From NCBI GenBank assembly GCA_036567985.1, contig DATCTK010000089.1, forward strand, positions 29,375 to 93,374: a stretch of DNA of 64,000 bases, written 5' to 3'. The translations under genes were made by a program, and so were the position numbers. Under the pieces are notes generated by a model that saw only the letters and a list, made by a program, of their open reading frames with translations, was not told the origin of the DNA and ran no database searches. Of the stretch, positions 1 through 64,000 are shown piece after piece (positions within the stretch are counted from its first letter, which is position 1; every line of letters starts with the position of its first letter). The DNA comes from Gammaproteobacteria bacterium. GTDB lineage: Bacteria > Pseudomonadota > Gammaproteobacteria > SZUA-229.

Positions 1-237
1 TGCCACCCGGCCTCTGTATACCTGATTTCATGCGTGCGACGATATTCTGTTCGCTATCTGTAAACAGGGTTTCACTATCTGCCATGTCGAGCACACCGGG
101 CATATTTCCCGTTCCATCATCGCCATGACATACAATGCATGTGCTCAAGTAAATTTGTTCCGCGTCTTTTGCCAATGCAACCGGCAATCCTGACAGCGCT
201 GCCAGATAGACAGCTATAAAAGTTGCAAGCACCTTCA
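1..237 (-). CDS. c-type cytochrome, partial; the C-terminus lies beyond the window start
   Basis: Reverse-strand translation from ATG at 235-237 gives MKVLATFIAVYLAALSGLPVALA... with a CIVCH (CxxCH) haem-binding motif and a signal-peptide-like N-terminus. An AAGAGG RBS lies upstream. There is no stop inside the window. Confidence 0.6.
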
Positions 238-269
238 TTTACGACAACCTCTTTTCCGGTCTTCACACA

Positions 270-500
270 CTATTTTTCCAGTTCTTTGGCGCGGCGATTA
301 AATTCGTCTTCGTCAATTTCACCGCGTGCATAGCGTTTCTTCAGTATCGACATCGGACTTTCATCTATACTGGACGATACTGAATCATTGCTATTACTCG
401 CCACAAATTTTATAGCCAGCACAATTACCACAATGACTAAAATCCAGAATAGCCACATAAATCCACCTCCAAACCACATTGCTCCATCATGACTAAACAT
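270..500 (-). CDS. SHOCT-domain small membrane protein
   Basis: 76 aa. N-terminal hydrophobic helix, then a C-terminal KKRYARGEIDEDEFNRRAKEL motif typical of the SHOCT domain. It lies directly downstream of copA. Confidence 0.6.
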   Translation of the reverse strand: MFSHDGAMWFGGGFMWLFWILVIVVIVLAIKFVASNSNDSVSSSIDESPMSILKKRYARGEIDEDEFNRRAKELEK

Positions 501-516
501 AACAACTTACCTCCTC

Positions 517-2958
517 TTAAAGACGTATCCGCCGCAGGCGCAACGCATTGCTAATAACGGATACTGAACTGAAACTCATCGCCGCGGCTGCAATAATCGG
601 CGACAGCAGCAGACCAAAAAACGGGTACAACACACCGGCCGCAATTGGCACACCGGCAGAATTGTAAGCAAAGGCAAAGAACAGGTTCTGGCGTATATTA
701 CGCATAGTGGCGCGGCTCAGCTGACGTGCCCGCACAATGCCACGTAGATCGCCTTTCACCAGAGTGATACCAGCACTTTCCATTGCCACATCGGCGCCGG
801 TACCCATGGCAATACCTACCTGTGCCTGAGCCAGTGCCGGAGCATCATTAATACCGTCACCGGCCATGGCGACGGTTTTACCGGCCGCCTGCAACTGTTT
901 GACAATGGTGGCTTTCTGATCCGGCAACACCTCGGCTTCGACGCGATCAATATGTAACTGACGGGCAACTGCTTCGGCCGTGATCTGGTTATCACCGGTC
1001 AACATGATCACCTCGATGCCCTCCTCATGCAGGTCTGCAATGGCAGAGGCGGTACTCTGTTTAATCGGATCGGCGACACCGATAAGACCCGCAGCCTCGC
1101 CGTCAGCGGCCAGCAACATCACCGTCTGCCCTTCTGCTCGTAAACTGTCCGCCTGCGCTGACAGCGAGTCGCTGTCCACACCCAGTGACTGCATTAATGC
1201 AATATTGCCCAGTGCCAGTGCATGACCATCCACCTTGCCTGTTACACCCATGCCGGTTTTTGCTTCGAAGTTGTCCACCGATGATAATGCCAGCTCACGC
1301 TGCTTCGCCCCTTGCACAATGGCATCAGCCAGCGGATGCTCGCTGCCGCGTTCAAGACTGGCGGCTAAACGCAGTACCGTGTTTTCATCCTCACCATTAA
1401 CTACGAGCACCTGCATTAATTGAGGCCGACCTTCGGTAAGGGTGCCGGTTTTATCCACCACCAGCGTATCTACTTTCTCCATCACTTCCAGGGCTTCTGC
1501 ATTTTTGATCAGCACACCTACCGTGGCGCCACGGCCGGTGCCCACCATAATGGACAAGGGCGTAGCAAGACCCAGTGCGCAGGGACAGGCGATGATCAAC
1601 ACGGCCACGGCATTCACCAGGGCATAGGCTAGCCGGGGTTCCGGCCCCCATAAAAACCAGACGACAAAAGCAAGGAAGGCAATGATCACCACCACCGGCA
1701 CAAAGTAACTTGATACCGTATCGGCGAGTTGCTGAATTGGTGCCCGCGACCGCTGTGCTTCCGCGACCATATTAACAATCTGCGACAGCAGCGTATCAGC
1801 CCCCACTTTTTCTGCCTGCATCAACAGGCTGCCGTTGCCATTGACCGTGGCACCAATCAGAGTCTCATTTTTATACTTTACTACCGGCACCGGCTCACCC
1901 GTAACCATGGATTCGTCTACATTGCTTTCGCCTTCAACAACACGGCCGTCAACCGGAATTTTTTCTCCCGGACGAATACGCAGAATATCGCCCACCTGAA
2001 CCTGGTCCAGCGGAATGTCTTCTTCCTCACCATTTTGTCGGTGTATGCGCGCCGTATTGGGTGCCAGCCCCAGCAACATCTTAATCGCCGTATTGGTACG
2101 ACTGCGGGCACGCAGCTCCAGTACCTGTCCCAGCAATACCAACGTGGTAATTACTGCCGCCGCTTCAAAGTACACTGGCACGGTGCCATCATCATGTCGC
2201 ATGATGAGCGGAAATATCTGCGGCAGCAGCAGTGCCACCATGCTGAAACTCCAGGCCACGAATACACCAAGACCGATCAGGGTAAACATGTTCAGGTTCC
2301 AGGTTTTGACCGACTGTACTGCACGCACGAAAAACGGCCAACCGCCCCACCACACAACCGGTGTTGCCAGTACACATTCGATCCATTGGACGGATTTCAT
2401 TGACAGTCCATCAGGTAGCAAGCCGGGAGCAAGATCCGCGATCATCGCCAGAATAAATACCGGTAATGCCAGTACAGTGCTAACCCAGAAACGCCGGCTC
2501 ATATCCACTAGTTCCGGGTTCTCATCTTCCAGTGTTATTGTTCTTGGCTCGAGCGCCATGCCGCATTTAGGACAGCTACCTGGATGATCCTGAACAATTT
2601 CAGGATGCATGGGACAGGTATATTCGGTTTTTGTTTTAAGTGCAGATCCGTCTTTAGGCTCCAGTGCCATACCACACTTCGGGCAGCTGCCTGGATGATC
2701 CTGGATGATTTCAGGATGCATGGGGCAGGTGTATTCCAGGTACTCGATAGAACAACTGCCATCATCGCATGCTTCAACGTGCTGGGCCTGCAGCGACTCA
2801 CCTGTGTATGCCTGAGGATGTTGCACAAATTTGTGCTTGCAGTGCTGGCTACAGAAGTACCACATCTCACCCTGGTAATTGGCATGGAATTCTGAATCCA
2901 GTGTTACCGACATGCCGCACACCGGATCTTTCAGTTCGGTTTTATTTTCCACATTCAT
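517..2958 (-). CDS. copA: copper-translocating P1B-type ATPase with an N-terminal YHS domain and two tandem CPMHP...CPKCGM heavy-metal-binding repeats
   Basis: 813 aa. Contains a YHS-like CGMSV...FCSQHC motif, two ~39-aa repeats of YTCPMHPEI(I/V)[16 protein letters not shown], a TGE motif, the CPC transmembrane motif, DKTGTLT and GDGINDAP. Confidence 0.93.
2545..2745. repeat. ~115-bp tandem duplication, two units, inside copA; it encodes the duplicated metal-binding module
   Basis: Two near-identical DNA units of the form ggctc(g/c)ag(c/t)gccat(g/a)cc(g/a)ca...cctggatgatcctg(a/g)a(c/t)(a/g)atttcaggatgcatggg(a/g)cagg... are directly visible. Confidence 0.8.
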
Positions 2959-3108
2959 GATATCTGGTCTCCTGCTTACCGGGATGACGTTCGTATGGCT
3001 GCTGCTACGGTTAAACGATTATCATCTTTAAATGACCATTGGTGATTGGATACTATTCAATAATTACCGTTTAAAAGCCCATTGTGATAAACACCATGCT
3101 CAAGGCAT

Positions 3109-3339
3109 CTACTTATTGATTTTCAATAGCCGTTTCAGCTCAACTTCATCTGGCTGTCCCCTGCACACCACTTCGTTATCCACCATCAGATTGGGCGAGT
3201 GACGAATATGGTAGCGCGACACAGTCTCCGGATGGTCCTCTGCGAACAAAACTTCATAGGCGACACCCAGATCCTTCAGTTCCTTTTCCATACTGGATCG
3301 ATGGCTACAATTTCGAGTTGCGATAATTTTAACGTTCAT
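3109..3339 (-). CDS. small glutaredoxin/thioredoxin-fold-like protein with a CxxS motif
   Basis: 76 aa, N-terminal KIIATRNCSHRS. The size and pattern resemble glutaredoxin-like proteins. No close family was recognised. Confidence 0.35.
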   Translation of the reverse strand: MNVKIIATRNCSHRSSMEKELKDLGVAYEVLFAEDHPETVSRYHIRHSPNLMVDNEVVCRGQPDEVELKRLLKINK

Positions 3340-3379
3340 AATTATTCCTCACATAAGATGTACAAATAGAAAAGTGGCA

Positions 3380-3820
3380 TCACTGATCAATCACAGGTTT
3401 GCTTTGCAGCTGTAATGCCGACATGTTCGATGACGCTCCCTGGTAAAGCACATCGATGACACGTCCGTCGTCGTCGAACACCAGAGTGTAAGTCCGCTCG
3501 AAATCCGCTAGCGGGCTCTCTATCACTGTTTTCTTTTCACCGCTGGGCGTCACATAGGTTTTAAGTGTGCGATGTTTACTCATGCCGTAGACCCAGCCTT
3601 CGCGACCGTTGGCCAGGCGAACTTCTTTATCTGCCTTGCCGTGATGACTCATCACCGCAAGTTTTTTGAGACTGCCTAGCGGATAGGTTTTTAGCACCTG
3701 TTCGGGGCTGGCTTCATAGGTAAACCGCATGGGCATTTTCATACCATCGGCCATTAGCGACAGTGAGCACAGCATGGTGAGCATGCCGGACAGAAATAAA
3801 ACACCTGTTTTGTTAAACAT
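3380..3820 (-). CDS. hypothetical periplasmic protein (signal peptide)
   Basis: 146 aa with an N-terminal hydrophobic signal-like segment. No recognisable catalytic motif. Confidence 0.4.
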   Translation of the reverse strand: MFNKTGVLFLSGMLTMLCSLSLMADGMKMPMRFTYEASPEQVLKTYPLGSLKKLAVMSHHGKADKEVRLANGREGWVYGMSKHRTLKTYVTPSGEKKTVIESPLADFERTYTLVFDDDGRVIDVLYQGASSNMSALQLQSKPVIDQ

Positions 3821-3888
3821 GATTACATATCCTCATTAGATATTAATAACCGAGAAGACCGGGTCGTGAAGACCCGGACACCAGTGGT

Positions 3889-4371
3889 TTACTTCTTTTC
3901 AAGCTGTTCCATATGCTTGAGCATCTGCTGCATCATGTCCTGCATCATGCCCATGCGCTTTTCCATCATGGCACTGCGATCCGACATGCCACCCATCATC
4001 ATTCCGCCCTGTCCTTTGCCCATGCCCATTCCGTGGCTATCACCCTTGCCATCACTCTGGATCTTGGACATCGTGCCTTTATTATCCATCATCATGCCCT
4101 TGCCATCGGGATTCGGCATCATGCCACGCATTTTTTCCATCATACCCATCATGTCTTTCATGCTTTGCATATGATTATTCATATACTGTTTTTTCTTGCT
4201 GCTGTTATTCTCCTTTTGCATTTTCATTGCCATATCTTCGGCTTTTTCCATCTGCATATTGAACTTGTCGCCCATCATTTTCATATCACCCATATTCTGT
4301 TGAGCATAGACGCTGGTTATGGATGCAGTAGCCAGAAGCAGTGTGGTTACTAATATATATTTTTTCATCAT
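3889..4371 (-). CDS. methionine-rich periplasmic protein, a candidate Cu(I)-binding protein
   Basis: 160 aa. Signal peptide, then many MxxM / MMG / MGMGKGQGGMMMGG motifs. RBS GGAGAC lies upstream. It sits in the copper island. Confidence 0.6.
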   Translation of the reverse strand: MMKKYILVTTLLLATASITSVYAQQNMGDMKMMGDKFNMQMEKAEDMAMKMQKENNSSKKKQYMNNHMQSMKDMMGMMEKMRGMMPNPDGKGMMMDNKGTMSKIQSDGKGDSHGMGMGKGQGGMMMGGMSDRSAMMEKRMGMMQDMMQQMLKHMEQLEKK

Positions 4372-4560
4372 TAAGTCTCCTGTGAAATGTTGATTTAAAA
4401 CTCATGTGGCTCTAAACAATTCATCCATAAATTCTCAGAGCAGGAACAGAAACAGGATAAATTTCTATTTACCCTGTTATTTATTTTCAATGAATCATGC
4501 ATCATCGAAAATAGCGTCACATCTATGTGTCACAACATGCCTTATGTAATCAGTAATTCC

Positions 4561-4833
4561 TTAATTACTGTTTTGTAAAAACGTCAGAATATCCCGTGTC
4601 TCCTGCCCGGTGAGGCCACCGCGCACACGCATATGAAACACAGTAGTGATCCATTGATCGTCACGTAATTCATTTGAATCACGTAAATTATGACAACGCA
4701 TACAGTTATCAGACCAGGCTTTGGCGCCTCGCGCCATATCACCCTGCTCGGGAAAGTCCCCTCCCATCGCAGTCGTGCTGATTAACAAAAAGCCAATGGT
4801 TGCTGTATATATTTCTGGAAATATTTTTTTCAT
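4561..4833 (-). CDS. small c-type cytochrome
   Basis: 90 aa with a signal peptide and a CMRCH haem-binding motif. Confidence 0.6.
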   Translation of the reverse strand: MKKIFPEIYTATIGFLLISTTAMGGDFPEQGDMARGAKAWSDNCMRCHNLRDSNELRDDQWITTVFHMRVRGGLTGQETRDILTFLQNSN

Positions 4834-4844
4834 AGCAATTACTC

Positions 4845-6020
4845 CTAAAATCCGTAGCTAAGTTGTACTAGCCAGCGGTCATCACTTTCCAGGCCAGAGT
4901 TGGGGTTATCATTACTTTCGTAAGCCAGCTTGCCTATAAAATTATTGGTAAACAGCCGATTCAGGCCCAGTGTCAAATGCTCCTGATCCGCACTGGCATG
5001 AGGCGAATCAAATTCACCAGTACGTATCACGGCCTCGTAGTCATCATTGAAAAATTTGTAGGCCAGCTGAAGATACCAGGTCGACCATTCAGCGGCATCC
5101 GATGCATTACTGGTTGCTGCTTCAGCAACCTCGGTTTTTACATATTCACCGCGAACGTCCAACATCGTATTTCGCCAGGAAAAATCCATCCCATTAACAT
5201 CATAATCACGGGTTGGCTCATTGCTTAATGACGGACCCTCTACACCTTCGTACTCAGTTACTCTGGCCTGGCCGGTTAAGAGTGATACACCGATTTCAAG
5301 TGTCGAAATCGGCAGTACCGAAAAGCGTCCGCCGACGACTTTTTCACCGTCCCTGTCACGTCCAAATGCTTCAGCCTCTACACCGTCCAGCTCTACTTCA
5401 CCGTCTTCGACCTCGGCTTTCAACTCAGGACCGTTACCCATGTAGATCGCATAAGTGGCTTTCATGCTACCCAGATAAAAACCACCACGGGCTTGCACAC
5501 CCAGGTCAGATACCGGCGCTGCACCGTCATGACCAAACCCAGCTGGTGCTGATGGCAATTTGTTTATCCAGCACGGATGCAAGTTTTGTCTAAACTGACC
5601 TATTGGGCTTAAAAACTTACCAGCCACCAGCACCAGATAGTCATTTACAAACCAGTCAAGGGTCAGATATTCCAGTGCCGTTTCTGTCTCACCGTCTTCA
5701 CTCGTTGTCAGCTCAAGCTCCGATTCCAGCATCACCAAATCACGGTACTGATAATGAAAAATTGGCGCGAATGTACCCACATTAAAACTGCCATCATCTC
5801 CGCTGGCATCACTATTCACATAGCCCACATCAGCGTAGCCAGCCATGTGAATCAGTGTATTTGGATCACGCCATTCATTTGCTGCAGCCATTTCTGTTTT
5901 GAGTCGTTCAACGTCCTGTTTCAACTGCTCCAGCTCACTTGCTGCAAATCCTGTCGAATTCACGGACATAAGTGACAGCGAACACATTGTCGCCAGATAT
6001 AGTTTTTTTGATTTTTTCAT
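4845..6020 (-). CDS. outer-membrane beta-barrel, porin-like protein
   Basis: 391 aa. Signal peptide, alternating amphipathic segments and a C-terminal ...LSYGF aromatic terminus typical of OMPs. Confidence 0.55.
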   Translation of the reverse strand: MKKSKKLYLATMCSLSLMSVNSTGFAASELEQLKQDVERLKTEMAAANEWRDPNTLIHMAGYADVGYVNSDASGDDGSFNVGTFAPIFHYQYRDLVMLESELELTTSEDGETETALEYLTLDWFVNDYLVLVAGKFLSPIGQFRQNLHPCWINKLPSAPAGFGHDGAAPVSDLGVQARGGFYLGSMKATYAIYMGNGPELKAEVEDGEVELDGVEAEAFGRDRDGEKVVGGRFSVLPISTLEIGVSLLTGQARVTEYEGVEGPSLSNEPTRDYDVNGMDFSWRNTMLDVRGEYVKTEVAEAATSNASDAAEWSTWYLQLAYKFFNDDYEAVIRTGEFDSPHASADQEHLTLGLNRLFTNNFIGKLAYESNDNPNSGLESDDRWLVQLSYGF

Positions 6021-6273
6021 GAGTTATTCCTCATATTTACATTTGGTAATATTTGTAACGCTAGTGAACCGCCGCGCACTACTAAATCCGGTACGCAGGA
6101 GATAGGAGGTCGCAGGATAGAAACTGGAGTCGGTGAATCATGACGCTGATGCACGAACGGAATACTGAAAGAAATCATATTACCTGAGAAGTCAAAAACG
6201 TTAACAGGTGGAACAAGCATACTATGCAGCATGTCGCAGGATTCGCTGCTGCTATCACAACAGCACTGTTTAT

Positions 6274-6525
6274 CTATACATGATGCGCACTGCTCAGCAC
6301 TACCTGAGCGTATCGATAACGCTCCATCATGATGAGCAGTTTTTTTATTATGTGTGCGTGCTTTTCACTTATGCTGTCGACGAGGACGACTTCCGGCTCA
6401 CCGCATTGTTGTTCCTGACTGGCATACATCGTCTCCATTGGCGCTAATATTAAAACCAGCGTCACTGCAGTCGATACAATTTTTTGTGCCTGTCTATTCA
6501 ATTTATTATCCATGTTGTAACGCAA
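6274..6525 (-). CDS. hypothetical small protein; doubtful, no clear RBS
   Basis: ORF only. Between the porin gene and cusA. The ORF-track start uses TTG; an internal ATG (MDNK...) has no Shine-Dalgarno sequence. Confidence 0.15.
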   Translation of the reverse strand: MRYNMDNKLNRQAQKIVSTAVTLVLILAPMETMYASQEQQCGEPEVVLVDSISEKHAHIIKKLLIMMERYRYAQVVLSSAHHV

Positions 6526-6657
6526 TTACATACAAATAAAACGGGGCAACTTATATGTCGATCGTCCTCAACCTATACAATAGTTGAGCAACCCAACATT
6601 AACTCCATGGTTTATATCAGCAGTTATGAACCTGGTTACCAGTACGCATTGTTCACA

Positions 6658-9600
6658 TCACGCTTTTAGTGAACGTGTACGCCACAGAAAATACACCGCT
6701 GGCAACACCAGCAACGTCAGAATCACTGCGCTCAACATTCCACCCACCATCGGCGCCGCGATGCGGCTCATCACCTCAGACCCGGTACCGCTGCCGAACA
6801 TAATCGGTAGCAAACCAGCAATAATGGCACTGGCGGTCATCATCACTGGACGTACGCGCATACCCGCACCGTGCAGCACTGCATGGCGTAACGTTTCCAG
6901 CTTCGGCGCAACACCTTTCGTTTCGTATTCGGATTGCATCTGAGCATAAGCCTGGTTGAGATAAACCAGCATGATCACGCCGATCTCTACCGCCACACCG
7001 GCCAGCGCGATAAAGCCCACGCCCACCGCCACCGAGAAGTTGTAGCCAAGCAGGTACATCAGCCAGATGGCACCGATCATTGCCAGTGGCAAGGTGCCCA
7101 TGATGATGGCGACTTCAGCAAACCGGCGAAAGTTCATGTAGAGCAGCACAATAATGATGACCAGTGTCAGTGGCACCACATAGGTGAGCTTTTCTTTAGC
7201 TCGCAACATGTATTCGTACTGACCGGACCAGGTCACGGAATAGCCTGTTGGGAGTTCCAGTTGCTGTTTGACTGTTATCATGGCCTGCTCGACATAACTG
7301 CCCACATCTACGCCGTCAATATCAACAAAGGTCCAGCCGTTCAGTCGGGCGTTCTCACTCTTGATGGCCGGTGGACCGCCATCCACATAAACATTTGCCA
7401 CGTCGTCGAGCGCAATACGCTGCCCTTTTGGCGTAACGATGGGCAACAATGCCAGCTGTTCCGGAGAGTCACGGTAATCCTGTGGGTAACGCAGATTGAT
7501 TGGATAACGCTCAAGCCCCTCAATGGTCTGCGATACGTTCATACCGCCAATAGCCGTGGCCACCACCTGCTGCACATCGGCGATATTAAGGCCATAACGC
7601 GCCGCCTGTTCACGCTGTACATCCACCTTAATGTAGCGCCCACCGGCTACCCGTTCAGAATAAACCGAGGCCGTGCCGGGTACATCCTTAAGAATCTGTT
7701 CCAGTCGCTGACCAATTTTCTGAATTTCTTGCAGATCCTCACCCGCCACCTTGATACCCACCGGGGTCTTGATACCGGTAGCCAGCATGTCGATACGGGT
7801 TTTAATCGGCATCACCCATGCATTGGTCAGGCCGGGAAATTTCACCAGTGCATCCAGTTCCTTTTTAAGCTTGTCGGTGGTCATGCCATCGCGCCACTGG
7901 TCCTGTGGCTTAAGTTGAATAAACGTCTCTATCATGGTCAGTGGTGCCGGGTCGGTGGCTGTTTCGGCGCGACCAATCTTGCCGAACACGGTTTTTACTT
8001 CTGGCACCGTAGCAATCAGTTTGTCAGTCTGTTGCAGAAGCTCACGCGCCTTACCAATGGACAGACCCGGGTAGGTGGTGGGCATGTACATCAGGTCGCC
8101 TTCATCCAGACTGGGGATAAACTCACTACCGATCTTGTCCACCGGCCAGAAGCCTGCCAGTGTCAGCACCAATGCAACGACCAGGGCCATTTTAGGAAAG
8201 CGCAACACTGTTTTCAGTGCAGGCATGTAGAGCCCAATCAACAGACGATTGACAGGGTTTTTGTGTTCTGGCAGCACCTTGCCGCGAATGAAATAGCCCA
8301 TCAACACCGGCACCAGCGTCACCGCCAGTGCCGCACTTGCTGCCATGGCATAGGTTTTGGTAAACGCGAGCGGACTGAACATCCGACCTTCCTGCGCTTC
8401 CAGCGTGAACACCGGCACGAAGCTGACGGTGATAATCAGCAAACTGAAGAACAGCGCCGGCCCGACTTCCGCCGCCGATTCGGCGACAATCCTCCAGCGG
8501 TTTTCCGCCGTCAATGGCGTACGCTCCATGTGCTTGTGCATGTTCTCGATCATCACGATGGCACCATCGATCATCGCGCCGATGGCAATCGCAATACCAC
8601 CCAGTGACATGATATTGGCATTCAGGCCCTGCCAGTGCATCACAATAAAGGCAGTCAGAATACCCACCGGCAGACTGATAATCGCCACCAGTGACGAACG
8701 TATGTGAAACAGAAACACCATGCATACCAGCGCCACCACTGCGAACTCTTCCAGCAACTTGTGCCACAGGTTTTCCACCGCACGCTCGATCAATCCAGAT
8801 CGATCATAGACGGTGACGATTTCCACGCCCTCAGGTAAACCTGCCTTGAGTTTTTCCAGTTTGTTCTTAACACCATCAATGGTTCTCTGCGCATTCTCAC
8901 CAAAGCGCATCACCACGATACCGCCAACGGTTTCACCTTCACCATTAAGTTCGGCAATACCGCGACGCATCTGCGGCCCCAGTTCAATCTCTGCCAGATC
9001 CTTGAGCAACAAGGGAATACCATTGTCATTCACACCCAGGGGAATGTTGGCCAGGTCGTCAATGCCCTGAATATAACCACTGACCCGTACCATGTACTCG
9101 GCTTCCGCCATTTCCACTACCGAAGCACCCATTTCCTGGTTACCGCGCTGGATCGCCATCTGAATATGCGAGAGAGGAACACCGAACGCACGCAGTTTTT
9201 CCGGGTTCACTTTCACCTGATACTGCTTGACCATGCCGCCGAGCGCCGAGACTTCGGAAACCCCGGGTACTGTCTGCAGCTCGTATTTCAGGAACCAGTC
9301 CTGCAGACTGCGCAGCTGGCTGATGTCATGCTTGCCGGTACGGTCCACCAGTGCGTAGAGATAGACCCAACCCACACCCGTGGCATCCGGCCCCAGTTGT
9401 GGCCGGGCACTGGGCGGCAACGTGGGGGCCACCTGTGACAGGTATTCCAGCACCCGCGAACGCGCCCAGTAGGTGTCGGTATTCTCATCGAATATGACGT
9501 ACACATAGGAATCCCCGAAGAAGGAGTAGCCGCGCACGGTAACCGCACCCGGCACCGACAACATGGCAGTAGTCAGTGGATAGGTAACCTGATCTTCCAC

Positions 9601-9780
9601 CACCTGTGGCGCCTGTCCCGGATAGCTGGTTTTAATAATCACCTGTACATCGGACAGGTCGGGAAGCGCATCCACCGGCGTATTTTTCAGGGAATAAAGA
9701 CCAACGCCCACCAGCAGCAGGGTGGCCAGCAGCACGAAAAAGCGGTTAGCGATGGACCAGCGGATCAACGACTCAATCAT
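6658..9780 (-). CDS. cusA: CusA/CzcA-family heavy-metal efflux RND permease
   Basis: About 1040 aa from the likely start MIESLIRWSIANRFF (ATG at 9778-9780), which overlaps the cusB stop by 8 nt. 12-TM RND architecture and typical HME-RND conserved blocks. Confidence 0.92.
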   Translation of the reverse strand: MIESLIRWSIANRFFVLLATLLLVGVGLYSLKNTPVDALPDLSDVQVIIKTSYPGQAPQVVEDQVTYPLTTAMLSVPGAVTVRGYSFFGDSYVYVIFDENTDTYWARSRVLEYLSQVAPTLPPSARPQLGPDATGVGWVYLYALVDRTGKHDISQLRSLQDWFLKYELQTVPGVSEVSALGGMVKQYQVKVNPEKLRAFGVPLSHIQMAIQRGNQEMGASVVEMAEAEYMVRVSGYIQGIDDLANIPLGVNDNGIPLLLKDLAEIELGPQMRRGIAELNGEGETVGGIVVMRFGENAQRTIDGVKNKLEKLKAGLPEGVEIVTVYDRSGLIERAVENLWHKLLEEFAVVALVCMVFLFHIRSSLVAIISLPVGILTAFIVMHWQGLNANIMSLGGIAIAIGAMIDGAIVMIENMHKHMERTPLTAENRWRIVAESAAEVGPALFFSLLIITVSFVPVFTLEAQEGRMFSPLAFTKTYAMAASAALAVTLVPVLMGYFIRGKVLPEHKNPVNRLLIGLYMPALKTVLRFPKMALVVALVLTLAGFWPVDKIGSEFIPSLDEGDLMYMPTTYPGLSIGKARELLQQTDKLIATVPEVKTVFGKIGRAETATDPAPLTMIETFIQLKPQDQWRDGMTTDKLKKELDALVKFPGLTNAWVMPIKTRIDMLATGIKTPVGIKVAGEDLQEIQKIGQRLEQILKDVPGTASVYSERVAGGRYIKVDVQREQAARYGLNIADVQQVVATAIGGMNVSQTIEGLERYPINLRYPQDYRDSPEQLALLPIVTPKGQRIALDDVANVYVDGGPPAIKSENARLNGWTFVDIDGVDVGSYVEQAMITVKQQLELPTGYSVTWSGQYEYMLRAKEKLTYVVPLTLVIIIVLLYMNFRRFAEVAIIMGTLPLAMIGAIWLMYLLGYNFSVAVGVGFIALAGVAVEIGVIMLVYLNQAYAQMQSEYETKGVAPKLETLRHAVLHGAGMRVRPVMMTASAIIAGLLPIMFGSGTGSEVMSRIAAPMVGGMLSAVILTLLVLPAVYFLWRTRSLKA

Positions 9781-11401
9781 GCTGATGCTCCTGCTGAGGA
9801 CTGTCGGGGCGCATACCATTAGGGTCGTTTTGCTCCGGCATTAACATCGCATCGTGGTTCATCCCATCACGCTGACTGTGATCCATTTCAGCCGGCATGG
9901 CATCGTCAGCTGACTCCTGATCCGGGATATGCACCTGGGTCAGCTGGTAATTTCCGTCACTGTCCCTGCTGATCTGCACATGCAGGCGCATTCCCGCTTT
10001 GAGTGCGTCCATGTCCACGCCCTCATCAACAGTAAAGTCCATGGTCATCGCCGGCCACTGCCAGTCTGCTATCGCCTCGTGCTCAAGCGTAACCATGCGA
10101 TGCCCCGGCATCAGCTCATTGATTTGCGCACCCACCCAGACTGAACGCGGGCCAGCGTCTGCTCCCGCAGCGCTCGATTTTTCGCCTTGCGAGCCACGCG
10201 GGGCCATACGCTTGAAGTCCGACGTCTTGCTGGACTCCGAGTCGATCAGGAACTGTGCAGAGGTCACAATGCGTTCCCCCTCGTTGAGGCCCGAGCGGAT
10301 TTCCACCTGATCCTCACCCACGCGCCCGATCTTTACCGCCAGCGATTTAAATTGACCATCACCCAGCGCCAGCACTACCCGCGACTGGCTGCCGGTACGA
10401 ATCAATGCTTCGCGTGGTATTAACAGCGCTTTATCCCCCGGCCGGGTTTCAATAATCATCTGCGCGAACATACCCGGCTTCAGAAAAGCATCCGGATTAT
10501 CAAAATACACACGAACCTGCGCGGTGCGGGTCTTCTCGTTTAACGACGGATAGATATAATTCACCTCTCCCTGCCATTCACGGCCGGGCAGATAATCCAG
10601 CCACATGCGCACCTTATCGCCTTCTCTGACCCGATCCACCTGACGCTCGAAGACTTCTCCGATCACCCAGATGTGTTCCAGCTGCCCAATGCTCATCATA
10701 TTCATGCCAGGCTTAACATACATGCCCTCACGAACCGTGAGATTGTCCACTACCCCCGAACGGGGTGCGGCAACGGTGATGGTCTGATTAACTTTGCGGG
10801 TTTTGCGTAAGCGCTCGATATCCGCCCGCGGTACTTGCAGCGACAACAGGCGTTCCACCGCCGCGCTAATTAGCAAAGCATTGCCGCGCTTCAAGGCCAA
10901 CAGTAATTCCTCCTGGGCATTGACCAGAGTGGGTGAATAGAGTGCGTACAACGGCTTCCCCTGCGTCACCGGATCACCCACCGATTTGACGTAGAGTTTT
11001 TCAATCCAGCCTTCCACCCTGGGATGCATGTGAGTCAGGCGGTCTTCATCGTACTGCACATAGCCTACGGTTTTGACATCAAGGTCGAGCCGTCCAGATT
11101 CCACCCTGGCGGTGCGAACACCGAGATTGTTGATGACCTCGGGCGAGATTTTAACGGTACCGACTTCATCATTCCCGGCACCGTCCGCATAAACCGGAAT
11201 CAGGTCCATGCCCATGGGCGATTTGCCGGGTTCATCGCGCTGGTAGTTGGGATCCATAGGTGCCACCCAGTAAAGCGGCTTGCGTTCACCGCCGTTTGCT
11301 GTCGCGCCCTGTTCATTTGAGCTGCTCAACAACCAGACAGCGGATGCGCCGAGCAGCGCACCAATAGCCACGCCCAGTATAGTTTTGCTCAATGTATTCA
11401 T
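9773..11401 (-). CDS. cusB: RND periplasmic adaptor (CusB/SilB-like) with a C-terminal CusF-like metallochaperone domain
   Basis: 542 aa. The MFP core runs up to ...QFLIDSESS. A ~150-aa extension follows with VWVGAQINELMPGHRMVTLEHEAIADWQWPAMTMDFTV (CusF-like H/M/M/W pattern) and a His/Met-rich tail. Confidence 0.85.
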   Translation of the reverse strand: MNTLSKTILGVAIGALLGASAVWLLSSSNEQGATANGGERKPLYWVAPMDPNYQRDEPGKSPMGMDLIPVYADGAGNDEVGTVKISPEVINNLGVRTARVESGRLDLDVKTVGYVQYDEDRLTHMHPRVEGWIEKLYVKSVGDPVTQGKPLYALYSPTLVNAQEELLLALKRGNALLISAAVERLLSLQVPRADIERLRKTRKVNQTITVAAPRSGVVDNLTVREGMYVKPGMNMMSIGQLEHIWVIGEVFERQVDRVREGDKVRMWLDYLPGREWQGEVNYIYPSLNEKTRTAQVRVYFDNPDAFLKPGMFAQMIIETRPGDKALLIPREALIRTGSQSRVVLALGDGQFKSLAVKIGRVGEDQVEIRSGLNEGERIVTSAQFLIDSESSKTSDFKRMAPRGSQGEKSSAAGADAGPRSVWVGAQINELMPGHRMVTLEHEAIADWQWPAMTMDFTVDEGVDMDALKAGMRLHVQISRDSDGNYQLTQVHIPDQESADDAMPAEMDHSQRDGMNHDAMLMPEQNDPNGMRPDSPQQEHQHD

Positions 11402-11413
11402 ACTTGAATTCCT

Positions 11414-12754
11414 TTAAAACGTTTCTACCGACTGCGCATCGTCAGGCGATACCTGGGCAAGCAGGTAATTGATCTGAGAAATAATTTTCTGTCGCTCCAC
11501 GGCGATATCAAGCGCATCAATTTTGGCATTCAACTCGGCAATACGCGCCCTCACAGCTTCAGCGAAGTCGCCGTCGTCATTGTTGTATGCTGTCAGTGAT
11601 GCGCTTGCCTGCTCCACCATCTGTGGCAGCAGCTGCTCGGTATAAAGTATCTGGCGCTCTTCCAGACGTTCCAGTTGTACACGCGCGGTTTCCAGTTCTG
11701 CCATCAACTGGCGGGCAAGCAACTGCTTTTCTGTTTTGATGACTTCGCTTCGGTTAACGGCGGCACTCACTTCCCTGTCCTGCCGGTTAGCGGTGAAAAC
11801 GGGCAAATCAAACGTCACACCAATAGAAAACAGATCGGCTCTGTCTCGCCCCAGTGGATCACTGTCGCGGTAGCCGTATTGAGCTGTCAGGCCCCATTCG
11901 GGTTTGTATTTCTGCTTCGCCAGATCAACGCCGGTTTCCGTTGCGTCGATACGCTGATCCAGTGCGCGCAAAGCGGGATGATGGCGGATTGATTCATATA
12001 AATTTTGCGTGCTGGCTGTTTCAGTGGATGGAGATGTCAACGATCTCACAGGAGAGATCGTTGGCAAAACTGGTGCGATGGTTGTTGTGGCAGGCGCTCC
12101 AATCCATTCAGACAGACGTTGCTGTGCAGACTGCTGTTTTTGCCTGAGCACTGTCAGGCGATCAGACAGCCGAGTCAGCTCGAGCTGCGCACGGATCACA
12201 TCATGCTGGCGCACTCGGCCCAGCGCCGATGAATAACTGGCTTCGGTGACGTCCACCAGTTGTTCGAAAAGGACACGATCCTGCTCGATCAGCCGGATAG
12301 TTTCCTGTGCCTTATAGGCTTCGAGCCACAACTGGGTGACCGTGGCGGTTACGCGGGCGCGACGGTTCATTCGCAGCAGAGGATGCTGCTCTGCAAGCTG
12401 CCGCTTTTGTTGCTGAGTGAGCGACAGGCTGTCACCCCGGGGGAACATCTGTGAGATACCTACCGATAACTGGGTCATGGCTTCCTGGTTGATATCGAAA
12501 GTGTCTACCGGAAAATTACCAGCCATCAGACTTATTCGTGGATCAGGTAAAGTCGCTGCAGCGCTCGCCTCATCAGTAAGCGCCTGCTGGGTATACTGGC
12601 TACCGCTAAGCCAGGGATCGGCATGCGTGGCTAAAGTGACTGCCTGTTCCAGAGTCAGGACTTCAGGAAGAGATTGTGCAACGGCCACTGCACTGCCCAT
12701 AGTAAGCAGCGGGGTGAGCGGCAGAATAAAAAACATTGTGATGAAAATTCTCAT
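11414..12754 (-). CDS. cusC: outer-membrane factor (TolC/CusC family) of the RND efflux system
   Basis: 446 aa. Signal peptide, OMF-type repeats. It overlaps the downstream cusB operon and the upstream copG by ATGA. Confidence 0.85.
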   Translation of the reverse strand: MRIFITMFFILPLTPLLTMGSAVAVAQSLPEVLTLEQAVTLATHADPWLSGSQYTQQALTDEASAAATLPDPRISLMAGNFPVDTFDINQEAMTQLSVGISQMFPRGDSLSLTQQQKRQLAEQHPLLRMNRRARVTATVTQLWLEAYKAQETIRLIEQDRVLFEQLVDVTEASYSSALGRVRQHDVIRAQLELTRLSDRLTVLRQKQQSAQQRLSEWIGAPATTTIAPVLPTISPVRSLTSPSTETASTQNLYESIRHHPALRALDQRIDATETGVDLAKQKYKPEWGLTAQYGYRDSDPLGRDRADLFSIGVTFDLPVFTANRQDREVSAAVNRSEVIKTEKQLLARQLMAELETARVQLERLEERQILYTEQLLPQMVEQASASLTAYNNDDGDFAEAVRARIAELNAKIDALDIAVERQKIISQINYLLAQVSPDDAQSVETF

Positions 12755-13287
12755 GGCTGCACTTCCTGTTGATTAAATGGCTGATGTTGCTGAGCCACGC
12801 TTTGCACACTAGCAAACACGTCTGTGCGTCCATCTTTTTTTATCAGCAAAACCTGGTAAGGCATAAACTTATCCTGGTACTCCATCCCCGGACTACCAAC
12901 GGGCATGGACGGCACTGTCAGCCCTATAGCGTCAGCAGGTGGACTAGCCAGAAACTGATGAATATAACGAGCAGGGATATGTCCCTCAAAGATATAACCT
13001 TGTGACGACACGGCTGTATGACAAGAACGCTGGTTATTCGCTATTTGATAACGATCCTTGATGGCGTCAAGATTTGCCGGATGCTCGGCACCTGCTTGTA
13101 AGCCCTCTGCTTCGATGTGATCTATCCATTTCTTACAACAGCCACAGGCTGGGGTCTTGTAGACCGTAAGCATTTCTGCATCACCGGCAGTTTGTTCAGA
13201 TGCCTGAAGTGTTTGCGATACACTGTTACAGGCTACAAGCAAGGGGATCAACGCTGGCACCAAACCCGTTAATTTAAACCGATGCAT
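12751..13287 (-). CDS. copG: DUF411 / CopG-family periplasmic copper-binding protein
   Basis: Trimmed to ATG at 13285-13287 (MHRFKLTGLVPALIPLLVAC..., preceded by a GGAGGT RBS). It has the CGCC motif (TPACGCCKKW) characteristic of DUF411. Confidence 0.75.
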   Translation of the reverse strand: MHRFKLTGLVPALIPLLVACNSVSQTLQASEQTAGDAEMLTVYKTPACGCCKKWIDHIEAEGLQAGAEHPANLDAIKDRYQIANNQRSCHTAVSSQGYIFEGHIPARYIHQFLASPPADAIGLTVPSMPVGSPGMEYQDKFMPYQVLLIKKDGRTDVFASVQSVAQQHQPFNQQEVQP

Positions 13288-13473
13288 GGTTACCTCCAGA
13301 AACATATAGTTTGCATGCTTGAGGGTTCGATAGCAGATTGACAGATTTATTTCTGACAACCACAGACCGGTGTTTAGTTGTCAGCATGCCTAACACACAA
13401 TGGTTGTAAGTGAACCGTTCAGGCGCATGGTTTATTCGACTACCCACCACAGTTTTGCCTTCAGTATCAGTCA

Positions 13474-14814
13474 TCAGTGCTGCTCATGAGTATTGCTCTC
13501 ATGCTCGACTTTTCTTGAGTGTAAAAATAACAGTTCACCAATCGCAATCAGCAGCATTGCAATAACAGCGACACCAATAACAAATGGATCGGAATTAAGC
13601 TTCACCCAGATAAACCCAGCCAGTACCAGCAAGTTTAAAATAATTGCCGTAAACGGAACCCAACGACTGGCCTGAACATCGTGTAGCAGGTAACGCAATA
13701 CGCCCCACTGTAATGCCACATCCATTATCAGATAGAAGATAATACCCAGCGCAGCGATGCGGGACAGGTCGAAAAACGCAGTAAGCAGCAGACCCAGCAC
13801 TACGGTATAAACTAGTGTGTGTTTCTGAACGCTGCCTGGCATACCAAAGTGTCTATGCGGCACCAGCTTCATTTCTGACAACATCGCCAGCATTCTGGAC
13901 ACTGCAAAAATACTGGCAATAATTCCCCCTGCAGTTGCCATCATGGCAATCGCCACTGTGAACCAGACGCCGTACTCGCCAAGCGCAGGTCGAGCAGCTG
14001 CCGCCAGTGAATAATCACGGGTCTCAATAATCTCACTAAGGGAAAGATTACCGGCGACGGTAAAGCCGACCAGCATGTAGATAACAACACAGGCAGCGAT
14101 TGAAATAACAATGGCCCGACCAACATTGCGACGCGGATCGATTATCTCAGATCCACTATTAGTAATAGTAGTAAAACCCTTGAATGCCAGAATACCAAGT
14201 GCTGTAGCACCGAGAAAGCTGCCGACGACACCACTGTTTTGCTGGGAGCTGAAATTAACTGTAACACCATCAATCAGACTGACACCCACCAGGCCAAAAA
14301 CCAGTATGCCGCCGATTTTCAATATACCAATGAAGCCCGCGACTCTCTGGATCGACCGATTACCTAGCAGATTTATAACGAACGCGGTCAGAATAAGCGC
14401 CACACCCAGCACCGGCACCATCAGGCCAGACTCATCACCGCCAAATAATTGCATGGTATAGGCACCGAATGTACGGGCTAGAAAACTTTGTGCAATCACC
14501 ATTGAGAAGTACATTAACAACGCATTGAATGCGGTAGGCAATCGATCACCATAAGCCTTGTAAAGATACATGCCTATGCCACCCGCAGATGGATAAGTGT
14601 TAGAAATTTTGATGTAGGAATAAGCGCTAAAAGACACAATTACAGCGGCAGCCAGAAAAGCCAGCGGAAACAACACGCCTGTCATTTCAGCCATCTGACC
14701 TGTCAGGGCAAAAATACCGGCGCCAATCATGACCCCGGTACCCAGCATAACTGTACCTGCCAGAGTCAGGCTTCCCTCTGCATAGCTCGTTTTATGATCT
14801 TGTTGTTGCGTCAT
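13474..14814 (-). CDS. APC-family amino acid permease
   Basis: 446 aa, about 12 TM segments, with the typical APC N-terminal glycine-rich TM1 (GAGIFALTG). Confidence 0.75.
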   Translation of the reverse strand: MTQQQDHKTSYAEGSLTLAGTVMLGTGVMIGAGIFALTGQMAEMTGVLFPLAFLAAAVIVSFSAYSYIKISNTYPSAGGIGMYLYKAYGDRLPTAFNALLMYFSMVIAQSFLARTFGAYTMQLFGGDESGLMVPVLGVALILTAFVINLLGNRSIQRVAGFIGILKIGGILVFGLVGVSLIDGVTVNFSSQQNSGVVGSFLGATALGILAFKGFTTITNSGSEIIDPRRNVGRAIVISIAACVVIYMLVGFTVAGNLSLSEIIETRDYSLAAAARPALGEYGVWFTVAIAMMATAGGIIASIFAVSRMLAMLSEMKLVPHRHFGMPGSVQKHTLVYTVVLGLLLTAFFDLSRIAALGIIFYLIMDVALQWGVLRYLLHDVQASRWVPFTAIILNLLVLAGFIWVKLNSDPFVIGVAVIAMLLIAIGELLFLHSRKVEHESNTHEQH

Positions 14815-14953
14815 GCTATTCCTTAATTTTCACTTCGATGCAGTGACGACATGAAGACGGATTAAGCAGCTAAAGGTTACTGGCACTCTCACCCAGGTAA
14901 CCCCGCTGTTGTTTTATGGTTATCTAACATAAGTTTTCTTCAATAACCGATCC

Positions 14954-15514
14954 TCAATGATGACCAGAATCACCCACATCGCGTACGCTCAGTATCTGGT
15001 ATTGCGGCGACGATAACTCTGGCAGACGCTGCAAGAAAGCCACCATATTCCAGATGCGCTCATCATCATGGCCCGCACCCCAGGCAGGCATACCTGACGC
15101 CTTGATACCGTGCTTGATAATCCAGAAATGCTTCCGCGCTCGCACGCTGACATCCTCCTGATGATTTTCGGTTTGGGTGAGGTCTGGTGGCTGTGGATAA
15201 AGTCCCAGGGTAAAGTCGCTCTGAGTCACGCCCGGTTTTAGATGGCAACCAACGCACATATCATTGTAATCTGCACCACCAGCCAACAACCGCTCGGCCG
15301 AAGCCAAATCGGTTGGCACCTGAATGTCGCTTGATGCGCGAGCAATGGATCGCTCACGCAAGGTTTCCAGCGCCCAATATGTCAGGTCGTTATGATGATC
15401 ATCGGCACCCATCGGATAAAAGCCTGAAAAGAGGAACCCCACACCAGTCACCACCGCCACGCTCGCTGCAGCGACAAGACACTTAAAACAGGACAGAATT
15501 TTAAAGAACGCCAT
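14954..15514 (-). CDS. c-type cytochrome (class I-like)
   Basis: 186 aa. N-terminal TM/signal segment and a CVGCH haem-binding motif. Confidence 0.65.
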   Translation of the reverse strand: MAFFKILSCFKCLVAAASVAVVTGVGFLFSGFYPMGADDHHNDLTYWALETLRERSIARASSDIQVPTDLASAERLLAGGADYNDMCVGCHLKPGVTQSDFTLGLYPQPPDLTQTENHQEDVSVRARKHFWIIKHGIKASGMPAWGAGHDDERIWNMVAFLQRLPELSSPQYQILSVRDVGDSGHH

Positions 15515-15546
15515 GTTATCTCCTGAGATATCGCGACCTGTTATTT

Positions 15547-15822
15547 TTAGTGCTGGTGCCTGGAGAGCTTTGTTGCAGCTGTTTTATCGTCATGCGAGTC
15601 CCCCTCGTTCTGACGCATGGCTTTCATACATTTTTTCATCATGGCCTGCGTCAGCGGATCATCCATGTTCATTTTTGAGTGATCCATATCTTCCATCATC
15701 GAACAGTCTGGCGCCGATGCCTGCGCCTCTTTCATGTGTTTGTCGGGGGAATGCGCGTGAGCTGACAGAGCAAGCATTAATGCCGGCAGAGCAACGAGAT
15801 AAGAGCGTATTTGTGGTTTCAT
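15547..15822 (-). CDS. small secreted His/Met-rich protein, a candidate periplasmic copper chaperone
   Basis: 91 aa. Signal peptide, then HAHSPDKHMKE...CSMMEDMDHSKMNMDD...MMKKCMKAM...SRHQH. RBS AGGA lies upstream. Confidence 0.5.
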   Translation of the reverse strand: MKPQIRSYLVALPALMLALSAHAHSPDKHMKEAQASAPDCSMMEDMDHSKMNMDDPLTQAMMKKCMKAMRQNEGDSHDDKTAATKLSRHQH

Positions 15823-15967
15823 GGTGTGTTTCCTAAAAGCTGTTCAAAGCATAAATAAATCAATTACAATCTGCGCCGTACCCCGGCAACAATGGCCGAA
15901 ACACGACCTGCTGCACTCAGTTATTGCACAGATTAACCTGCCCCCCCTGTCAGGCAGATGACCAATA

Positions 15968-15984
15968 CATTACAAAGATGTCAT
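15968..15984. promoter_or_regulatory. CusR/CopR-type copper-box-like palindrome in the divergent promoter between the cytochrome operon and cusRS
   Basis: CATTACAAAGATGTCAT. Its reverse complement ATGACATCTTTGTAATG matches the ATGACAAnnTTGTCAT CusR-box consensus at 12 of 14 positions. It lies ~70 bp upstream of cusR. An outer ATTACA...TGTAAT inverted repeat also spans 15969-15994. Confidence 0.45.
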
Positions 15985-16051
15985 CCTGGTGTAATCTTGC
16001 TGTAGGGAATGTCCCGCTAAACTGATACACACTGTAATAAGCGAGGCATCT

Positions 16052-16744
16052 ATGCGATTACTGCTGGTGGAAGACGAAATTAAAACTGGCGACTACTTGC
16101 GACAAGGTCTAACTGAAGCCGGCTTCCAGGCAACCCTGGTTAGAAATGGACTAGATGGTCACCACCTGGCAATGACCGAGTCATTCGATCTGATTGTGCT
16201 GGATGTCATGCTGCCCGACGTGGATGGCTGGCGCATAGTGCAGTCACTGAGGGAAGCCGAAAACCAGACACCCGTGTTGTTTCTGACCGCGCGTGACAGC
16301 GTGGATGATCGCGTCAAGGGGCTGGAGTTAGGAGCGGATGACTATCTGGTAAAGCCCTTTGCTTTTGCTGAGTTACTGGCGCGAGTGCGCACTCTGTTGC
16401 GTCGAGGATCGGCCCCACCTCTGACGGATCAGCTCAGAGTGGCCAACCTCACCCTGGATTTACCCAGGCATCAAGTGACACGCGCCGGCCGGAAAATCAG
16501 CCTCAGTCATAAGGAATTCTGCCTACTGGAACTGCTGGTGCGACGTCAGGGTGAAGTGTTGCCACGTTCACTGATCGCCTCTCAGGTGTGGGACATGAAT
16601 TTTGACTCCGATACCAACGTGATCGACGTCGCCATCCGTCGCCTACGCGCCAAAATTGACGACAACTTCAAACCCAGGCTGATCCATACGGTACGCGGCA
16701 TGGGTTACAAGCTCGACGCAGAAGCTGACAATGAAAACAACTGA
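16052..16744 (+). CDS. cusR: OmpR-family heavy-metal response regulator
   Basis: 230 aa. REC domain (LLVEDE..., [14 protein letters not shown]), then a winged-helix output domain. It pairs with the downstream kinase. Confidence 0.88.
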
Positions 16745-18137
16745 GCGTCACCCACTTTCACTGACCGCCAGGGTGATGATTTTTGTCGCACTGGCCATCG
16801 GTATCAGCATGGTGCTGATTGGCCATCTGGTATTGAATGCTGTTGAGCGCCATTTCACCGAACAGGACGCGGACGAGCTGAACGTGATTAACCAGGCTGT
16901 GGTGGAGACCTTGCAGAGTATGGATGACCCACTGCAGCAACCAGAAGCTCTGTCTAATGCGGTCTCGGGACACCACGGCGTTTATTTTCAGGTATTGAAC
17001 AACCGTGACCGGGTTATCTTCAGTACGCCAGGCGCAGACTTCGCACAATCCGCCGCAGGATTATCCGCGGTTCAGAAAATTCACGCTGGAAACGTGAATA
17101 TCTGGCACACAGATAGAACAACCTACCGGGGCGTCGTCACACAGTTTGTCAGTGGCGATCAGGAATACCGAATTACCACAGCCATCGACATGAACTTTCA
17201 CCTGCATTTTCTGCAGGAATTTCGCCGCAGCCTGTGGCTTATTATGATACTCACTGGCGGCGTGACTCTGCTGGCAGCATGGTTCGGCGTGCATCAGGGA
17301 CACGCACCTTTACGAGGTCTATCGGACAAACTGCGTAATATTCAGGCAGATCGTCTACATGTGCGGCTTGACCTCCGCAGCCTGCCCCTGGAGCTACAGG
17401 ATATGGCCACAGCGTTTAATCAGATGATCGGCCGACTGGAAGACAGCTTCACGCGGCTGTCACATTTTTCCGCTGACATTGCCCACGAACTGCGAACCCC
17501 ACTGACGAATCTCATCACCCAGACCCAGGTTGCATTGGGTAAAGCAAGAACACTGGACGAGTACCGTGAGCTCCTCTACTCCAATCTGGAGGAACAGGAG
17601 CGTCTGGCCAAGATGGTCAATGATATGCTCTGGCTGGCCAAGAACGACCATGGCCTTATCAAACCGGAGCTGGTAGCCCTGGATCTGTCTAGTGAGCTTA
17701 AGAAACTGTTCGAGTTTTTTGAAGCGCTAGTAGCGGAAAAGCATATTACCCTGTCCCTGGAAGGACATGCGCCAGCGGTAAGCGGTGATCGCGCGATGAT
17801 GCGTCGGGCGATCTCAAACCTGCTGTCAAATGCCATCCGTCACACCCCGGCAGGTGAGCAGATACAGGTGCGCCTAAATCTAACAAGCAATAATATGGTG
17901 TCGCTGAGCGTGGCCAACCCGGGTGCCGAAATACCCGCAGAGCAGCTGAAACACATATTTGACCGCTTTTACCGTGCAGACCCGTCAAGAACACGCCAGA
18001 GTGAGGGTGCTGGACTCGGCTTAGCGATTGTTCGCTCCATTGTTGAGGCACACGGTGGACGTGTCGATGCAAGATCGAATCGACACATCACCACATTCAC
18101 AATCACGCTGCCCAGCTCAAAAAGTGAAAGTAACTGA
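16731..18137 (+). CDS. cusS: heavy-metal sensor histidine kinase
   Basis: 468 aa. Two TM segments flank a periplasmic domain, then HAMP, an H-box ([12 protein letters not shown]) and a HATPase domain. It overlaps cusR by 14 nt. Confidence 0.88.
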
Positions 18138-18301
18138 ATATTAAATTTTGTTCTTGTTAGGCTGACCACATTATCACCACCCGTTATTCTCTGTAAGAAT
18201 TGTGCAATGTGCAGCCAATCGCAAATAGCACTTATACATCACTTTAAAGACAAGCCACGTAATAAGTTATTGTTTATATTGTAAATATTTGATTATTTTT
18301 T

Positions 18302-18328
18302 GAGGTTCAAGTCCTCTTCTCGGCACCA
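18302..18328 (+). other. tRNA 3'-end fragment (T-arm, acceptor and CCA), a putative genomic-island attachment-site remnant
   Basis: GAGGTTCAAGTCCTCTTCTCGGCACCA reads as a T-loop GGTTCAAGTCC plus acceptor 3' strand and CCA. The upstream sequence is AT-rich and cannot form the rest of a tRNA. It sits in a 940-bp non-coding gap between the copper island and the TA/helicase module. Confidence 0.5.
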
Positions 18329-19049
18329 TCACTTCTTAACTCACTGATTCCATTAAAAACAGTAGCTTACGACACTCTTTTGGGTACATTCGTGGGATAC
18401 ACCAGCCGTTTTTTAGAATCACCCTTTGTGAGTAAAAAATCCAGTTTAGCGTTTCATGGCAACTCATCGATTCACGGCATAACGAGTACTTCGCCCTCCA
18501 CCGGGCAATTGCCTGAGACAGCATTTACTCAGCAGATCAGCCCGGTCACGTGTGGTCGTTGCCTTAGTCACATCAGCAATGCTCTGGTATTTTCAGACAT
18601 TAATCCCTGGTAGCAAGGCATCTCCTTCAGCTACCAGCAGTCAATTGAGTACTTTTATCTGGCGCGCGCTTAAAACAGTCTGACCAGGCTATTGCCAGAA
18701 ATCTTTTTATCGATTACACGTTGTATCGACTCTGCCCTCGCCGAATCGCTTTCGTTAATACGGGTAAAAACCCGGCAAGCCGCTGTGTACAGCGAATCGT
18801 TACAGACTCCCGTCTGGGCTTATGTTCATTGAGCTGATAATTAAAATCAGGCTAACTGGATGCTTGCCATAGCTACATAACAGCCTGCTAACGGTTGATT
18901 TGGGCGATTGGACGATTAACAGCTTTTAATCGACTCATAAGCAAATAAGCGAGCTCTATAAAACCTGTCATTAATTTTATAATCACCAAAAGAGTCAAAT
19001 ATGATCTGAGGCTCAATTATATTGATTCTCCTGTATATTTTAGTTGAAA

Positions 19050-19068
19050 TAGTCCCATTATGGGACTA
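19050..19068. promoter_or_regulatory. perfect 19-bp palindrome, a candidate HigA operator just upstream of higB
   Basis: TAGTCCCAT-T-ATGGGACTA ends 12 bp before the higB ATG. Confidence 0.5.
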
Positions 19069-19079
19069 TCATCAACCTT

Positions 19080-19385
19080 ATGAGAATCATCGCCTTATCA
19101 ACACTGAAGGCTTTTTGGGAAAGACATCCAGAGTATATGGATGCTAAAGAACCAACTTTAGCCTGGTACCGCCATACATTAGCTGCCGACTGGAGTGCAC
19201 CTGCTGATGTTAAACAGGACTTCAAAAATGCCAGCATCCTTAAAGATGGGCGTGTAGTTTTCAATATTGCGGGGAATAAATATCGTCTGGTCGTGTGGAT
19301 CAACTATGCCTATCGAGTGACTTACATCCGGTTCATCGGTACCCATGCGCAATATGAAAAATTCGTCAGGAACGAATTTTCATGA
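19080..19385 (+). CDS. higB: type II toxin-antitoxin system toxin, HigB family (RelE/ParE superfamily)
   Basis: 101 aa. NIAGNKYRLVVWINYAYRVTYIRFIGTHAQYEKF resembles E. coli HigB (…NVGGNELRVVAMVFF…CYIREVMTHKEYD). The toxin gene comes first, as in higBA. Confidence 0.75.
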   Translation: MRIIALSTLKAFWERHPEYMDAKEPTLAWYRHTLAADWSAPADVKQDFKNASILKDGRVVFNIAGNKYRLVVWINYAYRVTYIRFIGTHAQYEKFVRNEFS

Positions 19386-19468
19386 GCAGAGCGAGCCCGA
19401 AGGGAGAGGCTCATGGACGAGCCGAATACAAAATTGATGTACAAACTATTTAATTGCCGGAGGAAACT

Positions 19469-19837
19469 ATGGACATCAAACCAATTAAAACTGATGCTGA
19501 CTACCGAGCGGCATTAAAAGACATTGAAGGTCTGATGACAGCAGGTGTTGACACACCTGAAGGGGAAAAGCTCGACGTTATGGCCACCCTCATTGAGGCC
19601 TATGAAGCGAAGCATTTTCCAATGGATTTACCCGACCCTGTTGAAGCCATCAAATTTGAGATGGAGCGTAAAGGCTTAACAGTAAAAGACCTTGAGCCCA
19701 TGATTGGTAAAAGCAATCGTGTGTATGAGATTCTCAACCATAAGCGCTCACTGACGCTGAAAATGATCTGGAAGCTACATAAAGGATTGGGCATTCCTGC
19801 GGAGTCGTTGATTAAACCACCGCAAGCGCATGCTTAA
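19469..19837 (+). CDS. higA: HigA antitoxin, an XRE-type HTH protein
   Basis: Start trimmed to the ATG preceded by a GGAGGAAACT RBS. C-terminal HTH (LTVKDLEPMIGKSNRVYEILNHKRSLTLKMIWKLHKGLGIP). Confidence 0.75.
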   Translation: MDIKPIKTDADYRAALKDIEGLMTAGVDTPEGEKLDVMATLIEAYEAKHFPMDLPDPVEAIKFEMERKGLTVKDLEPMIGKSNRVYEILNHKRSLTLKMIWKLHKGLGIPAESLIKPPQAHA

Positions 19838-22199
19838 ACAAAAGCTAAATAGTAAACACTTTAAAAGCATTCGCGAAATAGAGACGCGGCTCGCAGAACT
19901 TGAAGACGAGAAGAAACAACTTTTAGACCTTAGAAAGCAACTGCAAGAACCCTCGGCAATTGCACCCGAATCGAGTTCATATTCACCGGAACAAAAGATA
20001 GCCATATTCAGAAGCCTGTTTCGCGGACGCACCGACATTTTTGCTAGTCGCTGGGTAAATAAACAAGGTCGTAGTGGTTACTCTGTCGCCTGCAATAATG
20101 AGTGGATACAGGGAATCTGCCACAAGCCCCGCGTTAAATGTCAGGATTGTAATCATCGACAATTCACGGAACTTACGGATCAGACAATTTACCGACACTT
20201 AGCTGGGCATCAGGTAGTTGGACTCTACCCATTAATGCACGACAACACATGCTTCTTGCTTGCTACAGATTTTGATAAGGGGCAGTGGCAGGAAGAAGTA
20301 AAAGCAATGTCAACAGCCTGCCTGGCCTTTGAAATACCACATACAATTGAGATTTCACGCTCAGGCAATGGTGCTCACCTTTGGATATTTTTCAAAGAAA
20401 AAGTACCTGCCAAAGAGGCCAGACTACTGGGTTTCGGTCTGCTCGACAAAACCATGGAAATCTATCCAAACCTGTCTTTTGAGTCCTATGATCGCCTATT
20501 CCCAAATCAGGATATTTTGCCCGAAGGTGGGTTTGGCAATTTAATCGCACTGCCTCTCCAACGAGAAGCGAGACTTGCAGGCAATAGCACTTTCGTTGAT
20601 AGCAACCTCAATGTCATTAAAGATCAGTGGCAGCACCTTTCTCAAATTGAACCTCTATCTCATAAAAACCTGAGCAAACTGCTCACCCAGGTTTCACCAA
20701 CCTCAGAACTTTTCGATGAACAAAAAGTTATCGAGATAAGGCCACCCTGGGAAATAACCGCCAGGGAAAAACCGCTCGAACTGAACAACCTTCCTGAAAA
20801 AGTCACAATAACACTCGCAAATCATATTTATTTTGATTTAAGCGAAATCCCGAGCACCTTGGCAGTAAGATTACGACGTCTCGCCAGCTTTTCCAACCCC
20901 GTTTTCTTTAAAACCCAGGCACTGCGTTTTTCAACACATGGTATTCCACGATTTATTTCCTGTGCTCGAATAGAGCAAGGCTACCTGTCAGTACCTCGAG
21001 GTTGCTTAGATGATGCGCTTAAGCTATTGAGCGAAAATCAGATAGAAGTCCTATTAGACGACAAGCGAGAGTTCGGAGCCAAACTCAAAAACATTAAATC
21101 GCAAGTTAAACTCAGAAAGAACCAACAAGCCGCTGTGAAAGCCATGAGCAAACACGACTCAGGTATCCTTCACGCCCCTACAGCGTTTGGAAAAACTGTC
21201 ACAGCCATTGGCATGATTACCAGGCGAAAAACCAATACATTGATTCTGGTTCACAGTAGACAATTGCTTGATCAATGGAAAGAGCGATTAAAAACATTTC
21301 TTCCAGGCATCGACATCGGAGTCATTGGTGGAGGCAAGAAAAAGCCAACTGGTATAATCGACATAGCTACTTATCAAAGCCTCATCAATTAAAATGAAAA
21401 CTCAGTATCCGGACTTGTGCAAGACTATGGTCATGTAATCGTTGATGAGTGCCACCACGTTTCAGCTCCTCGCTTTGAAATGGTATTGAACGAAGTCAGG
21501 GCCAGATACGTACTTGGCCTGACCGCAACACCGGAAAGGCAGGATGGACACCAGAAAATTATATTTATGGCGACTGGCCCCATTCGGTACAAAGTAAAAA
21601 ACACCCAAAAAGAAAATTTCGAACAACAGGTCATTGTTCATCAACTTTATGATATACCTCCAGGACGGTTAGTCCACTCAGATGAACGTCCAAAAATATC
21701 AGATGCTTATCAATGGATCATGGAGAGTGATGCACGCACAGGTCGAATTATTGACGATGTCCTCGTTTGTGTTCAGCAATCCAGACATCCCATAGTGCTG
21801 ACTGAACGCAGAGAACATGCCGAAACGATTAACACAATTCTACTGGAGAAAGGTATAGACTCAGTCGTCCTTAAAGGTGCTATGCGTGCTGGTGAACGAA
21901 AAGCTGTTGAGGATAAATTACCTACTGCTCAAGTTGTGGTTGCTACGGGTAAGTATGTAGGCGAGGGATTTGATCTACCAAGGTTAGACACCTTGTTCCT
22001 GGCCATGCCCATTGCCTGGAAAGGATCATTAGCGCAATATGCAGGCCGTATACACCGGGAATCTGATGGCAAAGAATGCGTGACCATACATGATTATGTT
22101 GACTGCTCGTTACCCATACTGCAGCGCATGTTCAACAAGCGTGAGAAAATCTATAAAGCGATGGGTTACCAGATTGATTTCAATGAACAGGCATCCTGA
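19830..22199 (+). pseudogene. primase-polymerase (AEP-like) N-terminal domain fused to an SF2 DEAD/DEAH-type helicase. The reading frame is interrupted by one in-frame TAA at 21390-21392.
   Basis: The N-terminal half has a Cys cluster (CNNEW...CHKPRVKCQDCNH), a DxD (LLATDFDKG), SGNGAHLWIFF (AEP motif II-like) and LPLQ. The helicase part has motif I (APTAFGKT), Ia, II (DECHH) and III (TATPER), plus a C-terminal RecA-like domain (QYAGRIHR). The ORFs 19830-21392 and 21417-22199 are in the same frame and are separated only by TAA. The ATG overlaps the higA stop by 8 nt. Confidence 0.7.
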
Positions 22200-22540
22200 A
22201 GCGGCCAAAAGTTAAACGAGCTTCTGCTAACTTGTGATAATTTAGACTCCGAACCTCCTGCGTAAGCATTAGCCTGCACGAGCATTTCAATGCACTAGCT
22301 GGGGCAGAATAGATTGCCTGTAAGCTGAAACCACGACCTTCCCACCACCAATAACAAGCCACCCATTATTTTGACTGACTTTGTTTGGTGACAATGGTGC
22401 AGCTACCCCCCTTAATGCTTCAAAATAATTCTCCTGGTACGAATTGAAACAATTAGCACTTAATATATCACTTGAAACACGAACCATGTAACACGAATCA
22501 ATTAAAATATGCCTGATTTTTGAAAGGCCCTGGCAAACAA

Positions 22541-25258
22541 TTAAGGTGCTGATGACTCCACCAGGTCTTTAATACACCTCAGCACATCGTCCGAAGTAAA
22601 TGGCTTATGTAACAGGTTTTCATACAGCTCATCCTGCGCATACTCGGCCTTGATTGTGTCGCTATAACCACTGACCAGCTGGATTTTAATCTGCGGGAAT
22701 TGCTGTTGCACCTGCCGAGCCAGTTCGTGGCCATCCATTTCCGGCATAATGATGTCACTGAACAGAATATCCACCGGCTGTGTTTCCAGTAATTCAAGCG
22801 CATCCCGGCCATTGGCTGCAGTATGTACCTGGTAGCCGCTTTGCGTAAGAATTTCCGCGGTCATTGCACGCAGTGCTGGTTCGTCATCAACCACCAGGAT
22901 GGATTCGTTTCCACGATAACGATTCTCACCTCCTCGATCCGATGCGATTGCATCAGGATTACCGGCAAGCTGTCGCGGCAGGTACAATGCAATTCGGGTG
23001 CCTTCCCCGGGTGTTGAGTCCACGGTTATAAAACCACCATTGGTTTGCACCAGGCCATACACCTGGCTCAAGCCCAGTCCCGCACCGAAATTGCCTTTGG
23101 AGGTAAAGAACGGATCAAAAATCTTTTCCTGCACGTCCTTGCTCATACCAATGCCGGTATCGGTAAAGCTGATCATCACATATTCACCCGATTCAGCCTG
23201 GGCATATTCACGACTGCCCCTGGACACCGAGACATTTCCTGTTGCAATGGTCAGCTCGCCCCTGTTTTCTATGGCATGCATGGCGTTGATACTGATATTA
23301 ACGATTGCATCTTCCAGGTCCCCTGCATTAATCCACACCGGCCAGAGATCTTCCTGTAACTGGTATTGCAGGTTAATGCGTACGGTGAGTACTTTTTCCA
23401 GCATATCCTGTCGATCAAGTAACAACACATTGATATTCAGGGTTTCGTTTTCAGTTTGCTGTGGCCGTGAGAATGACAGCAGTTTTCGTGTCAGGCTGGC
23501 GCCACGTTCACCGGCATGATGAATTTCATTGATATATTTCTGTAATTTATCATCCTCTGCCAGCGAATCCTGAATCAGCTCGCTGTAACCGAGAATAACC
23601 CCCAGCATATTATTAAAGTCGTGTGCGATGCCACCGGTGAGTTTACCCAGTGCATCCATTTTCTGTGTGCGTCGCAGGGTTTCTTCATGCTGTTTGCGTT
23701 CGGTAATATCAATTGAAATACCGCAAACCGCATAGATATTGCCCGCCTCATCCGTTAACGGGAACCTGGTGCTGGCGTAGGTATGCAGGCCATCTTCCTG
23801 CAGTGCAGTTTCTTCCACTTGCAGCACACTGCCACTTGAGAAAACCGCAAGATCATTTTTACGCGCTTCCTCTGCAACGTCTCGCGCAAACACGTCATAT
23901 AAATTTTTTCCGATGATATCCTCAGGCTGCATATTAAATGAACGCAGAAGCTGCTGGTTAACATAGCTGAAATCCCCCTGACGGTCCTTTACATAAATAA
24001 CGGCCGGTGAGTTATCCATAATCGAGCGCAACAGTCGTTCACTTTGTGCTGCACTCTGTCGTAAACGGTATTTTTCCGTAACATCATTGAATATCAGCAC
24101 CATACCGAGAATTTCATTATCCTGATTACGAATTGGCGCGGCGGAATCCGATATATGATACTGCGCACCATCACGGGAAATCAGTGTGGTGTTATTGCTC
24201 AGAAAAACTGTCCTGCCGGTTTTAATCACCTTATCAATCGGGTTCTCAATTATCTGTTGCGTTTCCGCATTGATAATTTTAAAAATATCGGTAATCGGTT
24301 TACCTGTCGCCTCATGCAGCGGCCAGCCGGTGATTGTTTGCGCTACCGGGTTCATGCGTGTTACCCGCCCGCTGGCATCAGTGGCAATCACCGCGTCACC
24401 GATACTGTCCAGGGTTACCCGCAGGTCTTCTTCCTGCTGCGCCAGTTCGCGATGCTGATCCCGTAGCTGTTCGGTGAGATCGGTCAGGTTACGGTTCTGG
24501 TTCTGTAAACGCGCAGCCATGGTGTCAAAACCGCTTGATATTTTACTGAACTCATCTGCCCCTGGCAGCTGTATACGCGCATCGTAATTACCGTTGGAAA
24601 ATGCATTAATACCCTTAATAATCGACTTGATACGGTTACGCATACTGAAATACAGCAACAGGAAACCCGCCAGCAGAATGCCGAAGTGAATCAATGTGAT
24701 CTGGATAATTTCCTGTTGCTGCCGGTAGTAGAGTTCGCTTAATGTATGCTGCAAATTGTAGCTGGAAAACAGATAGGCATTGACGTAATCACCTTTACCC
24801 GGCGCGTGGGTGACATTATCCAGTGGATAAAGCCCAATAATCATCTCAGCATCATGGTTAATATCTATCGACCCCAGATAACCCGCACCATCCCTCTCGA
24901 CTATCAACTGCTGCACGTCTGGCAAACCATTGACTGACACATCACGGTATTCGATTGAAGATGAATACTGAATCACGCCATGTTCATCGATAATGGCGAT
25001 CAGTTCCATGGTGGGGTCACTGCTGATTCGTGAAACTTCGCGGTGGATGGCATTGAAATCACCACGCAAATTAAAATCATTTACCGTGCCCTGCAATTGC
25101 ACCATGCGTTGCCTTACCCGGCTGAGCTCGGATTTTTTTACGTCCTCGATCTGTTTCTGAAACACCATGGCATAGGTGTAATAGGACACACTGGCACTGG
25201 TTATCAGGGCGATAACCATAAACCAGATAAGTATGGGAAAGCGTGAGAAAAAATTCAT
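22541..25258 (-). CDS. hybrid sensor histidine kinase / response regulator, with a periplasmic sensor domain, HAMP, two PAS domains, HisKA-HATPase and a C-terminal REC
   Basis: 905 aa. Two TM segments bracket a ~150-aa periplasmic region. PAS signatures (DSIGDAVIATDASGRVTRMNPVAQTITGW; DNSPAVIYVKDRQGDFSYVN). H-box HDFNNMLGVILGY. G-boxes. REC (ILVVDDEPA...DIIMPEMDG). Confidence 0.85.
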   Translation of the reverse strand: MNFFSRFPILIWFMVIALITSASVSYYTYAMVFQKQIEDVKKSELSRVRQRMVQLQGTVNDFNLRGDFNAIHREVSRISSDPTMELIAIIDEHGVIQYSSSIEYRDVSVNGLPDVQQLIVERDGAGYLGSIDINHDAEMIIGLYPLDNVTHAPGKGDYVNAYLFSSYNLQHTLSELYYRQQQEIIQITLIHFGILLAGFLLLYFSMRNRIKSIIKGINAFSNGNYDARIQLPGADEFSKISSGFDTMAARLQNQNRNLTDLTEQLRDQHRELAQQEEDLRVTLDSIGDAVIATDASGRVTRMNPVAQTITGWPLHEATGKPITDIFKIINAETQQIIENPIDKVIKTGRTVFLSNNTTLISRDGAQYHISDSAAPIRNQDNEILGMVLIFNDVTEKYRLRQSAAQSERLLRSIMDNSPAVIYVKDRQGDFSYVNQQLLRSFNMQPEDIIGKNLYDVFARDVAEEARKNDLAVFSSGSVLQVEETALQEDGLHTYASTRFPLTDEAGNIYAVCGISIDITERKQHEETLRRTQKMDALGKLTGGIAHDFNNMLGVILGYSELIQDSLAEDDKLQKYINEIHHAGERGASLTRKLLSFSRPQQTENETLNINVLLLDRQDMLEKVLTVRINLQYQLQEDLWPVWINAGDLEDAIVNISINAMHAIENRGELTIATGNVSVSRGSREYAQAESGEYVMISFTDTGIGMSKDVQEKIFDPFFTSKGNFGAGLGLSQVYGLVQTNGGFITVDSTPGEGTRIALYLPRQLAGNPDAIASDRGGENRYRGNESILVVDDEPALRAMTAEILTQSGYQVHTAANGRDALELLETQPVDILFSDIIMPEMDGHELARQVQQQFPQIKIQLVSGYSDTIKAEYAQDELYENLLHKPFTSDDVLRCIKDLVESSAP

Positions 25259-26208
25259 TCAGGTATATAACGACTGGTAAGACGGCCCTGCAATGAAGGT
25301 GTTTTTTTAATCAGCTCGAGTTCATTAAGGATCTCGATCATGCGCTGTTGCTGTTGCAACAACGGACTGTTCTGACTATCGAGCAGGCGGCGGTTGTCAT
25401 CTTTAGTAGAAAACTTCAGCAGTTTGAGACTGGCAATATAGTCCTCCACCGTGGTGTCAAAGCGTTTGAGTGAATAAGCCGCGCTCTTCTGCGGATTTTC
25501 TGCCTGATTGTCCAGCGCCCTGAACCAGGCCTCAACCAGCTGCTTCACCGTATCCGGGTATTGCTCAGAATAACTTCTGCGCACCACCAGCACATCGATA
25601 ATTTCATCAGGGATAAGGGTTGAGTTAAAAATTTCCTGCTTGCCAGATTTCACCAGCTGGGTACGATACGGGTCGAATGATACCGCCGCAACAATCTTGC
25701 CACTGGCAAAACTGCTGGCCTGCTCCATCGCATTGGTGGAAACAATCTGGATATCATCTACCTTCATATCATGCAGTTCGAGTGCACGCTTTAATACAAA
25801 CATGCCCACCGCGCTGCTCTCCACCGCCACCGGTTTGCCTCGAAGGTCTTCAACTCGCTCAATACCCGGGTTGGCCAGAATCACATCACCACCGTATGAC
25901 ATATCCATAATCAGGATAACATCCAGGTCAGTACCCTCGGAGAGCAGTTGCAGGGTTTCATCGAGAGTAAAGGCGGCGGCGTGCAGATTGTGATTTTTAA
26001 ACGCCAGTATGGTATCGGTGTTCGACAGGTAGTCGATAATCTTGATCGGCTGCCCCTGATAGTAGCCCAGCTTATCCGCCAGGTATAAGGGCTCATAACC
26101 GGGCCATAATACGGCGCCCACGCGCAGGGTTTCCTGCGGACGATCCACACAGGCTGAAAGCAGTAATCCAAAGCTGAGTAACACGAAACCAAAACGCTTA
26201 AACATCAT
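25255..26208 (-). CDS. periplasmic substrate-binding lipoprotein (NMT1/SsuA-TauA-like SBP fold). It is co-operonic with the hybrid kinase and probably acts as its sensory partner.
   Basis: 317 aa. Lipoprotein signal (LLSAC). Two-lobe SBP-like pattern. A 4-nt overlap with the downstream kinase gene. Confidence 0.6.
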   Translation of the reverse strand: MMFKRFGFVLLSFGLLLSACVDRPQETLRVGAVLWPGYEPLYLADKLGYYQGQPIKIIDYLSNTDTILAFKNHNLHAAAFTLDETLQLLSEGTDLDVILIMDMSYGGDVILANPGIERVEDLRGKPVAVESSAVGMFVLKRALELHDMKVDDIQIVSTNAMEQASSFASGKIVAAVSFDPYRTQLVKSGKQEIFNSTLIPDEIIDVLVVRRSYSEQYPDTVKQLVEAWFRALDNQAENPQKSAAYSLKRFDTTVEDYIASLKLLKFSTKDDNRRLLDSQNSPLLQQQQRMIEILNELELIKKTPSLQGRLTSRYIPE

Positions 26209-26583
26209 TATTTAATGGGCAATGTCACGTTCATCACCCTCAATCCTGTCCACCACTGGGGCAAATATGCCACACAAACTGTAAGGAAACAATTCGGGTA
26301 GCCTTGTCCACACTGCCACGAGCCGCATTAGCGCCTGGTAATATTTATATTGTAAGGCGTTTATTATTATGTCATTAATAAATAGACTGATCGACAGGAC
26401 TTATCAAGCTAAATCAGGCACTTACAGTATAAAACATCTGGATTAACGTTCTTAAAGGTAAGCACACAATAAAACAGCACGCCTCAGACGCCGTAAGCTA
26501 ATCTCGCAAGCCCGTGCCATAATAAACTGATAACCCGGCATAATTGCAGGAATTCACTCACAGCGGTAGATCAGTCAACAGCC

Positions 26584-27852
26584 ATGTTTCGCATCAGCCT
26601 GTCCATTTTTTCACTGCTCTTCAGCACCGGCATTCTGCTGCTGGGCATCAGCCTGCAGAGCACCCTGCTGGGCTTGCGCGCGGGGCTGGAAAACTATTCC
26701 ATGACGGTTACCGGCATTGTCATGTCATCCTACTTTGTCGGCTTTGCCCTGGGCAGTTATTACAATCCAAATATCATTCGGCGTTTCGGCCATATACGCA
26801 CCTATGCCGCACTTGCTGCCCTCGCTTCAGCCGCGGCAATTGCCCATGCACTCTACACCGAGCCCTGGTTCTGGACACTTCTGCGCATTATCTCCGGCTT
26901 CTGCGTGGTGGGTATGTATATGATTATTGAAAGCTGGCTCAACTCACTGGCCAGCAACGCCATGCGCGGTAAGTTTTTTGGCCTGTATATGATTATTACC
27001 CTGCTTGCGATGGCCATAGGGCAACATCTGCTGCGACTGGGTGAAGTGATCAGCTTCGAACTGTTTGCCATCACCACCATATTGATCACACTTGCACTGG
27101 TGCCGGTGGTATTAACCCGTTTACGCGAACCGGAGATCAGCCAGCCGAAACAGTTCGGCCTGTTGCAGCTGTATACCATCTCGCCACTGGGGGTAGTGGG
27201 CACCCTGTCGGCGGGACTGATTACCGGTTCCTTCTGGGGCATGGGCGCGGTTTATGCGGCGCAGATCGGGCTAGATGCGAACGGTGTTGCCTGGCTGATG
27301 AGCGCGATTATTCTCGGTGGCGCACTTTTGCAATGGCCGCTGGGCCTGCTCTCCGACATGATTGACCGGCGAACGGTAATACAGGTTTGTGCATTCAGCG
27401 GAGTCGGGCTGGCCCTGCTCAACAGTATTATCAGTATCGAGTCCAGCCTGCTGTTTTACACCGTGTCATTTCTGTTCGGGGGATTTGTATTTATTTTTTA
27501 CGGCCTGTGCGCCGCCCATGTGCATGACCAGATAGATGCGGATCACAGCCTTGAAGCGGCGCAGGGTTTATTGCAGCTGTATGGCATAGGCGCGATTATT
27601 GGCCCCTTGCTGACCGCGCTGTCTTTCAACGCCTTCGGTTCACGTGGCATGCTGTTTTTATTTGCGCTGATTATGTTCGGTCTCGGCCTGTTTACCCTGC
27701 TGCGTATGCATCAGGCCAGTGCACCGGCGCCGGAAGAACAGACCAGCTTTGTGCCTTTAGCCAGAACTTCGCCGGTGGCGCTTGAAATGAGCCCGATTAA
27801 TGAAACGAGTGAAACGGATGCGACTGAAGAAGACTCGGCCGATAAAAAATAA
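26584..27852 (+). CDS. MFS transporter
   Basis: 422 aa. 12 predicted TM helices and an MFS motif-A-like region between TM2 and TM3. Confidence 0.75.
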   Translation: MFRISLSIFSLLFSTGILLLGISLQSTLLGLRAGLENYSMTVTGIVMSSYFVGFALGSYYNPNIIRRFGHIRTYAALAALASAAAIAHALYTEPWFWTLLRIISGFCVVGMYMIIESWLNSLASNAMRGKFFGLYMIITLLAMAIGQHLLRLGEVISFELFAITTILITLALVPVVLTRLREPEISQPKQFGLLQLYTISPLGVVGTLSAGLITGSFWGMGAVYAAQIGLDANGVAWLMSAIILGGALLQWPLGLLSDMIDRRTVIQVCAFSGVGLALLNSIISIESSLLFYTVSFLFGGFVFIFYGLCAAHVHDQIDADHSLEAAQGLLQLYGIGAIIGPLLTALSFNAFGSRGMLFLFALIMFGLGLFTLLRMHQASAPAPEEQTSFVPLARTSPVALEMSPINETSETDATEEDSADKK

Positions 27853-28090
27853 GCTGACACAGTTCATTCAGCCGTCTGGCGCGGAGTTATACGGGTATCA
27901 GGTGGATCCGCTACGCTTGATCCACCCTACGGGGATGCTGTTTTTTACATAACAGAATCAAACGAAATAGAACCTGCAATTGTCGTAATTAAAGATAATG
28001 TAATTTGAAAAGTTGTTTCTCGTATGGTGGATCAAGCGAAGCGGATCCACCGTTGCCCCACAATATCGCATTTATTAAAGCGTGGTGACT

Positions 28091-28378
28091 TTATAAAGCC
28101 ACCCGTTCATCCATACACTCATAGGAGCCGGTTTCAAACTCACGGCACACCAGCGGGCGCTGCGAATAAATACTGCACAGCATGGTGTTTCTATCCAGTG
28201 CAGAACACCAGCCGTCTTCACCCCGGCGCATGGTCATGCCGCCCCACTGATCAATCTGGATAAATTGTTCGGGCACGCCGGTATCACTCAGCAGTAATAC
28301 TTCCAGTTTACAGCAGCAGGCTTTGCAGTTACTGCAGCTGATCTGATCTTCTGGTAGAGCTTGAGAGCTGTGTGTCAT
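28091..28378 (-). CDS. YkgJ-family (UPF0153) cysteine-cluster protein
   Basis: Trimmed to ATG at 28376-28378 (MTHSSQALPEDQISCSNCKACCCKLE...), preceded by a GAAGG RBS. CxxCxxCC plus downstream Cys. The longer ORF-track N-terminus is a translation of the heptamer repeat. Confidence 0.6.
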   Translation of the reverse strand: MTHSSQALPEDQISCSNCKACCCKLEVLLLSDTGVPEQFIQIDQWGGMTMRRGEDGWCSALDRNTMLCSIYSQRPLVCREFETGSYECMDERVAL

Positions 28379-28413
28379 AGAACCTTCAAAAATTCCGCGG
28401 TTAAACTTTGTAG

Positions 28414-28483
28414 TCGTTGGTCGCTGGTCTTTCGTCTTTCGTCTTTCGTCTTTCGTCATTCGTCATTCGTCATTCGTCAGACG
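28414..28483. repeat. heptanucleotide tandem array, 10 heptads: TCGTTGG, TCGCTGG, (TCTTTCG)x4, (TCATTCG)x3, TCAGACG
   Basis: Directly visible 7-bp periodicity in the promoter region of the ykgJ-like gene, just beyond the cspA terminator. Confidence 0.85.
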
Positions 28484-28539
28484 ATCGACTAAAGACAAAC
28501 GACTAGCGACTTTCCGCGCGTTTCTCGCGGAATACCCAT

Positions 28540-28570
28540 AAAAAAGGCCAGACAGTGATGTCCGGCCTTT
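28540..28570 (-). terminator. rho-independent terminator of cspA
   Basis: Minus-strand RNA GGCCGGACA-UCAC-UGUCUGGCC forms a 9-bp stem with one G·U pair, then UUUUUU. It lies ~70 bp downstream of the csp stop. Confidence 0.75.
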
Positions 28571-28639
28571 CTGGCAGCTGATTATAAACCCGCTGCCGAT
28601 TTTCCCGGCCAGTTTAGTGGTCGGGCTTTCAAACGGTAA

Positions 28640-28846
28640 TTAAACCGCCTGAATGTTCTCTGCCTGAGGGCCTTTCTGACCCTGGGTTACATTGAACTGT
28701 ACTTTCTGGCCTTCATTCAGTGTTTTGAAACCTGAGCCGGTAATTGCACTGAAATGTGCAAATACATCCGGGCCTGATTCCTGTTCAATAAAACCAAAAC
28801 CTTTTGCTTCGTTAAACCATTTTACGGTGCCATTTGTAATAGACAT
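28640..28846 (-). CDS. cspA: cold-shock protein, CspA family
   Basis: Trimmed to [35 protein letters not shown]... (68 aa) with an AGGA RBS. Classic RNP1 (KGFGFI) and RNP2 (VFAHF) motifs. Confidence 0.92.
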
Positions 28847-29187
28847 AATGTTATCCTGTTTGATATTTTTAAATGTGCCGGATGAAAAATTCATCGGCAG
28901 CTGTGGCCGGAATGTTGTGCTAGTAGATATGAAAAAACAGGACGAGTTACGTTGATGTGACATCGAAATGGTGTTGCATAAATAGAAGTGTTACTTTCAA
29001 GCTGTGGTCATTGTACACCTGTTTTACAGCAATAGGTGATTTATTATGACTGTTTGCATTTATTTACGTTTATTTGTAAGCAGCCCTGCTACGGTCGGGT
29101 GCTTTCGCAGCAGAACTTTAGTCAGCCAAACACGGCCTAATAAAGATAATTAAGCCATATCACCACCAATACGGACAAATTAGCCCC

Positions 29188-29739
29188 ATGTTTAAACAAA
29201 TCACACAAACCATTAGCCAGCCGCTGGCCTGTATAGCCGGCAGTAGTCTTTACTGGCTGGCCCTGGCGGCGTTCAGCCTGTTAAACCTGATTATTGCACT
29301 GTATTACCAGTATGCACTGAACGAATGGCCCTGCGTGCTGTGTATCCATATTCGCCTGTGGTTCTCTCTGCTGCTGGTACTTGGTATTGTCGGCTTTTTC
29401 CTGCGCCGGCATCCCTGGCCCCGGCTGCTGAGCCACCTGGCCAGCCTGCTGGTGGCGGTGGGTCTGGGGGAGCGCAGCTATATGCTGCTGGGCACGGAAA
29501 AGGGTTTTGTATTTTCAGACTGCGGTTTTGATGCGGGCCTGCCCGGCTGGCTGGCACTGGAAGACTGGCTGCCCTGGCTGTACCGGGTAGAAACCTCCTG
29601 CGGTTACACCCCGGAGCTACTACTGGGTATTACCATGGCAGAGGCATTAATGGTGTTGTCTGTGGGCCTGGTGTTATTGACGCTGGGCATGAGCATAGCG
29701 ACTGCAATGACTCTGCTTAAGCAGAATCCGCATAGATAG
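29188..29739 (+). CDS. dsbB: disulfide bond formation protein B
   Basis: 183 aa. Four TM helices, a CVLC motif in the first periplasmic loop and a second Cys pair (SDCGFDAG...SCG). Confidence 0.75.
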   Translation: MFKQITQTISQPLACIAGSSLYWLALAAFSLLNLIIALYYQYALNEWPCVLCIHIRLWFSLLLVLGIVGFFLRRHPWPRLLSHLASLLVAVGLGERSYMLLGTEKGFVFSDCGFDAGLPGWLALEDWLPWLYRVETSCGYTPELLLGITMAEALMVLSVGLVLLTLGMSIATAMTLLKQNPHR

Positions 29740-29825
29740 GCCATTAACCCAACAATGCGCTTTATACATATGGGCTAAATTCGGTATATTACTGCTTAAC
29801 CTGCATAATTTTTTAAGGATCATAT

Positions 29826-30161
29826 ATGAGTAACGAGATTACAGAAAACCTGAAGCAGCAATCCACCTGGATGCGTGGTTTGTATATGCTGCTGTTCGCC
29901 GTGCTTTACAGCCTGGCAGAGTTTGTACTGATTGCGGTGGTGGTATTGCAGTTCCTGCTGAAACTGTTTACCGGCGAAACCAACCCGCGGCTGCTCAAGC
30001 TGGGACAGAGCCTGGCAAGCTATATTTACCAGATTATCGAGTTCCTCACCTTTAACAGTGACTACCAGCCCTATCCATTCGGTGCATGGCCGAAAAAGCA
30101 GCCCGCATCACTCAAACACAAGCCCCAGGATATTGATGACACCGATAATGCCGGTGTCTGA
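29826..30161 (+). CDS. small membrane protein, possibly DUF4389-like
   Basis: 111 aa with two hydrophobic helices. A weak family guess. Confidence 0.35.
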   Translation: MSNEITENLKQQSTWMRGLYMLLFAVLYSLAEFVLIAVVVLQFLLKLFTGETNPRLLKLGQSLASYIYQIIEFLTFNSDYQPYPFGAWPKKQPASLKHKPQDIDDTDNAGV

Positions 30162-30202
30162 TTCTGGCCGTACACTTTAGACCAGTAAGACGGGATCATT
30201 TT

Positions 30203-30814
30203 ATGTACGCCGGAGAACGCTTTAACAGCATCAGTCACCTGGTAGGTGCCGTCGCCGCACTTGCCGGTGCCGTGGTACTGGTGGTGTATGCATCGATGCA
30301 GGGGGATCCCTGGAAAATTGTCAGCTTCAGTATTTACGGCACCACACTGTTTATGCTGTATCTGTTTTCGGTGCTCTATCACAGCCTGAACGGCGAGGTG
30401 AAAAAGTTTTTTCGCCGGCTGGATCACCTGGCCATCTACCTGCTTATCGCCGGCACCTACACGCCTTTTACCCTGGTAACCCTCAACGGCATCTGGGGCT
30501 GGTGGATTTTCGGCGCAGTCTGGGGGCTGGCATTGCTCGGTATGTTGCTGGAGTTTGTGCCACAAAAACGTCGTATTCTGCCGGTGATTATCTACCTGGT
30601 GATGGGCTGGATTTGCCTGGTTGCACTTGAACCGTTGCTGCAGACCCTGCCCATGGTGGGCTTCTGGTGGCTGCTGGCCGGTGGGCTATTCTATACCGTG
30701 GGCATAGTTTTTTACGCGCTGGACAAGCGACTTAAGCACGCGCACGGCATCTGGCACCTGTTTGTTCTGGCGGGCAGTGTCTGCCATTATTTCTGCGTAC
30801 TGCTGTATGTCTAG
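30203..30814 (+). CDS. hemolysin III / PAQR-family membrane protein
   Basis: 203 aa. Seven TM helices. His-containing motifs (SISHLVGA, LYHSL, HGIWHLFV) typical of the family. Confidence 0.75.
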   Translation: MYAGERFNSISHLVGAVAALAGAVVLVVYASMQGDPWKIVSFSIYGTTLFMLYLFSVLYHSLNGEVKKFFRRLDHLAIYLLIAGTYTPFTLVTLNGIWGWWIFGAVWGLALLGMLLEFVPQKRRILPVIIYLVMGWICLVALEPLLQTLPMVGFWWLLAGGLFYTVGIVFYALDKRLKHAHGIWHLFVLAGSVCHYFCVLLYV

Positions 30815-30908
30815 GCACTTCCCCTGAACTCGAAACAATCATCTTCAGCGCAGGAAAAAAGGCCCTGAGGCACTACACTCATAAAAAGATAAATGACCAG
30901 GTAAACCC

Positions 30909-31892
30909 ATGAAACTGATAGAAGTCATTGCCAACGAAGAAACAACTGAAACCGTATCCGACATTGCCAAACGTAATGCCGCACTGGATTTCAGGCTGGC
31001 ACAAAAACTGGACGATGGACGCCAGGCGATGCGCATTTTATTACAGGATGAAAATGTGCAAGCCACGCTGGATGGTCTGCAGGCGATAATCAGCAGTCAG
31101 CCCAAAGCCCGACTGATCGTGTTTCCGGTGGAAGCCGCCCTGCCACTGCCCAATAAAACCACAACAGCGAAAAAATCTGCCAGCGCCACCTCCAGAGAGG
31201 CGCTGTATGATGCAGTCTCCAAAAATGCCGTACTGGATTCGAATTTTATCGTGCTGGTGATCCTCTCCACCCTGGTGGCGGCGATTGGACTGATCAAGGA
31301 CAATGTCGCAGTGGTCATCGGCGCAATGGTCATTGCACCCTTACTGGGGCCAAACCTGGCGCTGGCACTGGGCACAGCGCTGGGGGATCTGCAGCTGATT
31401 CGCAAATCGATTGTCACCAACCTGGCGGGCATGGCACTTACCGTGGTGCTGTCGATTATCCTCGGTGTACTCTGGCCGTTTGCCATCCACAGTCACGAAC
31501 TGATGTCGCGCACCGATGTGGGGCTCGACTCACTGGCGCTGGCGCTGGCCTCGGGCGCAGCAGCAGCGCTGTCGCTCAGCACCGGTCTGTCCAGTGTACT
31601 GGTGGGAGTGATGGTGGCGGTAGCCCTGTTACCCCCGGCGGCCACCTTCGGCCTGATGCTGGGTCATGGCGAGGTGCAACTGGCGCTGGGCGCGCTGTTA
31701 CTGCTAGCCGCCAACGTGGTGTGCGTTAACCTGGCCACCAAGGTGGTGTTTATGGTCAAGGGCATCAGCCCGCGCACCTGGTTTATGAAAGAAAAAGCGC
31801 GGCGCCGCATGTATATTTATATTGCCCTGTGGCTGTTCAGCCTGCTGGTGCTGGCGGTGGTGATTTATCTGCGTGGCAATATGCAGGGCTAA
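30909..31892 (+). CDS. DUF389 / TIGR00341-type membrane protein
   Basis: 327 aa. Soluble N-terminal region, then a multi-TM glycine-rich C-terminus. A family guess from overall architecture. Confidence 0.45.
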   Translation: MKLIEVIANEETTETVSDIAKRNAALDFRLAQKLDDGRQAMRILLQDENVQATLDGLQAIISSQPKARLIVFPVEAALPLPNKTTTAKKSASATSREALYDAVSKNAVLDSNFIVLVILSTLVAAIGLIKDNVAVVIGAMVIAPLLGPNLALALGTALGDLQLIRKSIVTNLAGMALTVVLSIILGVLWPFAIHSHELMSRTDVGLDSLALALASGAAAALSLSTGLSSVLVGVMVAVALLPPAATFGLMLGHGEVQLALGALLLLAANVVCVNLATKVVFMVKGISPRTWFMKEKARRRMYIYIALWLFSLLVLAVVIYLRGNMQG

Positions 31893-32054
31893 ATTCCCTG
31901 CAGAACTGAACCGCCTTGTGAAAATTGATTTATGTGGATGTTTGAAGTTTTCTGGCCGTTCAATTTGCATTAGTCAAGGATCCATCGGATCTTGTGCAGC
32001 ATGGCTTGCTCTATAGCATTCTTGACAATCAACTCAACTGTCTTATCTAAGGAA

Positions 32055-32087
32055 GCTCTGAATAATTCATCCATGAATTATCAGAGC
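32055..32087. repeat. 33-bp near-palindromic core of a ~90-bp intergenic element. A paralogous copy lies at 4409-4441.
   Basis: GCTCTGAATAATTCATCCATGAATTATCAGAGC here, against GCTCTAAACAATTCATCCATAAATTCTCAGAGC at 4409-4441. Similarity extends ~60 bp further (AGAGCA..AACA.A..CA..AT.AAA ... TTTTCAAT). Confidence 0.7.
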
Positions 32088-32230
32088 AAAAACAAATCAA
32101 AATGCGATTTCGATTTGTTTTTAATTTTCAATAACTTAACAGTTATTGAAAATGGCGGCACATCCCTGTGCCGCGGAACCTCTGAGTTTTTCAGAGGTTC
32201 CCTAAATTTTCCTTCACGATATTTTTAACT

Positions 32231-32682
32231 GTGCTTTTTCGCCTTTCTGGCGACTCACTTCTTTTTCTGCAGCAAAAAAGAAGTAAGCAAGAAAATGCCG
32301 TTCCCGGTCACTTGCCCGCAAAAGGCGGCGGGTTCCCGAAAATGCTGTGAGACGGTATTTTGTTTTGGATAAGCTTATTGATTGAACTGTCTTCGTTGCC
32401 GGGTCGTGCTGGAGTGCCATCCAGGCACATCATCACTCAAAATCACGTCCTGTGATTTTGCCCCTGCGTAGAAAGCATTTTCGGCAAGTGACAGGGAAGT
32501 TTGTCGCAAGACCTTCGTTTGAAAAGCAATTTGACCGTTCGGTATGGAGCTGTTTCCCCTTCGCACAAGCTGATGAGCGAGTGATTTTTGTGGAGGCTGT
32601 ATTCCGGACGTCCTGCCCTTCACCCTTCGGGCCAGGGATGGCTTTCGTAAAGAAGTAAGTCGCCAGAAAGACGAAATAGCAC
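32231..32682. repeat. ~450-bp segment bounded by 34-bp imperfect terminal inverted repeats. It is MITE-like or a structured RNA.
   Basis: Left arm GTGCTTTTTCGCCTTTCTGGCGACTCACTTCTTT (32231-32264). Reverse complement of the right arm (32649-32682): GTGCTATTTCGTCTTTCTGGCGACTTACTTCTTT, 31 of 34 identical. The interior has only short unconvincing ORFs and a 9-bp-stem hairpin at 32436-32458. Two strong hairpins lie just outside at 32157-32206. Confidence 0.5.
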
Positions 32683-32748
32683 GATCCCGAATCTCATCAA
32701 GGCAAACTATAAAACATGACATTAATGCTGATACTGAGAAATACGCAC

Positions 32749-33702
32749 TTACCTGGAAAAGCTACCAAACCAGAAATCAATACTCTTGTTAAGGAACTCG
32801 TCAAAACGCATGTAATGGGAACCGTCGCAGGAAAAATTCAGACCCACCATGCCATTAATTACATTCAGTGAACCGGCACGCAGATAGATATTTTCATCGG
32901 CAAAGCGAAGCTCACGAAATATTTCAAACACCGGCATCACCATATCTTCCGGCACGATAGCCCGTTCATGATAAGGATGACGCGGATATGCCAGGCAAAT
33001 TTCTGGATCAATAATCTCGTCAATATTGAGAATACGGTAACTGAAGGGGTCATCTACCATCCAGACAGTGGCGCGGCTGCTGGAGAAATGCAGCTTGCCA
33101 TGAAAAACACCGTGTTCTGTCATCAGCTCTGTCATAATCGGCAGCACTTCATCCAGGTGCTTGTCCATCTGGCTATCTGCGCGCTGCTGGTTGAACACCA
33201 CACTGCGAATTGCCGGATCGCCTTTTACCTGGCGCCAGTTATCCGGCTCGCGATACCGCTCCTTGATTCCCGGCAGTTCACGCAGGTCGAAATCGGCACC
33301 AAGAAACCCGACCCGCTTGCCCTGCTCGCTGCGTATCACCTGAATCGCGGTAAGGGATGGCCGTTTTTTATTGCGGCTGATATAGGCATCGGATAATTTA
33401 AAGTCGGTGCTGCCGATAATACCCACCATATACGGCCGATCCATACGGTCACGACCGAAATGCGCGGCATCGTGGCCATCAGCAATAATATTATCGGTAA
33501 TCTGTACACCGTTGGCATCCAGCACATAGAGGTGTTTACAGTAGGAAAATTGCGGCAATGCCTCGGACAACAATGCCTGTAACTCCTGTTTGTTCCCTAA
33601 CAGCGGCGCGCAGCTGGCCGCCAGGTTGAACATCTGCTCACCCAGCATGGCGGTTAAAGCCTCACGCTGTGCACGGATGGCGACTTTAAGACTATCAGTC
33701 AT
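32749..33702 (-). CDS. uncharacterised cytoplasmic protein; no family recognised
   Basis: 317 aa, no signal peptide, a clean ORF. Same strand as, and 227 bp downstream of, a PilZ-domain gene. Confidence 0.5.
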   Translation of the reverse strand: MTDSLKVAIRAQREALTAMLGEQMFNLAASCAPLLGNKQELQALLSEALPQFSYCKHLYVLDANGVQITDNIIADGHDAAHFGRDRMDRPYMVGIIGSTDFKLSDAYISRNKKRPSLTAIQVIRSEQGKRVGFLGADFDLRELPGIKERYREPDNWRQVKGDPAIRSVVFNQQRADSQMDKHLDEVLPIMTELMTEHGVFHGKLHFSSSRATVWMVDDPFSYRILNIDEIIDPEICLAYPRHPYHERAIVPEDMVMPVFEIFRELRFADENIYLRAGSLNVINGMVGLNFSCDGSHYMRFDEFLNKSIDFWFGSFSR

Positions 33703-33929
33703 AGGGTTCCTTCAACTTTGCAATACGGGGTTGCCTTTAATGATACCAGTATACGCGTGAGCAACAAGTTGAAAGCTGCGCGAATATGCAATGTATCACG
33801 CAAGAGTCACGCTAACAGCAAATGACAGCAAATATTATATGAAAATCCAGTTGATAGCTGCTGCACAGACCCGCAGCGATTAACGCCTGACACTGGCAGT
33901 CGGGAACTTAATGAGTAACTTAAAGGCTA

Positions 33930-34259
33930 TTAATGATTACTGGAGAAGTTATTCATTATGTACAGTGTTTCTGCACGAATCAGGCTGAGCGGTAACGGCG
34001 TTTCCAGTTGCAGACCTGCATAACCTTCATCAATGCGCACCACCTGACCACTGAGGTCAAACTCCTTGCCATCGGGAAATGCAATGACCGCACGAATGCT
34101 GTCCTTAACCATAAACGCGGGGTCTTCGTCGATTCTGACTTTCATACCATATTCAGATACGTCTTCGATTTCATACTGGTCGATATCCACCACCAGGGAT
34201 GGGCGATATGCTTGCGGATAGGCGAGTCGAAAATACTCGCGCTGATTGTAATCGTTCAT
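33930..34259 (-). CDS. PilZ-domain protein, a putative c-di-GMP receptor
   Basis: 109 aa. RxxxR (QREYFR) and D-x-S-x-x-G (DVSEYG) motifs at PilZ-typical spacing. Confidence 0.6.
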   Translation of the reverse strand: MNDYNQREYFRLAYPQAYRPSLVVDIDQYEIEDVSEYGMKVRIDEDPAFMVKDSIRAVIAFPDGKEFDLSGQVVRIDEGYAGLQLETPLPLSLIRAETLYIMNNFSSNH

Positions 34260-34647
34260 GATTTACCCTGTGACTCTTTTTATAATTTTTGTGTTTATTC
34301 ATTTGTTTTTTTATGTTCTTTAATCCGTTGATTAATGAACATTGCAGCCTGTTTATATGCCGCATCAGGCCTGAAATCATCAGTGCCTGCCCCTGAAAAA
34401 ACGCCTGCCTACAATAACCTGGCCAATAATACCCGTGACGTTTTTTACGACTTATTATCCCTTAAAAACAAACGCTTGCACCATTACCCGAACGGGTTAA
34501 AATCAGCCTCCACAACAAATAATATGCTTTTTATAGCGAGTTCAGCCACAGATTGCCAGGCATTTTTTCAAGCATAAACATTAATAATGGCCTGAATATT
34601 AAAAATCTCGTTTAAATACCCTGTTTTATACGTTTACGCCCACAGGC

Positions 34648-37600
34648 CTATTGCAAACGCTTTAACTCATACTGTTTCATTAACAGAAACACCGCAGGCA
34701 ACACCACCAGTGTTAGCAGTGTGGCACTGACCATGCCCCCCACCATGGGCGCGGCGATACGCCGCATCACCTCGGAGCCGGTACCACTGCCCAGCATAAT
34801 CGGCAGCAGACCGGCAATGGTGGCAAACACCGTCATCAGTATGGGGCGCACCCGTAGCAGCGCACCGTCAATCACCGCTTCGCGCAGCTCCTGCAGACTG
34901 ACCTCACGTTTTTGCTGTATCGCCAGTTGCTGTTTTTCAGCATAAGCCTGGTTCAGGTACACCAGCATCACCACACCGATTTCAACCGCGGTGCCCGCCA
35001 GTGCGATAAAGCCCACGCCCACCGCCACCGACAGGTTATAGCCCAGTAGATACAGCAGCCAGAAACCACCCGCCAGAGCCAGCGGCAGGGTTCCCATAAT
35101 CAGTGCCACCTCAGAAACATTTCTGAAGTTCATATACAGTAACAACAGGATGATACCCAGGGTCACCGGCACCACCGCCGATAAGCGCTGTTTGGCGCGG
35201 AGCATATACTCATACTGCCCCGACCAGGCAATCGAATAACCCGCCGGCAGTTCCAGCTGCTCAGCTACCACGCGCTGCGCGTTGGCCACGTAGCTTCCCA
35301 GGTCACGGTCGCGGATATCCACAAACACCCAGCCATTGGGGCGGGCATTTTCACTTTTGATCATCGCGGGCCCCATCTCCAGCTGGATGCTGGCGACACT
35401 GCCCAGCGCAATGCTGGCGCCATCGGGGGTCACCACCGGCAGGTTTTCCAGCTTCTGCAATGAGTCCCGCAGATCACGGGGGTAGCGTATATTGACCGGA
35501 TAGCGCTCCAGCCCTTCCACCGACTCGGTGATATTCATGCCCCCCAGTGCACTGCCGATCACATCGTGGACATCGGCTATGTTCAGGCCGAAGCGTGCGG
35601 CGGCGCGACGGTCCACATCCATGGTGATATAGCGTCCTGCCGCCACCCGTTCTGCATAGGCAGAGGCCGTACCCGGCACCTGTTTAATCAGTTCTTCCAG
35701 GCGCTTGCCAATGTCCTGTATCACCGCCAGATCCGGCCCCGCAATTTTGATACCCACCGGCGTCTTTATACCGGTTGCGAGCATATCGATACGGGTTTTG
35801 ATCGGCATCACCCAGGCATTGGTGAGGCCGGGAAAACGAATCAGCTGATTCAGTTCCTGTTTGAGCTTTTCCGTGGTCATACCCTCACGCCACTCGCTTT
35901 TCGGCTTGAGCTGTACCGTGGTTTCAATCATGGTCAGTGGTGCAGGGTCAGTCGCGGTATCGGCGCGACCGATCTTGCCGAATACGGTTTTGACTTCCGG
36001 CACGGTTTTAATCAGCTTGTCGGTCTGCTGCAATAGTTCCTGCGCTTTACCGATAGAGAGCCCGGGATAGGTGGTGGGCATATACATTAAATCGCCCTCG
36101 TCCATATCCGGCATAAACTCCGAACCCAGCTGGGATAATGGCCACAGGGAAACAAGCACAAACAAGGCCGCTAGCAATGTGACGCTGACAGGCGCACGCA
36201 ACACCAGATTAATAAACGGTGCATAAATGGCTTTTAACAGCCGGTTTATCGGGTTTTTATGTTCAGCGATAATTCTGCCACGAATAAAATAGCCCATGAG
36301 CACCGGCACCAGGGTGATTGCCAGACCAGCCGCGGCTGCCATGGCAAAGGTTTTGGTATAGGCCAGCGGCGCAAATAGTTTTCCTTCCTGTGCCTCCAGG
36401 GTAAACACCGGCATAAAACTCAGGGTAATAATCATCAACGAATAGAAAATCGGTTTACCCACTTCGCTGGCGGAGTCCGCCACCAGTTGCCAGCGCTGTT
36501 TGCTGCTGAGCTGGCCGTGCTTTTCTGTGGCCCGTTCAATATGCTTGTGCATATTTTCGATCATCACAATCGCCGCATCCACCATTACACCCACCGCGAT
36601 GGCAATACCCCCCAGCGACATGATATTGGCATTCATCTGCTGCGTGTGCATGATAATAAACGCACTGAGAATACCCAGTGGCAATGACAACACCAGCACC
36701 AGTGAACTGCGGAAATGAAACAGAAATACCGCGCAGATCAACGCGACAATTATAAATTCTTCCAGCAACTTGCTGCTTAAATTATCCACCGCCCGTTCGA
36801 TTAACTGCGAACGGTTATAGGTTTCGATGATCTCCACCCCATCGGGCAGGCTTTTTTTCAGGCTTTGCAGTTTTTCTTTTACATTGGCGATAGTCTGTAA
36901 GGCATTTTCACCGTAACGCATCACCACCACTGCACCGGCTACTTCACCTTCGCCATCCAGTTCGGCAATACCGCGACGCATTTGCGGCCCCACTCGAATA
37001 TGCGCCACATCCTTTAGCAGCAGCGGCGAACCGGCGTGATTGATTCCCAGCGGAATCTGTTGCAGGTCGTCAATCGACTGAATATAACCGGTGGCGCGCA
37101 CCATATATTCCGCTTCCGCCATTTCGATCACCGAACCACCGGTTTCCTGGTTAGCGGACTTGATCGCATTTTTAATTCGTCCGATCGTGAGGCCATAGGC
37201 ACGCAGTGCATTGGGCTGCAATACCACCTGGTACTGTTTAACCATGCCACCGATGCTGGCCACTTCCGCCACGCCGGGTACGGCCTGCAATTCAAATTTC
37301 AGAAACCAGTCCTGCAATGATCGCAGCTGGGCCAAATCATGTTTGCCAGTCCGATCCACCAGTGCATATTCATACACCCAGCCCACACCGGTGGCATCCG
37401 GCCCCAGGCTGGACCGCGCACCTTCAGGGAAACCGCTGGTGACCTGGCTCAGGTATTCCAGTACACGGGAACGTGCCCAGTAGGGATCTGTGCCGTCTTC
37501 GAAAATCACATACACATAGGAATCACCAAAAAAGGAATAGCCGCGCACATTGGTGGCTTTGGGTACAGATAACATGGAGCTGGTGAGTGGATAGGTGATC

Positions 37601-37791
37601 TGGTCTTCCACTACCCGCGGCGCCTGCCCCGGGTAGCTGGTTTTTATAATCACCTGCACATCGGATAAATCGGGAATCGCATCCAGCGGCGTGTTTTTAA
37701 CTGAATAGATGCCCCAGCCGGTGAGCATAATCGCCAGCAATATCACGATCAGGCGGTTTTTAATCGACCAGTCAATGATCGCGGCAATCAT
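34648..37791 (-). CDS. cusA: second CusA/CzcA-family heavy-metal efflux RND permease (paralog)
   Basis: 1047 aa. Highly similar to the 6658-9780 product (e.g. [21 protein letters not shown] identical). It overlaps the upstream cusB-like gene by ATGA. Confidence 0.92.
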   Translation of the reverse strand: [1047 protein letters not shown]

Positions 37792-39233
37792 TGTGCTGTC
37801 TCCTGCGCCTGCTCATTCTGCTTTTGTTCAGTCGGAGCCTGCATGCGGTTTAAACTGGCCTTGAGCCCGGCTTCTGAATCGATCAGAAACTGCGCCGAGG
37901 TCACCACGCGTTCGCCTTCGCGCACACCGGATTTAATCTCGATCCATTCACCGGATTCCAGCCCGGTCACCACCTGCCGCGCCTGGTAACGCCCTTCATC
38001 GGTTTTAATAATCAGCCGTTGCTGATTGCCACTGCGGATCACCGCTTCACGGGGCACACTCAATACATTGTCTAGTGCACCGGCATAGATCACCACATTG
38101 GCGTACATATTGGGCTTGAGTTGTTCCTCGGGGTTAGCAAACTGCAGTCGCACCTGCAGACTGCGGGTTGCCTGGTTCAATACCGGGTAAATATGATCAA
38201 CGCTGCCCTGCCAGATTTTTCCCGGCTGATACAGCAGGCTGACTTCCGCGCTCTGCTGTTTCTGCACCCAGTCACTCTGCCCTTCAAACACATCCGCCAG
38301 CACCCAGACACTGGACAGGTCCGCCAGCGTCATCACCTGGGTCTGCGGCTGCAGGTACATACCTTCACGCACATTCAACATGGTGACCACACCGTCCTGC
38401 GGTGCATGGATACTGATGGTTTGCGGCACCCGGCGTGTGGATGAAAGCTGTTTTATCTGTGATTCACTCACACCCAGCGCGCGCAGTTTTCCCTGCGCGG
38501 CGTCAGTTAATCGCTGATTGCTGGAGCGCAATGTCTGCACATATTCCGCCATGGCATTTACCAGTTCCGGCGAATAGACATCGAACAATCGCTGACCTTT
38601 TTTAACCCGGTCACCTTCGATATTCACCGCGAGGTTTTCAATCCAGCCATCCACGCGTAAATGAATATGACTCACCCTGGATTCATCCAGTGTCACATAA
38701 CCCACGGTGCTGATTTTGCGCCACAATTTTCCCGACTCGACTAGCTGGGTACGCACGCCAAGGTTGTGTTCCACTTCAGGTGAAATACGCACCCCGTCAG
38801 CTGTGGCTGTATTGTCTTCTGCATACACCGGCACCAGGTCCATGCCCATGGGCGACTTGCCCGGCTGGTCACGGCGGTAACTGTCATCCATGGGCGCGAC
38901 CCAGTAGAGAATTTGCTTTTCTGTCGATGCTTTATCGCTGTGTTCAGGCTCATTCATATCTGATTCAATCGGCACCAGGCCCATGCCGCAAATGGGACAA
39001 TTACCCGGCTCGTCTCGAATCACATCCGGGTGCATCGGACACTGGTAATCCGCATCCAGGTGTTTTGCACTGTGCTCCAGTGCAGATTCGTTTTCCAGGG
39101 TGCTTGCCGATTTTGAGAATAACCAGCTCACTGTAAAGCCTGCGGCAATTAACAGCAGAATCAGCAGCAAAATCAAAACCAGCCGACTCTGTTTATTAAA
39201 ACGGTGAATCCCCTGTTTATCAGTAGCAGCCAT
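37788..39233 (-). CDS. cusB: RND periplasmic adaptor (CusB-like) with an N-terminal CPMHP...CPICGM heavy-metal-binding domain
   Basis: 481 aa. A TM/signal segment, then YQCPMHPDVIRDEPGNCPICGMGLVPI (the same module as the CopA N-terminal repeats), then the MFP core. No CusF-like tail. Confidence 0.85.
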   Translation of the reverse strand: MAATDKQGIHRFNKQSRLVLILLLILLLIAAGFTVSWLFSKSASTLENESALEHSAKHLDADYQCPMHPDVIRDEPGNCPICGMGLVPIESDMNEPEHSDKASTEKQILYWVAPMDDSYRRDQPGKSPMGMDLVPVYAEDNTATADGVRISPEVEHNLGVRTQLVESGKLWRKISTVGYVTLDESRVSHIHLRVDGWIENLAVNIEGDRVKKGQRLFDVYSPELVNAMAEYVQTLRSSNQRLTDAAQGKLRALGVSESQIKQLSSTRRVPQTISIHAPQDGVVTMLNVREGMYLQPQTQVMTLADLSSVWVLADVFEGQSDWVQKQQSAEVSLLYQPGKIWQGSVDHIYPVLNQATRSLQVRLQFANPEEQLKPNMYANVVIYAGALDNVLSVPREAVIRSGNQQRLIIKTDEGRYQARQVVTGLESGEWIEIKSGVREGERVVTSAQFLIDSEAGLKASLNRMQAPTEQKQNEQAQETAQ

Positions 39234-39373
39234 AGCACACCTCCGTTAAACACAGCAGGCATAAACTCGACGGACTAAACAGCGTTGATGTTGAAATTTT
39301 CATTGGACGTACCTTCACAGTTAAGCACAGAAAAACCTGCAAATAGCATTGCAGACACGGGCGTGAAGGTCGT

Positions 39374-39862
39374 TTAGATTAACAGAACAGTATTAAGACT
39401 TAAGGGAGGCCGACTGGTTTGCCGGTAATGAAGATCCTGGTAACGCAGGCTGACAGCATCCACTAACTGCGTGGTATCTGCCTGTAATTCAAAACTTACG
39501 GGATAAAAAGCCAGTGCTGCAAACAGCTGCAAGGCAGCGGCCTGCTGGAACAGCTTATCCTGCTGCGCTTCCACTGCATCACACAGAGCCGGTGGGCAGC
39601 AACAGCCGTTATCGCTCGATGCATTAGCCGAAACGATGGGCGTTACGTCAGCCGGCTGACCGGCCTGCATTTCACAATGTGATTTCTGCACCGGCTCGAC
39701 ACTAATGGTTTTATGCTGCTGCATAGCCTGCTGCATAGCCTGCTGCATCGCAGCATGCAGCGGCATCTGCATGCTCATATTTAAAACCGACAGCACAAAC
39801 AGCGCCAGCACCCAGCGGGCGGCGCGTTTAAGTTGCATGGGTCGGTTCAGTTTAAGCATCAT
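39374..39862 (-). CDS. secreted hypothetical protein with a (AMQQ)x3 repeat and a CCCPP Cys cluster. First gene of the second cusBA operon.
   Basis: 162 aa. Signal peptide. The DNA shows a 12-bp x3 tandem repeat (ctgcatagcctg) at ~39720-39760. Contains HCEMQ and GCCCPPALC. Confidence 0.45.
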   Translation of the reverse strand: MMLKLNRPMQLKRAARWVLALFVLSVLNMSMQMPLHAAMQQAMQQAMQQHKTISVEPVQKSHCEMQAGQPADVTPIVSANASSDNGCCCPPALCDAVEAQQDKLFQQAAALQLFAALAFYPVSFELQADTTQLVDAVSLRYQDLHYRQTSRPPLSLNTVLLI

Positions 39863-39946
39863 GGTTCTGATTATAGCAAATCGCTATTAAGTGACAATGC
39901 TGGGATTTACTGGTTCCACTGTACCTGATGTGATCCTACGTGAGAT

Positions 39947-39977
39947 GTCGTTAGTCGTTCGTCCTTCGTCATTAGTC
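39947..39977. repeat. degenerate GTCNTTN heptad array (GTCGTTA, GTCGTTC, GTCCTTC, GTCATTA, GTC), related to the 28414-28483 array
   Basis: 7-bp periodicity in the upstream region of the 39862 operon. It has the same register and strand as the (GTCTTTC)/(GTCATTC) array upstream of the ykgJ-like gene. Confidence 0.6.
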
Positions 39978-40011
39978 AAAAGCGTTCATCACACAGCTTG
40001 TGTGATTCCGG

Positions 40012-41016
40012 CTACGTCCGGGCAGCCAATGCCAGCGCCCCCAGCAAACCAACAGTTTCGTCGGTAATCAGCTTTACCGGCAGGGCCCGCAGGTTATCGC
40101 TCATCAGCCCCTTCTGGGTAAAGGCACTGATAAAGGTCTCGCTGTGCAATGCGGCACTTATCTTGGTTGCAATTCCCCCCGCAATATACACCTCATGCAA
40201 GGGATAGTGATTGAGCACTGCGTTACCCGCAGCCCCGCCATAGATTTCAACGAACAGCTCAAGGGTCTGCTGGCACAATGCATCACGCCCCGCCAGTGCT
40301 GCTTCGCTAATTATCTGTGCGCTGTTCTCGTATGACAGGCGAGCCTCAATATCTGCCGTGGGCTGCAGGCCCAGGTGCTGTTGTAAAAAGCGGTAGATCA
40401 CATAGAAACCGCGGCCGGAGAGAATGCTTTCCAGACTGACATGGGCATTGTCCCCCTGAAGATACGCAAGCAGAGCCGTCTGCAGGGCGGATTCCGGTGC
40501 AAAGCCTGCGTGTCCTGTTTCGGTTGGCAGCACCTGCCAGCCACCATCAATCCATAGCCTGTGGGCCACCCCCAGGCCGGTACCGGCACCGATGACCAGG
40601 GCAGACGGCGGTGTATTGCTGTCGGAGGGTTCACCCTGCTGCAGGGTTTCTATCTGCTGTGGACTTAGCTGATCAATGCCATAACAGACCGCAGTAAAAT
40701 CATTGATCAGCTTCACCCTGCTTATCTGCAACTGCTGTTGCAATGCACGGCCTGAAATCTGCCAGGGCAGATTGGTGACCGAAGTATGGTAGTCCCCCGC
40801 ATGCTGTAATACGGGACCTGCCACCGCAATACAGGCGGCATCCAGTGAACCGGCAGCGTTGCACTCTGCCAGAAAAACCGCCAGTGCCAGATCGAAACGT
40901 GGATAGTCAGCACTGGCATAGCTCTGCTGATGCAATGGTTGCATCCTGTTACCGTCTGGCTGTGCCAGGCAGAACCGTGTATTGGTGCCTCCTACATCTG
41001 CGGCCAGTAGCGGCAT
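40012..41016 (-). CDS. glk: glucokinase
   Basis: Trimmed to MPLLAADVGGTNTRFCLAQ... (334 aa), which is the ROK/glucokinase N-terminal ATP motif. The ORF track extends 46 codons further upstream. Confidence 0.8.
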   Translation of the reverse strand: MPLLAADVGGTNTRFCLAQPDGNRMQPLHQQSYASADYPRFDLALAVFLAECNAAGSLDAACIAVAGPVLQHAGDYHTSVTNLPWQISGRALQQQLQISRVKLINDFTAVCYGIDQLSPQQIETLQQGEPSDSNTPPSALVIGAGTGLGVAHRLWIDGGWQVLPTETGHAGFAPESALQTALLAYLQGDNAHVSLESILSGRGFYVIYRFLQQHLGLQPTADIEARLSYENSAQIISEAALAGRDALCQQTLELFVEIYGGAAGNAVLNHYPLHEVYIAGGIATKISAALHSETFISAFTQKGLMSDNLRALPVKLITDETVGLLGALALAART

Positions 41017-41226
41017 AATGCTCCTCTGCTTCTTAAGTAAAGAATATCTATACGGCAGATTAACCACTATCCAGCATCGACTCAAGAAATTAACGCGGGC
41101 AATTACAACAGGCAATGATCCGCTTATCTGTCCAGCCAAAATATGCTGACGCATCCAGCATGGACACAGCTATGACAAAGTCCGCGGCTTACATTAAACT
41201 AGCCTGACGTTAGAACAGGAAATTAA

Positions 41227-42879
<1,653 letters not shown>

Positions 42880-42972
42880 GCCAGTCATAACGTGACAGAC
42901 TGATTAACTAAAAAGCCATGGTCTGATGCATCAGCCATGGCTTTCTGGTTTTACGCAAGCCGCTGTTAAAGG

Positions 42973-45453
42973 CTATTCAACCACTGGCAGCTTCCAGATA
43001 TCACGGTTGTATTCCTGCATGGTACGATCGGTGGAGAAAAAGCCACTGCAGGCGGTATTCATAATACTCATGCGGGTCCACTGCGCCTGGTTCTGGTAGG
43101 CATGATCCACCTGGTTCTGTGCTTCAATATAGCGCCGGAAGTCCGCCAGCGTTACCCACAGATCACGGGGGTTCATCAGTGAGGCAATCACATTATCGAA
43201 AATACCCGGTTCAAATGAATTGAAGTGACCACAGGTTAACAGGTGCATCACCTGCTTCAGGTCATCATCATTATTAACGATGGCCTGTGGATCGTAATCC
43301 TGGCGTGTCTTTGCCACTTCATCGGCCTTGAGACCAAACAGAAAGAAATTTTCTTCCCCAACCGCATCCAGTATTTCAATATTGGCACCGTCATAGGTAC
43401 CGATGGTAATTGCCCCGTTCATCATAAACTTCATATTGCCAGTGCCCGAGGCTTCCTTACCTGCTGTGGAGATCTGTTCCGATAAATCGGTACCAGGGCA
43501 GATGACCTCCATCTTGGACACCCCGTAATTGGGGATAAAGGCCACCTTAAGCCTGTCACCCACCTGTGTGTCGTTATTCACCATATCAGCGACATTATTA
43601 ATCAGTTTGATAATTGACTTGGCCAGCACATAACCCGGGGCTGCCTTACCACCGATCAATACACAGCGATTGGTCCAGTGTTCGGTATCGCCACGCTTGA
43701 TGCGATTATATAAATGAATCACATGCAATACGTTCAATAGCTGACGTTTGTATTCATGGATACGCTTCACCTGCACATCAAACAGCGCGTCTGGCTTGAA
43801 TTCGACCTGGCATTGTTGTAGAACCAGATCCGCCAGTTGTTGTTTATTGCTCTGTTTAATGGCCCGCCACTGTTTACAGAATTCGGCATCATCAATCAGG
43901 GGCTTGAGTTTTTCCAGCTGTGGAAGATCATTAATCCAGCCCTGACCGATTTTATCGCTGATTAACTGGCTCATCAGTGGGTTGGCATGGGCCACCCAAC
44001 GGCGCGGGGTAACCCCATTGGTTTTATTATTAAACTTGTGCGGCCAGAGCTCGTAAAAATCACGAAACAGACCATCGCTCAATAATTTTGAGTGCAGCGC
44101 AGCCACCCCATTCACCGAGAAACTGGCAACAATTGCAAGGTAGGCCATGCGTACATTTTTAACCGCGCCCTCTTCAATAATCGACATACGAATCTGTTTA
44201 CTGATATCGCCGGGCCATTTGCGCGACACCTCACGTAGAAAGCGAGCATTGATTTCGTAAATGATCTGCAATAAGCGTGGCAGTAATTTTTCAAACAAAG
44301 GCACTGACCATTTTTCCAGCGCTTCCGGCAATAATGTGTGATTAGTATAAGCCATGGTTTGCGTGGTGATGTCCCAGGCCTGTTCCCAGCCCAGCCCTTT
44401 TTCATCCATCAACAAACGCATCAGCTCTGCCACGGCAATAGTGGGATGGGTATCGTTCATCTGGAAGACATTGTGCGCGGCAAAGGCATCGTAGTTATTG
44501 CCTTCGTTCTGCTCCCACATGCGCATTACATCCTGCAGGCTGGCGGAGGCAAGAAAATACTGCTGTTTCAGGCGCAGCTCCTTACCACTTTCACTGGCGT
44601 CATTGGGATAGAGCACCATCGATATATGCTCGGCGTCATTCTTACTGCTCACCGCTTCTGAATAGCTGCCCTGGTTAAAATCACTCAGATCAAATACATT
44701 GGTCGCGGTTGCACTCCACAGACGCAGTGTATTCACCGTGTTATTTTTATAACCGGAGATGGGCACATCATAGGGTATTGCCAGCACATCGGTACTGCTG
44801 ATCCACTGGTGATACATAATCCCTTTGCTATCAGTATGCCGTTCTACATGCCCGCCGAATTTAACTAGCTGGGTGTATTCAGGCCGCTCGATCTCCCAGG
44901 GGTTGCCATCTCTTAACCAGTGGTCCGGTTCCTCTATCTGATGACCATTGTAAATATCCTGACGGAACATGCCATATTCATAACGAATGCCGTAGCCAAT
45001 CACTGGCAACCTCAGGGTTGCACAGCTGTCCATAAAACAGGCAGCAAGCCGACCCAGGCCGCCATTACCCAGGCCTGCATCATGTTCTTCACTGATAATC
45101 TCTTCCAGTTCCAGCGCATAGGCATTCATTGCCTCACGGGCTTCGTGTTTAATATCCAGATTAAGCAGGTGATTACCCAGGGAGCGTCCAATCAGGAATT
45201 CCAGCGACATATAATGTGCTTTGCGCACACCCTTCTGCTCATAGGCTTTCCAGGTATTACGCCAGTCGGTCATAATGTGATCACGAATGGTCAATGACAG
45301 CGCCTCGTACAGATAATTTGTATCGCAACCGACATAGCGTCCCAGATGGCGCGTTAGATAGCGCTCGAAATCATCAGCCAGTGACTCACTGTCAGTGGGT
45401 AAGGGGTCGAGTTCCGGTATATCAATACCGCATAAGGTTTTATTTTTACTCAT
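42973..45453 (-). CDS. glgP: glycogen/maltodextrin phosphorylase
   Basis: 826 aa. GT35 signatures, including the PLP-lysine region EASGTGNMKFMMNGA. Confidence 0.92.
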   Translation of the reverse strand: MSKNKTLCGIDIPELDPLPTDSESLADDFERYLTRHLGRYVGCDTNYLYEALSLTIRDHIMTDWRNTWKAYEQKGVRKAHYMSLEFLIGRSLGNHLLNLDIKHEAREAMNAYALELEEIISEEHDAGLGNGGLGRLAACFMDSCATLRLPVIGYGIRYEYGMFRQDIYNGHQIEEPDHWLRDGNPWEIERPEYTQLVKFGGHVERHTDSKGIMYHQWISSTDVLAIPYDVPISGYKNNTVNTLRLWSATATNVFDLSDFNQGSYSEAVSSKNDAEHISMVLYPNDASESGKELRLKQQYFLASASLQDVMRMWEQNEGNNYDAFAAHNVFQMNDTHPTIAVAELMRLLMDEKGLGWEQAWDITTQTMAYTNHTLLPEALEKWSVPLFEKLLPRLLQIIYEINARFLREVSRKWPGDISKQIRMSIIEEGAVKNVRMAYLAIVASFSVNGVAALHSKLLSDGLFRDFYELWPHKFNNKTNGVTPRRWVAHANPLMSQLISDKIGQGWINDLPQLEKLKPLIDDAEFCKQWRAIKQSNKQQLADLVLQQCQVEFKPDALFDVQVKRIHEYKRQLLNVLHVIHLYNRIKRGDTEHWTNRCVLIGGKAAPGYVLAKSIIKLINNVADMVNNDTQVGDRLKVAFIPNYGVSKMEVICPGTDLSEQISTAGKEASGTGNMKFMMNGAITIGTYDGANIEILDAVGEENFFLFGLKADEVAKTRQDYDPQAIVNNDDDLKQVMHLLTCGHFNSFEPGIFDNVIASLMNPRDLWVTLADFRRYIEAQNQVDHAYQNQAQWTRMSIMNTACSGFFSTDRTMQEYNRDIWKLPVVE

Positions 45454-45454
45454 C

Positions 45455-46951
45455 TTACAACCTCTGGTAAATCGTCATTAATTGCTTAATCTGTTGATTA
45501 AAATCTGCATCAAACTGTGGCCACTCGAAACGCCAGTGCCAGTTGCCGCCCAGGGTGCCCGGGGTATTCATACGTGCGTGACTGTCGAGTTTAAGAATAT
45601 CCTGTAATGGAATCACGCACAGAAAAGACACCGAAGCCATCGCCAGACGAATCATGCATAGCAACCTATCCTTATCGCTGAGTTTTGTTGTTGCCGTATA
45701 ATCACTGAAAAACTCAGTATTATAATTGGCTGTATTCTGCAACCAGCCCAGGGTGGTGTCATTGTCATGGGTACCGGTGTAGATCAAATCATTGGGCAAA
45801 TGCGCATGGGGTAGATGTGGATTATGGCTGTTGCCATCAAAAGCAAACTGCAATACCTTCATGCCGGGCAGGCAAAAATGATTTTTTAATGCAATCACTT
45901 CATCCGTTATTACGCCGAGGTCTTCTGCTACCAGTGGCATATCACTGAAGGCACTAAACAGTTCATTTATCATCTGTCGACCAGGTACTTCAACCCATTC
46001 ACCGTTAATTGCGGTTTCATCGCTGGCAGGTATATACCAGCAGGCCTGAAGTCCACGAAAGTGATCGATGCGAATCATATCGAATAACTCAAGCTGGGTA
46101 TTGAACCGCTGTTTCCACCATTCAAAATTGCTCGACTGCATATAGTCCCAGTTGTATAGCGGATTACCCCAGCGTTGCCCGGTATCCGAAAAGGCATCTG
46201 GCGGCACCCCGGCGACATACTCTACTTCGCCGTTCTCATCCATTAAAAAATTTTCTTTTTGCGCCCACACATCGGCGCTGTCGGCAGCAACAAAAATCGG
46301 CATATCACCAAACAGCTCCACATTATGCTGTTTTGCATAATCACGAATTTCATGCCACTGGGTAAAAAACACAAACTGTTCAAACAGCGTTTGTGAAATA
46401 ACAGATGCCAGTTCCTCGCGCACGGTTTGCAATACCTGCAAATCACGGTGTCGTTCCTGCAGCGGCCAGCTGGTCCATGTCTGGCCCTGATTACGCGCTT
46501 TTAATGCAACAAACAAGCTGTAGTCATCCAGCCAGTGCCAGTGTTTTAACCTGAATTCCTCAAATCGTTTCAGCCAGGACTCACTGGCTGTCGTATAAAA
46601 CTGTTGTCCGGCCTGTTGCAGACACGCCAGTCGATAGCCATCGGCGCTTTCATCCAGCGTTATTTTTTCCAGATCAAGCCAGCCTTTATCCACCAGCCAG
46701 TCGAGACTGATCAGAAACGGATTACCTGCATGGGATGACAGACACTGATAAGGCGATTTATCTTCATGGGTTGGGCCCAGTGGCAACATCTGCCACACCC
46801 GATAGCCCTGCTGCTGCAGGAACTCGATAAAGCGATAGGCATCATGCCCCATATCACCGTTATCGCCACGCCCGGGAAGTGAAGTCGGGTGCAATAACAC
46901 ACCGGCACGGCGTGCCCTGTTTACTCCCCCGGCTGCGGTAGACTGGTTCAT
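45455..46951 (-). CDS. malQ: 4-alpha-glucanotransferase (amylomaltase, GH77)
   Basis: 498 aa with GH77 conserved blocks (GVLLHPTSLPG, IRIDHFRG, EDLG). Confidence 0.88.
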   Translation of the reverse strand: MNQSTAAGGVNRARRAGVLLHPTSLPGRGDNGDMGHDAYRFIEFLQQQGYRVWQMLPLGPTHEDKSPYQCLSSHAGNPFLISLDWLVDKGWLDLEKITLDESADGYRLACLQQAGQQFYTTASESWLKRFEEFRLKHWHWLDDYSLFVALKARNQGQTWTSWPLQERHRDLQVLQTVREELASVISQTLFEQFVFFTQWHEIRDYAKQHNVELFGDMPIFVAADSADVWAQKENFLMDENGEVEYVAGVPPDAFSDTGQRWGNPLYNWDYMQSSNFEWWKQRFNTQLELFDMIRIDHFRGLQACWYIPASDETAINGEWVEVPGRQMINELFSAFSDMPLVAEDLGVITDEVIALKNHFCLPGMKVLQFAFDGNSHNPHLPHAHLPNDLIYTGTHDNDTTLGWLQNTANYNTEFFSDYTATTKLSDKDRLLCMIRLAMASVSFLCVIPLQDILKLDSHARMNTPGTLGGNWHWRFEWPQFDADFNQQIKQLMTIYQRL

Positions 46952-48654
46952 GGCTGGTGCTGCCCTGGCAACATGGTGCCCGACTGTTGCGTATCGCTAC
47001 TGCCGAATGAAAATGCATGGGCCAGGTATTCCGGCGGTTCGAGTTTTAAAATCTGGTACAGATTACTTAGATGCAGGCGATACTGCTCATCAAATGCTTC
47101 CACTGATTCCGCCGAATTATATTCACCGAACCACCAGAACCAGTCGGAACTCTCGCAGGTCGCCAGCTGCATTTCCGCTGCACTGCGTTCATCATCTGCC
47201 AGGGTCGAGCCGGCCATGACCCTGTCATAGGCCTGCTTGGCTTCGATGAGCATATCCCAGGCACGGTTTTTATCCTCCTCACCTATCCAGGTTGAGAAGG
47301 TGCCGTATACCCAGCTGCCGGCAACGATTTCGCTGAGTACAGTGGGTTCGGCCGGCTGTTGCAGATAATCACTGTAGGTGGTGAGGTTTAATGAGGGGTG
47401 CTGACTCAGCTTGTCATAAAGCGCGGTTAAAAAATGATAACCATTCTGCGGATAGTATTCCCAGGCATTTTCACCATCGAGAATAATCGACACAATGGCA
47501 TTGTTCTGTGTGGCACATTTTTCCGCAATGCTTTCCAGGTGGCTAATCAGGTTGGCCACTGCATCATCCGCATGCCAGTCGGAATATTTAAAGCCGATTA
47601 AATCAGACAGACCATCATCACGAAAGAAACAATGAGTTTTTGTGCCCTGCAATTGATATGCGCTATGAATGCAGTCGCCCGCTTCAATAGAAGATTTTTG
47701 TAATGAATGGCGTAATACGGTTTCGCCACTGGCCATCCATTTGATATTGAGCTGGTCACAAAGCTCAATGGTTTCACGGCTGATACTGCCTTCGGACGGC
47801 CAGCAGCCGGCGGGATCAAAACCGAAGTAGTGCCTGAATGTCTGTATTCCCTTCTGCAAATGCCAGCGGCTGCGTTCCAGCCCGCCGGGGTAATGCCGAG
47901 CCTGGGGCAGTGCAGCATCCGGCATGGCCTGCTGAGCCGATTCAATATCAATTAACAGTGGCACAATCGGGTGCGCATAGGGTGTCATTGACAGTTCAAT
48001 GCGCCCCTGCTGTGCGAGTTTTTTATAACGCCCGATTACACTGCTGATGATTTCACTGTACACCTCAATCAGTGTGTGGCGATCGTGCATGGTAAAATGC
48101 TGTGCTTTATTTATCAGCGCCTGAATGCGCGAGTCATTTTCAATTACGGTTTCTGCAGTCCAGGCCAGGTGGTACCAGACCAGCAGATCCGCGAAATATT
48201 GCTCCGAGTAATAATTCAGCACCGCCTTGTTCAACAGGGCTTTTTTACCCATATTGGCAAGCATTTTAAATACGCTATAGCGTTTAATCAGTCGCTGCTC
48301 GTTGGCACGCAGACAGGACTTAACAATCAGTGCACGTCGTTCTTCACCCAGCTTCATTACCGGGTCGGCCAGTGAAGCCAGTAATGGGTCACGCAATGCC
48401 TTGCCGTGATTCAGGTACTCGTTTAACTGCTGTGCATAGTCATCTATCTGCTCTAGCAATACCGGCGCAAAGTTCACCACGGCTTTTGCCTGCGGACAGT
48501 TTTCCAGGTGACTCACCATATCCACATAATCTTTTATGGTATGCAGATATGTCCAGGGCAAATGATATTCGCCATTACGCAGGTCGCGGTATTCAGGCTG
48601 ATGCATGTGCCAGTAGAGTACCACATTGAGTTTTTGCGCGGGCTTATCTGACAT
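46948..48654 (-). CDS. glycoside hydrolase family 57 protein (GH57 alpha-glucan-active enzyme, branching-enzyme-like)
   Basis: 568 aa. N-terminal [13 protein letters not shown] (GH57 HQP motif) and further GH57 blocks. It overlaps malQ by 4 nt within the glg operon. Confidence 0.75.
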
Positions 48655-49918
48655 AATGCAGTGTCTGTCCTAACATATCCGGTGTAACCAGTACCACGCC
48701 GTTGGGTGAAACATAATAACGCTCTGCATCCTCCTCGGCATTCTCACCAATCACCGTGCCGTCTTTTATATCGCAGCCCTTGTCAATCACCGCATGCTTT
48801 ATCACGCAGTTCTTGCCGATGCGCACATTAGGCAATACCACAGAGGAATCAATTACGCTGTAATCGGCAACCGTTACATTGGAGAATAGTAAGGAGTGGC
48901 ACACATGAGCGCCGGAAATAATACAACCGCCGGAGACCATCGAATCCACGGCCATACCTCGGCGGTCGTCATCATCGAAAATAAATTTTGCCGGTGGCAA
49001 CTGTTCCTGGCTGGTCCAGATAGGCCAGTCCTCATCATACAGATTGAGCTCGGGAGTGACACCGATCAACTCAAGATTGGCTTCCCAGAACGAGTCGATG
49101 GTACCCACATCACGCCAGTAGGATTGAATACCACTGTCGGCATCCTTGAATGGATAGGCAAACACCCGATATTTCTCAATCGCATAGGGCAAAATGTTTT
49201 TACCAAAGTCGTGACTCGAATCTTTGGTGTCCGCGTCACGAATCAATAGCTCGAATAGCAGATCGGTATTGAAGATATAAATACCCATCGAGCACAGTGC
49301 CTCATCCGGTCGACCCGGCATGGCTTTGGGATTTTGCGGTTTTTCCGCAAATTCTTTAATACGCAAATCCTTGTTCACCGACATCACGCCGAAGGCGGAT
49401 GCCTTGTCAATTTCCACGCCAATACAACCTACGGTGACATCCGCCTTGCTTTCAACGTGCTTGGCAAGCATGTCACCATAGTCCATTTTATAAATGTGAT
49501 CCCCCGCCAGAATCAGTACATGATCCGGCGAGTGACTGCGAATAATGTCCAGGTTCTGATAAATCGAGTCAGCAGTGCCCGAATACCATGAGGCTTCTAT
49601 GCGCTGCTGTGCCGGTAGCAGTTCAACAAACTCGCCAAACTCACCGCGCAGGTGTCCCCAGCCTTTCTGGATATGACGAATCAACGAATGCGCCTTGTAC
49701 TGGGTTAACACACCGATACGACGAATTCCGGAGTTAATGCAGTTGGACAGGGGAAAATCGATAATGCGAAATTTGCCACCAAAGGGCACTGCGGGTTTGG
49801 CGCGCCAGATGGTCAGGTGCTTGAGACGCTCGCCTCGCCCGCCAGCCATAATCAATGCCAGGGTGTTGCGCGTGAGGTTACTGATGTAACGTGGTGACTT
49901 TTTTGGCTTCATATACAT
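48644..49918 (-). CDS. glgC: glucose-1-phosphate adenylyltransferase
   Basis: Start taken as MYMKPKK... (49912 is also possible). A strong match to enterobacterial GlgC throughout ([56 protein letters not shown]..., C-terminal LbH repeats). Confidence 0.92.
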
Positions 49919-50409
49919 TTGCTCTCGTTTCAATCCTTTAAAAAACGCCCGATACCGGCAACTGTATGGTAACTGATCTGACTGACACACACTGTTACCG
50001 AATTATGAATGCAACATACAGGCCATTCTGTGCGATATACAACTGCAGCAATATCCGCTATTACAGCGGATGGCTGCGCCCAACCTGTGCAAGCGCTGTT
50101 CAGGGACGACACAATTGCCTTATTTGGGTGCGCGCCCCGGTTTTTATAGCAAATAGTCTACGCCTAAACCAGCAGGAAGCCAGCGTTGCGGCGCTATATA
50201 ATTCATTATTCAGGTATTATTCAGGCCTGGACTGCTCAGGGCAAACAGATCGATTGTGCACAAAACTTGCTGGTATGCTTTATAGTGCATGACGACAGTT
50301 TCAGGCCAGCGAAGTCAGTTAAAATCTCTGTTACTATGAACCGTCTGTAATTAAGATCGAACCTAAACCCCGGCCTTCGCCTACCGCAGGCCATTACACA
50401 GTAGCCCAT

Positions 50410-52596
50410 ATGATTTCCAGTCGCATCAAAGACAGCATAGACCCGAATGCCCTGCAGCAAATTGCCGAGGCACGGCATCATGATCCATTCAGTCTACTTG
50501 GTAACCAGACGGCTCATGCCGATGTGTTTCTACTGGCCTATGCGCCGGACACAAAGGACCTGCAAATCATCGAAACGCAGCAGTCGGGCCAGCGCCTTGA
50601 GTCCAGCGACTTTTTTGTGTTTGATCTGCAGCAGCAAACACTGCCCGGCCATTACCGCTTCAGGCGCTGTGATAACCAGGATCAGCTCAACGAGTATTAC
50701 GACCCCTACAGTTTTTCTCCACAGATAGGCGAACTGGATCTGCACCTGTTTGGAGAAGGCAGACACCTGCATATTTATCGCCAGCTTGGGGCTCATCCGG
50801 TACAGATTGATGGCATCGATGGTATCCGTTTCGCCACCTGGGCACCCAATGCCTCGGCGGTGAGTGTATGTGGTGACTTCAATCACTGGGACAACCGACG
50901 CCATCCGATGCGCTGTCACGGCAGCAGCGGCGTATGGGAATTATTTATTCCGGGATTACCGGCCGGCACGCTGTATAAATTCGCCATCCGCAATCGTCAC
51001 AGCGGCCATATACTGTTCAAATCCGACCCCTATGCCCAGCAACTGGAGATGCGCCCCCACACCGCCTCGGTGGTGCGCGATGATACAGCCTATCAATGGC
51101 AGGATCAGGCCTGGCTGCAACAGCGTGAAGCCTTCGACTGGTTACATCAGCCACTCTCGATCTACGAATGCCACCTGGGTTCCTGGCAACGGGATGATCA
51201 GGGTGACTTTCTTAATTACCGTGAACTGGCGCATCGACTGGTGGATTACGTCAAACCACTGGGGTTCAGCCATATCGAACTGCTGCCGATAACCGAACAC
51301 CCGCTGGATGCCTCCTGGGGCTACCAGACCACCGGTTACTTTGCCCCCACCCGACGCTTCGGCGAAGCCAGTGATTTTCGCTATTTCGTGGATTACTGCC
51401 ACCAGCATGACATAGGCGTGATTCTCGACTGGGTGCCGGCGCATTTTCCCAAGGACGAGCACGGCCTGGCCCGTTACGATGGCAGCCCATTATATGAACA
51501 CGAAGACCCGCGCCGGGGTGAGCACCGGGACTGGGGCACACTGATTTACAACTATGGGCGTAATGAAGTTAAAAACTTTCTGATCTCCAGCGCGATCTTC
51601 TGGCTGGAAGAGTTCCACCTGGATGGCCTGCGCGTGGATGCGGTTGCCTCCATGCTGTACCTGGATTATTCCCGCAATGCCGACGACTGGATTCCCAACC
51701 AGCATGGCGGCAATGAAAATATCGAGGCCATTGAGTTTTTGCGTGAACTGAACAGCGCCACCCATGCCCACTTTCCCGGCACGCTGATTATGGCGGAGGA
51801 ATCCACCGCCTGGCCACAGGTAACCCGCCCGGTGACACTGGGTGGTCTGGGCTTTAGTATGAAATGGAATATGGGCTGGATGCACGACACCCTGAACTAC
51901 CTGGCCCATGACCCGATTTATCGCCATTACCATCACGACAAACTGACCTTTGGCCTGCTCTACCTGTTCAGTGAAAATTTTGTACTGCCGTTTTCACACG
52001 ATGAAGTGGTTCACGGCAAGGGCTCGATGATTAATAAAATGCCCGGTGATGAATGGCAGCGTTTCGCCAACCTGCGCCTGCTCTACAGCTATATGTTCAG
52101 CTATCCCGGCAAGAAGCTGCTGTTTATGGGCTGTGAATTTGCCCAGGGTTATGAATGGAATCACGACACCCCCCTCGACTGGCCCTTACTGCAATACCCC
52201 AACCACAGTGGCATCAAGCAACTGGTAACCGATTTAAATACACTTTACCGGCAACAGCCAGCACTGCATCAATATGATTTTGATCACATGGGGTTTGAAT
52301 GGATTGACTGTCACGATACCGACCAGTCGGTACTCTCCTATTTACGCAAAAGCGATCAGCAGCAGATTGTGGTGATACTCAACTTCACCCCGGTAATTCG
52401 CCACGCTTACCGCATTGGTGTACCGCAAGCGGGGGAGTATGAAATACTCTTTAACTCCGACTCACACTTTTATGCAGGCAGTGACGCCGGTGGTGCTGAT
52501 AAAATCCACACAGAAGACCAGCCCTGGATGAACCGCCCGGTGTCACTGGAACTGACCCTGCCGCCACTTGGCGCACTGATGCTAAAAAAAGTCTGA
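50410..52596 (+). CDS. glgB: 1,4-alpha-glucan branching enzyme (GH13)
   Basis: 728 aa. GH13 catalytic blocks ([43 protein letters not shown]). Confidence 0.92.
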
Positions 52597-52625
52597 TCGT
52601 TTATTTTCCCGGTGCCTAATAAATC

Positions 52626-54080
52626 ATGAATAAAATTCTGTATATCAGCAGTGAAGCCTTCCCACTGGTAAAAACCGGCGGCCTTGCGGATGTCGCCGGC
52701 AGTCTGCCAGTCGCGGTCAAGCAACATGCACAGGATATTCGCCTGTGTCTGCCCGCCTACCCGGAAGTGATCAGCAAACTCAAGCACTATGATGTACGTA
52801 CAGAAACCCGCTATTACAATCAATCGGTGCGCATTTTACAAAGCACCTTACCCGGCAGCGATGTCACCCTGTGGCTGGTGGACTGCCCCAGCCTGTTTAT
52901 GCGCCCCGGCGGCCCCTACTCAGATGCACACGGACATGAATGGCACGATAATGCACTGCGTTTTGCAGTGTTTTGTCGAGCGGCGGCAGACATTGCTCGG
53001 GATCAGTTACAACTCGACTGGGCAGCGGATATTGTGCACTGCAACGACTGGCAAAGCGGGCTGGTACCTGCGTTTCTAGAACAACACACAGATCGCCCGG
53101 CGAGCGTATTTACCATTCATAACCTGGCCTACCAGGGGCTGTTTAATCAGCAGACCTTTTATGATCTGAACCTGCCCCCTGAACTGTGGCACTTTAATGC
53201 ACTGGAGTTTTACGGTCAGTTATCCTTTATCAAGGGTGGACTTGTGTTCGCCGACAAACTCACCACCGTCAGCCCCAACTATGCGCGGGAAATCTGTCTG
53301 CCGGAGTTTGGCTATGGACTGGACGGTTTGCTGCGCTACCGCGAAGACGATTTACTGGGCATATTAAACGGTATAGATCATCAACACTGGGACCCACAAA
53401 CCGATCATCACCTGCCCCATCATTACAATAGCCGTAGCCTGGATAACAAAACTCTCAACAAACTGGCATTACAGAAAAAGCTGGGGCTTGAGGAAGATGC
53501 GGAGATTCCCATGCTGGGCATGGTGAGTCGACTGGTGGAACAGAAAGGCCTGGAAATTATTCTGCAATGTCTGCCGCTACTGCAACACAAGCCATTACAA
53601 CTGGTGATACTGGGCACCGGGGAACTGCATTATGAAATTCAGTTAGCGGAATTTGCGCAACAGCACCCGCACAAAGTGTCGGTCACTATCGGTTATAACG
53701 AAGCCCTGGCACATCAGATCGAAGCCGCCAGCGACCTCTACCTGATGCCCTCAAGTTTTGAACCCTGTGGCTTAAACCAGCTGTACAGTCTACGTTACGG
53801 TACACTGCCCATTGTTAATGCAGTAGGTGGACTGGCGGATACCGTGGTGCATGCCAGCGAACAGAACCGAAAACGCAAAACTGCCAATGGCTTTGTGCTG
53901 CAAAACTATTCATCCGCCGCGCTGCTGGATACAATTGACCAGGCCTGTGCCCTGTTCCCACAAAAAAAGCTGTGGCAACAGTTACAGATCAATGGCATGA
54001 AGTGCGATCATTCCTGGGATAACCGCGCACAGCATTACATTACACTCTACGACAGCCTGCTCTGTGAAAAGCGCGTTTAG
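52626..54080 (+). CDS. glgA: glycogen synthase (ADP-glucose type, GT5)
   Basis: 484 aa. N-terminal KTGGLADV motif and GT-B C-terminal blocks (PSSFEPCGLNQLYSLRYGTLPIV). Confidence 0.92.
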   Translation: MNKILYISSEAFPLVKTGGLADVAGSLPVAVKQHAQDIRLCLPAYPEVISKLKHYDVRTETRYYNQSVRILQSTLPGSDVTLWLVDCPSLFMRPGGPYSDAHGHEWHDNALRFAVFCRAAADIARDQLQLDWAADIVHCNDWQSGLVPAFLEQHTDRPASVFTIHNLAYQGLFNQQTFYDLNLPPELWHFNALEFYGQLSFIKGGLVFADKLTTVSPNYAREICLPEFGYGLDGLLRYREDDLLGILNGIDHQHWDPQTDHHLPHHYNSRSLDNKTLNKLALQKKLGLEEDAEIPMLGMVSRLVEQKGLEIILQCLPLLQHKPLQLVILGTGELHYEIQLAEFAQQHPHKVSVTIGYNEALAHQIEAASDLYLMPSSFEPCGLNQLYSLRYGTLPIVNAVGGLADTVVHASEQNRKRKTANGFVLQNYSSAALLDTIDQACALFPQKKLWQQLQINGMKCDHSWDNRAQHYITLYDSLLCEKRV

Positions 54081-54100
54081 AGTTCTGTTATGTGATGCTG

Positions 54101-54304
54101 TCAGCTTTTCAGTTTTTTCGCCGAGCTAAAGCAGTCGTCACGCCATAAACAGTTGTACTGATCACACACTCCGTCGCGCGCCGTGGCAAAACAGCCGAAG
54201 TTACCTTCACTGAGCTGTATAGTTTTAACCAGCTCTACCTTGCTCATGCGTGATGGTTTAATGCCATGATCTTTGGCGATGGTTTTTATATCCTGCATAT
54301 TCAT
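54101..54304 (-). CDS. small protein with a Rho_N-like N-terminal domain and a C-terminal Cys cluster
   Basis: 67 aa. MQDIKTIAKDHGIKPSRMSKVELVKTIQ resembles the Rho termination factor N-terminal (SAP-like) motif. C-terminal C-x6-C-x4-C-x6-C. Confidence 0.45.
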   Translation of the reverse strand: MNMQDIKTIAKDHGIKPSRMSKVELVKTIQLSEGNFGCFATARDGVCDQYNCLWRDDCFSSAKKLKS

Positions 54305-54653
54305 ACTGAATCCTCCAGATTAACCGCATTGAATCTCTATCGTCGTGCTTTGATAATGAGTGATTATATCCAGTTACCATGTCACGGGGTCTGAACAGGT
54401 TAAACTTTTAACAGACAAATATTACACCAGGACGACAGCTGTAACAGACCGTTTTTGCAATGGGTGGCTTTAAGCTGAAAGCAATATGCAGGCCACAAAC
54501 AAATACATAAACGGCCCGGTCCACAAGCCTTAAGAACACGGCTTGAACCAATATCAGGCGATGCACCTCTATCGCAACCGCACTGATAAGATGCAGAGTG
54601 AAACCAACGGCACCGGTTCTGTGCTAAATAGCCTGTGCGTTATCGTCAGCGGC

Positions 54654-55316
<663 letters not shown>

Positions 55317-55413
55317 GATGAGCCTCTATGCCTTAAGCGTTGGGTTAACTGGGGCAATGCTAACACGCCTTACCCGCCTGATGATGCTATTCCGAATTGA
55401 AAAGTATGCGCAA

Positions 55414-56910
55414 TCAGGCCGGCTTGTGCCAGCCACTCACACAGTCGGTAAACAGACGTTCCATGCCCGGCACATCCCAGCTACCAGAACGGTAACGGTC
55501 GACCGAAATGCGGTCTTTCCAGGCCTCCATTAGCGGTTCGATAATCGACCAGCTTTCCTCAACTTCATCGGCGCGGGAAAACAGCGTGGCATCACCAATC
55601 AGCACATCGTGCAATAGCACCTCGTAAGCGTCCGACACATCATCGCCATTTTCCGAATAGGGTGCGCGCATCGCCATGCGCTGAGAGTCTGTGGTGAGCC
55701 CCGGTTTTTTTGCATTCATATGCAGGGTAATACCTTCGTCCGGATGCACCCGAAAAATCAGTGAATTGGCCCGGGGTGGCGTGGCGTGGGTATCGAACAG
55801 ATTAAACGGTGGTTTACGAAAACGGATAACGATTTCCGACACCCGTTCCGGCAGACGCTTGCCCGTCCATAAAATAAACGGCACCCCCTGCCAGCGCCAG
55901 TTGTCGATATGAAAACGCACCGCGGCAAAGGTTTCGGTAACAGAGTCCGGTGACACATCATCTTCGGCCACATAGGCTTTAACCGCCTCGCCCTGCACCG
56001 TGCCCGAACCGTATTGTGCCGCTACCGCCTGCGCGCTAATGTCCGCCTCGGCAAAACTGCGCACTGCACGCAGTACTTTGATTTTTTCATCACGCACCGC
56101 ATCGGCAGTGAATTCCACCGGTGGCTCCATCGCCACCAGGGTCATCACCTGCATCAGGTGACTCTGGATCATGTCACGCAATGCGCCGGCTTTTTCATAA
56201 TAGTTGGCACGGTATTCGATACCGATGGATTCCGCCGCGGATATCTGGATATGGTCGATAAAGTTTCTGTTCCACAAGGGTTCCAGAATACTGTTGGCAA
56301 AGCGATACACCAGCAGGTTCTGTACGCTTTCCTTGCCCAGGTAGTGGTCAATACGGTAAATCTGCGATTCATTCAGCAGCTGCTGTAAATCATGGTTCAG
56401 CGCCTGCGCGCTGGGCAGATCCATACCGAAGGGTTTTTCAATCACCACCCGCCGGTACCCCTGGCCTTCATCGGCCAGCCCCTGGTTGTATAAACCGCCG
56501 GCAATGGTGGTGTACCAGCGGGGTGGCACCGCACAGTAAAACAGTGCATTCACCTGTCCGTGCAGATTTTCCAGCGAGTCGGCCAGTGCCTGGTAGGTGC
56601 TTTCCTGTTCCAGGTCACCGGCAACCGATTTGAGCATACTGCTGAATGCCTGCCATTGCGCTTCATCCAGCTGGATATCGGTGCAGTATTTGTTTAAGCC
56701 TTCACGTAATGAGCGGGTCCACTCCTCGTGAGTCCGATCTTTGAATACACCGATGATCTTGCTGTCCGGGTGCAATAGACCACAACGCAACATTTTAATC
56801 AGCGCGGGAATCAGTTTGCGTTTGGTTAAATCGCCACCGGCACCGAGAATCACAATGTTCGCCGGTTCGGTGGCTTCACCACCGATACATACCATGTCTG
56901 CTGTTTCCAC
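55414..56910 (-). CDS. zwf: glucose-6-phosphate dehydrogenase
   Basis: 498 aa. Rossmann motif VILGAGGDLTKRK, the RIDHYLGKE active-site motif and C-terminal blocks. Confidence 0.92.
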   Translation of the reverse strand: METADMVCIGGEATEPANIVILGAGGDLTKRKLIPALIKMLRCGLLHPDSKIIGVFKDRTHEEWTRSLREGLNKYCTDIQLDEAQWQAFSSMLKSVAGDLEQESTYQALADSLENLHGQVNALFYCAVPPRWYTTIAGGLYNQGLADEGQGYRRVVIEKPFGMDLPSAQALNHDLQQLLNESQIYRIDHYLGKESVQNLLVYRFANSILEPLWNRNFIDHIQISAAESIGIEYRANYYEKAGALRDMIQSHLMQVMTLVAMEPPVEFTADAVRDEKIKVLRAVRSFAEADISAQAVAAQYGSGTVQGEAVKAYVAEDDVSPDSVTETFAAVRFHIDNWRWQGVPFILWTGKRLPERVSEIVIRFRKPPFNLFDTHATPPRANSLIFRVHPDEGITLHMNAKKPGLTTDSQRMAMRAPYSENGDDVSDAYEVLLHDVLIGDATLFSRADEVEESWSIIEPLMEAWKDRISVDRYRSGSWDVPGMERLFTDCVSGWHKPA

Positions 56911-56933
56911 ATTAACCTCGATCAGTCATCGAA

Positions 56934-57848
56934 CTATTTCAGGGAACGGACACTGTGCCCGCCAAAACCGGCGCGCATGGCATTCAGCACCTTGCCGGCA
57001 AAGGCATTGTCCTGTCGACTGCGAAAACGCATCTGCAGCGCCAGGGTCAGCACCGGTGTGGGCACCGCCAGGTCAATAGAATCCTGCACGGTCCAGCGAC
57101 CTTCACCTGAGTCATCCACATAGTCGCTGAGTGTAGACAGTTGCGGATCATCGGCAAAGGCATCGGCAATTAAATCCAGTAGCCAGGAACGCACCACGCT
57201 GCCGTGTTGCCAGATTTCGGAAATCTGTTGCAGATCTAGCTGCATCTCGTCTTTCGCCTGCAGCATTTCAAAGCCTTCGGCAAACGCCTGCATCATGCCG
57301 TACTCGATACCGTTGTGCACCATTTTCACATAATGCCCGGCACCGGCCGGGCCAACATGCCCCCAGCCTTTGTCGTTTGCCGGCGCCAGTGATTGCAGTG
57401 CCGGGCGCAGCAATTCGATCGCCTGCTCACTGCCACCGGCCATAATACTGTAACCATTGTCCAGCCCCCATACGCCGCCGGAGGTGCCACAGTCAACAAA
57501 GTGAATGCCCTGCTCCGCCAGCCGCTCGGCCCGCTGCATGCTCAGTCTGAAATTGGAGTTGCCACCATCCACCAGCAGGTCACCTTTTTCCACACCGGCC
57601 TGCAGCAGGTCATCGATACTCTGGTCAACATACTGGTGCGGCACCATCAACCAGATCACCCGCGCGGTATCCAGTGCCGACACCAGTTGCGGCAGGCTGC
57701 TCACCGACTGGATCGCCGGGTGTTCCCCGGCCAGCGCCTCGGCACTGCCCGGCTCCACATCATACACCACCAGTTGATGCCCATCGGCCACCAGTCTGCG
57801 CACCATATTGGCGCCCATTTTTCCCAAACCGATCATTGCCAGTTTCAT
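56934..57848 (-). CDS. gnd: 6-phosphogluconate dehydrogenase (decarboxylating), short form (~300 aa)
   Basis: Likely start MKLAMIGLGKMGANMVRRL (Rossmann GxGxxG). The shorter YqeC/GntZ-like length and conserved blocks point to 6PGDH. Placed in a zwf-pgl context. Confidence 0.75.
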   Translation of the reverse strand: MKLAMIGLGKMGANMVRRLVADGHQLVVYDVEPGSAEALAGEHPAIQSVSSLPQLVSALDTARVIWLMVPHQYVDQSIDDLLQAGVEKGDLLVDGGNSNFRLSMQRAERLAEQGIHFVDCGTSGGVWGLDNGYSIMAGGSEQAIELLRPALQSLAPANDKGWGHVGPAGAGHYVKMVHNGIEYGMMQAFAEGFEMLQAKDEMQLDLQQISEIWQHGSVVRSWLLDLIADAFADDPQLSTLSDYVDDSGEGRWTVQDSIDLAVPTPVLTLALQMRFRSRQDNAFAGKVLNAMRAGFGGHSVRSLK

Positions 57849-58356
57849 TGCCGCACTCCTGAAGTTTTTACTTAACATGGCTCTGCGTCAGCCAGAACCG
57901 GCTTTAAGCGCCGGGCGATATTGATTACCCACTCTATACATTAATTGTCTCCGTGCCCGTTTACAACTGGCAGCAAGCTTTGTACCAGCATAACCTGTTT
58001 ACACAGCGACTGATGCATTATCTACTGCAACAAGCCTGTAAAAGCAGGCTCACGTTAAACGGATCTGGGTTTGCTCTGTCGTATAGGTCGCGCTGGTACA
58101 TAATTGATTCTCTGCTGCACTGTAACCATGCCCGGCGCAGTCATTCGGTGCACTGATGGTATAACTTATGCATTCACCAACAGGTAAACGGGCAGACGCA
58201 TCATAACAGCGCCGGGCTGTGCAGAATCAGGCCGCCACAGTGCAGAATGACCCGTGCCGGTGCATCACTCGAAGAAGCCATAACGCCTTGCCCTGTTTCG
58301 GGGCGAGACAACGAACCAGCATAAGGCATTGCAGGTTTATTTACAGGACAGCTACC

Positions 58357-59577
58357 ATGATCAACAACATACTCACTATAATCCTTGCCGGCGGCGAAGG
58401 TTCTCGCCTGCAACCCCTTACACTGGGCCGCGCCAAGCCTTCGGTGCCCTTCGGCGGCAAGTACCGCATTATCGACTTTTCCCTCACCAACTGCCTGCAT
58501 TCCGGCCTGCGACGGATTCTGGTGCTCACCCAGTATAAGTCCCATTCATTGCAAAAACATTTACGCGATGGCTGGTCAATTTTTAACCCGGAGCTGGGGG
58601 AATATATTACGCCGGTTCCGGCACAGATGCGCCAGGGTGCCAAATGGTACCAGGGTACTGCCGATGCGATTTACCAGAACACCTATTTACTGCAACGCAG
58701 CGACGCTGAATACACACTGATTCTCTCCGGCGACCATATTTACCGTATGGACTATGCCAATATGCTGCAAAGCCACATCGAGATGCAGGCGGACATTACC
58801 CTGGCCTGTATGAAAGTGCCGCTGGCGCAGGCACCACAATTCGGCATTGTGCACACCGATGAACACCATCAGATCCAGCAGTTTGAGGAAAAACCGGATA
58901 AGCCACAGGCCTGCCTGGATGACCCGGATCATGCACTGGCTTCCATGGGCATTTATATTTTTTCCACCCGTCTGCTGATAGAGGAACTGGAAAAAGACAG
59001 CCTGAATGAAAACTCCAGCCACGACTTCGGCAAGGACATACTGCCCGCACTGATTCGCACCCATAAAGTTGGGGCACACTTTTTCGGTGCCGATGAAGGT
59101 CGCGTATCGCCGGATAAATACTGGCGTGATGTGGGCACCCTCGATGCCTATTACCAGGCGAATATGGATTTGCTGGAAGCAGTACCGCCACTGGATCTGT
59201 ATCAGAACGACTGGCCGATTCGTTCCTACCAGGCGCAGACACCACCGGCCCGTGCCGTGCCCGGCGACTCCGGTAATCAGGGGGTGTTTATCAATTCAAT
59301 ACTGGCCGGTGGCAGCATTATCAGCGGCAGTAATGTGTCCCATTCGGTGTTATTCCAGAATGTGTTTATTGGTGATGGCTCTATCGTGGAGAACTCGGTG
59401 CTGTTCGATAATGTAAAGATCGGTCGCAATGTAAAGCTCGACCACTGTATTATCGATAAATATGTCACCATCCCAGATGGCGAACGCATTGGTTATGACG
59501 ATAAAAATGATCGGGCACGCTTTACAGTTACAGACAACGGCATTGTCGTGGTACCGCAGGGTTATGTATTCGAATAA
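58357..59577 (+). CDS. glgC: second glucose-1-phosphate adenylyltransferase paralog
   Basis: Trimmed to MINNILTIILAGGEGSRLQPLT (an AGGA RBS lies 8 nt upstream). It is roughly half identical to the first glgC (ILAGGEGSRLQPLT, FGGKYRIIDFSLTNCLHSGLRR, WYQGTADAIYQN). C-terminal LbH. Confidence 0.88.
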   Translation: MINNILTIILAGGEGSRLQPLTLGRAKPSVPFGGKYRIIDFSLTNCLHSGLRRILVLTQYKSHSLQKHLRDGWSIFNPELGEYITPVPAQMRQGAKWYQGTADAIYQNTYLLQRSDAEYTLILSGDHIYRMDYANMLQSHIEMQADITLACMKVPLAQAPQFGIVHTDEHHQIQQFEEKPDKPQACLDDPDHALASMGIYIFSTRLLIEELEKDSLNENSSHDFGKDILPALIRTHKVGAHFFGADEGRVSPDKYWRDVGTLDAYYQANMDLLEAVPPLDLYQNDWPIRSYQAQTPPARAVPGDSGNQGVFINSILAGGSIISGSNVSHSVLFQNVFIGDGSIVENSVLFDNVKIGRNVKLDHCIIDKYVTIPDGERIGYDDKNDRARFTVTDNGIVVVPQGYVFE

Positions 59578-59616
59578 CAACAGCGACAGTGATTTCAGCT
59601 ACAGACTGGCGCGGGG

Positions 59617-60183
59617 TTATGGCTTGCGCCTCAGCCCCAGCACCTGCATCAGCTCGTCCATATTAATCGGTTTGCTCACACAGGCTTCCGCTCCGGCCAG
59701 CAGCGCGTCTTCTTTGGTTTCCGGGGTCAGGTAGCCTGACATAACAATCACTTTAATCGGCCGGGTCACAGGGTCGGCCTTGAGTAAACGGCACACCTGC
59801 AAACCATCAAGCCCGGACATTTTAAGATCCAGCAGAATGGTCTGCGGTTTGAATTTACGCACTTTAAGCCCGGCGGAGAATCCATCGTTGGCCATCTCGG
59901 TAACCAGTGGAGTATCAATGCTCTGCAACAGTTCACTCAGGCAGCTGGACAGCTGGGTGTCATCATCCACTATCAGCAGACGCTGGGCACCCTCTTTCTG
60001 TAAGCTCAGCTGCAATCCCCTTGAACTGGCAAAGCGCTCTATATCATCCGGCCTGAAACGACTATGCCCATCGGCTGTGGTGCAGGCTTCCAGCTCATTT
60101 TTTTCCACCCACTGCTGCACTGTAGCGGCTGATACCCCAAGTAATTCAGCCACCTGATGAGGGCTGAGTAATGTTTTATTCAT
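59617..60183 (-). CDS. response regulator with an N-terminal MerR/excisionase-type HTH (HTH_17-like) and a C-terminal REC domain
   Basis: Trimmed to MNKTLLSPHQVAELLGVSAATVQQWVEKNEL... REC-like region: LLIVDDDTQL...LLDLKMSGLDG...KVIVMSGY. An unusual domain order, with the HTH first. Confidence 0.65.
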   Translation of the reverse strand: MNKTLLSPHQVAELLGVSAATVQQWVEKNELEACTTADGHSRFRPDDIERFASSRGLQLSLQKEGAQRLLIVDDDTQLSSCLSELLQSIDTPLVTEMANDGFSAGLKVRKFKPQTILLDLKMSGLDGLQVCRLLKADPVTRPIKVIVMSGYLTPETKEDALLAGAEACVSKPINMDELMQVLGLRRKP

Positions 60184-60380
60184 ATGTCGGCATGTCCTTA
60201 ATGTATTCAGCACCGGAACAAGCGCTACAAATTTTATGATTTTATCGATTCTTGCGGTTTCAAAACTGAATTGCAAGCCTGTACCGCGCTCCATGTTATC
60301 GGCAGCTTGTGGTAAAACCTGTGGCCATTTTCTGCTAAAGTTAGCGCAAATAATAATTTAACGTAAATGGATAAAAACGT

Positions 60381-61334
60381 ATGCAGACGATTGATGTATT
60401 TAACGGCGATGCCGATGGCATCTGTGCACTTCACCAGATGCGACTGGCAAAGCCGATGGACAGCCAGCTGGTCACCGGTGTCAAACGGGATATCAGCCTG
60501 TTAAAAAAAGTCCAGGCCAGTGCCGGTGACCAGCTGCTGGTGCTAGATATCTCACTGGACAAGAACCGCGACGAGTTGCTGTCCCTGCTCGACAAACAGG
60601 TAAAGGTTAAATACTTTGATCATCACTTTGCCGGTGATATACCACAAACCCCCGGTCTCACCGCCCATATCGACACCGACCCCAACACCTGCACCAGCCT
60701 GCTGGTAAACCAGCATCTTAATTCACAGTACCTCGCCTGGGCAGTCACCGCCGCCTTTGGTGACAACCTGCACGCCTCGGCACGCAACGCGGCCGAGCCA
60801 TTAAAGCTCAGCCAGAACCAACTCGACGCACTGGAATTACTCGGCACCTGTATTAACTACAACGGCTATGGCGCCACCCTGGATGATCTGATTTTCAGCC
60901 CCGAAGAGCTGTATAAAAAAATCAGACCCTATGCGGACCCGTTTGATTTTATTGCCGCAGACGAAAACTACCAGACCCTGGTGAATGGCTATCAGCAGGA
61001 CCTGGCCCGCGCCGAAGCCTGCCAGGCGGATTACCAGAGCAGCAGCCACAGCCTGACCGTATTGCCCGATGAAAAATGGGCGCGCCGCGTCAGTGGCGTG
61101 TATGCCAATGCACTGGCCACCGCCAATCCTGACCGCGCCCACGCCATGTTGACCCGCCAGGGTGACGACAGTTTTCTGGTGAGTGTACGTGCACCGCTGA
61201 ACAATAAAACCGGCGCCGACGAATTGTGCCGCCAGTTTGAAACCGGTGGCGGACGCAAGGCAGCGGCGGGGATTAACCGTTTACCCGTGAGTGACTATGA
61301 TCGCTTCCTGCGGAAATTTACCGAAGCCTTTTAA
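60381..61334 (+). CDS. DHH-DHHA1 phosphoesterase, NrnA-like (nanoRNase / pAp-phosphatase type)
   Basis: 317 aa. DHH motifs I (FNGDADG), II (VLDISLD) and III (FDHHF), plus a DHHA1-like GGGRKAAAG near the C-terminus. The size matches NrnA. Confidence 0.6.
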   Translation: MQTIDVFNGDADGICALHQMRLAKPMDSQLVTGVKRDISLLKKVQASAGDQLLVLDISLDKNRDELLSLLDKQVKVKYFDHHFAGDIPQTPGLTAHIDTDPNTCTSLLVNQHLNSQYLAWAVTAAFGDNLHASARNAAEPLKLSQNQLDALELLGTCINYNGYGATLDDLIFSPEELYKKIRPYADPFDFIAADENYQTLVNGYQQDLARAEACQADYQSSSHSLTVLPDEKWARRVSGVYANALATANPDRAHAMLTRQGDDSFLVSVRAPLNNKTGADELCRQFETGGGRKAAAGINRLPVSDYDRFLRKFTEAF

Positions 61335-61504
61335 AAGCAAAGGAAACCGCAAATAAACGCGAATGAACGCAAATGCTTAATAAAATAATATTTTAATTGC
61401 GTTTATTTACGTACATTTATTCCGCACATCCTGTGCTCCACCCTTCGGGCAGTGCATTCGCACGTTCAAATTGCTCCTGCACTTTAATGCATTTTCTTTT
61501 TAGA

Positions 61505-61589
61505 CTGTAGGTTGGGGTGACGCAGGAACCCCAACATAAACCGACAGTAGATATCATCGTTGGGGTTCCTGCGTCACCCCAACCTACAG
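61505..61589. repeat. perfect 31-bp inverted repeat with a 23-nt spacer (an intergenic palindromic element)
   Basis: CTGTAGGTTGGGGTGACGCAGGAACCCCAAC ... GTTGGGGTTCCTGCGTCACCCCAACCTACAG. Each arm also contains an internal hairpin (GTTGGGGT...ACCCCAAC). Confidence 0.85.
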
Positions 61590-61626
61590 ATCGTTCAAGG
61601 ACGAACGACCAAAGGCGATGCACCTC

Positions 61627-61709
61627 CCTCTCGCAAAATACCGTACATCCTGTACATAACCGCTACCGGCGTCCTGCCTCTCGCGGAATACCGTACATCC
61701 TGTACATAA
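61627..61709. repeat. two 33-bp direct repeats, each containing a GTACA-TCC-TGTAC inverted motif. A third related site, GCACATCCTGTGC, lies at ~61426.
   Basis: CCTCTCGC(AA/GG)AATACCGTACATCCTGTACATAA at 61627-61659 and 61677-61709, 50 bp apart, upstream of purA. Confidence 0.7.
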
Positions 61710-61746
61710 AAAAAGCCCTGACAGTTTTTCTGTCAGGGCTTTTTTA
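61708..61746. terminator. bidirectional rho-independent terminator between the DHH gene and purA
   Basis: AAAAAAAGCCCTGACAG-TTTTT-CTGTCAGGGCTTTTTT. An 11-bp perfect stem flanked by an A-run and a T-run. Confidence 0.85.
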
Positions 61747-61768
61747 TACAACAAGAAACGCTGGAAAT

Positions 61769-63061
<1,293 letters not shown>

Positions 63062-63211
63062 TCACTTATGCCTTTGTTGATGTTGACTGTCTGCTATTGC
63101 ATTCAATCGAGCTGCCCTGTTTCATTTCATGCTTTCTACAGCATGGCTGCTGAAACAATGCGTTGGTTAAAAATTAAATTTCAGTAAAGCCTGCCCTGCG
63201 TAATCCGGCGC

Positions 63212-64000
63212 TCATTTAACAACCCATTCGCCGTCCAGGTTAATCAATGCACGATTACAGCCCAGCTCACTGGCATCACCCTGCTGACCCGGTAGTGACT
63301 GGATTACCGTTTCACCCTGCGCGCGCAGGTTACGGATTTTTGCCCAGAGTGAGCTATCGTCCTGGGTCGTGGACAGCGCCGGTGCCAGAATCGCATCATC
63401 GGTTAAACGGTTCGATGTATAGTTCGACAGATTGAGCAGGGTTTTTAAATCGGTGCTGAAACCAGTCGCCGGGCGCGCACGACCAAACACCTTTCCGATG
63501 TCATCATAACGACCACCGCGGGCAATTTCCTGACCCTCACCTGTGGTATAGGCGGCGAATAATAAACCGGTATGGTAGTGATAACCGCGCAGTTCCGATA
63601 AATCAAAATGAATTGACACGTCACTGACCCGTGTTTTAAACAGGGTCACGGCGTTTTGCAGATAGTTCAGCGCGTCTTTCACCTCATCATCCGCCTCCGC
63701 AAAGGCTTCACTGGCACGTTGCAAACACTCTTCGCCACCGTGTAACTCCGGTAGCAGGTTGAGCATGTCCGCAATCGGCTGTGGCAGTTTCTGCTCCTGA
63801 ATAAACGCCTGTATTTCCGGAATCGCCTTACGTTGCATCATTTCAAACAGCGCTGCTTCCTGTTCGCGATTAAAACCGGCCTGTTTGCTCAGGCCGCGAT
63901 AGATACCCACGTGGCCAATATCAATATACAGTGTGTCGATACGGGCGGCGTTCAGTGTTTCCACCATCAGGCACAGCACTTCCACGTCACTTTCTATGCC
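63212..64000 (-). CDS. hisZ: ATP phosphoribosyltransferase regulatory subunit (HisS paralog), partial; the N-terminus lies beyond the window end
   Basis: The C-terminal ~260 aa has a class-II aaRS-like core (GYHYHTGLLFAAY, GGRYDDIGKVFGRARPATGFS). The hisZ-purA adjacency is typical of gammaproteobacteria. Confidence 0.75.
   Translation of the reverse strand, partial: GIESDVEVLCLMVETLNAARIDTLYIDIGHVGIYRGLSKQAGFNREQEAALFEMMQRKAIPEIQAFIQEQKLPQPIADMLNLLPELHGGEECLQRASEAFAEADDEVKDALNYLQNAVTLFKTRVSDVSIHFDLSELRGYHYHTGLLFAAYTTGEGQEIARGGRYDDIGKVFGRARPATGFSTDLKTLLNLSNYTSNRLTDDAILAPALSTTQDDSSLWAKIRNLRAQGETVIQSLPGQQGDASELGCNRALINLDGEWVVK

Follow-up and report, generated by a model that had tools for sequence, protein, structure and literature searches.

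The gap between two convergent genes that we analysed is filled by two nested repeats and is neither a missed gene nor a one-off RNA. The explanation that we favour, with moderate confidence, is that both repeats are non-coding and that a 151-bp MITE lies within a REP/BIME-like mosaic repeat that is mobilised in trans and has a constrained core of RNA (or single-stranded DNA). Both elements are known kinds of bacterial intergenic repeat. The annotation of the window, i.e. the whole 64-kb stretch of DNA that was analysed, is mostly housekeeping. The TwoAYGGAY motif, without function or context since 2010, turns out here to be the centre, under constraint, of a mosaic repeat with many copies. 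In these Gammaproteobacteria, and by the original seed alignment in Psychromonas, this repeat travels with GTAG-type REPs and is located where the ends of convergent genes meet. The list of questions thereby shrinks to whether the unit is a 3′-UTR read-through RNA, which dimeric protein binds its two loops and whether a RAYT is the mover, and the finding names a cultivable host for such questions, Psychromonas ingrahamii 37.

Two nested repeats between convergent genes

The flanking genes, of which one encodes a DUF389 protein and the other a PDC/dCache-like sensor, face each other with their 3′ ends (Table 1). The initial annotation had described a gene-free stretch of 650 bp, and the absence of genes was confirmed, with only short ORFs that have no Pfam match; the size had to be revised, because the intergenic region that is flanked by the 3′ ends of the two genes measures 856 bp. 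The claim that the stretch is too structured for spacer DNA agrees with folding energies far past those of shuffled sequences (z = -7.0 for the minus and -4.5 for the plus strand). Comparison of positions 32100-32748 with E. coli genomes, plasmids and phages gave no similarity.

A TIR-bounded element of about 450 bp had been proposed, of which the TIRs are real and the boundaries are not. Positions 32231-32264 match the reverse complement of 32649-32682 at 31 of 34 positions, which none of 100 dinucleotide shuffles achieved. Homology with relatives extends well beyond these 34-nt TIRs, from about 31967 to 32745, with arms that reach 58 nt, and the arms of the window copy align with those of other copies as far as the degenerate REP. 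Most copies keep the right-arm core GTCGCCAGAAAGGCGAAA unchanged. The mosaic repeat, whose orientation is that of the TwoAYGGAY RNA, is interrupted by the nested MITE. Full-length relatives are mosaics of 0.7-0.95 kb with arms of at least 160 nt that are tipped by GTAG-type REPs. Within this family the copy in the window is an old one that has eroded in part: the left module of about 250 nt is lost, the REP tips are degenerate and the hairpin-1 loop is shortened. The small palindromic module found in the place of the left module recurs as a 71-nt insert at other positions in other copies and has a relative at positions 61418-61450 of the window. Neither a second copy of the large element nor the R1-type REPs of the relatives were found in the 64-kb window.

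Table 1. Features of the intergenic region and its flanking genes (positions are those of the window).
Feature	Position	Strand	Remarks
DUF389 gene	30909-31892	+	
PDC/dCache-like sensor gene	33702-32749	-	
Whole mosaic repeat, A-type, deletion derivative	~31967-32745	-	Homology to >50 copies in related genomes and metagenomes
Degenerate REP remnant at right-arm tip	31967-31991		Relatives have GTAGGGTGGnATCAAGCGAAGCGGATCCACC at the same place
Right TIR arm	32207-32264		34-nt part 32231-32264; holds small hairpin TCGCC-TTTCT-GGCGA
Left TIR arm	32649-32706		34-nt part 32649-32682; 58 nt at 78% complementarity
Small palindromic module CCCUGGCCCGAAGGGUGAAGGGCAGG...	32598-32648		Occupies the place of the ~250-nt left module of canonical copies
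Conserved ~285-nt unit	32231-32514	-	Common to subfamilies A, A2 and B and Psychromonas TwoAYGGAY loci
Rfam RF01731 (TwoAYGGAY) match	32363-32486	-	35.6 bits, E = 0.004, below gathering score 43
Hairpin 1, CAAAATCAC-GTCCT-GTGATTTTG	32438-32460	-	9-bp stem; RNA-strand loop AGGAC
Hairpin 2, GUGCC-UGGAU-GGCAC on RNA strand	32415-32429	-	Compensatory changes in B-type copies
Hypervariable linker	32347-32392	-	61% mean pairwise identity vs 90-95% in flanking helices
3′ local hairpin ACUUCUUUUU...AAAAAGAAGU	32254-32287	-	Adjoins right TIR; most compensatory changes of any helix
Nested MITE, 151 bp, stacked hairpins	32051-32201		TIRs GGAAGCTCTGA / GGAACCTCTGA, 10/11 match
Target-site duplication CTAA, left copy	32047-32050		
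Target-site duplication CTAA, right copy	32202-32205		
Perfect hairpin GCGGCACA-TCCC-TGTGCCGC	32155-32174		Inside nested MITE
Terminator-like hairpin GCGGCACAGGGAUGUGCCGC then CAUUUUCAAU	32155-32174	-	Terminator scan; inside nested MITE
Perfect hairpin GGAACCTCTGA-GTTTT-TCAGAGGTTCC	32175-32201		Inside nested MITE
Terminator-like hairpin GGAACCUCUGA-GUUUU-UCAGAGGUUCC then CUAAAUUUUC	32175-32201	+	Inside nested MITE

The region 32051-32201 is a genuine MITE that inserted at CTAA and duplicated the site. Besides TIRs and a 4-bp YTAR duplication, as in IS5-type MITEs, it has a clean empty site in contig L001 of the same species, where the sensor protein is identical to that of the window, and three further full copies (L045, L056 and L076) with 90-96% identity. 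The target duplications read CTAA/CTAA in the window and in L076 and TTAA/TTAA in L045, and are imperfect in L056. The ends of the nested MITE start with GGAAG, which we take to resemble IS5 ends, and from this end together with the YTAR duplication we infer that an IS5-type transposase acting in trans is the likely agent moving it. The target duplication of IS5 is YTAR (PMC5009759); the nested MITE shares this 4-bp duplication (CTAA, TTAA and CTAA) with IS5-family insertion sequences and differs from them in being only 151 bp long, in having an interior of stacked hairpins and in containing no transposase gene. It fits the class of bacterial MITEs, such as Correia/CREE of Neisseria, ERIC and RUP, fully. 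Two adjacent perfect hairpins had been noted beside the proposed TIR-bounded element, and both are present; they belong to the nested MITE and are not part of that element. By prediction the MITE places back-to-back terminator-like hairpins on both strands between the two convergent genes, of which the one at 32155-32174 would terminate transcripts of the sensor gene once past the repeat core, and the one at 32175-32201 would halt transcripts of the DUF389 gene ahead of antisense entry into the core.

The initial annotation had offered a MITE or a structured ncRNA, and the nested hairpins are indeed the former, whereas for the large element the reading as a structured nucleic acid is supported, and its full-length relatives come nearer to a BIME/REPIN-like repeat than to a classical MITE. 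Three of the checks that had been proposed gave results. A search for additional genomic copies found the large element to be multi-copy in related genomes and metagenomes; target-site duplications flank the nested MITE, and none was found at the arms of the large element in the copies inspected; and presence or absence as a unit in relatives is clean for the nested MITE (L001), while the large element leaves a core remnant.

A conserved core containing the TwoAYGGAY motif

The conserved unit of about 285 nt was delimited by alignments (A5 and A6), a consensus fold, covariation and homology to the seed loci of Weinberg 2010. Its parts are helix P1, a pair of ANGGAY-loop hairpins, a linker that varies and three further hairpins, namely a small one, a 3′ one and one of the GCGCC type. 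The Rfam scan, likewise proposed earlier, matched TwoAYGGAY as the sole family. Since the window copy scores 35.6 bits, which is below the threshold of 43, its membership rests on homology to relatives of the same family that score higher (L058 with 45.3, L055 with 45.0 and L067 with 44.3 bits). Outside of the modelled region, three seed loci of Psychromonas ingrahamii align with the 3′ part of the unit over 56-84 nt, with an identity of about 75-80%.

The 9-bp-stem hairpin that had been noticed in the interior is present at 32438-32460 and constitutes hairpin 1 of the motif. Its loop, AGGAC, is one base shorter than the ACA-RGGA-UGU of the family. Among 38 copies the hairpin-1 loops read AGGGAUG in 15, AGGACG in 15 and otherwise in 8, and the hairpin-2 loop, UGGAU in the window copy, is NGGAY in all 38, so that two hairpins with loops of the AYGGAY kind are found, the first of them shortened in the window. 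With TwoAYGGAY (RF01731; Weinberg et al. 2010, PMC2864571) the unit shares the two adjacent (A)YGGAY-loop hairpins, the long P1 that closes them, a gamma-proteobacterial host and the lack of a fixed gene neighbour. The difference is that the motif forms only the centre of a ~285-nt unit in a TIR-bounded, REP-tipped, high-copy mosaic of 0.7-0.95 kb, a repeat context that is not part of the Rfam model or the original description (PMC2864571). The TwoAYGGAY family was judged to be a probable RNA by Rfam and Weinberg from covariation (PMC2864571), and a literature search found no functional study of it.

In the consensus structure of the core 98.6% of cells are paired, and 14 pairs are changed on both sides, compared to 6.5 +/- 1.6 in shuffles (0 of 500 reached this number) and 0-4 when the partners were slid. 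P1 comprises 24 pairs and is 98.6-99.4% paired, with changes on both sides at 2 of the pairs, and the 3′ hairpin shows double changes in 6 of its 14 pairs. Identity between copies is 90-95% for P1 and both hairpins and 57-61% for the linkers, in a collection made with a search pattern that sets 20 nt of the core in advance. The orthologous locus in L016 has a core identity of 88.6% over 395 nt, compared to 57% at 4-fold sites of the adjacent gene, although this high core identity could stem from gene conversion among copies instead of selection. A pairing of the 5′ variable stretch with the hypervariable linker was considered and rejected, because their sequence types do not co-vary.

Covariation alone is compatible with RNA and with single-stranded DNA hairpins alike. 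On the TwoAYGGAY strand, pairs with a Watson-Crick majority have more G-U than A-C variants, with 14 versus 6 pairs and about 15 versus 4 in a second alignment, an asymmetry that is modest (14 vs 6 corresponds to p ~0.1) and comes from copies that are not independent. No sigma-70-like promoter was detected in the window copy or in one canonical copy, and no intrinsic terminator was found after the unit on the RNA strand.

Copy number, gene context and association with REPs

The TIR pattern was found on 7 contigs of one related MAG, which amounts to at least 7 copies, one of the contigs being the orthologous locus. The core pattern retrieved 54 metagenome loci, 51 of them true members of the family; L026, L043 and L063 match the search pattern only and were dropped. 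On one 338-kb metagenome contig 8 copies lie within 140 kb. Viral contigs gave no matches to the core pattern, and two matches there to an 18-mer of the TIR core were rejected since they share nothing more with the element. Where both neighbouring genes were called (47 copies), 30 copies (64%) lie between convergent genes, 15 between tandem and 2 between divergent genes, and the tandem contexts reveal no bias in orientation (9 co-oriented vs 6 opposite). Along long contigs, majority and minority orientations were counted as 6/2, 3/0, 4/0 and 3/1, a bias not clearly past chance in counts where several metagenomes are replicates of one population.

Many relatives carry GTAG-headed palindromes at a fixed position of the arms with their heads outward, of which the window copy retains only the degenerate remnant at 31967-31991. 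Units in Psychromonas are likewise followed by GTAG-type palindromes. A REP-flanked RAYT gene (NF047646, 127.6 bits) was identified in L031, in another genome and with a REP type unlike that of the A-type arms; the same REP type also adjoins B-type units. No RAYT was found in the 64-kb window. The association could simply reflect intergenic niches that both REPs and the repeat prefer, or one of them could be the target of the other. Compared with what is described for REP/REPIN/BIME elements and their RAYT (TnpA-REP), the mosaic repeat is similar in its high copy number, its extragenic position mostly between convergent or tandem genes, the outward-headed inverted GTAG palindromes of many relatives, its composition of several modules, the lack of target duplications and the presence of a REP-flanked RAYT in a related contig. 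It differs in dimension and content, as REPINs measure about 70-110 nt, while here the inverted REPs lie 0.8-0.9 kb apart, far beyond the described REPIN spacing, and surround a large, asymmetric, conserved core; moreover, the window copy has no intact REP tips and the RAYT would be a putative mover.

The mosaic repeat would be non-autonomous and probably spreads by the route proposed for REP/REPIN/BIME elements, in which a REP-associated tyrosine transposase would act in trans on the folded single strand and would leave no target duplication. Its core may be kept by selection for a role as a folded strand, most likely as an RNA read through from the 3′ end of the upstream gene. In such an RNA, two ANGGAY-loop hairpins set in a long helix would offer a dimeric protein a pair of binding sites and/or would stabilise the 3′ end.

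Alternative explanations and a possible link to CsrA

The large element might instead be a classical MITE, an internally deleted DNA transposon whose 34-58-bp TIRs are bound in trans by a DDE transposase and whose interior structure is incidental. This appears unlikely to us, even though the TIRs are real and kept among copies, the element is multi-copy and non-coding with a length that varies by internal deletions and insertions, and the locus varies between close relatives. In TIRs, non-coding content and copy number it resembles MITEs such as Correia/CREE, ERIC and RUP, which are often co-transcribed with their neighbours and can bring terminators or processing sites, and its 0.7-0.95 kb are at or above the usual MITE size. 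However, no well-defined end shows a target-site duplication: direct repeats outside the arms were absent from the 34 copies inspected, a count that is not airtight, as the ends are modular. About 0.5 Mb of loci contained no transposase between TIR pairs and no ORF there except host genes, and no parent IS was found in them. Two loci with inverted copies about 0.75-2.2 kb apart, L064 and L070, were considered as an autonomous element and rejected; they were read as separate copies, because the interior of L064 encodes a LysR-type regulator and a 205-aa protein that, judged by eye from the translations, is of no recognised transposase type, and that of L070 has short ORFs only. Close relatives retain a core remnant of about 50 nt, and no clean empty site was found. 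These TIRs are missing from B-type and Psychromonas relatives, in which the core is present. Finally, the centre is the most and the outermost bases the least conserved part, which is the reverse of what binding by a transposase predicts and also sets the element apart from the bacterial MITEs named above. Quite improbable, too, is an element acting at the level of double-stranded or cruciform DNA like the BIMEs of E. coli, which would block transcription from both sides where genes converge or would bind gyrase or nucleoid proteins, with an RNA that has no role. The strong enrichment between convergent genes and depletion at divergent promoters, the palindromic architecture, and a small GC hairpin with a T-rich run behind it, read inward from either end and flagged by the terminator scan, would all suit such a function, and REPs are distributed comparably (PMC3733652). 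The inward-facing hairpins are weak, though, with stems of 5 bp, the conserved core is asymmetric and lies outside of the palindrome, the G-U variants exceed the A-C variants on one strand, and the core belongs to a family considered a probable RNA.

An independent trans-acting sRNA gene with its own promoter and terminator, either a multi-copy sRNA or a sponge of the CsrB/RsmZ type whose repetition reflects gene duplication, is highly doubtful. The conserved and covarying secondary structure agrees with it, as does the fit of the hairpin-1 loop to the SELEX consensus of CsrA (PMC4347634), seen in half of the copies. Neither of the two signals that such a gene requires was detected, however, a mobile repeat is suggested by the dozens of copies that a genome contains, with their mosaic arms and REPs, each unit has two GGA loops only, and no Rfam match to CsrB, CsrC, RsmX, RsmY or RsmZ was obtained. 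A protein-coding or toxin-antitoxin locus, for instance a 115-aa ORF (32375-32722, minus strand) or a small hydrophobic peptide of the hok/sok kind, is improbable in the extreme. Many copies do contain stop-free stretches of 53-106 codons, and a type I toxin-antitoxin system was considered on account of the 5′-3′ fold-back, a long-range end pairing that recalls hok mRNA, and the short ORFs; it was rejected since the frames are broken and a hydrophobic peptide is missing. None of 15 ORFs of at least 20 aa encodes a hydrophobic or toxin-like peptide, no Pfam match was obtained, and the module that contains the left part of the 115-aa ORF is absent from other copies. The earlier judgement that the ORFs are non-coding is sustained by the related copies, across which no reading frame is kept: a 1-nt indel in the hairpin-1 loop divides the family about in half (16 copies without and 22 with the extra base), so that no frame is conserved across the hairpin, and further indels that are not multiples of three disrupt every frame.

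Within our preferred reading of a mosaic repeat with a constrained core, a more specific proposal is that the TwoAYGGAY units are dual-site binding modules for the CsrA/RsmA dimer, copied into dozens of 3′ untranslated regions by a REP/RAYT-type vehicle. We regard this as speculative and with little chance of being correct. An ACA-RGGA-UGU hairpin and a second NGGAY hairpin about 30 nt apart would be held in register by P1. The SELEX consensus of CsrA is RUACARGGAUGU with GGA in a hairpin loop (PMC4347634), and the units resemble CsrB and RsmY/Z in having GGA in hairpin loops, in a hairpin 1 that comes near this consensus in half of the copies, and in a loop distance that could suit one CsrA dimer. 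They differ from these RNAs in that a unit has only two GGA loops, resembles them neither in sequence nor by Rfam and has no detected promoter or terminator of its own, and the likeness to CsrA-binding RNAs is one of motif resemblance only. If the proposal were true, the repeat would form a distributed CsrA sponge or would wire many convergent-gene 3′ ends into the Csr regulon; an orphan Rfam motif would gain a function, and a selfish repeat would be seen to spread a regulatory protein-binding RNA.

Several metagenome contigs break inside these repeats, and repeats of this kind matter for metagenome assembly.

A mosaic repeat between two convergent genes

Our analysis revealed that the stretch between a convergent pair of genes, encoding a DUF389 membrane protein and a PDC/dCache-like sensor, is an eroded copy of a mosaic repeat centred on the TwoAYGGAY motif, with an IS5-type MITE nested in it. 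The 34-nt inverted repeat described in the initial annotation was reproduced (31/34 positions, matched by 0/100 shuffles), and its arms reach beyond this length to 58 nt at 78% complementarity. The interior hairpin and the two adjacent perfect hairpins were also confirmed. The segment folds far more stably than shuffled sequence (minus strand z = -7.0, plus strand z = -4.5). The interior had been judged non-coding, which holds, since its short ORFs have no Pfam match and indels between copies are not multiples of three; a coding element was rejected on the latter ground. None of the short ORFs resembles a small toxin, and the ORFs between TIR pairs are ordinary host genes only.

Coordinates of the features (positions in the window unless a locus is named)
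Feature	Position	Strand
Cold-shock region, cspA thermoregulator match	28583-29003	-
Degenerate MITE relative	4409-4540	
DUF389 membrane-protein gene	30909-31892	+
Large element	~31967-32745	
Nested 151-bp MITE	32051-32201	
Adjacent perfect hairpins	32155-32174; 32175-32201	
Inverted repeat arms (34 nt)	32231-32264; 32649-32682	
~285-nt unit	32231-32514	-
RF01731 match	32363-32486	-
Hairpin 2	32415-32429	
Hairpin 1 (interior hairpin)	32438-32460	
Sensor gene (317 aa)	33702-32749	-
Intergenic repeats	61350-61450; 61634-61747	
Relative of small palindromic module	61418-61450	
REPIN	61501-61592	
RAYT gene (151 aa)	L031:2081-2536	-
Paired B-type units	L038:6400-7460; L055:2460-2970; L067:4140-4770	

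The large element belongs to a high-copy family. Further genomic copies, which the annotation had proposed to look for, turned up when one genome per species was scanned with the TIR core: seven contigs belong to a single MAG, Gammaproteobacteria bacterium Mix_mud18.2022.04.64, and an eighth to a different MAG. In metagenomes, a 20-nt core pattern matched 54 loci, 51 of them true members. One 338-kb contig carries 8 copies within 140 kb. L016, one of the Mix_mud18 contigs, has its copy at the orthologous locus, immediately after the sensor gene, and the other six sit elsewhere. In canonical copies the inner TIRs are 552 nt apart. The window copy is derived by deletion: a stretch of ~50 nt from a small palindromic module stands in for the conserved left module of ~250 nt. 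Other copies carry this palindromic module as an insert at other places. Homology of the arms across copies extends far outside the 34-nt TIR and comprises, from outside to inside, a GTAG-headed REP (GTAGGGTGGnATCAAGCGAAGCGGATCCACC), a ~25-nt linker, TGCTTTAAAAGCATTCTGTGACAATCAAC, ATTCACCTTCACGATATTCTGAACTGTGCTG, the inner TIR and a local hairpin; the large element therefore spans the whole intergenic region. The window copy keeps no more than a degenerate REP remnant, at the right tip, and the nested MITE lies within the right arm.

Four metagenome and Logan contigs (L002, L003, L004 and L005) end 178-304 nt past the sensor gene, inside the repeat or at its edge, L002 exactly in the hairpin-1 loop, consistent with assemblies breaking at repeats or palindromes. 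Comparison of L016:1654-4974 with window positions 29001-32205 gave no similarity downstream of the orthologous copy, so gene order changes at the repeat.

The TwoAYGGAY core

The core of the large element is the TwoAYGGAY motif. In the Rfam scan suggested by the annotation, TwoAYGGAY (RF01731) was the sole match in the region, sub-threshold at 35.6 bits (gathering score 43); other copies of the repeat family reached 45.3, 45.0 and 44.3 bits. None of the loci matched any further Rfam family. The TwoAYGGAY seed includes several Psychromonas ingrahamii loci (Weinberg et al. 2010 supplement, PMC2864571), whose 3′ flanks, outside the modelled motif, show ~75-80% identity to the window element over 56-84 nt. 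A unit of ~285 nt is common to the window, the divergent subfamily B (8 copies) and the Psychromonas loci, and consists of helix P1, hairpins 1 and 2, a hypervariable linker of ~45 nt, a small hairpin, a 12-14-bp 3′ hairpin and a GCGCC-type hairpin. TIR arms are missing from subfamily B and the Psychromonas loci; in the window's subfamily they resemble the 3′ end of the unit duplicated in inverted orientation. B-type units occur paired at three loci (L038, L055, L067), in L038 as two tandem units 408 nt apart, and all three loci have a further inverted unit across one or two REPIN doublets; this large inverted-repeat arrangement differs from that of the window's subfamily.

Across 38 distinct units, 98.6% of the cells of a 70-pair consensus structure are paired. 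Changes on both sides occur in 14 pairs, compared with 6.5 ± 1.6 in column shuffles (0/500 reach 14) and 0-4 with slid partners. Conservation among copies is very uneven, with 95% identity in the P1 5′ strand, 93% in hairpin 1 and 90% in hairpin 2, down to 61% in the linker and 57% in a 5′ variable stretch; 20 nt of the P1 3′ strand were fixed by the search pattern used to collect the copies. A 1-nt indel in the hairpin-1 loop divides the family about in half. Between the window and L016, identity is 88.6% over 395 nt of the element core, compared with 57% for 4-fold sites and 65% for third positions of the sensor gene. Either purifying selection or homogenisation of copies by conversion may account for this conservation. 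In Watson-Crick-majority pairs on the TwoAYGGAY strand, G-U variants exceed A-C variants (14 vs 6 pairs; ~15 vs 4 in a second alignment), which leans, not decisively, towards a folded strand of TwoAYGGAY polarity, be it RNA or single-stranded DNA.

The literature searched contained no experiment or paper assigning a function to TwoAYGGAY. Half of the copies have ACA-RGGA-UGU as their hairpin-1 loop. The SELEX consensus of CsrA, RUACARGGAUGU, places GGA in a hairpin loop, and its ACA and GGA are invariant (PMC4347634). Since the loop fits this consensus and hairpin 2 offers NGGAY at a distance of ~30 nt, CsrA or another dimeric RNA-binding protein would be a testable candidate partner. The likeness to CsrA-binding RNA is one of motifs alone, and the window copy has a weaker AGGAC loop.

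Mobility of the nested MITE and of the large repeat

The 151-bp block is a bona fide MITE, as seen from its near-identical inverted ends (start GGAAGCTCTGA, end TCAGAGGTTCC, inverted match 10/11), 4-bp duplications, an empty site and full copies at unrelated places. The empty site is found in L001, a same-species metagenome contig with an identical sensor protein and near-identical flanks, which carries the TIR-bounded element without exactly these 151 bp and has a single CTAA where the window has one on either side. Further full copies (90-96% identity) are flanked by TTAA/TTAA in L045, an imperfect pair in L056 and CTAA/CTAA in L076. The GGAAG end recalls IS5. A 4-bp YTAR duplication is the hallmark of IS5 (PMC5009759). 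Both perfect hairpins fall within this MITE and were identified by a terminator scan as back-to-back terminator-like sites, one on each strand. A degenerate relative elsewhere in the window, between two minus-strand ORFs, has the same stacked-hairpin series (first hairpin 88% identity over 34 nt) and no recognisable TIRs.

Around the large element, the target-site duplications sought were not found, as no direct repeats flank its ends. Comparison with related strains gave a divided answer: the nested 151 bp are cleanly absent in L001, but for the large element close relatives gave no clean empty site. L006 and L077, with sensor proteins 93% and 92% identical, have an intergenic region of ~140 nt that keeps a ~50-nt remnant of the central hairpins (alignment score 37 vs 18 ± 2 in shuffles), in L077 with hairpin 1 intact and carrying a compensatory change. 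The element, or at least its core, is thus old at the locus and has been eroded differently by lineage. The initial reading as a MITE or structured ncRNA is partly supported, as a MITE for the nested block and as a structured nucleic acid for the TwoAYGGAY core; the large element is probably not a classical MITE.

Several associations link the large repeat to REPs and REP-associated tyrosine transposases (RAYTs). REPs occupy a fixed arm position in many copies, with GTAG heads outward on both sides; B-type units adjoin REPIN doublets, beyond which lies a second, inverted unit; and Psychromonas units are followed by GTAG-type palindromes. A RAYT gene (NF047646, 127.6 bits; Pfam Y1_Tnp) lies ~4.6 kb from a B-type unit on the same contig, with REPs GTAGGAG(T/C)nAGCTTTAGCT on both sides, the type found beside B units. 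The window itself contains a classic REPIN of two inverted GTAG-headed REPs (CTGTAGGTTGGGGTGACGCAGGAACCCCAAC ... GTTGGGGTTCCTGCGTCACCCCAACCTACAG), a type that also flanks several large-repeat copies (L037, L054, L066). Sub-threshold Rfam matches of this REPIN to plant microRNA precursors (MIR5387, MIR840) were rejected as false positives from a long hairpin. Together with the missing target duplications, these associations make spread by a REP/RAYT-type, single-strand route the most economical inference. Co-location of REPs and repeat in the same permissive niches, or targeting of one repeat by the other, would look similar. Both elements belong to known kinds and do not represent a new class of system; TwoAYGGAY embedded in a REP-tipped high-copy repeat is useful context.

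Genomic context and neighbouring repeats

Both neighbouring genes were called for 47 copies, with 30 in convergent, 15 in tandem and 2 in divergent contexts, which indicates that the family avoids promoter regions, as REPs do (PMC3733652). In tandem contexts the unit is co-oriented in 9 and opposite in 6, so orientation there does not argue for a sense-only requirement. Neither the window copy nor a canonical copy yielded a sigma-70-like promoter. The window unit follows the sensor-gene stop codon directly and in sense orientation. Of the MITE's two terminator-like hairpins, the minus-strand one lies just past the unit's right arm and the plus-strand one faces the DUF389 gene; with this placement, a read-through 3′-UTR transcript containing the unit is plausible.

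The intergenic repeats on either side of the REPIN include a AAATAAACGCGAATGAACGCAAATG-type module, which recurs next to the sensor gene in L004 and close to copies in L025 and L053, together with a sequence related to the small palindromic module inside the large element. A third repeat is a ~45-nt direct repeat with a strong terminator at its end and a weak Thr_leader match (30.8 bits, gathering score 55). The sub-threshold cspA thermoregulator match (39.5 bits, gathering score 78, E = 1e-6) overlaps a cold-shock-domain gene and its leader.

Follow-up and report, generated by a model that had tools for sequence, protein, structure and literature searches.

How a copper efflux pump encoded without an outer membrane factor (OMF) could work, and what the small gene heading its operon does, are the questions raised by a second cus locus of a gammaproteobacterium of the SZUA-229 lineage. 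The analysed DNA (hereafter, the window) is a stretch of 64,000 nt.

Gene content of the second cus locus

An earlier note on this DNA had described a second cusBA pair about 25 kb from the first, and three minus-strand ORFs were found exactly where it had placed them. They comprise X (39374-39862; 162 aa) at the operon head, cusB2 (37788-39233), which encodes a periplasmic adaptor of the CusB type with a membrane anchor (481 aa), and cusA2 (34648-37791), which encodes a Cu(I)/Ag(I)-type HME-RND pump of the inner membrane (1047 aa). The cusB2 stop and the cusA2 start overlap by 4 nt. The reported lack of an OMF gene beside the pair was confirmed, since none lies beyond the operon ends, where the neighbours are a PilZ gene (33930-34259) and glk (40012-41154). 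In a scan of the window's large ORFs, just one had an OEP domain, that of CusC1 (11414-12754, minus strand; E 2.6e-31), the OMF of the first cus locus, which also contains the genes for CusA1 (6658-9819), CusB1 (9773-11401) and DUF411.

CusA2 scored 1273 bits against the CusA/CzcA model TIGR00914 (cut-off 701), matched ACR_tran with an E-value of 1.6e-235 and aligned with E. coli CusA at 1379 bits, keeping methionines at the positions of M573, M623 and M672. CusB2 matched HlyD_D23 (E 3e-80) and TIGR01730 (134.5 bits, cut-off 94.9), and its residues 95-467 aligned with residues 29-401 of E. coli CusB (E 2.8e-59). The Met triad of CusA2 and a three-Met site of CusB2 are like those of the HME-RND Cu/Ag pumps CusCFBA of E. 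coli and SilCBA/CusCBAF of Cupriavidus metallidurans. Unlike these systems, the window locus is headed by X and lacks cusC, cusF and adjacent cusRS, and CusB2 is anchored to the membrane by its N-terminus and carries a Cys-type HMBD in addition.

The dN/dS ratios were 0.05 for cusA2, 0.12–0.16 for cusB2 and 0.19–0.22 for X (dS roughly 0.1–0.8), and the range of 0.05–0.16 indicates purifying selection on cusA2 and cusB2. The OMF-docking alpha-hairpin of CusB2 is 94%–98% conserved in the OMF-less lineage, on par with the remaining protein, and this undiminished conservation suggests that CusB2 arguably still docks something. It is rather improbable that CusB2A2 works without any OMF, for example by moving Cu(I) from the cytoplasm or membrane to the periplasm only, or that it is an inactive, decaying relic. 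Such a reading agrees with the missing OMF gene, with the conservation of this arrangement in all close relatives, with a cusA split into 94 and 960 aa in one related locus (L012), and with the absence of the Cys-type HMBD from another (L010). However, decay is contradicted by the low dN/dS values, maintained over a dS of about 0.5, and by the full-length intact ORFs of the window and of L002/L003 and L006/L007; faulty metagenome assembly may account for the split in L012, and the conserved docking hairpin argues for a remaining docking partner. Because of the purifying selection on both genes and the conserved alpha-hairpin, it is plausible that CusB2A2 borrows an OMF from elsewhere, CusC1 being one candidate partner.

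Origin of the OMF-less arrangement

CusA1 and CusA2 share 68%–69% identity, and CusB1 and CusB2 share 44%–48% (48% for the cores). The values of 69% for CusA and 48% for the CusB cores show that the two pairs are diverged paralogs, as had been proposed, and rule out a recent identical duplication. The idea that pair 2 is a local specialized duplicate of pair 1 was not supported by the trees and identities, which assign it to a separate X-cusC-cusB-cusA clade. CusA2 and CusB2 are 69%–77% and 54%–60% identical, respectively, to proteins of X-type operons, exceeding their identity to pair 1. In neighbour-joining trees of CusA and CusB, rooted on CusA1 and CusB1, they were sister to L013 plus L016 inside the X-operon clade (bootstrap 90 and 80). 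The gene order X-cusC-cusB-cusA was found in all 37 other informative loci, including 5/5 contexts looked up and 32/32 metagenome loci. The position of CusA2 and CusB2 within a clade that keeps cusC indicates that this gene was secondarily lost in the window's lineage. The order glk-X-cusB also occurs in L010, a relative whose X is just 45% identical. CusC1 is only 29%–31% identical to CusC of the X-type operons.

Metal-binding domains of the adaptors

A Met-type HMBD-like segment (YWVAPMD...SPMGMDL) is common to CusB1 and CusB2, and a Cys-type copy is present in CusB2 only. The HMBD model PF19335 matched CusB2 at 73 bits in two stretches. One is the Cys-type HMBD (residues 63-88; 38970..39047, minus strand), reading Y-Q-C65-P-M67-H68 ... 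C79-P-I-C82-G-M84. The other is the Met-type segment (residues 108-135, ILYWVAPMDDSYRRDQPGKSPMGMDLVP; 38829..38912, minus strand), which aligns with ILFWYDPMYPNTRFDKPGKSPFMDMDLVP of E. coli CusB and, by this alignment, is equivalent to the N-terminal metal site of that protein, whose three Met residues are Cu(I)/Ag(I) ligands. CopA (517-2958) contains a YHS domain and two HMBD copies, so the earlier note was right that the N-terminal module of CusB2 is of the same kind as the CopA repeats.

In phmmer searches, residues 61-98 of CusB2 matched the metal-binding domain of Legionella pneumophila CopA (8OVL, E 1e-6; 3RFU, E 8e-6). This N-terminal domain has a sensor function and uses M44, C59 and M61 to bind Ag+/Cu+ (PMC11970713). 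Both are HMBDs (PF19335) with C-P-M-H followed 14 residues on by C-x-x-C-x-M, and the motif spacing is identical. The Legionella domain is cytoplasmic, whereas that of CusB2 follows a membrane anchor and is therefore expected to be periplasmic; after it comes a further copy of the motif that has only Met, unlike in Legionella CopA.

Each adaptor does carry a different appendage, as had been noted: CusB1 is SilB-like (PDB match 5A4G, SilB) with a C-terminal CusF domain, and CusB2 has the N-terminal Cys-type HMBD. These appendages are weak evidence for specialization of the pumps, because among the clade adaptors the Cys-type HMBD was found in 15/19 and a CusF-like tail in 12/19, often both together. 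Judging from this distribution, the Cys-type HMBD is a common, modular appendage.

Protein X and its family

X had no match in Pfam and NCBIfam. Successive searches gave 21, 43 and 77 matches, defining a family of about 77 clusters in 5.8 billion proteins, and no Pfam domains were found in these 77 clusters. The AlphaFold2 model of X has a pLDDT of 49 and no fold.

Residues 1-38 (39749..39862, minus strand) include a basic n-region, the hydrophobic stretch LALFVLSVLNM and then Q-x-P-x-H-A-A-M. This is the best-conserved part of the family, with N28, H36 and M39 invariant in two family alignments. Read directly from the sequence, without a dedicated predictor, it looks like a signal peptide with AXA-type cleavage after LHA. 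Alternatively, X might be an accessory subunit of the RND pump, small, spanning the inner membrane once and binding CusA via the hydrophobic segment, comparable to AcrZ with AcrB, but this appears very improbable. It would explain why X always occurs in a CusA-encoding operon and why conservation peaks at LFV-S-LN...Q-P-H-A-A-M, which is atypical of a cleaved signal peptide. But the hydrophobic run has just about 10–13 residues, with an AXA-like site (V/L-H-A, then A) behind it, so that the N-terminus resembles a signal peptide and not a transmembrane helix; such a role would also account for neither the fixed C-terminal spacing nor the stem at the stop codon described below.

The conserved element of X is not the AMQQ repeat, located in a family-variable linker, but the Cys motif C87-C-C89-P-P-A-L-C94 (39581..39604, minus strand; family consensus C-x-C-P-P-x-L-C-[DE]-x-V). 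C87, C89 and C94 are each at least 90% conserved and represent a putative Cu(I) ligand set. The linker upstream of this motif varies from 18 to 67 aa, whereas the last Cys lies 66–69 aa from the C-terminus in 100/101 members (68 in 78 of them). The stretch of about 57 residues that separates PP from the Cys motif is poorly conserved, yet free of indels across the family. The C-terminal tail (39377..39412, minus strand) reads R-P-P-L-S-L-N-T-V-L-L-I-stop, with the consensus PPP-L-x-x-x-T-x-L-x-I-stop and the PP codons CCUCC. In 80/101 members exactly 9 residues follow PP; L160 never varies, and conservation is 90% or higher at P153 and I162. The tail is a putative ribosome-arrest peptide.

Promoter and RNA elements around X

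A near-consensus sigma-70 promoter-like site (39870..39897, minus strand; 11/12 matches), consisting of TTGTCA (39892-39897), a 16-nt spacer with TG and TATAAT (39870-39875), ends 7 nt before the X ATG. Transcription probably starts from this site, and owing to its position the X mRNA would be leaderless or nearly so and devoid of a Shine-Dalgarno (SD) sequence. A -10 box 7–8 nt ahead of the ATG recurs in seven related loci (L001, L002, L012, L010, L009, L011 and L016).

One nucleotide past the X stop codon begins a stem-loop (39307..39373, minus strand) that had no match in Rfam. Its 5' arm ACGACCUUCACG (39362-39373) pairs with the 3' arm CUGUGAAGGUACGU (39307-39320), which holds an SD-like GAAGGU 7 nt upstream of an AUG at 39303; an inner hairpin (39337-39354) is followed by a U-run. 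The segment 39306-39376 folds at -20.9 kcal/mol, and the SD nucleotides pair with positions +1..+10 past the X stop with P ~1.0, a value matched by just 3/300 and 1/100 shuffles. Only the local stem stands out; for the entire 226-nt intergenic fold, stability did not exceed that of shuffles (z 0.47). The SD-masking stem had a combined p of 5e-5 against shuffles across 23 sequence clusters, with SD pairing probabilities below 0.5 in 13/23 clusters given the start-codon calls used. Analogous stems in other lineages have different arm sequences with complementarity kept. The hairpin, SD and AUG after X were retained through the cusC deletion.

The hairpin-masked AUG opens a 27-codon uORF (MKISTSTLFSPSSLCLLCLTEVCYGCY; 39220..39303, minus strand) that runs, in another frame than cusB2, to a UGA at 39220-39222, 11 nt beyond the cusB2 AUG. 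This AUG is the in-frame CusB start in L006-L008, the equivalent AUG in L012 opens a 25-codon uORF likewise overlapping the cusB start, and at the DNA level the region aligns with the cusC start region of L018-L021. On these alignments, the AUG at 39303 marks the ancestral first start codon after X, and the uORF is presumably translated. A further local hairpin (39228..39267, minus strand) pairs the cusB2 SD GGAGG (39240-39244) with GCCUGCUGUGU inside the uORF; the segment 39225-39270 folds at -11.3 kcal/mol, and the SD nucleotides are paired with P 0.89–0.97. This hairpin is not clearly conserved in L012 and is therefore weak evidence.

Comparison of X with known copper-responsive leaders

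Leaders of the CruR/CutF type head copper operons, often with OEP, CusB and CusA genes downstream; they are poorly structured and combine an export signal, a Cys motif and a C-terminal Pro arrest motif with conserved spacing (PMC9426467; bioRxiv 10.1101/2022.11.11.516240, 10.1101/2025.02.05.636593). X has the same anatomy as these DUF2946 leaders: an export signal, a Cys motif, a fixed Cys-to-stop distance, PP(P) and no fold. The DUF2946 model, run against 39 family members, left X unmatched, and 2/39 reached an E-value of 0.024, the noise level; the lack of a DUF2946 or other Pfam match in the family speaks against a leader function.

Like X, CutF of Rhodobacter capsulatus (cutFOG; DUF2946-like) is a small, exported product of the first gene of a copper-detoxification operon; it has a Cys motif and, close to its C-terminus, a Pro-rich motif, and the SD of the following gene is hidden in a stem-loop that separates the two genes. 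CutF has 118 aa, CxxxC and PPP 2 residues before the stop (P109EPEGPPPRL118), while X has C-x-C-P-P-x-L-C and an invariant L-x3-T-x-L-x-I tail whose PP(P) lies 9 residues ahead of the stop, is unrecognised by PF11162 and is apparently leaderless. The masked start codon of the window belongs to the uORF overlapping cusB2 and not to the target gene itself. The DUF2946 prototype CruR (Bp2923) of Bordetella pertussis is likewise encoded by an upstream ORF of a copper operon with a long intergenic region, has an export signal and a Cys motif, keeps the Cys-to-arrest-motif spacing constant within 1–2 residues across the family and gives a poorly structured AlphaFold2 model. In CruR, CXXC and RAPP are 45 residues apart and RAPP lies 3 from the end, versus about 57 residues between the motifs of X. 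CruR works by way of Rho-dependent termination; its arrest is relieved by copper, which switches off an importer. Since X heads an exporter, the opposite regulatory sign would be expected, and the terminator-like inner hairpin could be involved in its mechanism.

Several features fit a leader less well. With PP 9 residues before the stop, a ribosome stalled on PP in the window would end about 12–15 nt short of the hairpin. PP is a weaker staller than PPP, and the window X has PP only (R-P-P), some members having P-L-P or S-P there. The strong SD of cusB2 itself, 140 nt downstream of X, makes independent translation possible.

The earlier note had seen in X a secreted (AMQQ)x3/CCCPP protein leading the operon. 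The repeats, the CCCPP and the position at the operon head stand, but X is better read as a cis-acting leader peptide. We consider it unlikely that X is just a metal-binding protein of the periplasm, secreted or tethered to the membrane, that acts in trans as a chaperone or buffer, gives Cu(I) to CusB2 and replaces CusF. The signal peptide, the Met/His/Gln-rich linker, the MDHSG repeats of some relatives, the conserved Cys, His and Met residues, the purifying selection on X, and the absence of CusF from the operon and of a CusF tail from CusB2 are compatible with this role. On the other hand, X co-occurs with CusF-tailed adaptors and is therefore no CusF substitute. A folded chaperone would not explain the lack of a predicted fold, the indel-free Cys-to-stop distance over poorly conserved sequence, the end of X exactly 9 residues past PP or the SD-masking stem abutting its stop. 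Moreover, once exported, CutF and CruR are quickly broken down or cannot be detected (PMC9426467; bioRxiv 10.1101/2022.11.11.516240, 10.1101/2025.02.05.636593).

Proposed function of the operon

Taken jointly, it is probable, though well short of certain, that CusB2-CusA2 forms a working efflux module for Cu(I)/Ag(I) and that X is a cis-acting copper sensor of the CruR/CutF type. The deletion of cusC from a four-gene ancestor left the front-end regulatory module (strong promoter, leaderless X, hairpin and masked SD/AUG) in place. In this scenario, the X signal peptide would thread the nascent chain through SecYEG for co-translational export, and with the ribosome at the C-terminal tail the Cys motif, 59–68 residues back, would be just out in the periplasm. 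Cu(I) on this motif would alter the ribosome dwell time at the stop codon or close to it. On reaching the end of X, a ribosome would occupy the 5' arm of the hairpin and free the SD (GAAGGU) of the next start codon, which opens cusC or cusB in the relatives and the 27-codon uORF in the window. Overlapping the cusB2 start, this uORF would probably relay translation into cusB2-cusA2. The pump would hand its metal over to an OMF whose gene lies elsewhere, such as CusC1, or might work without one.

Overall, we read the locus as an ordinary paralogous pump combined with a divergent leader-peptide regulator, whose mechanism, including copper binding, ribosome arrest and the sign of regulation, we infer. 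X represents a small, unannotated family that heads cus operons and is divergent from the DUF2946 leaders.

Genomic organization of the two copper loci

The second copper locus of the window consists of three minus-strand ORFs. These are X (39374–39862), coding for a 162-aa protein without a Pfam or NCBIfam match, cusB2 (37788–39233), coding for a 481-aa CusB-type adaptor, and cusA2 (34648–37791), coding for a 1,047-aa CusA-type RND pump. The stop of cusB2 and the start of cusA2 share 4 nt. The ORF and domain scan confirmed this layout at exactly the positions read earlier from the sequence. The operon is flanked by glk (40012–41154) and a PilZ-domain gene (33930–34259), and no ORF with an OEP domain, the signature of CusC/TolC-like outer-membrane factors (OMFs), was found between these flanks in the Pfam and NCBIfam scan of ORFs. 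The X-cusB2 gap of 140 nt leaves no room for an OMF gene, and one immediately past the operon end is ruled out by the identity of the neighbors, glk and the PilZ-domain gene. The earlier note, which had claimed that no OMF gene is adjacent, was thus right.

The first copper locus lies about 25 kb away. It comprises CusC1 (11414–12754), CusB1 (9773–11401), CusA1 (6658–9819), the CopA ATPase (517–2958) with a YHS domain and two copies of the metal-binding domain PF19335 (HMBD), and the two-component system CusRS (16052–18137). CusC1 contains an OEP domain and is the sole OMF among the large ORFs scanned in the window. The first cus operon is headed by a minus-strand DUF411 ORF (12751–13359) with a CGCC motif and a lipoprotein-like N-terminus. 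A second X-like gene at this position was excluded, as hmmsearch against all six-frame ORFs of the window matched only 39374–39862. Between copA and cusA1, inside the copper-resistance cluster, two minus-strand ORFs of 160 and 391 aa (3889–4371 and 4845–6020) had no Pfam match.

Around the second cus operon lies a big glycogen and central-carbon cluster (41227–59577; pgm, glgP, GH77, GH57, two glgC, glgB, glgA, pgl, zwf, and gnd). Elsewhere in the window, a plus-strand ORF (19830–21392) encodes a TOTE conflict-system archaeo-eukaryotic primase domain fused to the N-terminal part of a helicase, and the remaining helicase is encoded by a separate ORF next to it (21417–22199, plus strand). From its sequence, the region 19830–22199 looks like one defense gene broken by a stop codon or frameshift.

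Properties of the CusA2 and CusB2 proteins

CusA2 matched TIGR00914 with 1,273 bits (cut-off 701) over residues 1–1040, and E. coli CusA with 1,379 bits. Its methionines align with all three of M573, M623, and M672 of E. coli CusA (phmmer against 3T51 chain A), which, from the CusA structure literature, we take to be the Cu(I)/Ag(I) site of the periplasmic cleft. CusB2 contains an HlyD_D23 domain (E 3e-80) and exceeds the cut-off of the generic RND adaptor model TIGR01730 (134.5 versus 94.9 bits), while both CusB2 (270 bits) and CusB1 (260 bits) fall below the 390-bit cut-off of the NCBIfam CusB model NF007303. By these scores CusB2 is CusB-like, yet outside the threshold of the enterobacterial CusB subfamily. 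Residues 29–401 of E. coli CusB align with CusB2 residues 95–467 (E 2.8e-59), and the CusB2 segment ILYWVAPMD...SPMGMDL aligns with ILFWYDPMY...SPFMDMDL, the three-Met N-terminal Cu(I)/Ag(I) site of E. coli CusB. This segment is the second, "degenerate" HMBD stretch of CusB2. The same stretch is present in CusB1 as its one Met-type HMBD-like segment, accompanied by a C-terminal CusF domain.

The Cys-type HMBD of CusB2 (PF19335, 73.3 bits versus a gathering score of 23.6) has the motif C65-P-M67-H68 ... C79-P-I-C82-G-M84, in which C79-x-x-C82-x-M84 is offset by 14 residues, identical to the offset of LpCopA C42 and C56. Since it follows the N-terminal membrane anchor, the domain lies in the periplasm. 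Its match is the domain at the N-terminus of Legionella CopA (8OVL, E 1e-6; 3RFU, E 8e-6), in which M44, C59, and M61 bind Ag+/Cu+ according to NMR data and which has a role in sensing (PMC11970713). Among 19 complete adaptors from metagenome loci, the Cys-type HMBD occurred in 15, the Met-type site in all 19, and a CusF-like tail in 12, in all combinations, and the Cys-type motif also occurs widely on plasmids, within P-type ATPases, and as separate "heavy metal-binding domain" proteins. The different CusB fusion claimed for this pair is therefore real but represents ordinary variation, the Cys-type HMBD being a common modular appendage. In one relative (L010, 869–1189), with the gene order glk-X-cusB and an X 45% identical to that of the window, CusB has no Cys-type HMBD, which was either lost or never gained in this OMF-less branch.

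Divergence of the two pairs and loss of cusC

CusA1 and CusA2 are 69% identical, and the cores of CusB1 and CusB2 48%. At this divergence the two pairs are old paralogs, and a recent duplication of pair 1, which the earlier note had named as the alternative, is rejected, the more so as trees place pair 2 in another clade. In five of five individually checked members of the X family and in all 32 informative metagenome loci, the gene order was X-cusC-cusB-cusA; that is, 37 of 37 informative family loci carry an OMF gene in the operon, with the close relatives of the window not included in this count. These close relatives have the order glk-X-cusB-cusA-PilZ. The relative with the 45%-identical X shows glk-X-cusB as far as its short contig extends, and the glk-X junction is kept in all OMF-less relatives.

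CusA2 is 69%–77% identical to the CusAs of the X-cusC-cusB-cusA operons versus 68% to CusA1 in this comparison, and CusB2 is 54%–60% identical to their CusBs versus 44% to CusB1. In neighbor-joining trees rooted on CusA1 and CusB1, the window lineage is sister to two family loci, L013 and L016, within the cusC-containing clade (bootstrap 90 and 80). Given this nested position and the presence of cusC in all other informative loci, loss of cusC in the lineage of the window is the most parsimonious explanation. The window CusC1 is only 29%–31% identical to the CusCs of this clade.

In tripartite pumps the adaptor contacts the OMF through its alpha-hairpin. In CusB2 this hairpin is 94%–98% conserved within the OMF-less lineage, no less than the remainder of the protein, and 61%–69% identical to the hairpins of adaptors with their own CusC. 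Between the window and its relatives (dS about 0.1–0.8), dN/dS was 0.05 for cusA2, 0.12–0.16 for cusB2, and 0.19–0.22 for X, comparable to 0.13–0.15 for the adjoining glk. The low dN/dS and the conserved hairpin indicate that the cusB2A2 pump is maintained and that an OMF probably still docks to CusB2. Convergence of the CusB2 hairpin on that of CusB1, looked for as a sign of sharing CusC1, was not seen (39% identity). In another OMF-less relative, L012, cusA (12021–15178) was called in two pieces of 94 and 960 aa, because of either an assembly frameshift or the onset of decay.

The second cusBA pair is, then, a diverged paralog of a familiar pump type and in itself ordinary. Worth noting are its placement in a distinct X-led clade with secondary loss of cusC under continued selection, its leader gene X, and the persistence of the regulatory cassette after the deletion.

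The X protein family

Searching 5.8 billion proteins by word index returned 21 relatives of X, an exhaustive profile search of 1.84 billion representatives 43, and a profile search with a wider alignment 77 clusters, none of which has a Pfam domain. No direct membership of X in Pfam or NCBIfam families was found. Among GTDB species representatives only one, a gammaproteobacterial MAG, contains X, and no plasmid homologues were detected even at E ≤ 10.

The proteins range from 106 to 215 aa in length, most of them below 170 aa, and have four elements in common. The N-terminus is basic and leads into LFV-S-LN...Q-P-V-H-A-A-M(Q/K). Next comes a linker whose length varies and which is frequently Met-, His-, and Asp-rich; the AMQQ repeats of the window protein belong to it. 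The third element is the motif C-x-C-P-P-x-L-C-[DE]-x-V, and the fourth consists of about 57 weakly conserved residues leading to (Y)RQ..PPP-L-x-x-x-T-x-L-x-I and the stop codon. In all members a putative export signal can be read from the sequence, with a basic n-region, a hydrophobic core of 10–13 residues, and an AXA-like site. In several members (L009, 1341–1811; P0021, P0026, and P0038) the linker is made up of MDHSG or MNHS repeats, similar to the Met/His-rich segments with which periplasmic copper proteins bind Cu(I). An AlphaFold2 model built with the family alignment showed no fold (pLDDT 49).

The last Cys is 66–69 residues from the C-terminus in 100 of 101 members, and exactly 68 in 78 of them, while the linker upstream of the Cys motif varies from 18 to 67 residues. 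In 80 of the 101, PP is followed by exactly nine residues to the end; the window protein has PP only, not PPP. Such an indel-free, poorly conserved spacer running up to the stop codon is difficult to reconcile with a folded periplasmic protein, but would be expected of a nascent-chain ruler spanning the ribosome tunnel and SecYEG.

In every informative locus X is located directly upstream of cusC or cusB on the same strand. The gap to the next ORF is mostly 70–115 nt (38–166 nt overall, by our start-codon calls), and in the window 71 nt separate X from the first AUG.

A Shine-Dalgarno-masking stem and a relic start codon downstream of X

On the minus strand, 1 nt past the X stop codon, begins the 5' arm of a predicted stem (ACGACCUUCACG, 39362–39373). 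Its 3' arm (CUGUGAAGGUACGU, 39307–39320) contains the Shine-Dalgarno (SD)-like sequence GAAGGU, 7 nt before an AUG at 39303. The segment 39306–39376 with this stem folds at -20.9 kcal/mol, and the SD nucleotides are predicted to pair with positions +1 to +10 after the X stop with P of about 1, a value reached by 3 of 300 and 1 of 100 dinucleotide shuffles in two tests. Because MAFFT misaligned the arms in stop-to-start regions, the family was analyzed by alignment-free duplex and pair-probability tests. A mean probability of at least 0.5 for pairing of the downstream SD with positions -22 to +16 around the X stop was found in 10 of 23 sequence clusters, and for all 23 combined SD pairing exceeded that of shuffles (Fisher p 5e-5). 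The arms vary yet remain complementary: ACCUUCAC/GUGAAGGU, UUUCUUCAG/CUGAGGAAA, CGCUCC/GGAGCG, and GUGAU.GUUCC/GGGGAAAUCAC. In some lineages the anti-SD partner lies within the last X codons or the Pro codons (CCUCC in seven of nine loci inspected), an arrangement that would fit stalling on PP.

A globally stable intergenic RNA was not supported (z 0.47), in contrast to the local stems, and no Rfam match was found in 33800–40300. Within the SD-masking stem, an inner hairpin on the minus strand (39337–39354; CUGCAAUGCUAUUUGCAG then GUUUUUCU) resembles a weak intrinsic terminator and could add a transcriptional layer.

In three relatives (L006–L008) CusB starts in frame at the masked AUG (MKILKSTLFNPSSLVVLL...). 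The window and the loci L002–L005 and L012 have about 70 nt more than L006, as judged by eye from the printed sequences, and this extra sequence supplies cusB with its own SD (GGAGG) and start codon (39233 in the window). In the same loci the older AUG opens an upstream ORF (uORF; 39220–39303, minus strand, in the window) of 25–27 codons, which overlaps the cusB start out of frame. The block of stop, hairpin, SD, and AUG, together with the first codons, aligns at the DNA level with the X-cusC junction of L018–L021, whose CusC N-termini read M-x-x-S-K-S-T-L-F/L. By this alignment, the regulatory cassette outlived the cusC deletion. The first codons may derive from either cusC or cusB; the CusB of L016 also starts with VKFLKST.

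The cusB2 SD is itself predicted to pair with uORF codons (39225–39270, -11.3 kcal/mol, P 0.89–0.97), which suggests a possible relay from X through the uORF to cusB2. This step is weak, since the hairpin at the cusB2 SD is not clearly conserved in L012.

Promoter and transcription

A TTGTCA-16-(TG)-TATAAT site ends 7 nt ahead of the X ATG with no SD in between, and a -10 box 7–8 nt before the X ATG is also present in L001, L002, L012, L010, L009, L011, and L016. The X mRNA is probably leaderless, judging from this spacing. In L013–L015 and L017, lineages with a 5' leader, a conserved TATACTGTC motif lies 32–75 nt upstream of X; there seem to be two promoter/leader layouts inside the family.

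Control of copper efflux pumps is commonly attributed to the transcriptional regulators CusRS or CueR. No CusR-box-like site with up to three mismatches was found near the promoter of either cus operon. The sole plausible site is an imperfect palindrome, ATTACAAAGATGTCAT (15969–15984, plus strand), some 70 nt upstream of cusR; overall, the CusR-box pattern occurs as often as expected by chance.

Comparison with CruR and CutF

CruR of Bordetella and CutF of Rhodobacter are small exported proteins whose genes come first in copper operons. They combine a Cys motif with a Pro arrest motif at the C-terminus, and the spacing between the two is constant to 1–2 residues. They have little structure, work exclusively in cis, and undergo degradation once exported. 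Their nascent chain senses copper, which alters ribosome arrest, and their commonest downstream neighbors include OEP, CusB, and CusA, with CusD and SilD in the set (PMC9426467; bioRxiv 10.1101/2022.11.11.516240; 10.1101/2025.02.05.636593). The output of arrest is Rho termination for CruR (PMC9426467) or, for CutF, melting of a stem-loop in which the SD of the following gene is hidden (bioRxiv 10.1101/2022.11.11.516240; 10.1101/2025.02.05.636593).

Like these proteins, X heads a copper-homeostasis operon, on the same strand and with a short-to-moderate gap. The spacing between its Cys motif and its putative arrest motif is fixed as well, with about 57 intervening residues versus 45 in DUF2946, and, as in CutF, a stem-loop past the gene is predicted to mask the next SD. 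The motifs differ: X has CxC plus Cx4C, whereas CruR has CXXC and CutF CXXXC, and its PP(P) stands nine residues before the stop, after S/T/R, whereas RAPP or PPP is found 2–3 residues before the stop in CruR/CutF. Located within the last 15 residues, the PP(P) of X passes the rule-based CutF-like filter of Ozturk et al. X does not match PF11162, the Pfam model of DUF2946: the window protein gave no match at E ≤ 1, two of 39 family members reached E 0.024, which is at noise level, and none of the 77 clusters has a precomputed Pfam match. The best explanation for X is a divergent CruR/CutF-like candidate copper-sensing leader peptide that has a motif geometry of its own and whose stop codon adjoins an SD-masking stem.

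Beyond the sequence anatomy we infer all mechanistic steps. A ribosome stalled exactly on PP would have its leading edge about 12–15 nt short of the hairpin. One possible geometry is arrest or slow termination at the X stop codon; the upper tunnel would then hold the invariant 12-residue tail, PPP would be close to the constriction, and the 5' arm of the hairpin would lie directly under the ribosome. Alternatively, arrest on PP may keep ribosomes off the stop codon so that the hairpin stays closed, and copper would lift the arrest, as in CruR.

More speculatively, X may represent a lineage of nascent-chain periplasmic copper sensors missed by DUF2946 models, with a 68-residue ruler, a 12-residue C-terminal arrest tail stalling at or next to the stop, and a leaderless mRNA, that gates a tripartite RND pump purely by translation. 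Its cassette would have survived the loss of its original target, cusC, and now drive cusBA through a relic start codon turned relay uORF, and the orphan CusBA would long have been kept, working either together with an OMF of other origin or independently of one. We consider this full scenario rather unlikely.

The locus combines a near-consensus promoter and no recognizable CusR box with a leader gene bearing hallmarks of a co-translational periplasmic copper sensor. If this reading is true, the principle known from CruR and CutF also applies to RND pumps, by way of a family overlooked by domain databases. The fixed 68-residue ruler with a putative arrest tail nine residues from the stop is a different geometry, which could help to establish the site and mode of stalling in such peptides. 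The lineage-specific loss of cusC, with the regulator kept and cusBA under selection, amounts to a natural experiment on how promiscuous metal RND systems are toward OMFs. In annotation, a small ORF upstream of cus operons should not by default be called a "secreted metal-binding protein."
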